Below are positions 1 through 32,000 of a stretch of 32,000 nt of DNA, in pieces. How positions within the stretch are numbered: position 1 is the stretch's first letter; each line of letters begins with the position of its first letter. The position numbers and the translations under genes are program-made. This stretch comes from Candidatus Jordarchaeales archaeon. Lineage in GTDB: Archaea > Asgardarchaeota > Jordiarchaeia > Jordiarchaeales > Freyrarchaeaceae. The notes under the pieces were generated by a model. It saw only the letters and a list, made by a program, of their open reading frames with translations, searched no databases and was not told where the DNA came from. The stretch covers positions 1 to 32,000 of the forward strand of contig JAWCFL010000017.1 in NCBI GenBank assembly GCA_038858525.1. Direction: 5' to 3'.

Positions 1-1
1 C

Positions 2-766
2 GACTGGATTCCGAGCGATTTTAGCAGAATCGGCGGACTAATCTTAACGGAGAAAGAGCTGATGATCACGTTCAAGAAGGACGTTGAGCCTAAAGCGGAT
101 AAATGGGCTTCATTTAACGTAAACCTAACAAACATGACAGCCATAATTGATAGCAAAATTAGATGCTACGACCTGAAGAGTCTCTACCACATCCACAGAG
201 TCTATGAGGACAAGCGGAGGAGAATACAGAGGTTATCAAGGCTTAAGCCAGAAACATCCAAGAGGTTACTAAAGAAATATTCAAGGCGTGAGAGGAATAG
301 AGCCAAGGACTTCATGCATAAACTAACCACGCAGATTGCGAGGGAGCTCAAGGAGAAGAACTGCGGAGCAATACTTGAAAACCTGAAAGGTATAAAGAGG
401 CGAATTCTTAACGGCTCGAAAGACATGAGCCGAAAGCTCTCAAAGTGGAATGCCAGGACATTTCAATTCATGCTTGAATACAAGCTTAAATGGCTTAACC
501 TACCAGTAAATGTTGATCCTAAAAACTCCTCTAAAGTCTGCCCCCTGTGTTCAGGAAGCATGGCTTCCTATGGGGGCAGAATCATGAAATGCGAAAAATG
601 TAACGTGATCTTGGATAGAGACGCTACAGCTGTATTGAACCTTCAGATGCGGGGAGCCGGGTTCCCCCAAAGAGCCCCCAATGAGCTAATCGAGGGGGAA
701 GAGCTATGTATGTCTATAAAAGACTACGTAGCTCAGAACCCTCGCATCAAATACCCATCTAACTAG
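2..766 (+). mobile_element. tnpB: IS200/IS605-type TnpB (RNA-guided nuclease family), 5'-truncated by the window edge; RuvC-I Asp appears replaced by Asn
   Basis: The frame is open from base 2 (DWIPSDFSRIGGLILTEKEL precedes the Met at 62). Motifs: RuvC-II ILENLKGI, W...F..MLEYK, Zn ribbon SKVCPLC...KCEKC, RuvC-III LDRDATAVLNL. The RuvC-I strand reads ASFNVN (AAC at 116-118). Confidence 0.9.
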
Positions 767-964
767 CCCCTCCCCCCTATTGCGGATGAAACGATAGTTT
801 CACCTGCCACACCAACCATAATCCCAAAAACAAAAATAGACTCCCCCTTAACTCCGCCCAGAACTAGCTCACATTTTTTCTTTCTAGAAAAAAGTTAATG
901 AAAAAAGATAAGTTTTTAATTTTCTTTACATATAAGCCCCGGATAAAGGATTAAGTGTGTTTTA

Positions 965-1981
965 TTAGTTGATGTACTTTGCGAGTCTAGCTATTCTTTT
1001 CACTATGTTTGGATGAGTGCTGAAGGCTTCTATTATCCTGCTTTTTAACCCTATGGCTCCCTTTATTTTTTCTTTAAGTTGGAGTAGCTCGTAGGAGTCT
1101 ATCTTTCCATCGCCGTTAACATCCGCTTCCATCAGAACAAGTAGCTCTCTTGGAACACTATAAGAAGGTTTCACAGCGAGGAAAGCCTTAATGTACTCGA
1201 GCTTCTTAATTTCCTCCTCGCTGAGTCGCTCCTTCCTCGTAACATTGTAGCGTGCCAGCTTATAGAGAGCTGACGCCATCGCTTCAGGTTGACCCATAAG
1301 CTCGACGCTTCTAGCATCAGCATAGTATTCCCTAATCCTGCTCACGTAGAGGACCATGAGCTCCGTCACAAAGTACATTACTAGGGCTGCGAGTCCTATT
1401 ATGAAAGCGGCGGCACCTCTATCCCTACTCCCATATCCTGAGAAAAGCGTGGAGAGATAAATGTAGTAACAGATCAAAGGTATTACGCTCAGCATGGTTA
1501 TAATTAGCATGTCCCTGTGCTTTATGTGGCCAATCTCGTGTCCTATCACCGCTTCGAGTTCGTCGTCATCGAGTAGATTTAATAGCGGCTTAGTCACGCA
1601 GACGCGTGCATCACGCATGCTTCGCCCGTAGGCGAAGGCGTTTGGGATGCTGATGTCGGAAATACCTACACGCGGCATAGGTATCCCCGCCTTAGCTGCA
1701 ACTCTGGATACAATGTTGTGGAGACGTGGGTTTTCATATGGATCAACATACCTTACTCTCATAACAAAGTCAACCAATTTAGGACCAAGAATGTACTGGA
1801 ATCCCATAATGAATACTGCTACAGCCACGTAAATTATCGGGATGTTAATGTTCATGAAGTACATTACAGCGGCTATTAAAGCGTAGAAAAGTGCAAACAT
1901 TAAAGCGACGACCAGAAACATGCGGATTCTGAGACCCCATGTTCTCAAACACATCACCAAAGAATGGTTATGATAAATCAC
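965..1981 (-). CDS. htpX: HtpX-family (M48) membrane zinc metalloprotease; real start probably 1954 (ATG) or 1948 (TTG)
   Basis: PNAFAYG, HEIGH (HExxH), RIREYYAD and STHP motifs, with four hydrophobic helices. GGTGA SD lies just before 1954/1948. Confidence 0.93.
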   Translation of the reverse strand: MIYHNHSLVMCLRTWGLRIRMFLVVALMFALFYALIAAVMYFMNINIPIIYVAVAVFIMGFQYILGPKLVDFVMRVRYVDPYENPRLHNIVSRVAAKAGIPMPRVGISDISIPNAFAYGRSMRDARVCVTKPLLNLLDDDELEAVIGHEIGHIKHRDMLIITMLSVIPLICYYIYLSTLFSGYGSRDRGAAAFIIGLAALVMYFVTELMVLYVSRIREYYADARSVELMGQPEAMASALYKLARYNVTRKERLSEEEIKKLEYIKAFLAVKPSYSVPRELLVLMEADVNGDGKIDSYELLQLKEKIKGAIGLKSRIIEAFSTHPNIVKRIARLAKYIN

Positions 1982-2025
1982 TTTTTATTCTTTATCATCA
2001 TTCTATCATTCATATTATTTTATTT

Positions 2026-3582
2026 TCATGGAAGAGGCCAGACTTCGTAGCTTGGAGGGTATGAAACCGTAAACTTGTAGTTTATCTTAAGCTCCTGCTC
2101 AGGCTTCAGTTTGGCTTCCCACTTCAATATGCCCGTTTCGCTCCTCTCGCTTGGAGGTGGTGTAGATGATATGAGCTCAACGATAATTTCTGGATCTCGT
2201 GGCACCGGGATCCTGTCGTAGATAACTGCGTTTACCTCTTCCCCTAGGTGATTTCTGACCTTGATGGAGTATCCATAAGTTATAGTTGTTTTACCCTTTA
2301 CAACGCCTTTCTTTTCCTCCTCTCTAATTGTCATCTTCCTTTCACACTCAAGTCTCTCTTCCCAAGAGGCGGGCAATTCAATTGTTTGGCCCAAAGCCAT
2401 GTATGGTAGCTCAGACACCCCAACCATTGTGTCTCCCTTAAAAACTCTGCATACTCCTGGAGGAAGAGGGAAGCTTTCATTCTTGATTTTCACTAGCTCT
2501 ACAAATCCAGGCGACGTATAGGCGTCCCAAACATAGAATGTTTCAGCGTTCATGGAGAAGCGTTCAATCAGTAGCAGAGTAGGTCTCCCGGGTACGAAGG
2601 AACCCTTAGAGGATATTTGAAACGCAAGTCCCCCCTCGACAGCCTCAGCCCTCTTAAATGCTGGTGCTAACATCTCTTTCTCCACTGCCTCCACTTCTTC
2701 TTTCACTTCCTTTGGTTGCGCGCCCACCCCTTTAAATAAGGTTGCCGGCGAGGGGCTGGGTGTTGGCCTTACGGCATCTATGAACCACGGTTCCGGCTTC
2801 GGCTTCCAAGCTCTTAAAACAGCCCTGCCATGTATTACTGCGGTGACATTTTCCCAAGGAATCCCGACGTTTTGCATAATCTCCGCGTAAAAGTCAACGT
2901 TAGCCTCTTCTTTTCCCAGTGTGACATCGTAAACAGGCATCCATCCAGCGTCACGCACATCGTAATGTACGTTAAACTCGTATTTACCTCCACGTTCGCA
3001 TGAGACGGCAAGCTCTATTGCTCCCAGCTCCAGAGCCCTCTCTTTTTCACCCTCTAAAAGGACATTAAGTCTCTTTATTTCGTCCCCCAGAACACTTATT
3101 TCTCTTTCTTTCTTTATAATTTCAGAAACAATTTCTCTTCTTCTTCTCGATACCTCACTCAAGAAGTTGCTAAGTTTTTCTCCACCATCACCACTAAGAG
3201 CTACCGTGGAGAAAGCTTCAATACCTTTCTTCACAGCCCTATCAAGGGAGTCAATCAGTTTTCTTAGTCCCTCCACCTCTCCCTCAAGCAACTTGAGTTT
3301 GTCCTCAGCATCTCTTAGCCTCTCTAAAATGGTTTGTTTTTCTGCCTCAACTTCCTCAACACCAACAACCGCGCTCTTCACATTTACCCCTGTGACTGCA
3401 ACCCCCCGCTTAGAAAACACTCGCACAGAACCAGGTATTATCGTCGACTCCTTCTCTATTCCCTCAATTAAAAGCACAGCTGGGCCCTCGCCAAGCTCAA
3501 CAGTGAAATGTCTTTTAACTGTTGCGAAGTTCCTAAAAAAGGAAACCTCCTTTAACTCAGTCGACACTTTTTTAACTGCCAT
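2026..3582 (-). CDS. DUF4140/DUF4139 domain protein (MuiA-like) with central coiled coil
   Basis: N-terminal VSFFRNFATV..GIEKESTIIPGSVRV, heptad coiled coil, W.P.YD...A.I.QN.G..W motif, and C-terminal DRIPV...G.L.W...LKP..E.KI.Y.F.V.YP. Confidence 0.85.
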   Translation of the reverse strand: MAVKKVSTELKEVSFFRNFATVKRHFTVELGEGPAVLLIEGIEKESTIIPGSVRVFSKRGVAVTGVNVKSAVVGVEEVEAEKQTILERLRDAEDKLKLLEGEVEGLRKLIDSLDRAVKKGIEAFSTVALSGDGGEKLSNFLSEVSRRRREIVSEIIKKEREISVLGDEIKRLNVLLEGEKERALELGAIELAVSCERGGKYEFNVHYDVRDAGWMPVYDVTLGKEEANVDFYAEIMQNVGIPWENVTAVIHGRAVLRAWKPKPEPWFIDAVRPTPSPSPATLFKGVGAQPKEVKEEVEAVEKEMLAPAFKRAEAVEGGLAFQISSKGSFVPGRPTLLLIERFSMNAETFYVWDAYTSPGFVELVKIKNESFPLPPGVCRVFKGDTMVGVSELPYMALGQTIELPASWEERLECERKMTIREEEKKGVVKGKTTITYGYSIKVRNHLGEEVNAVIYDRIPVPRDPEIIVELISSTPPPSERSETGILKWEAKLKPEQELKINYKFTVSYPPSYEVWPLP

Positions 3583-3856
3583 AAAAACTCACCATGCCCA
3601 TATTAAATCAAAAAATAAAAGAAACTTACATATTATAATTTTTCTGAGAAAAATTTTCCTTTTTTCGAAATTGAAATGGCAGGCGAAATGACAAGTGAAT
3701 GTATTAGAAGTTTTTATATATTTCAAACAAATTTGTCTCGGTTAAATCTGTTCAAAAACGTTTTTTAAGTAAAGAGTAGCTAATAATTTCAGGGGAGGTA
3801 GTACTCGTAGCGTGTGTTCGGTGGGGGTACAAAAATAGCGAAGGACGGTAGAGGAA

Positions 3857-5356
3857 ATGTTGGAGCTTGTTAGCAAAGATTCTGGCGCTTCACGTAGAAT
3901 ATACATCGTTGACGCTCATCATCACTTAGGTGTAGATGTTGATGGTCAGAGTAACCGTAATCCTGCTGCTCCCGGAGGAACGTTTGATTTTTGCCTTAGG
4001 CTGGGAAGCCACTTATTAAAGGTTCTTTCCAATGAGAAGGTTGACCTTAAGTTTCAGCCTCATGGCTTTCTCAAAGAGTTGCTTGAGAGCGAAGAAAAAT
4101 GGCGGGAAACTCTTAACGGGACATGGGTAATAGACCAGACAGTAGTTTTCCCCTTTAATGACGAGTTTAAGTGGAAAGAGGGGGACGAAGGGAAAGCTAC
4201 TTATTGGAGGTCGAATGACAACGTTTACAGGTGGGTCTCTCGCGCCCCCTACTCTCTCAAACTAATAGGCTACTCACGCATGGTTCCACTTGAAGGAGAA
4301 GTTGCCATAAGAGAGCTTCACAGAAGCATTACGCAACTTGGTCTCAGAGGTGTAAAGCTTCACCCTCGCTCCGACGGATGGAGCAATGAAATAGACTCCG
4401 AACCTGTAGTTAACTTTCTTACGGAAGCAGCTAAGCTCGGGGTTCCCGTAATATTTGATACTCGTGGATTTAATCAGGTAGTTGACATAGCCTCAGCCAC
4501 CACAAAGGCGAGAACTAAGCTCGCAAAGATTGATAAAAGCCTAGCAAGACAACTTAAAGTAATAATTGCCCACATAGGCTTCCATCTGAGTTACGACGAA
4601 CTATACACGGTGCTAAGCCACCCCAACATTTACGGTGAAATTTCAGGCATACATAATGCCGGCATACGAAAACTCTTCGAGGAAGCACCACATAGACTGA
4701 AGGAGTCTCTGGGATTATACCGTTCATGGTCTGAGAAAATAATTTTTGGGACAGACTTTCCCTACTTCGACGTTCATCACGCTGTTCAGTTCATATCTTA
4801 CACGTTAAGCGAAGATTTTCCCGGAACAATTGAGGATGCGCAGCGAATCCTAGGAATTAACATCCTACGCCTGATACCTCCAAAGCTGAGATCTCTTCCT
4901 CAAAAGGCCGAATCGGTTCATGTGGACAAAACAGATCTTCCCACAGCAAAAAGGATGCTCGCATCTAAGATGGCAAAACTTTTCTCGGAAGGAAAATTGG
5001 ACATATCCTCCTTCGAGGTATTCCTCAGCCTTCCGCCTAGAGTGTCCGTGAGGGACGACTGTCTCCTGCTGGTTAAGGGCAAGAGGGGAAACGGTGATTA
5101 CTTCCCCTTCATAATACTCACAATGATGGGCCTTGGGGTTATAGCGCGTCTCGACTTTGATACATCCAGTTTTAAGCCGCTAATTAGCAGGGAGTTGGGA
5201 TTCGACGACTTCCCCCCGAGGCGACACCTTTACAACGTGCTGTGGCCAAATACCACCGAGAAAAATCAGTTAGAAATCGAGAAGAAAATATGCTTTCTTC
5301 TGAAACCTCTCTCAGGGAGTGAGGGAGAACCAGAGGAAAAGTTAAACGCAAGTTAA
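3857..5356 (+). CDS. Amidohydrolase_2-type TIM-barrel metallohydrolase with a C-terminal extension of unknown function
   Basis: DAHHH (HxH), GLRGVKLHP, AHIG and IFGTDFPY metal-ligand motifs are all intact. Confidence 0.85.
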   Translation: MLELVSKDSGASRRIYIVDAHHHLGVDVDGQSNRNPAAPGGTFDFCLRLGSHLLKVLSNEKVDLKFQPHGFLKELLESEEKWRETLNGTWVIDQTVVFPFNDEFKWKEGDEGKATYWRSNDNVYRWVSRAPYSLKLIGYSRMVPLEGEVAIRELHRSITQLGLRGVKLHPRSDGWSNEIDSEPVVNFLTEAAKLGVPVIFDTRGFNQVVDIASATTKARTKLAKIDKSLARQLKVIIAHIGFHLSYDELYTVLSHPNIYGEISGIHNAGIRKLFEEAPHRLKESLGLYRSWSEKIIFGTDFPYFDVHHAVQFISYTLSEDFPGTIEDAQRILGINILRLIPPKLRSLPQKAESVHVDKTDLPTAKRMLASKMAKLFSEGKLDISSFEVFLSLPPRVSVRDDCLLLVKGKRGNGDYFPFIILTMMGLGVIARLDFDTSSFKPLISRELGFDDFPPRRHLYNVLWPNTTEKNQLEIEKKICFLLKPLSGSEGEPEEKLNAS

Positions 5357-5404
5357 AACCGTTAGGTTAAATACTTGGTTTTTATATCATACAAAAGAGA
5401 GGGG

Positions 5405-6883
5405 ATGTTAATGCCTGATGAGAACCCCATTATTGACGCTGAGAAAAGCAAGGCGGAAGAAGGAGCAGTTAAACCCCTAAAAGCCGTCAAAAAAATGGTG
5501 AAGAAAAAGGAGGACGTAGAGCACAAAGTGAATAATGAAAAAAAAGAGGAAGAAGTTCTTAAAAAAATGTTTAAAGAGGCGGAGGAGGTTAAGACGGAGA
5601 AAGCCCCAAAGAAAACGCTTAGGGTCATGGTTGGAGAGGGCTTGTCCGGTTACGTTATTATCAACGATGCTGATGCCGGGGAACTTGGCGTCTACGAAGG
5701 AGCAATAGTTGAGTTCGAAGATCCCCTTTCTGGGGCAGGAGGCGTAGCCCTCGTACATCTGGACAAGAATGTCCCTGTAGGAACCGCTGTGATTGAGCCA
5801 GCCCTCAGTGAAGCGTGCGGCTTAGACGAGGGATTTGAAATAGACATGAAAAGGTTTGAAGGTTCACCACAAAAACTAACAAAAATCTCCTTTGGAATAG
5901 AGCCTCTTGAAGGAGAAGCAGAAGAAGCTATAAAGCGTGTTATGGACTCCAAGAAAGAGTTTCAAGACTGGCTCGATGGTAGGGTTATATTCAAAGATTG
6001 GGTTCTCAAAAATCCAAAGCTTAACGTCAACGTTTACATAGTTTCAACGGAGCCGCCCTTAACCGGAAGACAAGTTGGAATAATAAACTTTGCAGAAATA
6101 AAAGAGTATGAGATTAAGCCGTGGAGAGCAGCCGTACCGTTCAACGCTATCCTTCTGATAGACGTCTCAAGAAGCATGCTAACGGAAGACATGAAAGTCA
6201 CAAATATTGCTCCGGCAGTTGAAGCCATCAAAACTATAGGAGGAGAAGAAATACCGGAAGTCAAAGAGTTTCTGGAGCAGTTCCAAGAGGGAAAATCAAT
6301 TAAGAGAGTGGCAGGCGCGGTTTTTGCCGCTCTTCTATACTTAGTGGAGAAGGTGGGCAGAGGGTACGGCGAAAAAGTGGCCATAATAACGTACTCTGAA
6401 GATGCCGAGCCAATAACTTTCCTAATGACTGGAGGAATAAAGCTGCCATACTTCCACCCAGGAAAGAGTAAAATGGCAGGCGTTTCACAGCTTAGTAGGC
6501 TAATCATTGACCGGCTCAACAGAATCTCCAGTCAGCATACAAACATGTCGCAAGCCCTAATGAAAGCCCTAGAGCTGATTGAAATATGGAGCAAGGAAGA
6601 TGAAGAGAAAAAAATACCAACAATGGTTGTTCTCCTAAGTGATGGATTTCCTGACTTATGGGGTGAAGAAGGCCCACCTGTTCAGGTTGTACACGATCAT
6701 TTCTCCGGCAGGAACGACGTTGTAATCTACACTGTTGGCATTGGTGGAGATGTTCAGGAGAGAATAATGGAGGCTATTGCATCGAAAGGACGTGGCGTTT
6801 ACTTTAAGGCAGATGACCTAGGCGACCTGCTTAATTGGTATCAGCGGCTTGCACGCGACTTGGTAGTCCGGCTCGAAGTCTAG
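5405..6883 (+). CDS. Charged N-terminal tail + CDC48/p97 N-domain-like (double-psi barrel + CDC48_2) + VWA domain with intact MIDAS; no AAA domain
   Basis: VWA motifs ILLIDVSRSM (DxSxS), TNMSQAL, VLLSDG, IYTVGIG. Upstream YVIINDADAGELGVYEGAIVEF and VPVGTAVIEPALSEACGLDEGFEID resemble the double-psi barrel. Start moved from 5375 to ATG 5405/5411, behind a GAGGGG SD. Confidence 0.72.
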   Translation: MLMPDENPIIDAEKSKAEEGAVKPLKAVKKMVKKKEDVEHKVNNEKKEEEVLKKMFKEAEEVKTEKAPKKTLRVMVGEGLSGYVIINDADAGELGVYEGAIVEFEDPLSGAGGVALVHLDKNVPVGTAVIEPALSEACGLDEGFEIDMKRFEGSPQKLTKISFGIEPLEGEAEEAIKRVMDSKKEFQDWLDGRVIFKDWVLKNPKLNVNVYIVSTEPPLTGRQVGIINFAEIKEYEIKPWRAAVPFNAILLIDVSRSMLTEDMKVTNIAPAVEAIKTIGGEEIPEVKEFLEQFQEGKSIKRVAGAVFAALLYLVEKVGRGYGEKVAIITYSEDAEPITFLMTGGIKLPYFHPGKSKMAGVSQLSRLIIDRLNRISSQHTNMSQALMKALELIEIWSKEDEEKKIPTMVVLLSDGFPDLWGEEGPPVQVVHDHFSGRNDVVIYTVGIGGDVQERIMEAIASKGRGVYFKADDLGDLLNWYQRLARDLVVRLEV

Positions 6884-6893
6884 GAGCTGCGTT

Positions 6894-9800
6894 TTACGTT
6901 TTAGGCGTAAACGTAACCGTTATCAAGGAATTTTGGACTATCTTGCTTGGAATTTCCTTAAGTTCTCCTTTTACTTTTTCGAATAAAATTACGCCTAAGT
7001 AATAGGATTCTGCTTTATCAGGCTTCAGGATTTTCCACGTTAATGGCTCGTAAGATATTCTTTCTATTTTTCCTTTTGTAAGCGTGAGTTCGGCTGTTTT
7101 CCGCATGACGACCTTCTTGGTTTTCTTCTCAAATATAGCGAAAACTGCTCTGACTGGAAGAGTGTAGTCTGCGAAGCTTTGAACAGATGGTGATATTTTG
7201 AGTTCGAGTTCTTTTTCAACCTGAATGTACTCTGAGAGAGGCGGCGTACTGATATACGCCACTCTTATTGCTGGTCTCACGGCCTCGATTCTTATATGTC
7301 TCTCGTTGACCCATCCTACTTCTTCGCCCTTCTTAATTTCAATTTTTACTTTACACTCTTTGTCTGTTGCAAATAGGGGCGCTTTCACCGGTATTTTGAC
7401 GAGAACCTTGTCCTTGGCCTCTATTTTTACAGGTATCGTCTCCTGCAGGATTATAGTGTTGTTTGCAGCCTCTGTATATGTAAAGTCGAATGCTATTTGT
7501 GTGTTTAATTTATTCTCAAGCTGAATAATTGCGTCATGAAGCGCTCCAGGCGTCATGGTTTCGGGTATTTCATTTAAAAAGACACTTATGGCTTCCTTTA
7601 GGCGTACCACGTTAACATTCAGTTCGTCTTCCGCCAACTTCTCCCCGTTTCTCGTAAGGAAAGCTCTAACTGTAAACTTCTCAGCATCTCTCGGAATGTC
7701 TAAAGGCGGGATGTCAACCACGGAATCTATCATCGGTTCACTTAAAGGCACTTCCGCTGCTTTTTCTGTTCCTTTTTGAGTCACTTTTTCTATTATTAGA
7801 TTGCAGGGAATTAGGGCGCTGCTAAGCCCTCTTATCGCAACCTTTCCCGTGAGGGGTGATTCCGGCGTGACAGCATCAGGCATCGAAATAATTTTTAAGC
7901 TTACTTCTGGCCCCCTGAGCACCTTGAACTTTGCCGCCGTCTCAATGAGGTTTATAAGTTCGCCGTCATGAAAAACTTCAACAGATAAATACATAATGTC
8001 TTCGTCTTTTCCTCCCTTCAAAACGTCACTTGGAATGGTCCATTTAACAGGTATACTAGTTGTCACTCCCGGCTTGACCGACATATCAAGAATCTTTTTC
8101 TCAATATTGTTGGTTGTGGATTTCGCTTTTACAACAATACTGACGGGCGTTGGTGATAAGAGCTCGCTCGCGTCGACCATTACTGTTGTCTCTAGGGTTT
8201 CCCCTATGTTATACGTGGTTTTCGGGATCCGGCCAACCTCGACGGAAACCATCGCCCCCTGGAAGAAAACCCTAAAGTCCCTAGACCAGCCCTCTGAGAT
8301 CACTCTTCCACTCGAATCTATGAGCTGCGCCCTTATGGCGCATCTCGGACTAATCCACGAGCTGTATAGCCAAGGTTTCAGGACAAGTGGCTCTATTTCA
8401 ATCCAGCTCCCCTCAGTTTGCCCTTCTAACACAGCCTTCGCCCAGTCAAGCTTCGCAGTTTCTTCAGACATAGCGACGAAAAGAACTTGGTCACGTGCCC
8501 TTATGGGTTTAAGGTAAACGCCCCATGGCTTAACGTCACTCGTCACATAGTCAAGTTCACGTTTCTGATCCCTGTCAACGACGGCCACTCTCAGCGTCAA
8601 ATACATATCCTGCGGCGTGGTATTTTCGACGGCGACTATGAATGGTATTTCAGTTTCTCCGGTGACTATCACGCCGTCAACCTGCGCTATGAGGTCTGAT
8701 TTACAATTGACACGATAAACGGGTATAGCTAACTTATCGGTGGTGATGAGCTCGGAGGAGATCATGAGCTCAGCGCTTAAAGTATACTGCGAAATTCCTG
8801 CTTCTGTCTCGAATTCTACTTCGCCCACTCTCTTTTCGCCAGGCTCCAGCAAGTCTAATGCAAACTCCTCTTCAAGCACCTCTTCTCCGCTCTGACTCGT
8901 TACGATGCATCGTAAAGTGAGGTCTCTTAGCGGTTCATCTCCTTTGTTTTCTACAAACACCCGGCAAGTTACTGGTTGTCCTTCGAATACTACAGGGGTA
9001 TCCAGAGCTACTTCGAGTGAAACAGGAACCATGATGATCTCTTGGAGGTTTGGCGTGCCTGACAACGGGTCGCTCCAGATATTATTACAAGTCTGGTCTG
9101 CGATTATCTGAAGCTCCCTCGATAGGCTTTCAATGTCCTCTCCAAACTCAAAGAATTTTTCAAGCTGGTAGTCTGCTGTAGTCATTGGGGCGGTGACTTT
9201 CCCTGCAACATCACCGTAAACACTTACTAACAATGGGTTTAGATACTCTGACTTTAAGACCCCTAACTCTTCTAGTTCCTCCCTCAAAAAGAGGAACATG
9301 TTCTTGACGGCATCTACTAACCGCTTCACAGGCTCCTTGCCACCAGACTTGTGGTCAAAAAAGTACATGCGGGCAAAGTCAGGATGTCTCTTAACAATTA
9401 ATTCAAGATCCTTTGGCTTAAAGAAGGGCCCTGTAAGCCCCCACCTGATCGCTGACCTTCTGTTTTTGATTAGCGTCTCCGAGTCGATTTCAGGTATTTC
9501 TTCCTTCGTCTCGAGGAGTTTCTTAGCTTTAAGTGCTATTGCCTGAAGAAGAGCTGCGAGGGCTATTTTTCGTATCACGCTTATTTGGCAGTCGAAAAAT
9601 CTTGCCTCAACGGTGCCGTACTTCGTAAACGGGTACATGTCACACATTCTTGCAGGTGTTCGACCAATTGTTTTTTCGAAGAATTCCTCATCAAGAGACT
9701 TAAGATGGGGAATATAGTGCTGTGGGTCGTCTGGTCCAAGTTGCCGGACGTTAAGTTGTAACCGCACACTCCTAACGCATCCTGGAGCCTGAAGTTTTCC

Positions 9801-10439
9801 ATCTTTAAGCATGACGGCATCTGTTGGTCGACCATTTACAAATGGTGAATTAACCGAGAGGGCTATTAGATGAGGTATGAAGGCGCGGATAAGGTTGTAA
9901 ACAGCTATCCGGAGCTTTGTGTCCGGAATCCCTATATGGTGGTGGTCGCCGAAGCTCAAACCCTGCTGGTACTCCATCAGCGGATTTAACCCCGTCGTTA
10001 TGAGTTTAACTCCTGCAGGAAGAGAGTCGTGTGAAAGTTTGAAGAGCGTATGAAGCCACCATGCAAGCTCCTCTAGATTATCGCATGGAGGCGTGGCAAT
10101 TTCCAGAATCCAAGTTATTGTTCCTATATGTGGGTCTCGCCCAAGCAGTTCCACATCTATCTTTTTTCCATCGGGAAGAGTGTATGATATTATAAGCGTT
10201 TCCCCTCTTCTTTCAACGGGTGCAACCCTTACGTTTGAGGCCTTTTTACTTATTCTTTTAACGAGCTCATCCTGAGGGTCTTTAAGTATTGCTTTCAGCC
10301 CATCTGCTACGTCGTGGACTATTTTGCCCATTATACTGATCATTTTTTCTCCATCAATCCAGCGTCCTTTCAAGTTCACGATCTGAACTTCCGACTCTAT
10401 GCCATGGGTGAAGGGTAATTTAAAGATAGAAGAGCTCAA
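6894..10439 (-). CDS. GCS2/YbdK-family carboxylate-amine ligase (about aa 1-470) fused to about six Ig-like/CARDB-like beta-sandwich domains
   Basis: HGIESEVQ, LEIATPP, GLNP, GDHHHIG, ALSVNSPF and DMYPFTKYGTVEARFFDCQ match the glutamate-cysteine ligase type 2 signatures. The C-terminal ~710 aa are repeated beta-strand units (VENKGDEPL...LEPGE). No signal peptide or TM helix seen. The TTG start overlaps the upstream stop (TTGA). Confidence 0.8.
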   Translation of the reverse strand: MSSSIFKLPFTHGIESEVQIVNLKGRWIDGEKMISIMGKIVHDVADGLKAILKDPQDELVKRISKKASNVRVAPVERRGETLIISYTLPDGKKIDVELLGRDPHIGTITWILEIATPPCDNLEELAWWLHTLFKLSHDSLPAGVKLITTGLNPLMEYQQGLSFGDHHHIGIPDTKLRIAVYNLIRAFIPHLIALSVNSPFVNGRPTDAVMLKDGKLQAPGCVRSVRLQLNVRQLGPDDPQHYIPHLKSLDEEFFEKTIGRTPARMCDMYPFTKYGTVEARFFDCQISVIRKIALAALLQAIALKAKKLLETKEEIPEIDSETLIKNRRSAIRWGLTGPFFKPKDLELIVKRHPDFARMYFFDHKSGGKEPVKRLVDAVKNMFLFLREELEELGVLKSEYLNPLLVSVYGDVAGKVTAPMTTADYQLEKFFEFGEDIESLSRELQIIADQTCNNIWSDPLSGTPNLQEIIMVPVSLEVALDTPVVFEGQPVTCRVFVENKGDEPLRDLTLRCIVTSQSGEEVLEEEFALDLLEPGEKRVGEVEFETEAGISQYTLSAELMISSELITTDKLAIPVYRVNCKSDLIAQVDGVIVTGETEIPFIVAVENTTPQDMYLTLRVAVVDRDQKRELDYVTSDVKPWGVYLKPIRARDQVLFVAMSEETAKLDWAKAVLEGQTEGSWIEIEPLVLKPWLYSSWISPRCAIRAQLIDSSGRVISEGWSRDFRVFFQGAMVSVEVGRIPKTTYNIGETLETTVMVDASELLSPTPVSIVVKAKSTTNNIEKKILDMSVKPGVTTSIPVKWTIPSDVLKGGKDEDIMYLSVEVFHDGELINLIETAAKFKVLRGPEVSLKIISMPDAVTPESPLTGKVAIRGLSSALIPCNLIIEKVTQKGTEKAAEVPLSEPMIDSVVDIPPLDIPRDAEKFTVRAFLTRNGEKLAEDELNVNVVRLKEAISVFLNEIPETMTPGALHDAIIQLENKLNTQIAFDFTYTEAANNTIILQETIPVKIEAKDKVLVKIPVKAPLFATDKECKVKIEIKKGEEVGWVNERHIRIEAVRPAIRVAYISTPPLSEYIQVEKELELKISPSVQSFADYTLPVRAVFAIFEKKTKKVVMRKTAELTLTKGKIERISYEPLTWKILKPDKAESYYLGVILFEKVKGELKEIPSKIVQNSLITVTFTPKT

Positions 10440-11173
10440 CTTTGATCACCCGCCTTTTCCAGCGCGTCTTCAACTGCAGAGACAAGTCTCTCAGTTACGT
10501 CGTTAATCATGCTTTCAGGTAAACTCATGTCTAGAAACGAAACTCGTTGCCCTCCTCTTTTTACAAAAACGTGGATGCAATATGCTATAGGCCCCCCTCC
10601 AAAAGTTTCATTATCAAGTATTACACGCACGCCAGAACTTAAAAGCGAATTAACAATGTTATGCCTATCAATAGTTGTGAGTTCATTTATAACTACGGCC
10701 GCGTCCCCCATAGGCATCATCTTAAAGGAACGAAGAAGAATAAGAACGGCGTTTAAGCCGCTTTTATTAAGCAGTATAGACGACATTAACTTTACCAATT
10801 TCTCCCCTGACTCCAAATCCTCTCCAGGCTCTGGAAAGAAGAGATAGTAGAAAGGTTTTCCCTCCACTTTTTTCCTCTCGAAAACCTGTTTCACAGAGCT
10901 TAACAGGACTTCATCTTCCTGCGTTGACAACAACATTAGTGGGATAAACCTCTCATCCTCTCCTGGTATTGAAAGCTTACCCTCCTTCTTCATTCTTTCA
11001 ATATTCCTCATAAATGCCTCGTCGACTATTGAAGATAGAAGAGCATAAAGATGCGCGTAATCTTTTGCCAACTCAACAGCCAACGAGATAAGTTGCTCCG
11101 TTTCCCCTAAAACAGAAAGAAGTGATGTAACAGCCAAGTTGCTCCTTTCAATGACGCTGATCACTTTGTTCAT
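10436..11173 (-). CDS. Hypothetical protein; C-terminal half weakly resembles the N-formylglutamate amidohydrolase (Zn-exopeptidase) fold without obvious metal ligands
   Basis: Long ORF, translationally coupled to the ligase. GVRVILDNETFGGGPIA...VSFLDMSLP resembles the V..N.PY.GG.I...lQiEi pattern (pattern reading only). Confidence 0.6.
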   Translation of the reverse strand: MNKVISVIERSNLAVTSLLSVLGETEQLISLAVELAKDYAHLYALLSSIVDEAFMRNIERMKKEGKLSIPGEDERFIPLMLLSTQEDEVLLSSVKQVFERKKVEGKPFYYLFFPEPGEDLESGEKLVKLMSSILLNKSGLNAVLILLRSFKMMPMGDAAVVINELTTIDRHNIVNSLLSSGVRVILDNETFGGGPIAYCIHVFVKRGGQRVSFLDMSLPESMINDVTERLVSAVEDALEKAGDQS

Positions 11174-11181
11174 GCTTTCGC

Positions 11182-12342
11182 CTACCTTGAAAGCTCTTCT
11201 ATAGACTTTAAAAGGTCGTTTTTATGCCTCCTTAACTCCTGCAACTTCTCGGAGAACTCGCTTATGAAGTCCCTTATCCTCGTTATGGCGTCATCTATTA
11301 TTTTTAGCCTCTCATCGAGCTTCTCAGTTAGATTTCCTGTTTCGCCAAGTTTTAGAAGCGAAGACAGTTTGCCCTCAATAGCGCTTACTCTCCCCTCAAG
11401 GACGGCGAGCCTTCCCTTAACGTCCTCTAGCGCCTCTTTAATTTCTGAGAAGCTCAGTTGCGGGGCTGGCGTAATGACCTCAGTAGCCCCCATTACTTCT
11501 TTCCTTACTTCTTCACTCACTTCGGCTTTCTCAGCTTCCACCTTTCCTTCCAACTTCAGGAGAACAGTCTCCTCCTCATGGCTAGGCCCCGTTAAACCGC
11601 TGATGTAACAGTCATAAACTTCAGCTATGGCCTCCGACATCTCTCTATTGTAAGGCTCGCCTCCTAAGCCTGAAAAAATACATGCCACATCATCATGATA
11701 CTTTAAACACCAAATCCCTCTTCCGCTTTTCTGCTCTAGGAAGAGCAGTAGTGAGGATGAGAAAAACGGGCTTTCGAAAAGATTCTGCACCGTTCTAACT
11801 ATCAAGTTTAACTCTTTCGGTAATGGCCCACCCGCCTCAAACGAGTCACGCGCCCATGCATATTCAAGGTCTTCGCTATCGATAAGCTTTCTAACCCAGT
11901 TCTCTAATCCCTCCACGACTATTCTGGTCCCACTAAACTCATAGGTTCTCTCGCTGAAACCAAGTAGCGAAAGAATGTTAGCCACAATCATCTTCGCCTC
12001 TCTCTCACGGGTCTTGAAAATACAAAGCCACTTCTCTCGCCCATAACCAACAACACACATTCTGCTTCCATTCAACTCCACAACTATAATGGCTAACAGG
12101 TCGCTTCGTAGGAGGGGTGAAAGAAAAACTTCGTTAGAAAACATCCTCAGAAACCTATGCGTCGCATCCATCACCTCGGGACTCAACACGTCGCCCCTAA
12201 AAAACCTGAGGAGTTGTGTTATGCTTCCTCCACTCTTAAGCGCCTCAGCCACTTCATTTATGACCGAAAGATCCGTGAAGAGGTAACCGCTGATCACACC
12301 CACAGTAGAACCATACCACTTGTCAAGCCACTGCCTGAGCAT
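11182..12342 (-). CDS. Hypothetical protein with two internally repeated alpha/beta modules (Roadblock/longin-like) and a C-terminal coiled coil
   Basis: ATG at 12342 follows a GAGGTGA SD. Internal repeat: LSPLLRSDLLAIIVVELNGSRMCVVGYGREKWLCIF vs ESPFFSSSLLLFLEQKSGRGIWCLKYHDDVACIF. Heptads in the last ~90 aa. Confidence 0.65.
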   Translation of the reverse strand: MLRQWLDKWYGSTVGVISGYLFTDLSVINEVAEALKSGGSITQLLRFFRGDVLSPEVMDATHRFLRMFSNEVFLSPLLRSDLLAIIVVELNGSRMCVVGYGREKWLCIFKTREREAKMIVANILSLLGFSERTYEFSGTRIVVEGLENWVRKLIDSEDLEYAWARDSFEAGGPLPKELNLIVRTVQNLFESPFFSSSLLLFLEQKSGRGIWCLKYHDDVACIFSGLGGEPYNREMSEAIAEVYDCYISGLTGPSHEEETVLLKLEGKVEAEKAEVSEEVRKEVMGATEVITPAPQLSFSEIKEALEDVKGRLAVLEGRVSAIEGKLSSLLKLGETGNLTEKLDERLKIIDDAITRIRDFISEFSEKLQELRRHKNDLLKSIEELSR

Positions 12343-12471
12343 TTCACCTCTCTTCAAGGAAACCCCCACCAAGACACTATATATTCAAACACTACTCTAT
12401 CATTAAGCCTAAATAACTCTTCTTCAAACAAAAAAAGTGGGAGCCGTATGCGCAGCGCTTTTCTTATCTGA

Positions 12472-12675
12472 TTAACCGCTTGGAGGTACCTTCTTAGCCT
12501 TTTCCTCCACGTGCTTTTCGAGGGCGCTAGCCGCCTCCTGCATCATTCTAGCGCGCTCCTCCTTTGTTTTGGCTAGCGACTCCTTCTCCTCTTTTTTCCT
12601 TTCTCCGTGAAGCTTCTCCAAGATCTCCTTCGTTTTCTTTACCTCTTCGGGGGATGGTGGTGCTTCTTCGCTCAA
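12472..12675 (-). CDS. Small, highly charged (E/K-rich), probably helical or disordered 67-aa protein
   Basis: TTG start preceded by an AAGGTGG SD. Codon usage matches neighbouring genes, and a T-tract follows the stop. Confidence 0.7.
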   Translation of the reverse strand: MSEEAPPSPEEVKKTKEILEKLHGERKKEEKESLAKTKEERARMMQEAASALEKHVEEKAKKVPPSG

Positions 12676-12973
12676 TTAGACCACCTTCTTAGAAGGCCTG
12701 TTGCAAAATAAATATTCCACAATTATACTTATTTACTTTTTGGAAGAAAAGGAAATCACAATGAAAAACTGATAATTTACAATTGCTTAAAAAGAAATAT
12801 TCCTAATTCCATCTCTTTTTTGTTTAAGCATTCGAAGACGAAATAAAGTAAAAGCCTAAGCCTCTAGTAACTCCCACAAAGCATCCTAACAGATTCCTAA
12901 ACTAAATTCTCAACAAACTAAAACCCTCTCAAACAAACCATTTTGCGGTTTTTATAGAGCTTCTTTCGTAATG

Positions 12974-12981
12974 TTTAAAAG
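12974..12981 (+). promoter_or_regulatory. Putative TATA box of the tRNA-Cys / pscE / pscS unit
   Basis: TTTAAAAG ends 26 nt before the mature tRNA 5' end (13008), within an AT-rich intergenic region. Confidence 0.55.
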
Positions 12982-13007
12982 TTATTTTTTCATTTGAGTT
13001 GTTGAGA

Positions 13008-13169
13008 GCCGGGGTGGCCGAGAGCCTCCAGTCTGATTGAAATGAGGTGCCGGAAACGGTGAGTCCCCCTTCACGGGGCGCGAAGCAGCGGACTGCAGTT
13101 TTATGAGCAGTTATCCGCCATACCGGGGTTCAAAACCTTTAATAGGTGAAACTCCCTGCCCCGGCTCCA
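13008..13169 (+). tRNA. tRNA-Cys(GCA), CCA encoded, interrupted by four introns: 13023-13056 (15/16), 13064-13084 (23/24), 13099-13112 (37/38), 13135-13152 (59/60)
   Basis: Acceptor stem GCCGGGG/CCCCGGC, U73 and CCA. Anticodon stem GCGGA/TCCGC with loop CT-GCA-GA after splicing. T stem CGGGG/CCCTG with loop TTCAAAT after splicing. D arm GCC-GAGCGGTGA-GGC after splicing. Exons of 15+7+14+22+17 nt sum to 75 nt. tRNA identity and the last two introns are firm; the D-arm junctions are less certain. Confidence 0.9.
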
Positions 13170-13200
13170 CTTCTTCTCCAACAGTGTGAGATGGTGCGTT

Positions 13201-13818
13201 ATGCCTCTTTCCCTTTCTTTGGATGCTGCCAGAAAGCTTTCCTCAACTATAGAAGCTCTTTTAACTGCTTGGTCTCTTGTCCGTGCGTCAGCACCTCGCT
13301 TAATCCTAAAGGAAAAAGAAGAAAGAGATTTTGTCGAGAAACTGTTACTGGCGCATCGCGCTCTCTCTGAGCTTTTATCTCTTCTCGGGCTCGACAAGCA
13401 AGAAAACGAGCTTATCAGTGCTCTTTCAGAACTAAATCCTAATGAAACATTACTCCTCGTCGTTCCCCCCTCATTGATGAGGCGCCTTGTGGGAGTCGGT
13501 ATTCCACATGAAAGAGTAATATCAATTGGAGGACCATTAAGCGCTGAAGACGCCAAGGCGTTAAATCCCCACCTTCCCGAGGAAGCTATGAAAGGTGTTG
13601 AAGCACGTTTAAAGAATTTTTGGAGAGAGCTTGAAAGAAAAATTAAAGGAGCACGTACAGTTCTTTTCATCCTGGAGAAAGCTGGCAAAGTTGACGAACT
13701 TATAGCCAAGCGTGCCAGTATGCTTTCTGAAAAGTTTGGAGTCGATGTTAAAGTTGTCTACTTAACTAATCTTGATTCCTGCGTAGAAATTCTACCGCGT
13801 TTTTTCAGGAGGGAGTGA
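13201..13818 (+). CDS. pscE: SepCysE (DUF2100), scaffold linking SepRS and SepCysS
   Basis: IEALLTAWSLVRASAPRLILKEKEERDFVEKLLLAHRALSELL..LG and SIGGPLSAEDAKALNPHLPEEAMKG match my recollection of methanococcal SepCysE. It sits between tRNA-Cys and pscS. ATG 13201 follows a GGTG SD. Confidence 0.75.
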   Translation: MPLSLSLDAARKLSSTIEALLTAWSLVRASAPRLILKEKEERDFVEKLLLAHRALSELLSLLGLDKQENELISALSELNPNETLLLVVPPSLMRRLVGVGIPHERVISIGGPLSAEDAKALNPHLPEEAMKGVEARLKNFWRELERKIKGARTVLFILEKAGKVDELIAKRASMLSEKFGVDVKVVYLTNLDSCVEILPRFFRRE

Positions 13819-13821
13819 GAA

Positions 13822-15024
13822 GTGCCGCTTAGACCTGAACGCCTTTCGAAGTATCGCAACCTTACAAGGAGTACCGAGATTGAAGCGATAAATCTCAACC
13901 CAATTCAGAGTGGGGGACGTGCCGGAAACTACCCTGAAGTCGTCAAATCAGTACTGAACTTCATAGATGGATATAGCACGTGCGACTACTGCATTAAGGG
14001 TAGACTCGAGGAAATCGAGACGCCACCGCTATGTGACTTCCACGCTGACCTAGCAGAATTCATCGAAATGGATGAAGTCAGGCTTCTACCGGGATGCAGG
14101 CAGGCTCAGTTTGCTGCTTTTCACAGCCTAGCAAGCCCAGGAGACTACGTGGTCATAGATTCTCTAGCACATTACTCGACATATCTGGCTGCCGAGAGAG
14201 CTGGACTGAAAATAATTGAGGTGCCCAACAGTGGTTTCCCTTATTTTGAAGTGTCACCTGAGCTTTACGCCGAAAAAATAGAGGAAGCTAAACGCGTCAC
14301 TAAAAAAACACCTGCATTGGTTTTCCTTACTCACGTTGACTACTCCTACGGTAACCTTGCGGATGCCGAGGCCATTGCAAAGGTCTCCCACGAGTATGAC
14401 GTACCATTCATGTTAAACTGCGCGTACACTATTGGTAGAATGCCTGTATCCGGACGAAAATTGAAGGCTGACGTAGTAGTAGCCTCGCTCCATAAGTCTT
14501 TCGCGTCCCCTGCCCCCTCAGGAATACTTGCAGCTAATGGAGAGTACGCTGAGAAAATATTCAGAAAGTCAACGGTGAAGGGAGAGTGGAGCGGCAGAAC
14601 TTTTCCAAACAAGGAGGTAGAACTTTTAGGATGCACGTTGCCCGGCTGCGTCGTTGTTGGAGTGATGGCGGCATTCCCCTACGTTGCTGAAAGAGTAGAG
14701 CGATGGAGTGAAGAGGTCGAGAAAGCCCGTTACTTCTCAAGCCAGCTGACGAAGATCGAAGGCGTCATTCAGCTTGGGCAGACCCCCCATAACCATGACC
14801 TCCTCCACTTTGAAAGCTCCTCGTTCTTCGAGGTGGCTCGCGCTCACCCTAGAAAGGGTTTCTTCCTCTATGACGAACTAAAAGCTAGAGGAGTCGTGGG
14901 CGTCCAGCCAGGCCTATCGAGGTCCTGGAAACTTTCAACATACGGACAAAGCTGGGAAAATGTTAAAAAAGCGGCTCAAGCATTCCTTGAAATAGCTGAA
15001 AAATACAATATCCCCGTCTCTTAA
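13822..15024 (+). CDS. pscS: O-phosphoseryl-tRNA(Cys):Cys-tRNA synthase (SepCysS)
   Basis: INLNPIQSGG, DGYSTCDYC (CxxC), HYSTYLAAE, PLP lysine in SLHKS, VELLGCT, LYDELKARG..G..PG. Confidence 0.95.
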   Translation: MPLRPERLSKYRNLTRSTEIEAINLNPIQSGGRAGNYPEVVKSVLNFIDGYSTCDYCIKGRLEEIETPPLCDFHADLAEFIEMDEVRLLPGCRQAQFAAFHSLASPGDYVVIDSLAHYSTYLAAERAGLKIIEVPNSGFPYFEVSPELYAEKIEEAKRVTKKTPALVFLTHVDYSYGNLADAEAIAKVSHEYDVPFMLNCAYTIGRMPVSGRKLKADVVVASLHKSFASPAPSGILAANGEYAEKIFRKSTVKGEWSGRTFPNKEVELLGCTLPGCVVVGVMAAFPYVAERVERWSEEVEKARYFSSQLTKIEGVIQLGQTPHNHDLLHFESSSFFEVARAHPRKGFFLYDELKARGVVGVQPGLSRSWKLSTYGQSWENVKKAAQAFLEIAEKYNIPVS

Positions 15025-15185
15025 GCCGTTTTCCACTTGAAGTTTATGGGGACATTTGCTATGTTATGTGACATTTCAGAAAGGTTTAAATTATAACCAT
15101 GTATACTTCTAATAGTCTTATGGAGAAAAATTGTATCAGCCCCAAAATGAGGGGAAACTGAAAAGAAAGGAGTTGATGAAGTCCG

Positions 15186-15443
15186 ATGTTCTGTCCTAAA
15201 GATGGGGCTCTTATGGTGCCAAAGAAAAAGGATGGAAAAACCGTTTTGGTTTGCAAGAAGTGTGGCTATGAGGCACCTGTCTCAGACGAGAAAAAATACA
15301 AGTTGGTCGTAAAGATACCTCACACTACAAAGGATAAGACTGCTGTTGTCGAAAAAGAGCTCGCCCTGTCGTTCAAGCAAGACGAGGAAGAAAGAGAGGA
15401 ACTTCGAAGACAAATGCTCGAATTCCTCGTGGAAGAAGGTTAA
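15186..15443 (+). CDS. Short TFS/RpoM-like zinc-ribbon protein lacking the C-terminal cleavage ribbon
   Basis: MFCPKDGALMVP...LVCKKCGY N-terminal ribbon. There is no C-terminal CxxC/DE hairpin; the protein ends in an acidic helix. Confidence 0.75.
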   Translation: MFCPKDGALMVPKKKDGKTVLVCKKCGYEAPVSDEKKYKLVVKIPHTTKDKTAVVEKELALSFKQDEEEREELRRQMLEFLVEEG

Positions 15444-15572
15444 CTCCCCCTCTCTCCTATTTTTCCTTACGCTTTTCTAAGTTTTACCTCCAGCTAATGT
15501 ATTAATCTAATAATTTTTATACTTGTTTTCAGTGTTTCCTTTGCCTTCTTCATCTTTTAAGAGGTGTGCGCA

Positions 15573-16229
15573 TTGTCTATCCCAGCTAAGGATCAGCTCC
15601 TTAAGGAAGTAGAGCGTTGTATTGTCCTGCTCAAAGGCGGAGAGCTAGAAGAGCTTATTGGGGCGTGTTTGAAGAATGGCTTGCCAGCTCTCGAAATTCT
15701 AAGTGCTATGGCGAAGGGAATGGAAGAAGTGGGAAAGAAATACGAGGCACAAGAGTACTTTTTGAGCGAGCTAATTTTTAGTGGTGAGATCTTCAAGAAG
15801 GGAATGAAACTTCTTGAGCCATACTTGAAATGCGAGTCGAAAGAAGAAACGAGCTGCGTCGTAGTCGTTGGAACAGTTATGAACGACCTTCACGACATAG
15901 GGAAAAACATTTTCATAACTCTTCTAATGGCTGCAGGCTTTAAAGTTGTCGATTTAGGAGTAGACGTCCCCCCGGAAAAATTCGTTGAAGCAGTTAAAGA
16001 GAACAACGCAAAGATAGTTGGCATATCCGCCCTCCTAACAAGCACCGCTCCAGGGATACGAGACATCATTAAAATGTTAGAAAAAGAGGACTTAAGAGGA
16101 AAAGTAAAGGTAATTGTGGGCGGCGCAGCCCTAACACATGAGATGGCTAAGGAACTGGGAGCGGACGCTTACGCGGAAACGGCAGTTAGAGGCGTTGATA
16201 TATGTAAAAAATGGATGATGGAAATCTAA
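15573..16229 (+). CDS. Corrinoid (B12-binding) protein, MttC/MtbC-like
   Basis: B12 cap domain (GMEEVGKKYE..EYFLSELI) plus DLHDIGKN (DxHxxG), SALLT, VGGA and GADAY. TTG 15573 follows a GAGGTG SD (track start 15564). Confidence 0.92.
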   Translation: MSIPAKDQLLKEVERCIVLLKGGELEELIGACLKNGLPALEILSAMAKGMEEVGKKYEAQEYFLSELIFSGEIFKKGMKLLEPYLKCESKEETSCVVVVGTVMNDLHDIGKNIFITLLMAAGFKVVDLGVDVPPEKFVEAVKENNAKIVGISALLTSTAPGIRDIIKMLEKEDLRGKVKVIVGGAALTHEMAKELGADAYAETAVRGVDICKKWMMEI

Positions 16230-16232
16230 CCA

Positions 16233-17180
16233 CTACTTCTTTCTTTCCATACTCCCTGGGTTAGCTATTTTAACTGCTCCTCCTATTTGTTTTAGCACCT
16301 CAAGCGCCTCACTAGGTATGACGTATTTTCTGGCATTTTTATCTCCTATTCTGTTAAGAGTTTCCAGATACTGGAGTGCCATCGTTTTTTCGTCCACAGT
16401 CTTAGCCACTGACGTAATCCTTTCCAATGCTTGGGCATAACCTTCAGCCCGGAGAATCGTCGCTTGCTTGCGCCCCTCAGCTCTTATGCTCAGTGCTTTC
16501 CGCTTTGCTTCTGCCTTCGTGATCATCGCTTGCTTTTCTCCCTCAGCGATAAGTATGGCCGATTCCCTTTTTCCGTTCGCCTCAGTCACAATAGCCCTCC
16601 TAACTCGTTCCGCCTCCATTTGCCGTATCATCGCATCAAGTACTGCTGTTGGAGGCAGAATCTCCCTGATCTCGACCCCCGTAATTTTAACCCCCCATCT
16701 TCCAGTAACCTCGTCAAGCTTTTCCTGAAGAACTGTGTTTATGTGCTCCCTCTCGGCAAGTATTTGGTCTAAGTTTATGTCACCTACAACTGACCGGAGA
16801 GTTGTCTGGGCGATTCCTACCGCTGCAAGTCTCCAGTTTGCAACCCTAATGACTGAGTCAAGCGGAGAAACCACCTTGTGGTATATTATAACGTCTATGT
16901 CTACAGGTGCATTATCCTTAGAAATGCATCGTTGATGAGGGACATCAAAATAATCCTCTCTCAAGTCCACCTTTACCATTCTGTCAATGAATGGAATTAC
17001 AAAAATGATTCCCGGCCCCTTCTCCTTCGGAAGCACTCTTCCCAGCCTAAAAATGACGCCTCTCTCATACTCTCGTAGCACTCTTAACCCGCTGAAAAGA
17101 ACAATCAAAATGAAAACAATAACCACAATTAGAGTGGTAATAACTGACGACATATCCATCTGAAGCGGTAACAAAGCCAT
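16233..17180 (-). CDS. SPFH/band 7 (stomatin/QmcA-like) membrane protein
   Basis: N-terminal TM helix, ERGVIFRLGR, PFID, AQTTLRSVVG, WGVKITGVEIREI.PP, AER.RRA....A.G, ALQYLETL. Confidence 0.92.
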   Translation of the reverse strand: MALLPLQMDMSSVITTLIVVIVFILIVLFSGLRVLREYERGVIFRLGRVLPKEKGPGIIFVIPFIDRMVKVDLREDYFDVPHQRCISKDNAPVDIDVIIYHKVVSPLDSVIRVANWRLAAVGIAQTTLRSVVGDINLDQILAEREHINTVLQEKLDEVTGRWGVKITGVEIREILPPTAVLDAMIRQMEAERVRRAIVTEANGKRESAILIAEGEKQAMITKAEAKRKALSIRAEGRKQATILRAEGYAQALERITSVAKTVDEKTMALQYLETLNRIGDKNARKYVIPSEALEVLKQIGGAVKIANPGSMERKK

Positions 17181-17347
17181 TTCCCCTCCTCTTACAAATT
17201 TACTTGCATAAATACGTATTTAATAATGTTTTTCTTCCTGCATAGCCGTTGGTTTCGGCCTCAAATAATTTTTAAAAGTAAAAAATTAAAGCCTTAAACG
17301 TAATAACTTTACCCAGAGAACAGTGGGCTTGTCGCTGAGGGAGAAAA

Positions 17348-19891
17348 TTGTTTCTCATTGATTCCGGTGGTCGCGAGGAAGAAGTCTATGTTGTAGATGT
17401 CGACGCCCAGGTTGGAGTAAGCTCTGGAGCAGTCAGTAAAAATTACAGTTTAAGCGGCCTACACGAGTTCATAAAAGAACTAGAAGGAGAACTTCTTCTC
17501 AAAAGTGCACCTCTCAAGCGTCGGGTTACAAGATTTAATTCCAGCATTTTCCTAAACCTTAAAAATGCTCATTTCAGGAAGCTCAGTAGCTTTGCCGACG
17601 AGTTTTTTGCATCTCCTTTCGTTACGAAGATAGCCAGTAGTGGGGGGAAAGTGGAGTTTGTAATTCAGGAGGTTTCTCGGAACAATGCCTTGGTTTTGAG
17701 ATGGCTTCAAGGGTCCGGCTTTTTTAACACTTCCCCCTTTAGATACGTTCTTCCAGATGAAGTGCCCGATGTACCATACCTTGTCTCGGAGGGGTATCGA
17801 GGGGTACGAACCAAGTTTGATGAAGCTTCATGGTTCGCGACGCTTTACTCTGACCTATCGTACTTCGGAATGCCATTAATAGTTGAAATCTTCAGTAGAC
17901 GTGAACTAGACTTGCTAGAAAATTTCATTGAGCAAAGCGAGGTTAATGGAAAACTGGAGAACCCGCTTATAATTGTTCCGTATTTGAGGGAGAAAGTAAG
18001 GTTCGACCTTTATGGTTTAATGGGGGTTAAGAACGTTTTCCTATGTTTTTCTCCTATGTCGCTAACTGCTTTGAAGCAGCTAATTTATGACCTCAATGAA
18101 CTCGACAAAGAGTGGTTTAAACACCTAATCTTCGGAACAGGGTTCCCATTTTCTAGCATGAGGGATATCGTGAATGTTCTCACTTTCCTCCTAAGCGATG
18201 AATTCCCTGGAGGCTTAAGGGAGCTTAGATGGATTATGGGTTTAAACGCGATGTCCTTTCTTCCTCCAAAAACACAGCGGAAAGGAGATATAGAGAAAGA
18301 TGAAAAATGCATCATTACTAATGGGACGACAGCTAGGTTGCTTTTTTCCTCCCTCAGAAACTTCATGCTTCATGCATTGAAGAGAAACTCTATTTCTTTA
18401 GCTACCTGTGACTGTTTAGCAAGCTTAACTAATGAACGAGTAGACCCAAATAAGTGTTTTATTGTTCTTTCATCGGTCAAAGAAAAGAAGTTTGGAGGCA
18501 TGCTCCTCCTATCAGAAGGCGGTAGCGACACGTTGGCCCTGCTTTTATTAAGGCAGGAAGTTATCAGAAAGGCGAAAAGTAGGTTTGCTGAGGAAGTGCT
18601 CAATCAGCCGGAGATAAAAACTGCCATTTCTAACGCCGTTAAGTTGTCCTCAAGCGAGGACGTGGAGAAGTGGTTAAAGTGGTTTATCGAGCACTACAAG
18701 GAGAACGGCATGATAAGTAGCGATGACATTAACTCGTTCACAGTTCACACATTCAACCTTGGTGATATGTTAGCCTTAATGAATAGAGAGGACATGCGTC
18801 TACTTGGATTAAATGACGGCGACCTAATACTCGTTAGAGCTACCTTGACTGGAGACTGGTATATCGTTCCTGTAAAGGAGGGTGAAGAGGTTCCAGGAGG
18901 AGAACTTTGGGTTGACGAACGAGTAATCAATACTTGGTATGTTTTTGATGGCGACGTTCTTCAGATTGAAAAGTTTGATGGCGACGTTCCAGCTCTCAAA
19001 GAAATAAGCTTGTTGATCGATGACGAGAAGAAATTACAGGACGCCGAAAAAGTGACGGAGAATGTTCTTGATGGCATTATAGTGGGGCGTGGTTCCCGGC
19101 TGGTGCTTCTGGCAGGCGAAGACATGCCTCTTGTTGCATCAGTTGTGAAATTGGATCCTCCCATTCTGATGGCTGGAACAGTTAAAAAGGGAGAGACCAA
19201 GATAACCATAGTTCCTAAGAGTACTCTAGCACCCTACAACCTGTTCTTAGTGATAGACCTTTCGGAAAACATGGGTCGAGGTGCTCCTGTCTCCATAGAT
19301 CCCGCTGTTATCGAAGAACTAAAATATGTGCTTTCTATGAAAGCTGAGGAGCCCTGTGAGAGGGAACTTAATCGTGCCGTTGCTTCTTCCCTCGCTTCCT
19401 CTTACCTTTTAGTAAAAATGGTTAAGATTAGCCATCTGAGCAAGGTTTTCTTTCTAACGTGCTCAGACGAAGTAAACATGTTTTCAATACTCGAAAAAAG
19501 GAAAGTCTCCCCCTACTTAGAAATGACCCCTCAAAAACAGAACATCATGTTGAGAATTCTTTCATCCCACATGTTCGACAAGTGTAGAGAAGGGTGTAAA
19601 GGAAGAGGAAAACTTCTCGAAGCAGCAAGCAAAATAGAGGAGCTGCTAGGAGACTTAAAGGAAAACGTTCCGTTTCTCGTTCTCTTCGTGGTTCCTAGTG
19701 ATAACTTAGATGAGGCAGTAAAAGCTGCCGAGCTACTGAAGAAAGATAGCAGGATTAGAACCGCCTTCATAAGTATAGGGCCTGACGCTTCCACTTCAAA
19801 AGAACAAAGCCACATATGCTTAAGTGAGGTGAATGCCGCCCTGCTCGACGAGGCTGTTAAACGTTTGCTTAACGTGGTATTCCCCAGTTAA
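17348..19891 (+). CDS. Fusion of a degenerate amidohydrolase, a CDC48-N-like domain and a degenerate VWA domain; paralog of 3857-5356 plus 5405-6883
   Basis: LIFGTGFPF...LSDEFPG.....IMGLNAMSFLPPK aligns with IIFGTDFPY...LSEDFPG.....ILGINILRLIPPK. APYNLFLVIDLSENM aligns with VPFNAILLIDVSRSM. LMNREDMRLLGLNDGDLILV is a double-psi-barrel pattern. Confidence 0.75.
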   Translation: MFLIDSGGREEEVYVVDVDAQVGVSSGAVSKNYSLSGLHEFIKELEGELLLKSAPLKRRVTRFNSSIFLNLKNAHFRKLSSFADEFFASPFVTKIASSGGKVEFVIQEVSRNNALVLRWLQGSGFFNTSPFRYVLPDEVPDVPYLVSEGYRGVRTKFDEASWFATLYSDLSYFGMPLIVEIFSRRELDLLENFIEQSEVNGKLENPLIIVPYLREKVRFDLYGLMGVKNVFLCFSPMSLTALKQLIYDLNELDKEWFKHLIFGTGFPFSSMRDIVNVLTFLLSDEFPGGLRELRWIMGLNAMSFLPPKTQRKGDIEKDEKCIITNGTTARLLFSSLRNFMLHALKRNSISLATCDCLASLTNERVDPNKCFIVLSSVKEKKFGGMLLLSEGGSDTLALLLLRQEVIRKAKSRFAEEVLNQPEIKTAISNAVKLSSSEDVEKWLKWFIEHYKENGMISSDDINSFTVHTFNLGDMLALMNREDMRLLGLNDGDLILVRATLTGDWYIVPVKEGEEVPGGELWVDERVINTWYVFDGDVLQIEKFDGDVPALKEISLLIDDEKKLQDAEKVTENVLDGIIVGRGSRLVLLAGEDMPLVASVVKLDPPILMAGTVKKGETKITIVPKSTLAPYNLFLVIDLSENMGRGAPVSIDPAVIEELKYVLSMKAEEPCERELNRAVASSLASSYLLVKMVKISHLSKVFFLTCSDEVNMFSILEKRKVSPYLEMTPQKQNIMLRILSSHMFDKCREGCKGRGKLLEAASKIEELLGDLKENVPFLVLFVVPSDNLDEAVKAAELLKKDSRIRTAFISIGPDASTSKEQSHICLSEVNAALLDEAVKRLLNVVFPS

Positions 19892-19950
19892 CTTTCGCTC
19901 AAAGAAAATATTTATCCAACTGCTTTCAATTATTTTTCTTTGAAAGTTTA

Positions 19951-21018
19951 ATGGAAGGATGCATAATGTCAGGTGACGTAGAAGTAGAGTTTGAGCCTTG
20001 GAGCAGAAGGTCGATGATTGCCGGGACATCCTATGTTGTCCAGATAGGTAAAGTGGAGGGAGAATGGGCTGTCTGCATATTTAGGGGAAGAGACATTATA
20101 TCAGTCAAAAAAACTGGAACATTAGATATAAACGTGCTAACATCCATTATATACAGTAGCCTTGCTACCCCTCCATCTCACTACGCTATAATGAGGGCTC
20201 TAAGCAACCTTATTAGAGAAGCAAAGGTTAGGCAAGCGCCTTTAACGGCGCCGCCTCCACAGGAGCAAGCGGCACAGCAACCTCTCCTCCAACAACCTGA
20301 GACTACCCCACACGAGGCGGCAGGCGTTGTGGAAGAGCCTCAGCCTCAAGCCTCTCCTCCAACCGTTACTGTTAAAACTGAGGCAGAGGAGCCCGAAAAG
20401 GCAGTCAGCGAAAGCTTCCAAGAATTCTTTAAAGCCGCTGAACCAGTAGTCAAAGAGGAAGCAATGCCTCCTCCAACACCAACACCTCGCAGGGAAGTTG
20501 AAACTGTAAAAGTTGAAACTACAAAAGAAGTAACCATAGAAGACATGCCATTTCCAGAAAAGTGGGAAAAAACAGTCTCTAGTCTTATGCTTCTTTGGGG
20601 AATAGCAGTATCCTTCGTTACGGAAAAAGCTAAGAAAAGAGCTGACGAACTTTGGAGCTACTATCGCTCCTTAATAAAAGAGTCCTGGAGTAGAGTTAAA
20701 GAAACGGACTTCAAGGAGTTAGTGAAACTTTTCATTTCTCAATGTCGCCTTATGGGGGCAAACGTTAAAGTTGAAAAACTAACCGAAAACACATTTGAAT
20801 CCAGCATAGATTGTCTAGCATCAAAATTCAGGGAAAAATACAAGGACATCCTAAACCTTCCGCCAGAGTTTCCATGTATAATATGCCAGATGAGAGGTGA
20901 AGAAATCGGAAAGCTCCATGGTTTCAATGTCGAAGTCATTAGCAGAGAAGGCGGATGCAAAATAAGGATTCATGGTCCAACCAAAAAGGAGACAGGAGAA
21001 CCGCCAATTATAATTTAA
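19951..21018 (+). CDS. Hypothetical protein: small N-terminal alpha/beta domain, Pro/Glu/Gln-rich linker, C-terminal V4R/ATC-hydrolase-like domain
   Basis: Low-complexity linker at about aa 95-200. The C-terminal region IDC...FPCIIC....GGCKIRI has V4R-like Cys spacing (fold is inferred). Confidence 0.6.
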   Translation: MEGCIMSGDVEVEFEPWSRRSMIAGTSYVVQIGKVEGEWAVCIFRGRDIISVKKTGTLDINVLTSIIYSSLATPPSHYAIMRALSNLIREAKVRQAPLTAPPPQEQAAQQPLLQQPETTPHEAAGVVEEPQPQASPPTVTVKTEAEEPEKAVSESFQEFFKAAEPVVKEEAMPPPTPTPRREVETVKVETTKEVTIEDMPFPEKWEKTVSSLMLLWGIAVSFVTEKAKKRADELWSYYRSLIKESWSRVKETDFKELVKLFISQCRLMGANVKVEKLTENTFESSIDCLASKFREKYKDILNLPPEFPCIICQMRGEEIGKLHGFNVEVISREGGCKIRIHGPTKKETGEPPIII

Positions 21019-21072
21019 ACCTAGATGAACTCAGAGGCTCCTCAATTTGTCTTCTTTAACCAATCGCCTTTC

Positions 21073-22260
21073 TTAACAAGAAGAAATAAACTCTTCTATT
21101 TTATTGAAAGCTTCCTCAAGCACCTCCATGGGAGGCAAGAACACTATTCTCACATGTCCTCTCCCCATCTCTCCGAATCCGGAGCCGCTTACGAGGAGCA
21201 CGCCCTTACTTTTAAGTAGTTCTACCACGAATTCGTCATCCCTCTTCCACTTCTCCAAATTCAGTTTTGGGAATATGTAAAACGCTCCCTGTGGCTTCTC
21301 GCAGTAAACTCCTGTAAGCTCGTTTAAACGCTTAAACGAGTAATCCCTTCTCTCTCTTAATGATGAGACCAGTTCCTTTATATGTTCTCTCGACCCATTA
21401 AGCGCTGCTACTCCAGCTACTTGAGCCGGCGTATTTACTGAAAGCCTCATACGCGCCATCTTCTTAACTCCCTCCTTTAAGCCGTCAAGAACGCCCTCTG
21501 GATCATAGAAGTAAACGTAGCCTAGCCTCCAGCCGGTGATCAGATATGTTTTTGAAAGACCATTAAGCCCTATTACTGGAACGTCATATGAGATAGACGC
21601 AGTACTTTTAAAACTCCCATCATAAACTATTTGGTCATAAATCTCATCTGAGATCACAGGGATGCCGTGTTCTCCCGCGACATCTATTATTTCTTTTACC
21701 GTTTTTTCAGAGTAGACGGCGCCTGAAGGGTTGTTTGGATTAATTAACACAATTCCTCTTACTTTTTCTCCCACTTTGCTTCTTATGTCGTCAATGTCGG
21801 GCTTCCAACCTTCCTCTTCCATGCACCTGTATGTTTTAGGGTTGACTCCGCTGAGAAAGGAATATGAAATATATGGAGGATAAGATGGGTCAGGGACCAG
21901 TATTTCGTCGCCTACATCAGCTATAGCTTGCAAAACCAGTTGGATCCCCTCGGAAACTCCCGCAGTAACAACCACATCGTCTGGTGTTAAACCGTTCACT
22001 TTATTGACTTCCCGCTCCTTTCTACATATCGCCTCTCTAAGCTTTGGGATCCCCTCCGAGGGGGCATAGTAAGAGTTTCCCTCTATAGAAGCCTTGGCAA
22101 GTGCCTCCCTTATGTGCGCTGGCGTCTCAAAGAAGAGAGCCGGGTCACCTATATTCAAGTATATTATTCTTCTCCCTTCATTCTCGAGCTTCTTGGCATA
22201 GTTCACGAGATCCCTTATAGCGTAATTTATCATAGAGACTCTTTTGCTTCCTAGAGGCAC
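21073..22260 (-). CDS. PLP-dependent class I/II aminotransferase (alanine aminotransferase-like)
   Basis: YAIRD, LNIGDP, INPNNPSG, DEIYD, GLSKTY..TGWRLG (PLP lysine), GSGFG...HVRIVFLP. Confidence 0.92.
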   Translation of the reverse strand: MPLGSKRVSMINYAIRDLVNYAKKLENEGRRIIYLNIGDPALFFETPAHIREALAKASIEGNSYYAPSEGIPKLREAICRKEREVNKVNGLTPDDVVVTAGVSEGIQLVLQAIADVGDEILVPDPSYPPYISYSFLSGVNPKTYRCMEEEGWKPDIDDIRSKVGEKVRGIVLINPNNPSGAVYSEKTVKEIIDVAGEHGIPVISDEIYDQIVYDGSFKSTASISYDVPVIGLNGLSKTYLITGWRLGYVYFYDPEGVLDGLKEGVKKMARMRLSVNTPAQVAGVAALNGSREHIKELVSSLRERRDYSFKRLNELTGVYCEKPQGAFYIFPKLNLEKWKRDDEFVVELLKSKGVLLVSGSGFGEMGRGHVRIVFLPPMEVLEEAFNKIEEFISSC

Positions 22261-22292
22261 TCGCGATCCTCCAGTTTTTACTCAATTTAGAG

Positions 22293-23738
22293 TTAAAGCC
22301 CGCCTTTTAGCTTTATCGCTTCCAAGAAGTGTTCAAGTTCCCCCCTAAACCCTAACTCCTTCGCCTTCCTCCTGGTGAATCCCTTTTTAAGGGCGATCCT
22401 CCTCAGGGCTTTATCAACTCCAGAACCATACTGAAAAGCCAGTTTCCTTCTCTCAACAGCAGACCTAGGCGTATGAAAATGCTCAGCCATAATTCTCAAA
22501 ATATACTTCCTGATGTACTCTTCGTTTTTCACTGTCACTTTGTATTGTGGCGGAATTCTAATGGCATATTCTACAAGGCGCGCATCGAGAAATGGGCGAC
22601 GCAGAAGAACCCCTACAATTCCCGCAACCTCCTCCTCCCTTACAAGGTCGTTCTCTGAGAGCGCCGTGAAAGACGAAGTAAGCGCCGACTGTAACGCTTC
22701 ATATCCTCCCTCTTTCAATACCGAGACGAACTTCGAGTATCCTCCGAAAAGCTCATCGGCTCCCGTGCCGTTCATCACGCGGTCACATCCATCCTCACGG
22801 GCGGCGTCAAGCGCGAATAAAAGGGGGATCGCAAGTTCCACGTTTAACACATTCCCTCCAATAACACCCACCACAGTGGGAAGAACAGCTTCCAACTCTT
22901 CCTCAGATATACTTCTCACCTTCACCTCCAAGCCAATCTCCTCACCTGTTAATATGGCATTCTCCACATCTTTACTCCCCTCAACGCCTGAGCAATACAG
23001 CTTACACTTAACTCCAAGCTCACAGAGTGTAGACACTATTAGGGTGCTGTCAAGCCCCCCGGAGAAAAGAACTCCCACCCTTCCCCTGCTCCTCTTTAGG
23101 ACCGCATTTTTAAATATCCGGGAAAGTTCCTCTACAGCCTCCTCTAACCGGATACTTTTTTCGTAACCTTTCAGCGCATGGCGCCACAGATAAATGCCTC
23201 TTAATTCTCCCTCGTAAGCCCTTATAACTGACCCTGCGGGAGCTACTCTTACCTCAAATCCTGCCCTCGCAACAACACTCTTCCTATTCGAAAAAATTGT
23301 AACTCCCCCTTTTGAACCATAATATAGCACCCTACATCCTATCTCGTCTCTCACTGCTGTTATGCAATCTTTCCCAAGCAGTAGCGCTGCAACCTCCGCT
23401 TCCGTCTTTCTCAGAAAATCCCTAACCTCTCCTCCCTCTGATGCTTCAAGAATCCCCTTAGCAAACTCTTCCCGGCTTCTCTCATACGTCTCCCCAACTC
23501 CTACGGAAACGCCTCCCTCCCCGTTAAAGTAAAACCAGTCGTCTCCTCCAACAGCAACTCCGACGCAGTTTTTCACATTGCTCTGGGGTGCATTTTTTCG
23601 CTCCTCAATAAGAATACATTCATCTCCAGAAGACGCGTAAAGTAATCTTCCTTCATCTAAGAGCAAGTCGGCCATCAACCTGAAAGCAGGGATCTCCTTT
23701 CGCGAACAAACACCAAGTATTACGCTCAAAACGTCCAC
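22293..23738 (-). CDS. Asparagine synthetase-like (PP-loop) protein with a degenerate N-terminal glutaminase domain
   Basis: RDEIG.R.LYY, LFSGGLDS, G.GADELFGGY, RRPFLD, KYILR, K.AFQYGSG. There is no N-terminal catalytic Cys (no MCGI). Confidence 0.85.
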   Translation of the reverse strand: MDVLSVILGVCSRKEIPAFRLMADLLLDEGRLLYASSGDECILIEERKNAPQSNVKNCVGVAVGGDDWFYFNGEGGVSVGVGETYERSREEFAKGILEASEGGEVRDFLRKTEAEVAALLLGKDCITAVRDEIGCRVLYYGSKGGVTIFSNRKSVVARAGFEVRVAPAGSVIRAYEGELRGIYLWRHALKGYEKSIRLEEAVEELSRIFKNAVLKRSRGRVGVLFSGGLDSTLIVSTLCELGVKCKLYCSGVEGSKDVENAILTGEEIGLEVKVRSISEEELEAVLPTVVGVIGGNVLNVELAIPLLFALDAAREDGCDRVMNGTGADELFGGYSKFVSVLKEGGYEALQSALTSSFTALSENDLVREEEVAGIVGVLLRRPFLDARLVEYAIRIPPQYKVTVKNEEYIRKYILRIMAEHFHTPRSAVERRKLAFQYGSGVDKALRRIALKKGFTRRKAKELGFRGELEHFLEAIKLKGGL

Positions 23739-23814
23739 CTGTTTTTAACTCAGCCGCCTTTTTCCACTCAGAATTTTTATAACTTGCTTAAAATCTTGTT
23801 TGCGTGTTTAAGAG

Positions 23815-25116
23815 GTGTTCTTTTTGGCGAGTGGGCATATAGTGGAAGAACTAAAAAAGGGGTGCGAGTTATACCGGCCGAACTATAAGCAAAACATATT
23901 CTCCGTTATTCCAACTGCACTGAAGATTTTAGGGGCTGAACCTGACCGGACAAATTTGCTTTCAAATAGAAAATTCAAGAGACACCTTGAGGAAGCCTGT
24001 TGCTTTGACGTGGATAAGATAGTGTGCATTATAATTGACTCTGTCGGCGTAAAGCAGTTTTCCTTCTTCGAAAAAATGAACAGCGCATGGGATTCGCTTG
24101 GGAAACCCGCTCTTTCATCAGTCTTCCCAACGGTAACCTCTTCAGCCATAGTGTCAATTCATTTTGGTTTGCCTCCAGAGAGGCATGGCATTGTAGGGCA
24201 TAAAGTGTGGTTCCAGCAGCTTGGAACAGTTGTAGACACACTTAAAATGGCGTCCATTAAGGCGCCCTCCACGGATAGACTTGTAAGAAGCGGGATTGAC
24301 GTCCGCGTCCTTCTATTAGAAAACAACCTATATCGCACGCTCAATGATACTGGCATAGTCCACTTTGAACTAATGCCGTCAAGCATAGCTAAGATAGGTC
24401 TGTCTCATGTTCTCGGTGTTGAGGACACCACGTTAGAATTCGAGAATTTGGTAGACGCCTTCTCCACTCTACGCTCGATATTAAATAAATATGCTGAACG
24501 GAAAGCGCTGATAAACCTCTACTTTGACATGACGGACGTCATAAGCCACAAGTATGGCCCTCTCAGCGAGGAATACAGGCTTACCGCCCACCACATAGAA
24601 GAAGTCTTCTCGCACTTCTTAAAGCACTTAAACGACAACAAAGTTGCCTTCATGTTCTTCAGTGATCATGGACAGGAAGAGATATCCAAAGAAAAAATAA
24701 CTAACGTACTAGAAGAAGAAGCAGGATCTGTCGCACAATACCTTAAAAGCCCGCCGGGGAGGTCTGGCCGCGTCGTCCATTTTTATGTTAAGGATGGAAA
24801 GGAAGACGATGTAAGGGGATGGGTTAAAGAAAAAGTTGGGGAAAACGGCTTACTCATGGACTTTGACGAGGCCTGCAGAGTTTTTAGTCTCAAACCAAAG
24901 GGAAAGTTCAGAAGCGAGATTAAGTCTAGAATGGGAGACCTTCTACTAGTCATGAATGCAGGGGCAGAGCTAAGGTTTCAAAGGAAAGAAGAGAAAGAGA
25001 AATTAATTGAAGAAGAGTGGAGGGGATCCCATGGATCGATGACCTCAAACGAGTTGCTGGTTCCATTGTTAGCTGCAAGGTCGGACATCCTGAAAAAACT
25101 TATGGGGTTAAATTGA
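23815..25116 (+). CDS. Alkaline phosphatase superfamily, type I phosphodiesterase/nucleotide pyrophosphatase
   Basis: IIIDSVG, SVFPTVTSSA (Thr nucleophile), D.ISHKYGP, FSDHGQ, R.GD, GSHGS.T..E..VP. Confidence 0.88.
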   Translation: MFFLASGHIVEELKKGCELYRPNYKQNIFSVIPTALKILGAEPDRTNLLSNRKFKRHLEEACCFDVDKIVCIIIDSVGVKQFSFFEKMNSAWDSLGKPALSSVFPTVTSSAIVSIHFGLPPERHGIVGHKVWFQQLGTVVDTLKMASIKAPSTDRLVRSGIDVRVLLLENNLYRTLNDTGIVHFELMPSSIAKIGLSHVLGVEDTTLEFENLVDAFSTLRSILNKYAERKALINLYFDMTDVISHKYGPLSEEYRLTAHHIEEVFSHFLKHLNDNKVAFMFFSDHGQEEISKEKITNVLEEEAGSVAQYLKSPPGRSGRVVHFYVKDGKEDDVRGWVKEKVGENGLLMDFDEACRVFSLKPKGKFRSEIKSRMGDLLLVMNAGAELRFQRKEEKEKLIEEEWRGSHGSMTSNELLVPLLAARSDILKKLMGLN

Positions 25117-25820
25117 TGAGGAAACTCTTTTCCGTGGTTATCCCAACATATAATGAAGAGAAGTATCTCCCTCATTGCCTGAAATCTCTCCTCTCTCAAA
25201 CAATTCCAAGAGAGAGCTACGAAATAATAATAGTTGACGGTTACAGTGAGGATAAAACGGTTAAGTTAGCTGAAGGAGTGGTTAACAAGATTATCGTGGC
25301 TGAGAGGAAGGGTCCGGGCAATGCCAGGAACATAGGTAGCAAAATGGCGAAGGGGAGAATTCTTCTCTTTCTCGACGCTGACACAATTATTACTCCCAAC
25401 TTTATGGAAAAAGTCTATGATAGTTTTGTCCCGGGAGTGGTGGGAGGAACATGTGACATATACCCGCTAGAAGCAGACCCGCGCGCTATTTCCCTCTACA
25501 AGCTGATAAATCGACTATACAGGCTCCTCTACATTGCAGGTTTCCCTCACGCTCAGACAAAATGCTGTTTTTACCTTCGCAGAGCATTCCTAGATGCTGG
25601 AGGTTTCAACGAGAACTTAAAAGTGGCAGAGGACCAGGAGCTTGCTTGGCGCATGTCTAAGAAGGGAAGAATGGTATACGTCAATGGAGTTGCGGCTTAC
25701 TCTTCTATGAGGCGGGAAAAGGCTAAAGGCTACGCTGCAACGGTCAAAGACTGGGTTAAAAATTACTTAATGGTGGCTCTTATGGGGCGCTCTCAAGACC
25801 TCTGGGAACCCATAAGGTGA
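25116..25820 (+). CDS. Glycosyltransferase family 2
   Basis: SVVIPTYNEE, VDGYSED.T, ARNIG, FLDAD (DxD), GGFNE.L..AEDQEL. The ATG overlaps the upstream stop (TGATG), so the track start at 25017 is too early. Confidence 0.92.
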   Translation: MRKLFSVVIPTYNEEKYLPHCLKSLLSQTIPRESYEIIIVDGYSEDKTVKLAEGVVNKIIVAERKGPGNARNIGSKMAKGRILLFLDADTIITPNFMEKVYDSFVPGVVGGTCDIYPLEADPRAISLYKLINRLYRLLYIAGFPHAQTKCCFYLRRAFLDAGGFNENLKVAEDQELAWRMSKKGRMVYVNGVAAYSSMRREKAKGYAATVKDWVKNYLMVALMGRSQDLWEPIR

Positions 25821-25847
25821 AAAAAGTAAAAAAATGGTGGCGTCCAG

Positions 25848-26441
25848 TTGAGCATTATTGACATGCACGTTCACACTGAATTCTCGCCCTGCTCTAGGGT
25901 AAAACTCATAGAATCACTCTCAAAGGCGGCGCAGCTAGGTGTTGGTCTTGCAATTACAGATCACGATACAATCAAAGGAGCCCTAAAAGCTAAGTCTTTT
26001 TCCCAAAAGTATGAAGTAAAAATCTTTATTGGATGCGAAGTCTCAACCAAGGACGGACAAGTCTTGGCGTATGGCATAATGGAGGAAATTCCGCCATACT
26101 TGCCGGCGGAGCAAACCATAGAACTCATACATGAACAGGGCGCCGTAGCGGTCGCATCGCACCCCTTCCGCAACGATAGAGAGAGCCTCTTTGAGAAAAC
26201 CTACTTTCTTCCCTTGGACGGAATTGAAGTGCTAAACCTGGCGGGTGGCGGGGTCAGCAAGGATGCAAGAGAAGTAGCAGTGAGAAGAGGGCTAGCTCAG
26301 ACTGGTGGAAGCGACGCCCATACACTAAATCTCGTCGGCGAAGCTGGAACAAAATTTCCTTATCAACCCGAATCCGAAGAAGACCTGATAAAACTAATAA
26401 AAAGAAAGGAGTGCACGCCCGTAAAATTTACTCGCCGCTAG
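25848..26441 (+). CDS. PHP-domain phosphoesterase
   Basis: DMHVHT, AITDHDT, G.EV, SHPFR, GGSDAH. Confidence 0.9.
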   Translation: MSIIDMHVHTEFSPCSRVKLIESLSKAAQLGVGLAITDHDTIKGALKAKSFSQKYEVKIFIGCEVSTKDGQVLAYGIMEEIPPYLPAEQTIELIHEQGAVAVASHPFRNDRESLFEKTYFLPLDGIEVLNLAGGGVSKDAREVAVRRGLAQTGGSDAHTLNLVGEAGTKFPYQPESEEDLIKLIKRKECTPVKFTRR

Positions 26442-26447
26442 AACACG

Positions 26448-28093
<1,646 letters not shown>

Positions 28094-28156
28094 CTCGCTT
28101 TGATGCCTGGAAGCAAACTTTTAATTGTTCGTCCCTCCACTTTTCTTATTTGAGGT

Positions 28157-28654
28157 GTGAAAATGAGTTTCCTGCTTAGCCTGAGAGGGATTATAAGCTT
28201 CATCGTTGGCATATCCTTCATTTTCGGAATAGTTTACTTCGTAGCACTTGGACACACCCTAGCCGACTTAAAAACAGTTCTCCTTGGCTTCCAGGTTAGC
28301 CCATGGGTCGGATGGAGCTTCCTATCCCCCTCCATGAGTGCTTCGGTTGCAGACTACCTGATAAGACCTCACACGCTTGCGACAGCCTCGCCTCCGGCTC
28401 AAACTTATGTTCCCATAGCAGCCCTCGCCCTCGGCGGCTTCGTGACAGGCCTCATAAGAAAACATCCGCTTAACTCTGTCTTCATAGGATTCACCTTCGC
28501 AATAATAATAATTATTGCCTATGGCATCTCGCTCCTTCTTAACCCGTTCAGCATCATACCTGGTATTCTCGGACTATCACTCAGCGATATAGTTCTCCTA
28601 TTCGTGATACCGTCCGCCACAGGCTTCGTCGGCAGCTTACTCACAGTAATATAG
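28157..28654 (+). CDS. Hypothetical integral membrane protein (about 4 TM helices)
   Basis: Several long hydrophobic stretches; GAGGTG SD near the start. Confidence 0.7.
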   Translation: MKMSFLLSLRGIISFIVGISFIFGIVYFVALGHTLADLKTVLLGFQVSPWVGWSFLSPSMSASVADYLIRPHTLATASPPAQTYVPIAALALGGFVTGLIRKHPLNSVFIGFTFAIIIIIAYGISLLLNPFSIIPGILGLSLSDIVLLFVIPSATGFVGSLLTVI

Positions 28655-29075
28655 CAAAGCAAACTCCTCAGCAGGCTACATTTACGTTATCGCTTTTTAT
28701 ATTCCTCTTCATCATTTGCCAAACCGTCAATGTTTGACCGACCACTCCCACTTACGTTGATATTTTTGCTAGCGGATCTCGCCAACAACTAAAGGACATG
28801 CCATAAAAGTTTCAGAACTCTTCCAGACGTCAACTCATTTACTCTCTTATGTTACGCCTCAAAAAGCTTGACGCGCTTTGTGCTTAAACATTCTGCAATG
28901 GAAGCCGCATTAAACGCTAAAAAAGGTAATTACTCGTAAATTGCTGTCAAACCCCAAATCAACCATATCTTCGCGTAGAACATTTTCCTTCCTGAATTGC
29001 AATCCTCTTTAACCATGACGTTTTTAAGCGAGAATGAATTTTTATTTGTTCAAATTTTGAAGGGAGGATGGAAGC

Positions 29076-29948
29076 GTGGTGACATTAAAGGATCTGCTTG
29101 TCCTTATAGTGGTTTACGTTTACGTGTTCGCCGTGATAGGGATTGGCGAAGGTCTAAGGAGGTGGAGAGGACTAAAGCCCGAATTTACAAGGAAAATGAT
29201 ACATTTCTTCGCCGGCGACGCGATCCTCTTCTGTCCTCTCTTTGACACGCCCCAGTTAATTCCTATAGTACCATTAACCTTGGGTATTCTGATCTTCTTC
29301 ACCACACCAAGAAGTCCAATTGGGAGTCTAAGGTCAATGTTCAATGTTATGGCTAGGGAAGAAGACTATGCCACAGGACACATTTATGGACCGTTCTACT
29401 ACATTGTCTCGGTAGGAGTGATAGTTGCCGCCTTCGCGTTGCCTTTAGGTGCAGCATACTGGCCGCTTTTTACTCTCGGCGCTTTTGCGCTCTTCTCAAT
29501 GTTTTATGGTGATGGCTTAGCGGCGATAGTCGGTGCTCGCTGGGGAAAACACAAATACACCATTAGGGGGAACACTAGAAGCCTAGAAGGCTCACTAACA
29601 GTGCTTGTAATGTCTATTGTTTCAGCAGTCATAACGTTCACATACTACTCTTACTTTGGCTTCTGGCCCAGCTTAGGACTAATATACCCCCGACTATTAA
29701 CAGCTGTGCTTTTTAATTTCCCGGTCACTTTACTACTTTTCGTTGCACTTTTATCCACACCCATATACACTGGACTAGTGGCAATCGTCGTCACAGGCTC
29801 TCTACTTGCTTCCATTATAGAAGCGCTTTCCCCCCGCGGATTAGACAACATCACACTTCCCATAGCATTGACTCTCATCTTTGTCGTGCTGGCGTACTTC
29901 GTAGCACCATGGTACTTCACCCTGCTCCAACTTCCTTCGCTTTTCTAA
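29076..29948 (+). CDS. Phytol/dolichol kinase-like CTP-dependent isoprenoid alcohol kinase (SEC59/VTE5 family)
   Basis: TRKMIH, YGDGLAAIVG.RWGKHKY...RSLEGS, GLDNITLP; multi-TM. Confidence 0.85.
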   Translation: MVTLKDLLVLIVVYVYVFAVIGIGEGLRRWRGLKPEFTRKMIHFFAGDAILFCPLFDTPQLIPIVPLTLGILIFFTTPRSPIGSLRSMFNVMAREEDYATGHIYGPFYYIVSVGVIVAAFALPLGAAYWPLFTLGAFALFSMFYGDGLAAIVGARWGKHKYTIRGNTRSLEGSLTVLVMSIVSAVITFTYYSYFGFWPSLGLIYPRLLTAVLFNFPVTLLLFVALLSTPIYTGLVAIVVTGSLLASIIEALSPRGLDNITLPIALTLIFVVLAYFVAPWYFTLLQLPSLF

Positions 29949-30919
29949 GAGAAGTAGAGTTCGTAGCTTCTTTCTTCTCTCTCCTCTTTTTTAGCTGGTG
30001 CTATTCCAAGTCTCTCTTTCAGTTCCCGATTCTCCTTCTTGAGGCTTTCAACTTGGCTTCTAAGCTCAAGCATGGTGTCTTCTATAGTCTTAACGGTGCG
30101 TTCAATGGCTTTACTCCTCCACTCATCTTTCTCTCTGGTTAACTCCTGCAACTGCTCTTCGTACCTTCTACGCATCGCTCTTAACGCCTCTAGAAGCCTT
30201 TCAGTTCTCTGTTTTAGAGCGTTGTTTTCCTCTAGGAGGCTTTGGTAAGCTGTAACATCCGCTCCACGCCTTAATTCGTCAACTTGTCTTCTTAACTCCT
30301 TATTTTCCTCCCTCAAAGCCTCCAGCTCTCTCATTAAGCTTGTATGTTCCCCTTCCAATGGTTCTAGGAAAAATGCACTTTTACCTCTCATGTCTTTAAG
30401 CTCCTCCCTGAGCCTTCTGTTTTCCTCCTCAAGTCTTCTAGCTTTCTCTTTAAGTTCCAGAACTTTACGTATAAGTGGCGGTTCCTCTTGAGACTGCTCA
30501 AAGAGTTCAAATCCTCCTACTTCCTGGCATTCTCTTGAAAAGAACTCTACAAGTTTTTCAACAGAACCCGCCATCCTCCTAAGTTCCTCTTGGCTCACGT
30601 GGAGCGCCCTAGCAGCGCTCAGCTCACTCGACGACAAAACGTTATAATATCTCGTTGCGTCTTCAAGTGCTTTATCTCTAAGCTCCATGAAGCTCCTTGA
30701 AGACAAGCCAGCTGCTTCTGCTTCACTACACGCTCTCTTAATCGCGTCTATCATTTTTTCTGTCTTAGCTACCGCTAACTTTCGTTGTTCAACAGCCCCA
30801 ACCTCACTGCTAAGAGCCCTGTCGACGTTTGCCTCCTTAATAAGCCAATCCAGTGTCTCCCTTATCTCGGATATACAATCTTCAATACACTGCTCACTAA
30901 GACCAACTTTTTCAGACAT
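29945..30919 (-). CDS. Long coiled-coil protein of unknown function
   Basis: Repeated heptads (LEEENRRLREEL, LREENKELRRQV, LLEENNALKQR, LKKENRELKERL). ATG 30919 follows a GAGGTGA SD. Confidence 0.75.
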   Translation of the reverse strand: MSEKVGLSEQCIEDCISEIRETLDWLIKEANVDRALSSEVGAVEQRKLAVAKTEKMIDAIKRACSEAEAAGLSSRSFMELRDKALEDATRYYNVLSSSELSAARALHVSQEELRRMAGSVEKLVEFFSRECQEVGGFELFEQSQEEPPLIRKVLELKEKARRLEEENRRLREELKDMRGKSAFFLEPLEGEHTSLMRELEALREENKELRRQVDELRRGADVTAYQSLLEENNALKQRTERLLEALRAMRRRYEEQLQELTREKDEWRSKAIERTVKTIEDTMLELRSQVESLKKENRELKERLGIAPAKKEEREERSYELYFS

Positions 30920-30924
30920 ACCTT

Positions 30925-31740
30925 TCACCTCTCAATCTTTTCCTTGCATCCACATGCATCCCTTCTAAAGACACCAAACTCGTCCAAAACAGTTCTAAGC
31001 ATGCTCCCATCAAAAACCGGTCCATCCCTACATACCAAATGCTGACCTAAACTACATGAGCCACATAACCCTACACCGCACTTCATATATCTCTCTAAAG
31101 CAACCTGCACCCCTACCCCCACCTCCTCAGCTGCACGGAAAACCTTTAACAGCATCCCCTCCGGGCCACAAGCGTAAACCTGGTCATAACTCTTCTCCCT
31201 GATCAGCTTCTCGGCGAAGTCTCCCGCCATCCCCTTAAAACCAGCACTTCCATCCTCTGTTAGAACAGCCACCTCGGACGCAAATTTGGTCAATCTCTCA
31301 ACGGAGACCAGTGCACCTCTTGTTCTAGCTCCAACTACGGCATGCACCTCAACTTCTTCCCTCCAAGCGTCCTCAACGAGAGGAAGAAGAGGCGCCACTC
31401 CAACACCGCCACCAACCACAAGGATCTTTCCCTCCCTCAACATGAAGCCTCTCCCTAACGGTCCCCTAATTCCTAACATGTCTCCTTCCTTCACTTTGAA
31501 AAGCGCCTCGGTAGCCTCTCCAACCCTCCTGAACGTTATTCCCGGCGGCGTCCTACTGGAAATGCTCATAGGGACTTCGTCCACTCCCGGAATCCATACC
31601 ATGAGAAACTGGCCGGGAATTGCCGTTGCAACATTTTCATCAGCGCTGAAGAAGACTGTTTTGACAGTGGGTGTTTCAGCGACAACCTTCTCAACTCGCT
31701 TCAACCTAGGCCTTTGAACCGCTCTATCTATGGGCAGCAC
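30925..31740 (-). CDS. pyrK: Dihydroorotate dehydrogenase electron transfer subunit
   Basis: PGQF.MVW.PG..EVPMS, RGPLGRGF, GGGVGVAP, ACGPE.M, ERYMKCGVGLCGSC, C.DGPVF. Probable start is GTG 31740 after GGAGGTG, rather than the track start at 31779. Confidence 0.93.
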   Translation of the reverse strand: MLPIDRAVQRPRLKRVEKVVAETPTVKTVFFSADENVATAIPGQFLMVWIPGVDEVPMSISSRTPPGITFRRVGEATEALFKVKEGDMLGIRGPLGRGFMLREGKILVVGGGVGVAPLLPLVEDAWREEVEVHAVVGARTRGALVSVERLTKFASEVAVLTEDGSAGFKGMAGDFAEKLIREKSYDQVYACGPEGMLLKVFRAAEEVGVGVQVALERYMKCGVGLCGSCSLGQHLVCRDGPVFDGSMLRTVLDEFGVFRRDACGCKEKIER

Positions 31741-31999
31741 CCACCACCTCCCTAATATCCCTAAAGCCCTTCCTCTCAAGATACGACCTTATTCCGTCAA
31801 CCACTTCCTTAAACACATTGAACCCCCTGGTGAGGGCGGTTGCGACCTGGACAGCTGACGCCCCAGCCAAAATGTGTTCCACAGCATCCTCCCAGCTGAA
31901 TATTCCTCCTACCCCTATAACCGGTATTTTTAACGTCTCGTAAAGTTCGTAGACGCATCTGACTGCTATCGGCTTTATTGCTACCCCTGATAACCCACC
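31724..31999 (-). CDS. pyrD: Dihydroorotate dehydrogenase catalytic subunit, 3' end only (gene continues beyond the window)
   Basis: My translation: GGLSGVAIKPIAVRCVYELYETLKIPVIGVGGIFSWEDAVEHILAGASAVQVATAL...GAAHR*. Not in the ORF track. Confidence 0.93.
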   Translation of the reverse strand, partial: GGLSGVAIKPIAVRCVYELYETLKIPVIGVGGIFSWEDAVEHILAGASAVQVATALTRGFNVFKEVVDGIRSYLERKGFRDIREVVGAAHR

Positions 32000-32000
32000 A

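What the first reader, a model, noticed from the sequence alone, without database searches (positions are those of the whole stretch)
3857..12675. Candidate undescribed ligation/deligation system: GCS2 ligase-Ig giant, amidohydrolase, CDC48N-VWA and accessory proteins
Two convergent units meet with a 10-nt gap (6883/6894). On +: an intact metallo-amidohydrolase and a CDC48-N-like/VWA protein. On -: a small charged protein, a tandem Roadblock-like/coiled-coil protein, an FGase-like protein and a 1181-aa carboxylate-amine ligase with Ig-like repeats. Established background: Pup ligase PafA and depupylase Dop belong to the same glutamine synthetase/GCS fold, and p97-N-like and VWA domains act as substrate adaptors in proteasomal systems (Ufd1, Rpn10). 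Inference: an amide-forming writer, an amide-cleaving eraser and adaptor proteins for protein or peptide modification, not glutathione synthesis. The two halves are on opposite strands, so their linkage rests on adjacency alone.
Basis: inference. Interest (0 to 1): 0.78.

Follow-up and report, generated by a model that had tools for sequence, protein, structure and literature searches.

The report
Archaeal ligase-hydrolase-vWA adaptor module
Three of these six genes (an ATP-driven amide-bond ligase, a metal hydrolase and a Cdc48N-vWA docking protein) form an undescribed unit inherited together across many Asgard archaea and some Thermoplasmata, which probably adds and removes a glutamyl-type mark on proteins or peptides, though its target is unknown.

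Summary
All six ORFs exist as described, in a Jordarchaeia (Asgard) genome. They stay neighbours in several gene orders, give congruent trees, and recur as one-strand operons in Thermoplasmata, so the module is not Asgard-only. A natural CDC48N-vWA-ligase fusion exists, and the ligase domain and vWA protein are predicted to bind (0.64 vs best control 0.01). Metal sites of all three are intact; the ligase's strand-5 Arg is Tyr. The FGase-like protein looks catalytically dead and has relatives in some Asgard classes. The Roadblock-like protein is Jordarchaeia-only, and the small charged gene is probably a bystander, not a Pup-like tag. A dead hydrolase-CDC48N-vWA fusion lies at 17348-19891. Thermoplasmata versions carry ubiquitin-domain genes. 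No Pup, PafA or GshB match, and no conserved AAA+ neighbour. Reversible protein/peptide gamma-glutamylation is my best reading (0.5); a small-molecule cycle remains (0.3). No paper found. This scan noted the trio before on other genomes.

The parts
3857..5356 (+). Core 1: TIM-barrel metallo-amidohydrolase (Amidohydro_2-like) with an unassigned ~150-aa C-terminal domain; candidate eraser
   Evidence: Pfam E 1.4e-16; D19, H21, H23, K167, H169, D201, H239, D300 invariant in 20 homologues; 170/301 Asgard genomes
5375..6883 (+). Core 2: charged N-terminal tail, CDC48-N-like domain (about aa 80-255), vWA with intact MIDAS and a conserved K-x-x-[RK]-G-x-G-E loop; docking subunit. True start probably the ATG near 5405-5411
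   Evidence: 170/301 genomes; predicted to bind the ligase domain
9060..10439 (-). Core 3: GCS2/YbdK-type carboxylate-amine ligase domain (aa 1-460): G13-E15-E17, D102, E113, H166-x-H168, R226, R264, E278-x-R280-x-x-D283; the usual DIRP Arg is Tyr269
   Evidence: Z 34.9 (rmsd 2.6, 329 aligned) to YbdK-like 1tt4, 26.8 to plant GCL, 19.1 to PafA; alignments; 170/301 genomes
6894..9040 (-). Six tandem, mutually homologous Ig-like beta-sandwiches of the ligase (aa about 468-1181), fast-evolving; lineage-variable arm
   Evidence: AF2 model; HH 63-93% between repeats, 11-16% identity to distant homologues vs 40% for the catalytic domain; only generic macroglobulin-type fold hits
10436..11173 (-). 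Accessory: N-terminal helices plus FGase/Zn-peptidase-like fold without catalytic residues; directly upstream of the ligase
   Evidence: Atlas leads; HH 98.6% to the gene upstream of the ligase in Thorarchaeia; weak match (E 3e-4) to the C-terminus of the upstream gene in Lokiarchaeia; only D187, G192, G193 invariant
11182..12372 (-). Accessory, Jordarchaeia only: two Roadblock/longin/profilin-like domains, linker, C-terminal coiled coil
   Evidence: model pLDDT 79; Z 7.2 Rag roadblock for aa 4-138, Z 7.8 MON1A for aa 165-260; found in 2 of 32 genomes, both Jordarchaeia
12472..12675 (-). 67-aa charged helical protein; real gene but probably not part of the module
   Evidence: 11/11 Jordarchaeia genomes, but on other contigs or about 115 kb away in all six genomes of the sister family; C-termini vary
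17348..19891 (+). Outside the finding: 847-aa fusion of degenerate amidohydrolase + CDC48-N + vWA (metal ligands and MIDAS lost); probable inactive paralogue/regulator
   Evidence: BLAST to both core genes; alignment; similar fusions near the ligase in two other Asgard families (L045, L054)

Best explanation
The ligase, the CDC48N-vWA protein and the amidohydrolase are one functional unit (shown by genomics, about 0.9). The ligase uses ATP and Mg to phosphorylate a glutamate gamma-carboxylate and joins it to an amine (inferred from the intact GS/GCS-fold site). The CDC48N-vWA protein docks beside the ligase active-site loops and presents the substrate or partner, its MIDAS binding an acidic residue (docking predicted, role inferred). 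The metallo-hydrolase cleaves the same amide (inferred). The acceptor is most likely a protein or peptide, because everything that varies around the core is a protein-interaction or localisation module: Ig arrays, a dead FGase-fold protein, Roadblock-like domains and, in Thermoplasmata, ubiquitin-like domains, membrane anchors and 2000-aa helical arms. This gives a reversible gamma-glutamyl/isopeptide modification without a separate Pup-type tag.
For: Same 10 positive and 20 negative families for all three genes (by my count from the lists about 154 genomes have all three and 119 none). Linked in different orders: convergent in both Jordarchaeia paralogues, AH>GCS>vWA in L066/L067, vWA>x>GCS>AH in L093, GCS>AH>vWA in Thermoplasmata L099/L100. 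The second Jordarchaeia paralogue groups with the L066/L067 lineage in all three trees (support 0.98-1.0). Natural CDC48N-vWA-ligase fusion P0133 and hydrolase-CDC48N-vWA fusion. Predicted ligase-vWA complex 0.64 vs best control 0.01, runs agree in at least 87% of contacts, partner pLDDT at least 82; the mark was reached by 58 of 80 solved and 2 of 110 mismatched pairs, counts only roughly valid with my alignments. Ubiquitin-domain genes sit inside four Thermoplasmata loci (Pfam ubiquitin 1.5e-7). A distant ligase clade is fused to CDC48-N repeats and followed by CDC48N-vWA twice, once with a CDC48N-transglutaminase-like gene and GGACT nearby. PafA shows this fold can ligate to protein lysines (PMC2588565, PMC3511204).
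Against: No substrate, tag or product is identified. The closest fold is the small-molecule ligase YbdK/GCL, not PafA. Amidohydrolase plus gamma-glutamyl ligase is read as small-molecule metabolism in FluG (PMC6478659), and GGACT or transglutaminase neighbours were read as peptide-metabolite synthesis (PMC2588565). The minimal Thermoplasmata form has no Ig tail. No conserved AAA+ or proteasome gene nearby. The lost strand-5 Arg may alter or slow the chemistry. The vWA partner was not found in 3 of 5 (small or incomplete) Thermoplasmata genomes with ligase and hydrolase.
Confidence: 0.5

Rival explanations
1. A small-molecule or short-peptide gamma-glutamyl cycle: the ligase makes gamma-Glu-Cys or gamma-glutamylates an amine or peptide, the hydrolase removes or processes it (FluG/SCO6961-62-like), and the vWA protein is a regulatory or scaffolding subunit.
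For: Best structural matches are YbdK-like and plant GCL; Glu alpha-carboxylate Arg (R226) retained; FluG precedent (PMC6478659); oligopeptide ABC genes are co-directional upstream of the ligase in Thorarchaeia; tail-less 500-aa ligases exist.
Against: Known small-molecule GCS2 enzymes need no CDC48N-vWA partner (own knowledge); no GshB in five carriers; accessory genes are interaction modules, not metabolic enzymes or transporters, in all other lineages.
Confidence: 0.3
2. A Pup- or ubiquitin-like tagging route feeding Cdc48/proteasome: a small protein is ligated by its C-terminal Glu and read by the CDC48N-vWA adaptor.
For: PafA/Dop share the fold (Z 19); invariant Asp102 at the strand-2/3 acidic position resembles PafA/Dop (own knowledge, a lead only); CDC48-N and ubiquitin-like domains present.
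Against: Only 3 of 357 small ORFs in 54 loci end in G[EQ] or GG, none conserved; the 67-aa gene has variable C-termini and is unlinked in the sister family; the ubiquitin-like domains are N-terminal without C-terminal GG; no Pup_ligase hit; no conserved AAA+ neighbour.
Confidence: 0.1
3. A self-contained switch or maturation complex: the ligase-fold ATPase modifies or remodels one of its own partners (for example the invariant Lys326 of the vWA loop, or the hydrolase), giving an ATP-driven on/off cycle that accessory arms place at membranes or GTPase modules.
For: The invariant K-x-x-R-G-x-G-E loop lies at the predicted interface (residues 328-331); strict 1:1:1 co-inheritance; dead fusion paralogue; strand-5 Arg lost.
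Against: The model does not place Lys326 among confident contacts or in the active site; no precedent known to me.
Confidence: 0.1

Closest known systems
YbdK/GCS2 carboxylate-amine ligases (PF04107; PDB 1r8g, 1tt4; plant GCL 2gwc)
   Same: Fold (Z 34.9) and the metal/ATP motifs on strands 1-4 and 6, plus the loop Arg.
   Different: Separate clade, below NCBIfam cut-offs (79 vs 176 bits for TIGR02050); DIRP Arg replaced by Tyr/Phe with an invariant Arg five residues earlier; 700-aa Ig arm; constant hydrolase and vWA partners.
Pup-proteasome system (PafA, Dop, Pup; PMC2588565, PMC3511204)
   Same: GS/GCS-fold ligase able in principle to form gamma-glutamyl isopeptides; writer plus eraser logic.
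   Different: No Pup G[EQ] tag found, no PF03136 match, candidate eraser is a TIM-barrel hydrolase and not a ligase paralogue, no linkage to proteasome or ATPase genes.
FluG / SCO6961-SCO6962 (amidohydrolase + gamma-glutamyl ligase; PMC6478659)
   Same: Pairing of a metallo-amidohydrolase with a GS-fold ligase of unknown substrate.
   Different: FluG's ligase is GSI-like, not GCS2-like; no CDC48N-vWA subunit; thought to act on a metabolite.
Uncharacterised carboxylate-amine ligases with transglutaminase, GATase or AIG2/GGACT neighbours (Rv2566 and CJD_1902 families, PMC2588565)
   Same: Ligase plus amide-cleaving enzyme in a conserved neighbourhood.
   Different: Different families and partners; the hydrolase/CDC48N-vWA set is not among those described in that paper.
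MoxR/AAA+-vWA chaperone pairs and p97 adaptors (Ufd1, Rpn10; own knowledge)
   Same: MIDAS vWA and CDC48-N-type domains used as adaptors.
   Different: No AAA+ ATPase is linked; the vWA partner is predicted to dock on a ligase.

Membership tests
Carboxylate-amine ligase superfamily (GCS2-like) | GhExE on strand 1 | tested here: met
   G13-I-E15-S-E17, invariant in 30 homologues; feature list from PMC2588565
Carboxylate-amine ligase superfamily (GCS2-like) | Acidic residues on strands 2 and 3 | tested here: met
   D102 and E113 invariant
Carboxylate-amine ligase superfamily (GCS2-like) | [HD]x[NH] on strand 4 and Ex[RK]x2D on strand 6 | tested here: met
   H166-H-H168; E278-A-R280-F-F-D283
Carboxylate-amine ligase superfamily (GCS2-like) | Arg in the long loop before strand 5 | tested here: met
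   R226 invariant or nearly so
Carboxylate-amine ligase superfamily (GCS2-like) | Arg on core strand 5 (YbdK DIRP) | tested here: not met
   Tyr269 (Tyr/Phe across the family); near-invariant R264 may compensate
YbdK/GshA gamma-glutamylcysteine ligase | Score above curated cut-off of the YbdK/GshA models | tested here: not met
   79.5 vs 176.4 (TIGR02050); 79.1 vs 371 (PRK13515)
YbdK/GshA gamma-glutamylcysteine ligase | ATP-dependent Glu + Cys ligation | not testable with these tools
   needs an assay
Pup-proteasome system | Small neighbouring tag ending G[EQ] | tested here: not met
Pup-proteasome system | PafA/Dop family ligase (PF03136) | tested here: not met
   0 hits in own genome (92.7% complete), control positive; GCS2 fits far better
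Pup-proteasome system | Linkage to proteasome or AAA+ ATPase genes | tested here: not met
   No conserved such neighbour within about 10 kb in 54 loci, by clustering and a Walker A scan
Amidohydrolase superfamily | HxH on strand 1, Lys/His on strands 4-5, His on strand 6, Asp on strand 8 | tested here: met
   H21/H23, K167/H169, H239, D300 invariant; D201 stands where many members have His
vWA (MIDAS-type) | DxSxS...T...D | tested here: met
   All five invariant in 14 homologues
CDC48 N-terminal domain | Double-psi barrel profile match | tested here: met
   PF02359 in 6/14 members, best 1.9e-9; VAT-N 1cz4 E 0.004
N-formylglutamate amidohydrolase (PF05013) | Zn-binding His/Asp and catalytic Glu | tested here: not met
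   No Pfam hit; no conserved His or Glu, only D...GGG
N-formylglutamate amidohydrolase (PF05013) | FGase/phosphorylase-hydrolase-like fold | tested here: inconclusive
   Atlas feature score 0.85 and TM 0.49 on a low-confidence model
Roadblock/longin | Roadblock/profilin-like alpha/beta fold | tested here: inconclusive
   Z 6.5-7.8, rmsd about 4, several independent Roadblock and longin hits for each of two domains; no Pfam hit
FluG-type amidohydrolase/gamma-glutamyl ligase | GSI-like ligase domain | tested here: not met
   GS structures Z about 15-16 vs 34.9 for YbdK-like

The most novel reading that the evidence does not exclude
An undescribed, reversible protein-modification system of archaea, including Hodarchaeales-type Asgard lineages close to eukaryotes: a GCS2-fold ligase clamped to a CDC48N-vWA adaptor writes gamma-glutamyl or isopeptide marks on protein targets chosen by exchangeable arms (Ig arrays, Roadblock-like and ubiquitin-like domains), and a TIM-barrel metallo-hydrolase erases them. 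It would be an independent second recruitment of this fold to protein modification, after pupylation.
Probability: 0.45. Interest if true: 0.9.

Novelty: new variant of a known kind. Interest (0 to 1): 0.72.

Why it matters
A three-gene unit kept in more than half of sampled Asgard genomes, mostly single-copy, with three intact metal sites and no description in the literature I could search, is a substantial gap in the biology of the closest prokaryotic relatives of eukaryotes. If it modifies proteins, it adds a new writer/eraser/adaptor system beside ubiquitin, SAMP and Pup and shows CDC48-N and vWA adaptors working without an AAA+ motor. It is directly testable: the compact Thermoplasmata operon (about 500+480+460 aa) and the thermophilic version here suit expression, and a cultured Lokiarchaeon lineage (family f9, inferred) carries the genes. 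If it only makes a small gamma-glutamyl compound, it still defines an unknown archaeal pathway.

Tried and rejected
Six-gene system: rejected; core of three. 67-aa protein as Pup-like tag: rejected. FGase-like protein as second hydrolase: no catalytic residues; PDB sequence search gave only coiled-coil noise; its profile missed Loki- and Hod-type genomes, so its homology to the Loki gene rests on weak HH (E 3e-4) and Atlas TM 0.53. Foldseek hits of the Ig arm to complement/macroglobulin are generic (rmsd about 30) and not taken as function. PF02955 hits in the genome also ring in non-glutathione controls and are not GshB evidence; PF02951 gave none. An apparent FG-ligase fusion in G069 was not confirmed. 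DUF4139, HtpX, DUF2100 and SepCysS neighbours are linked only within the family or genus. Sigma-70 promoter/terminator scan is uninformative for an archaeon. RNA: one RNA library's contigs cover most of the window, so DNA carry-over is not excluded; a second gave 28 reads, those on the hydrolase in the sense-consistent direction; too thin to use. Literature searches for Asgard+GCS2, Asgard+carboxylate-amine ligase, COOH-NH2 ligase+vWA, Asgard+glutamylation and related terms found no description; Iyer et al. 2009 (Mol Biosyst) was not held and could mention such a neighbourhood. The tree is a quick search; the GCS2-3xCDC48N clade is on a long branch and its place is unsure. One hhalign batch timed out and was rerun in parts.
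Full report
OBSERVATION. All six ORFs are at the stated coordinates with a 10-nt convergent gap. Relatives place the window in Jordarchaeia, Asgard archaea. Pfam gives Amidohydro_2, VWA and GCS2; the other three genes have no significant family.

ANATOMY. Ligase: the AF2 model (pLDDT 87) has a GCS2 domain (aa 1-460; Z 34.9 to YbdK-like 1tt4, 26.8 to plant GCL, 19.6 Dop, 19.1 PafA) and six mutually homologous Ig-like sandwiches that diverge much faster than the enzyme (11-16% vs 40%). Of the superfamily features listed in PMC2588565, GhExE, the strand-2/3 acids, HxH, ExRxxD and the loop Arg are invariant, but the strand-5 Arg is Tyr/Phe family-wide, with a near-invariant Arg five residues before it. 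Hydrolase: eight metal-site residues invariant in 20 homologues. vWA protein: MIDAS intact; the N-terminal part is CDC48-N. The 245-aa protein has FGase/Zn-peptidase-like leads but no conserved His or Glu, so it is probably a binding protein. The 396-aa protein models as two Roadblock/longin-like domains plus coiled coil, with moderate Z.

DO THE HALVES BELONG TOGETHER? Yes. In 301 Asgard genomes each core gene is found in 170, in the same 10 families and in none of the other 20. By my count from the lists about 154 have all three, 119 none, and the 28 partial cases are mostly fragmented assemblies. Kin are not independent, so the stronger evidence is rearrangement and duplication. The trio is convergent in both Jordarchaeia paralogues and in L054; co-directional AH>GCS>vWA in L066/L067 (Hodarchaeales-type, inferred from named proteins); vWA>x>GCS>AH in L093; GCS>AH with vWA elsewhere in Loki-type genomes; and about 10 kb apart in Thorarchaeia. 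In all three gene trees the second Jordarchaeia copy groups with L066/L067. Two fusions tie the parts: CDC48N-vWA-ligase (P0133, E 3e-57 to the vWA family) and hydrolase-CDC48N-vWA, one of which lies in this window at 17348-19891 with its metal ligands lost. The ligase domain and the vWA protein pass the complex test: 0.64 against best control 0.01, runs agreeing in at least 87% of contacts, partner pLDDT at least 82; the mark was reached by 58 of 80 solved and 2 of 110 mismatched pairs, roughly valid since my alignments were used. This supports binding but does not show it. The interface uses the CDC48-N barrel and the vWA loop next to invariant Lys326, against ligase segments 105-108, 158-161 and 325-340.

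WHAT IS NOT CORE. The FGase-like gene precedes the ligase in Jordarchaeia and Thorarchaeia (HH 98.6%) and probably as the C-terminus of an Ig-containing gene in Loki-type genomes. The Roadblock-like gene was found only in Jordarchaeia. The 67-aa gene is in all 11 Jordarchaeia genomes but away from the ligase in the sister family, with variable C-termini.

BEYOND ASGARD. A profile search found the same ligase clade with other appendages. L080 and its relatives, named Thermoplasmata and Ca. Natronoplasma, have the full trio; 17 of 121 genomes of that class carry the ligase. L099 and L100 hold a compact GCS>AH>vWA operon with no Ig tail. L080, L098, L109 and L110 insert two genes with N-terminal ubiquitin-like domains (Pfam ubiquitin E 1.5e-7), whose C-terminal domain recurs in front of a ligase with a predicted membrane anchor. 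Others carry about 2000-aa helical arms. A more distant clade has GCS2 fused to CDC48-N repeats followed by CDC48N-vWA, once with a CDC48N-transglutaminase-like gene and GGACT nearby. So earlier notes calling the module Asgard-only are contradicted.

MECHANISM. Shown: co-inheritance, intact sites, fusions. Predicted: ligase-vWA docking. Inferred: acyl-phosphate chemistry on a Glu gamma-carboxylate (established for the fold), reversal by the hydrolase, and a protein or peptide acceptor, argued from the variable interaction modules and the absence of conserved metabolic neighbours across lineages. I give this 0.5. A small-molecule gamma-glutamyl cycle as proposed for FluG (PMC6478659) gets 0.3; GshB was not found in five carriers, which does not exclude gamma-Glu-Cys as the end product. 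A Pup-type tag route gets 0.1: no G[EQ] tag, no PafA, no linked AAA+. Self-modification of the complex gets 0.1.

NOVELTY. No paper found; one key review was unavailable. All parts are known folds and ligase-plus-hydrolase neighbourhoods are a known kind, hence 'new variant'; it would be categorically new if protein modification is shown. This scan's agents reported the trio on at least nine other windows; these are not independent evidence. I had derived the core before reading them.

Noticed in passing
window 17348-19891 (+): 847-aa fusion of degenerate amidohydrolase, CDC48-N and vWA; no Pfam hit; homologous fusions near the ligase in L045 and L054.
   Followed up: partly
own genome C19:1176-4009, C31 end, C37:2006-3325: Second hydrolase-vWA pair, a second ligase at a contig end, and a third stand-alone CDC48N-vWA gene.
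   Followed up: partly
L080:1965-2922, L098:13468-14439, L109:1514-2567, L110:4382-5339: Tandem genes with an N-terminal ubiquitin-like domain and an unnamed C-terminal domain shared with the ligase N-terminus, in Natronoplasma-like Thermoplasmata.
   Followed up: yes
L084:3-8007, L085:214-3302: Separate system: GCS2 fused to three CDC48-N domains, CDC48N-transglutaminase-like gene, CDC48N-vWA, with GGACT, Macro and a CDC48N/PARP-like gene nearby; organism unknown.
   Followed up: partly
L081:304-8083, L083:3830-12067: Distant 350-aa ligases: one in an operon with a small CDC48-N gene and four beta-propeller/Zn-ribbon genes, one downstream of FtsK/WXG100 genes.
   Followed up: partly
L078:2600-12889: The vWA-ligase fusion gene sits beside DNA methylase, Mom, SLATT, TGT, QueC, QueF and TIR genes, a defence-island-like cluster.
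   Followed up: no
L079:1914-15670: 2769-aa ligase with a 2000-aa Glu/Lys-rich helical arm and HhH motif, flanked by two CDC48N-vWA genes; a 221-aa gene that looks JAB/MPN-like by eye (no Pfam support).
   Followed up: partly
P0216, P0223: GCS2-like proteins fused to cold-shock domains.
   Followed up: no
L043-L053 upstream of the ligase: Thorarchaeia: oligopeptide ABC ATPase genes and a conserved 145-aa helical gene are co-directional with the FGase-like and ligase genes.
   Followed up: partly
L058-L069: Loki-type loci: a 402-aa coiled-coil gene and a Roadblock-like gene (by eye) often follow the hydrolase.
   Followed up: no
window 13186-15024 (+): DUF2100 and SepCysS (Sep-tRNA:Cys-tRNA synthase) pair.
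   Followed up: no
window 965-3582 (-): DUF4139/DUF4140 protein and HtpX protease, divergent from the hydrolase; linked only within the family.
   Followed up: partly
window 16233-17180 (-), 19951-21018 (+), 29076-29948 (+): SPFH/Band 7 gene divergent from the 847-aa fusion; two ORFs of 355 and 290 aa with no Pfam match.
   Followed up: no
P0135, P0155: Tail-less ~500-aa ligases named Heimdallarchaeaceae and Helarchaeota branch outside the main group; their partners were not checked.
   Followed up: no

Follow-up and report, generated by a model that had tools for sequence, protein, structure and literature searches.

The window analyzed here is a stretch of 32,000 nucleotides from the Asgard archaeon Candidatus Jordarchaeales (assembly GCA_038858525.1, contig JAWCFL010000017.1, positions 1 to 32,000). 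Its forward strand carries a 162-nt locus at positions 13008-13169 that resolves into five exons of 15, 7, 14, 22 and 17 nt and four introns of 34, 21, 14 and 18 nt, with coordinates and letters checked on the sequence. Introns make up 87 of the 162 nucleotides, in keeping with a first-pass annotation in which over half of the gene had been judged intronic. Removal of the four inserts reproduces letter for letter the 75-nt product proposed in that annotation, and ARAGORN identifies the spliced sequence as a tRNA-Cys(GCA) with a normal cloverleaf. The spliced RNA has a 7-bp acceptor stem, a D-stem of 3 bp plus G13.A22, a 5-bp anticodon stem, a variable loop of 5 nt, a 5-bp T-stem, U73 and a CCA end that is encoded in the genome.

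Exon 1 (13008-13022) supplies tRNA positions 1-15, namely the 5' strand of the acceptor stem, U8, the 5' strand of the D-stem, A14 and G15, and its sequence shows no differences among four Jordarchaeum genomes and a sister genus. Exon 2 (13057-13063) is a micro-exon of 7 nt, CGGTGAG, that covers positions 16-23 with G18 and G19 of the D-loop and the start of the D-stem 3' strand. It reads YGGYGAG in all five orthologues and is contiguous with exon 1 in the sister genus. Exon 3 (13085-13098) provides positions 24-37, comprising the end of the D-stem, A26, the 5' strand of the anticodon stem and the residues C32, U33, G34, C35, A36 and G37. Positions 38-59 are contributed by exon 4 (13113-13134), which holds the 3' strand of the anticodon stem, the variable loop CAUAC, the 5' strand of the T-stem and the T-loop sequence UUCAAA. 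Exon 5 (13153-13169) completes the molecule with positions 60-76, including the 3' strands of the T-stem and acceptor stem, U73 and the CCA at 13167-13169.

Each of the four introns is flanked by a BHB motif, and the introns fall into two classes. Introns 3 and 4 are strict, with all four central pairs formed and flanking helices, and introns 1 and 2 are relaxed and lack an outer exon helix. Intron 3 (13099-13112, 14 nt) lies at the canonical position 37/38, where a CTGC/GCAG central helix (4/4 pairs) with bulges AGT and TTA is continued by an outer helix of 5 bp that is the anticodon stem itself. Intron 4 (13135-13152, 18 nt) lies at 59/60 and is of the strict hBHBh' type, with a TTCA/TGAA central helix (4/4), bulges AAA and ACT, an inner CCT/AGG stem of 3 bp and an outer helix of 5 bp formed by the T-stem; it is found in all five orthologues of the family and also in the Freyarchaeia orthologue. 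Intron 2 (13064-13084, 21 nt) interrupts position 23/24 and is of the HBh' type. Its GGTG/CGCG central helix forms three of four pairs in this genome and four of four in three orthologues, with bulges AGT and AAG and a 4-bp inner stem, CCCC/GGGG. This intron is likewise present in all five orthologues, and its helices are preserved despite base changes. These three motifs are as the first-pass annotation had described them. Intron 1 (13023-13056, 34 nt) is assigned to 15/16 as a relaxed HBh' type, with a GCCG/CGGA helix of three central pairs plus G.A, bulges AGA and AAC and an inner helix of 2 bp. Here the relaxed motif given at first pass stands, and the exact register, 15/16 or 16/17, is ambiguous.

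A putative promoter precedes the gene. A BRE/TATA-like element, cgtaatgTTTAAAA (12968-12980, forward strand), can be read some 28-34 nt upstream of where the mature tRNA begins, and a TTTAAAA box about 30 nt upstream recurs at a similar distance in all five orthologous loci. Similar elements, purine-rich tracts plus TTTAAA or TTAATA, lie upstream of most other tRNA loci in this genome. A scan for sigma-70 promoters and terminators was set aside because the host is an archaeon.

The unspliced locus is not detected by ARAGORN, with or without its intron mode, nor by the Rfam tRNA model, either at the gathering threshold or at E values up to 10. This outcome agrees with the expectation at first pass that standard scanners would miss the gene, and such silence on unspliced DNA is uninformative with regard to function. 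Because chance alone produces many relaxed BHB motifs, a point also made in the available text of a 2026 preprint (10.64898/2026.10.13.758758), we wrote a search independent of the first-pass model. This de novo C program assembles a T-arm, a GC-rich acceptor pair, a D-arm and an anticodon arm, and permits jumps of 10-150 nt where a BHB-like motif is possible. In the window, its top parse consists of these four introns at identical bases, with a score of 46.

A motif this permissive might let sets of deletions turn many GC-rich 160-nt stretches into cloverleaves, in which case the gene model would be a product of over-fitting. One strand of the 32-kb window holds 159,531 relaxed BHB-like candidates, about five lengths per position, and alternative parses of the tRNA-Cys locus itself score 40-43. 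We nevertheless regard over-fitting as extremely improbable. The best false parse in a null formed by the reversed genome (∼4.2 Mb, both strands) scores 37, compared with 46 at the tRNA-Cys locus; the parse recurs in independent genomes, and exons and introns differ in conservation, a contrast that played no part in the search; and two of the inserts are confirmed by the sister genus without recourse to any motif. Folding of the precursor gives a modest z of −2.26 relative to shuffled sequences, and the minimum-free-energy fold contains only some of the motif helices, that of intron 3 among them. Since three-base bulges are penalized by the energy model, we do not count the whole-precursor fold as evidence either way.

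Orthologous loci with four inserts at identical sites occur in three congeneric Candidatus Jordarchaeum genomes (G001, G002 and G003), as revealed by the alignment of related loci that the first-pass annotation had recommended. The concatenated exons are 97-99% identical among congeners and the four introns average 52-61%, yet base changes have left the central helix and inner stem of each intron intact. The sister genus carries only the 23/24 and 59/60 introns and lacks those at 15/16 and 37/38. Its D-arm runs uninterrupted across the 15/16 site (GCCGAG-TGGCGAG), so the 34-nt block is extra sequence and CGGTGAG is exonic, conclusions that do not require any motif. The spliced tRNA of the sister genus is also 75 nt, and its anticodon stem differs by compensatory changes. 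Removal of the inserts restores a cloverleaf tRNA-Cys in five orthologues, and the intron-less tRNA-Cys of another Asgard genome aligns with the spliced product. A scan of metagenomes for orthologues returned a single contig, of 82 kb, with a locus that matches the G003 one exactly and thus adds no variation. For G003, a three-intron parse outscores the four-intron parse in the de novo scheme. This alternative, which contains a 54-nt insert, was rejected on two grounds: the other genomes do not share it, and it would excise the micro-exon, a segment that the sister genus retains as exon.

The same comparisons bear on the boundaries of intron 1, which could instead span 13024-13055 (32 nt, position 16/17) within the same gene and with the other three introns unchanged. 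Such an intron would leave a mature tRNA of 77 nt whose D-loop measures 9 nt (AGAACGGUG), and the predicted junction would join GCCGAGA to ACGGTGAG rather than GCCGAG to CGGTGAG as in the 15/16 register. In the congener G002 the intron at 16/17 would be 31 nt long, and its motif there is perfect, combining a central helix of 4 bp (CCGA/TCGG), bulges of 3 nt and an inner stem of 8 bp. The de novo search prefers 16/17 in G002 and G001, and the D-loop intron of the Freyarchaeia orthologue lies there too. Conversely, in this genome, G001 and G003 the 16/17 register sets A14 opposite C (3/4 pairs) and forfeits one inner pair. Moreover, at the intron pair i2:[-7] G002 has A:T where the three other genomes have G:C, a change that is compensatory only under 15/16. 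The intron-free D-loop of the sister genus is 7 nt long and has the same form as the 15/16 product (AGUGGCG vs AGCGGUG), such that under 15/16 the mature tRNA need not gain any bases. On these grounds 15/16 is probably the true register of intron 1, and 16/17 is an unlikely one.

The Freyarchaeia orthologue also illustrates how such genes are named incorrectly. A locus at positions 1326639-1326821 of contig C1 in genome G006 appears in Supplementary Data 4 of PMC11291895 as tRNA-Ser(AGA) with 25.2 bits, and the coordinates match base for base. Judging from these coordinates and the single contig, G006 is presumably the published complete Freyarchaeia genome. In our de novo search the locus resolves as tRNA-Cys(GCA) with introns of 31, 15, 29 and 31 nt at 16/17, 32/33, 46/47 and 59/60. 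Its 77-nt spliced product is close to the tRNA-Cys described here and is called Cys by ARAGORN. The tabulation of this gene as Ser(AGA) supports a remark in the first-pass annotation that scanners would mis-call genes of this kind.

The locus appears to be the only tRNA-Cys gene of its genome, as the first-pass annotation had asked to be confirmed. When the mature tRNA-Cys is aligned, with splicing allowed, to the two strands of the assembly, this locus scores 108 and nothing else exceeds 35, and no second tRNA-Cys was found in the assembly, which is 92.7% complete in 63 contigs. Two other loci with GCA parses were rejected as tRNA-Cys. One, on the minus strand of contig C39 (980-1128, 0-based, on the reverse complement), is better read as tRNA-His(GTG), with a possible G-1, C73, the anticodon arm CAGGA-CUGUGGA-UCCUG and a long insert at 37/38; its middle parses ambiguously. 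The other, on the plus strand of contig C1 (109835-110026, 0-based), has A73 and a score at the level of the null; this 192-nt locus has an encoded CCA, and its middle parses ambiguously as well.

Directly downstream of the tRNA gene lie two protein-coding genes on the same strand. The first (13201-13818) encodes a SepCysE homologue (Pfam DUF2100, E = 4.9e-25). Its open reading frame is listed from a GTG at 13186, and the likelier start is the ATG at 13201, 31 nt past the tRNA. The DUF2100 protein matches M. jannaschii MJ1481 (PDB 3wkr, 5x6b and 5x6c) with an E value of 1.4e-5, and PDB 3wkr is SepCysE (PMC5424206). The second gene (13822-15024) encodes SepCysS, the O-phosphoseryl-tRNA:Cys-tRNA synthase, with 479.7 bits to the NCBIfam equivalog model TIGR02539 relative to a cut-off of 365. 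The tRNA-Cys, SepCysE and SepCysS genes are thus co-oriented (window positions 12974-15024), separated by 31 nt and 3 nt, and their order is kept in five genomes. No TATA-like box was seen in the 31-nt spacer between the tRNA and SepCysE genes. Further along the same strand, positions 15564-16229 encode a corrinoid protein with B12-binding and B12-binding_2 domains, of the kind found in methyltransferase systems.

SepRS is encoded on contig C11 (TIGR00470, 511.8 bits, above the cut-off). For CysRS, no match in the 92.7%-complete assembly exceeds the cut-off, the best model match reaching 36 bits compared with a cut-off of 340. The genome therefore encodes both SepRS and SepCysS, and within the assembled 92.7% CysRS appears to be absent or dispensable. 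The identity set of tRNA-Cys for the SepRS/SepCysS route comprises the GCA anticodon, G37 and U73 (PMC8762117). It is complete in the spliced tRNA-Cys, where the G37 and U73 pointed out at first pass are both found along with the anticodon.

A gene that is more than half insert might alternatively be a decayed tRNA-Cys pseudogene in which insertions have built up, with a working copy elsewhere, for instance in the unassembled part of the genome. An assembly that is 92.7% complete and divided among 63 contigs could have missed a second copy. Decay is nonetheless very unlikely for a locus whose exons are 98% conserved over four species when the inserts are only 52-61% conserved, and in which every insert of every species retains the splice motif. 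The promoter and the synteny with SepCysE and SepCysS are likewise conserved, the assembly is without any other tRNA-Cys-like locus, and most other recovered tRNA genes of this genome are interrupted in the same manner. We conclude that positions 13008-13169 very probably constitute a single functional tRNA-Cys(GCA) gene with four BHB introns that serves the SepRS/SepCysS route. This model of five exons and four introns, first proposed from the letters of the window, is backed by the sequence, by three congeneric orthologues, by the sister genus and by the presence of both the splicing and the SepRS/SepCysS machinery.

The splicing machinery includes two EndA paralogues that are 32% identical to each other. 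An alpha-type paralogue (contig C3, 81835-82089, minus strand) has the catalytic Tyr, His and Lys residues and a specificity loop with a conserved lysine. It aligns without gaps with A. pernix EndA through the loop region and retains the equivalent of Lys44 as well as the catalytic residues. The second paralogue (contig C43, 5978-6235, plus strand) is without the catalytic His and carries an acidic extension at its N terminus. The pair is consistent with an (alpha-beta)2 enzyme, and Asgard archaea have been described as possessing (alpha-beta)2 EndA with an L1 loop (PMC5829648). In the same study, the loop-bearing A. pernix enzyme was more efficient than loop-less enzymes at removing an HBh' intron from the D-loop. 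The genome also encodes RtcB (601 bits). By homology, then, the host possesses RtcB and an EndA whose predicted activity is suited to relaxed motifs.

From the observed anatomy, conservation and enzyme complement we infer a route by which this gene might be transcribed, cleaved, ligated and charged. Transcription from the BRE/TATA promoter about 30 nt upstream would yield a precursor of at least 162 nt containing four BHB introns at 15/16, 23/24, 37/38 and 59/60. A lysine in the "Crenarchaea-specific" loop of the alpha subunit may let the (alpha-beta)2 EndA accept the relaxed motifs, and the enzyme would cut after the second base of every 3-nt bulge. Because the four motifs do not overlap, no order of removal would be obligatory. 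Until they are excised, the two D-arm introns would keep the strands of the D-stem in other pairings. RtcB would then ligate the exons of 15, 7, 14, 22 and 17 nt into the 75-nt tRNA with its encoded CCA. SepRS is predicted to load the mature tRNA, recognized by GCA, G37 and U73, with phosphoserine, and SepCysS together with SepCysE, the products of the two genes directly downstream, would convert the phosphoseryl form to Cys-tRNA.

Most tRNA genes of this genome are multiply interrupted, and the nearest relatives of its SepCysS are labelled Candidatus Jordarchaeum or Jordarchaeia. The Rfam model detects just 5 tRNAs in this genome, and ARAGORN 5-11. The de novo program, applied to the whole genome in a census from which about a dozen tRNAs were not recovered, finds 34 loci at a score of at least 38, and 28 of the 34 contain two or more inserts. 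Six loci have one insert, four have two, 14 have three, eight have four, one has five and one, which is doubtful, has six. The five-intron gene is tRNA-Arg(GCG) (contig C4, 38169-38337), in which all five central helices are fully paired. Approximately seven other loci receive four-insert parses, namely Asp-GTC, Phe-GAA, Met-CAT, Trp-CCA, Ser-CGA, Tyr-GTA and Leu-CAG; how the variable region parses makes the final three doubtful. Insert counts are unreliable for class II tRNAs, whose long variable arm the program may read as an insert. An earlier version of the census that started from the tRNAs of a compact Asgard genome was dropped in favor of the de novo program because those tRNAs are intron-rich themselves and ARAGORN calls are unreliable there. 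The T-loop and 59/60 intron of tRNA-Cys are 81-88% similar over about 32 nt to two segments of the same genome, C4:36101-36131 and C3:63386-63417. The former lies within tRNA-Arg(CCG), which itself has a 59/60 intron, and the similarity hints that related introns may reside in different tRNA genes.

The first-pass annotation had supposed that four introns may exceed the reported maximum, and this claim does not hold. Three introns were the reported maximum per archaeal tRNA gene as of 2014 (PMC4033280), but Valentin-Alvarado et al. (2024, PMC11291895) found introns in 92-95% of the tRNA genes of Atabeyarchaeia and Freyarchaeia, the latter called Jordarchaeia by others. Their Supplementary Data 4 tabulates four-intron tRNAs for Freyarchaeia (Arg-TCT, Ile2-CAT and Leu-GAG) and for Atabeyarchaeia-2 (Trp-CCA and Lys-TTT). 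The available text of the October 2026 preprint (10.64898/2026.10.13.758758) gives 2.0-2.4 inserts per gene for Jordiarchaeaceae and Freyrarchaeaceae, with up to five in one gene, and states that tRNAscan-SE systematically loses D-arm inserts. The multi-intron tRNAs of Freyarchaeia/Jordarchaeia and Atabeyarchaeia resemble the tRNA-Cys described here in lineage (Jordarchaeia), in their short BHB inserts at non-canonical positions and in having D-arm inserts that annotators miss. The tRNA-Cys gene is not named in the available text of the preprint, and "Cys" does not occur in its main text; the table in PMC11291895 lists no tRNA-Cys for the Freyarchaeia genome. With four and five introns per tRNA already reported for the group, and a five-intron tRNA-Arg(GCG) in the same genome, the four-intron tRNA-Cys is typical of its genome and lineage, a good example rather than a record. 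The observation as such is confirmed, and its first-pass interpretation is partly supported, in that the gene model is upheld and the novelty is not.

Other systems share some of these features. The multi-intron tRNAs of Thermoproteales (Sugahara et al. 2008), as covered in the available text of PMC4033280, also have EndA/BHB introns at the D-loop, 37/38 and 59/60, along with relaxed HBh' motifs and an (alpha-beta)2 EndA with a specific loop. That text gives up to three introns per gene for these members of Thermoproteota, compared with four here in Asgardarchaeota. The highly disrupted nuclear tRNA genes of the red alga Cyanidioschyzon merolae (PMC3728597) likewise combine BHB-dependent ectopic introns in the D-arm, at 37/38 and in the T-loop of one gene, and ordered processing was demonstrated there by RT-PCR. 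In contrast to the present case, these are genes of a eukaryotic nucleus with at most three introns, and some are permuted as well. With regard to gene order, the SepCysS loci of Bathyarchaeota BA2 and of clade VII (Mukai et al. 2017, PMC5424206) place tRNA-Cys beside SepCysS, or beside a SepCysE-like adaptor plus SepCysS, as is observed here. The present locus differs from them in that SepRS is encoded elsewhere (contig C11), the adaptor is a DUF2100 homologue of SepCysE (MJ1481) and the tRNA contains four introns. Introns are not mentioned in PMC5424206.

Two further possibilities follow from the arrangement and distribution of these sequences, and we put them forward jointly and tentatively, since it is rather doubtful that both are correct. 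The tRNA-Cys might form the 5' leader of a single transcript with SepCysE and SepCysS, and the 15/16 and 37/38 introns might be genus-specific gains. If there is a single transcript, release of the tRNA by RNase P and Z and the four EndA/RtcB events would be coupled to production of the enzymes that convert Sep-tRNA-Cys to Cys-tRNA-Cys. If the two introns are genus-specific gains, they would represent a datable, recent insertion of introns into an essential single-copy tRNA gene. The sister genus, with two introns compared with four, offers a simple test case for intron gain.

The tRNA-Cys gene leaves the known picture unchanged and adds to it a clean case, supported by comparison, of the extent to which tRNA genes are fragmented in Asgard archaea. 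That gene finders lose or mis-name such genes bears on claims of missing tRNAs or odd anticodons in these lineages. The gene is probably essential, and we find in this single-copy tRNA a micro-exon of 7 nt and more intron than exon. As the only tRNA-Cys, it would make the entire supply of Cys-tRNA hinge on four endonuclease-ligase events.

Follow-up and report, generated by a model that had tools for sequence, protein, structure and literature searches.

The window analysed here, a stretch of 32,000 nucleotides, comes from a Jordarchaeales (Freyarchaeia) Asgard archaeon and carries at 13008-13169 on the forward strand a tRNA-Cys(GCA) gene that is interrupted at tRNA positions 15/16, 23/24, 37/38 and 59/60 by four introns of the protein-spliced, bulge-helix-bulge (BHB) type. 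The reading that we favour, at a probability of about 0.78, joins these four introns with separate, relaxed BHBs for the two that lie in the D arm and with a maturation that is probably stepwise, and takes a small GNRA hairpin over one of the D-arm splice sites to be incidental.

Joining 13008-13022, 13057-13063, 13085-13098, 13113-13134 and 13153-13169 yields a 75-nt cloverleaf that ARAGORN calls tRNA-Cys(GCA), with the anticodon GCA and the discriminator U73, and that is similar to the tRNA-Cys of a Sulfolobales genome (L095). The unspliced gene receives no tRNA call when the whole window is searched by ARAGORN or against Rfam. A second tRNA-Cys is likewise detected neither by ARAGORN nor by a similarity search of the genome; a home-made pattern scan of the genome for further GCA anticodon arms was too noisy for use. 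The window has a G+C content of about 44-45%, and G+C-rich pieces alternate with A+T-richer ones at 13008-13169. The parts of the gene, with the predicted splice junctions as their boundaries, are as follows.

13008-13022, forward strand: exon 1, tRNA positions 1-15 (acceptor 5' strand, U8, G9, D-stem GCCG, A14, G15)
13023-13056, forward strand: intron 1, 34 nt, position 15/16, relaxed BHB
13057-13063, forward strand: exon 2, 7 nt, CGGTGAG (C16, G18, G19, U20, G21, A22, G23)
13064-13084, forward strand: intron 2, 21 nt, position 23/24, BHB
13085-13098, forward strand: exon 3, G24, C25, A26, anticodon stem 5' strand, and C32-G37 including the anticodon GCA
13099-13112, forward strand: intron 3, 14 nt, canonical position 37/38
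13113-13134, forward strand: exon 4, A38, anticodon stem 3' strand, variable loop CATAC and T-stem 5' strand, ending with the T-loop TTCAAA (54-59)
13135-13152, forward strand: intron 4, 18 nt, position 59/60, canonical BHB
13153-13169, forward strand: exon 5, T60, T-stem 3' strand, acceptor 3' strand, discriminator U73 and encoded CCA

G15 and G37 sit at predicted splice junctions, as an earlier sequence-only reading of this DNA had stated, each being the last base of its exon, and the genome encodes an archaeosine tRNA-guanine transglycosylase, an enzyme that acts on G15. The GCCG of the D-stem 5' strand (13017-13020) recurs inside intron 1 at 13049-13052, exactly where that reading had placed a second copy.

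The boundaries of the D-arm introns are set by comparison among eleven orthologs, namely the present gene, those of three further genomes of the same genus (G001, G002 and G003), one from a sister genus (G004) and six from a sister family. The sister-family genes were missed by a mismatch pattern search of the order and were located by synteny, upstream of sepCysE-sepCysS. All four introns are found in G001, G002 and G003, as in the present sequence, and among these four species the exons are 93-100% identical and the introns 59-69% (mean pairwise identity of intron 1, 67%). Exon 3 is 100% identical within the genus, and exon 1 is identical across the same four genomes and G004. In G004, which lacks introns 1 and 3, the D arm is contiguous as GCCGAG-TGGCGAG, and in three sister-family genes that have no D-arm intron (G007, G008 and L190) it is contiguous as GTCTAG-CGGCGAGGC; across all eleven orthologs exon 2 is CGGYGAG (TGGCGAG in G004). 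This contiguity in the intron-less alleles shows that exon 2 comprises C16-G23 and excludes both a boundary at 16/17 and a single long D-arm intron. A 16/17 boundary also has no matching central helix, and relatives have GAG-YGG. The sequence-only reading had proposed two D-arm introns around the 7-nt exon CGGTGAG (13057-13063), and had named one long D-arm intron or a 16/17 boundary as outcomes that would speak against it; the orthologs without introns bear the proposal out.

The same observations bear on the idea that the boundaries lie elsewhere, that one long intron occupies the D arm, or that the gene is a decaying pseudogene. Standard tRNA finders do miss the gene, and its D-arm BHBs are imperfect, as such an idea would have it. 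Set against this are the contiguity of exon 2 with its neighbours in the four intron-lacking orthologs, the missing central helix of the 16/17 alternative, the excess of exon over intron conservation, the absence of any other tRNA-Cys in the ARAGORN and similarity searches, and the conserved linkage to sepCysE-sepCysS, and we regard the idea as hardly credible.

Intron content varies among the relatives. All six sister-family genes give a 75-nt tRNA-Cys after removal of introns at 32/33, 46/47 and 59/60, together with one at 15/16 where present; the 59/60 intron is found in all eleven orthologs, and intron 3 (37/38) is missing from G004 and from the sister family. The 15/16 intron is patchy, being present in four of the five own-family genomes and three of the six sister-family genomes (G006, L189 and L191, where it measures 32-34 nt), and its 3' strand follows the D-stem sequence, with GGAT accompanying GTCT and CGGA accompanying GCCG. 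Such a pattern means that either an old intron was lost several times or an intron was gained several times at a single site. When the introns are compared with the genome by BLAST, no paralogous introns appear elsewhere. One metagenome scan adds no further species with intron 1, its sole contig being identical to G003 over the region read, and a scan of the genome collection with the exon 1 15-mer returned mostly chance bacterial matches and class II tRNAs, with only the Sulfolobales tRNA-Cys of L095 of use. A strain of the same species (GCA_038884015.1) differs by one G-to-A change at 13035, in the loop of intron 1, and its exons, BHB helices and hairpin are unchanged.

All introns in all species share one geometry, in which two 3-nt bulges enclose a 4-bp helix between four exon bases and four bases near the 3' end of the intron, and the predicted cut falls after the second base of each bulge. 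Introns 3 and 4 have the strict form, with perfect central helices (CTGC/GCAG and TTCA/TGAA, respectively) and with the anticodon stem and the T stem as their outer helices. Introns 1 and 2 are relaxed motifs because no exon-exon outer helix lies beyond the 3' bulge, and they depart from the strict hBHBh' form. In intron 1 the bulges are AG^A and AA^C (^ marks the cut) and the central helix is GCCG/CGGA; its inner helix has one C-T mismatch, which occurs in the present species only. In intron 2 the bulges are AG^T and AA^G, the central helix is GGTG/CGCG and the inner helix is CCCC/GGGG; the geometry is the same in five genomes, and the central helix has all four pairs in G001, G002 and G004. 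In the present sequence each of the two central helices has three of four pairs, the one mismatch being the outer pair in both, which agrees with the earlier description of both D-arm BHBs as imperfect. Each would draw on the four exon bases that immediately precede the 5' splice site, on the 3' end of its intron and on a helix within the intron.

In the four-species alignment, 85% of the D-arm BHB cells are paired and three pairs show compensatory double changes, values that only 11-13 of 500 shuffles match. Compensatory changes include G13024-to-A with C13050-to-T in the BHB1 inner helix of G002, and C-G to U-A in the BHB2 inner helix of G001. The two D-arm BHBs share no bases and can form simultaneously.

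The fold that competes with them was the central claim of the sequence-only reading, and it is indeed present in the sequence.

13049-13060, forward strand: alternative hairpin GCCG-GAAA-CGGT, spanning 13056/13057 and competing with both D-arm BHBs

The hairpin consists of GCCG (13049-13052), the loop GAAA (13053-13056) and CGGT (13057-13060), with the predicted 3' splice site of intron 1 falling just after the final base of the loop and before the closing pair. It uses C13051 and G13052 of the BHB1 central helix and G13058-T13060 of the BHB2 central helix, and through these shared bases it excludes both motifs; mutual exclusion had been proposed for BHB1, and it extends to BHB2 as well.

Predicted energies place the isolated hairpin at -4.6 kcal/mol at 37 °C, -1.3 kcal/mol at 65 °C and +0.5 kcal/mol at 80 °C, so that it would be marginal at the likely growth temperature. 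These and the following values are nearest-neighbour energies, which ignore protein binding and tertiary structure. When the precursor of the present sequence is folded, the probabilities of the hairpin and of the BHB1 central helix are 0.23 and 0.76 at 37 °C, about 0.3 and 0.56 at 60 °C, and about 0.15 and 0.07 at 80 °C. Across the four species the hairpin probability at 37 °C is erratic (0.23, 0.4, 0.77 and 0.00), and over all species and temperatures it varies from 0 to 0.9; in three of the four species the hairpin would account for an appreciable part of the ensemble (probability about 0.2-0.9 at 37 °C). The hairpin fold lies 0.1-1.8 kcal/mol above the ensemble in the present sequence, G001 and G003, whereas the strict BHB folds, apart from BHB1 in G002, lie 3-7 kcal/mol above the ensemble and so do not form the ground state. 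Since the hairpin is cheap where the strict BHB folds are costly, it could matter kinetically. When intron 2 is removed in silico from the present sequence, the probability of the BHB1 central helix climbs from 0.76 to 0.99 and the hairpin disappears, but G001 and G003 do not repeat this gain for BHB1. Folding of the precursor and its partly spliced forms, which had been suggested as a check, therefore upholds competition by the hairpin in three of four species, while the effect of intron 2 removal depends on the species.

These properties invite the explanation, in essence that of the sequence-only reading, that the hairpin is a selected GNRA folding switch. Until another event opened it, it would mask the 3' splice site of intron 1 as well as the central strand of BHB2; splicing would thereby be forced into an order, or the maturation of tRNA-Cys gated, and the 7-nt exon would be kept from being released. 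Such a switch calls for two mutually exclusive structures, and these exist. The hairpin is also pairable in all four species (all 16 cells, if G-U is allowed), its loop stays GNRA throughout (GAAA or GGAA), its predicted occupancy in three species is appreciable, the present sequence shifts toward BHB1 when intron 2 is removed, and ordered splicing would be useful given an exon of seven nucleotides. A switch further calls for both folds to be conserved with independent covariation, and neither the four species nor the sister-family introns show this. The hairpin has no compensatory changes in the four species, compared with three for the D-arm BHB helices, and covariation of the hairpin across orthologs, which the sequence-only reading had proposed to look for, is thus not seen; as only four species carry intron 1, its lack is weak negative evidence.

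Bases 13049-13050 close the BHB1 inner helix, 13051-13054 form the BHB1 central-helix strand, 13055-13056 are bulge bases and 13057-13060 are the conserved D-loop residues C16-G18-G19-Y20, so that every base of the hairpin is fixed already by BHB1 or by the conserved D-loop. Only two changes occur in the hairpin, both are one-sided, and each improves or compensates a BHB helix. The first, C13050-to-T in G002, accompanies G13024-to-A in the BHB1 inner helix, and the second, T13060-to-C in G003, turns a U-G pair of the BHB2 central helix into C-G. The change that compensates within BHB1 is what destabilises the hairpin of G002, where GUCG-GAAA-CGGU is predicted at +1.0 kcal/mol at 37 °C with a probability of 0.00. 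The 15/16 introns of the sister family (G006, L189 and L191) end in GGTGGATA(G/A), and the equivalent 12-mer does not fold into such a hairpin. Moreover, among dinucleotide shuffles of 13017-13087, 54% hold a simple hairpin at least as stable (-4.6 kcal/mol) and in 37% such a hairpin crosses a junction position, so the occurrence of the hairpin is no more than expected by chance. Its marginal stability at 65-80 °C and the failure of G001 and G003 to reproduce the response to intron 2 removal weigh against a switch as well, and we consider one unlikely. These comparisons suggest that the hairpin has no function as a gate, and they give no support to the proposal of a conserved folding switch.

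In the reading that we favour, the hairpin is a real but incidental alternative pairing, whose 5' strand would combine the end of the BHB1 inner helix (GC) with the start of the BHB1 central-helix strand (CG), whose loop would be the remainder of that strand plus the 3' bulge, and whose 3' strand would be C16-G18-G19-Y20 of the D-loop. At most it would slightly lower the fraction of cleavable precursor, with no conserved gate. The D-arm BHBs share no bases and neither gains a helix from removal of the other, so their structures impose no order; the hairpin blocks both BHBs and by itself cannot choose which intron goes first. In view of this and of the inconsistent effect of intron 2 removal, the obligatory splicing order that had been suggested from the hairpin is not supported. 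Stepwise splicing is likely for a different reason, since exon 2 has only seven nucleotides and, once free, would be lost. With all four D-arm cuts made before any ligation, nothing but three pairs to the excised intron 2 would retain the 7-mer. Productive maturation would therefore probably handle one intron per round, with a cut and a ligation followed by another cut and ligation.

Cleavage would most likely be carried out by a two-subunit splicing endonuclease resembling the crenarchaeal heterotetramer, and joining by RtcB, which the genome encodes. Two EndA paralogs that are 32% identical are found in the genome, at G000:C3:81835-82089 (191 aa) and G000:C43:5978-6235 (198 aa); for the paralog on contig C3, the one that was searched, the best solved-structure matches are the Aeropyrum and Pyrobaculum endonuclease subunits. 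In the pairwise alignment the C43 paralog has YPR where the C3 paralog has YEH. The C43 protein may be a non-catalytic subunit. A passage in PMC5829648 states that non-canonical introns are cut only by the heterotetrameric and epsilon2 types of endonuclease.

A different arrangement, and an improbable one in our estimate, is that the two D-arm BHBs stack as a composite substrate whose four sites are cut in one encounter, with no order and with exon 2 retained until ligation through the enzymes or through its few pairs. The motifs share no bases, the 3' bulge of BHB1 (13055-13057) abuts the BHB2 central helix (13058-13061), and this helix might serve BHB1 as its missing outer helix; in G001, a fold with both BHBs enforced costs 4.8 kcal/mol, little more than the 3.6-4.0 kcal/mol for a single one. 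In the present sequence and G003, by contrast, folding both BHBs together costs 9.3 kcal/mol at 37 °C, and once cut, exon 2 pairs only with the excised intron 2, through three pairs, and would tend to depart along with that intron.

More doubtful still is a role for the hairpin as a kinetic trap within the genus, holding the two D-arm BHBs closed while the transcript is nascent, with the result that the two introns are never cut together. If true, this would protect the 7-nt exon from loss and provide a simple RNA-encoded timing device for the splicing of a multi-intron tRNA, possibly tied to co-transcription with sepCysE-sepCysS.

The surroundings of the gene are conserved and relate to the function of its product.

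12967-12981, forward strand: BRE/TATA-like element CGTAATGTTTAAAAG, a likely archaeal promoter about 27-41 nt upstream of the tRNA 5' end
13186-13818, forward strand: sepCysE-family gene (DUF2100; Pfam PF09873, 89 bits), 16 nt downstream of the tRNA
13822-15024, forward strand: sepCysS, Sep-tRNA:Cys-tRNA synthase (NCBIfam TIGR02539, 479.7 bits against a cut-off of 365)

The order tRNA-Cys-sepCysE-sepCysS is kept in 11 of 11 Jordarchaeales/Freyarchaeia genomes, and the product of sepCysS is an enzyme that acts on tRNA-Cys. The proteins closest to SepCysS come from Candidatus Freyarchaeota (89% identity) and Jordarchaeales (86%), followed by those of Lokiarchaeota and Helarchaeota (57-59%). A SepRS gene lies elsewhere in the genome, on contig C11. 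Upstream of the tRNA, the motif CGTAAYNTTTAAAA(G/A) is kept at the same distance in all five family members. The 16-nt gap between tRNA-Cys and sepCysE contains no T-run, and the only conserved TATA-like box is the one upstream of the tRNA, on which grounds tRNA-Cys, sepCysE and sepCysS probably form one transcription unit. A TTTAATA in intron 4 was considered as a promoter of sepCysE and dropped because it is not conserved. Two ORFs on the reverse strand upstream of the tRNA, at 10436-11173 (245 aa) and 11182-12372 (396 aa), match no Pfam family at E ≤ 0.001.

Links between tRNA-Cys genes and SepCysS operons are known from Bathyarchaeota and for clade VII SepCysS (Mukai et al., 2017, PMC5424206). 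The present locus resembles these in that tRNA-Cys stands directly beside genes for tRNA-dependent cysteine synthesis, and differs in that a tRNA with four introns precedes sepCysE-sepCysS by 16 nt, introns not being mentioned for the published loci.

Heavily interrupted tRNA genes have already been published for this lineage. In Atabeyarchaeia and Freyarchaeia, introns occur in 92-95% of tRNA genes, often several per gene (Valentin-Alvarado et al., 2024, PMC11291895); the supplementary table of that study has columns for up to four introns per tRNA gene, and if these columns give four starts followed by four ends, the coordinates imply exons of 8-9 nt, for example in Arg-TCT. The present gene is like these in its lineage and in its several non-canonical BHB-type introns, but it belongs to another family within the order, and its set of introns (15/16, 23/24, 37/38 and 59/60) is its own. 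The published set lists no tRNA-Cys for Freyarchaeia and does not discuss micro-exons, splice order or competing folds. The switch idea is the only potentially new element, and the present comparisons leave it unsupported.

The tRNA-Cys(GCA) gene of G006, with four introns, lies at C1:1326639-1326821 of a single contig of 3,576,204 bp. Supplementary Data 4 of PMC11291895 enters the same interval, 1326639-1326821, as 'Ser AGA, Infernal 25.2' with three introns. Because the coordinates are exactly those of the G006 tRNA-Cys and the Freyarchaeota table has no tRNA-Cys, the published entry is probably mis-typed and really a tRNA-Cys. In the genome that contains the window (2.09 Mb), five tRNA genes are called at the Rfam tRNA threshold and nine by ARAGORN with anticodon-loop introns allowed; with so few calls, almost all of the tRNA genes must have interruptions at non-canonical sites.

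Pre-tRNAs with multiple introns are also a feature of Thermoproteales, which similarly have a heteromeric endonuclease of broad specificity (Sugahara 2007/2008; PMC4033280, PMC4090602). That group belongs to a different phylum, and the maximum reported there is three introns (PMC4033280), compared with four here; intron transposition has been described in it, whereas BLAST finds no intron copies elsewhere in the present genome.

A precedent for order through competing folds comes from a further system, with which the present hairpin can be contrasted: here a 4-bp hairpin lacks evidence of conservation, and a box C/D guide within intron 1, considered as a candidate, was rejected because the orthologs show no conserved boxes. 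In archaeal pre-tRNA-Trp, the BHB and an alternative fold of the intron cannot form together, which forces events into an order, and this alternative fold is a guide RNA that is conserved, bound by protein and of demonstrated function. Clouet d'Orval in 2001 and Singh in 2004 are said to have described this box C/D intron.

Taken for its biology, the locus provides a gene model, with good support, for a tRNA overlooked by the standard tools in a lineage for which no cysteine tRNA was listed, and shows that exons of down to seven bases are kept in Asgard tRNA genes. This sharpens the question of how endonuclease and ligase avoid losing such tiny exons; the hairpin idea offers a concrete mutant with which to approach it, although the comparative data do not favour that idea. 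The direct linkage of the tRNA-Cys gene to sepCysE-sepCysS makes the locus a compact unit for tRNA-dependent cysteine synthesis.
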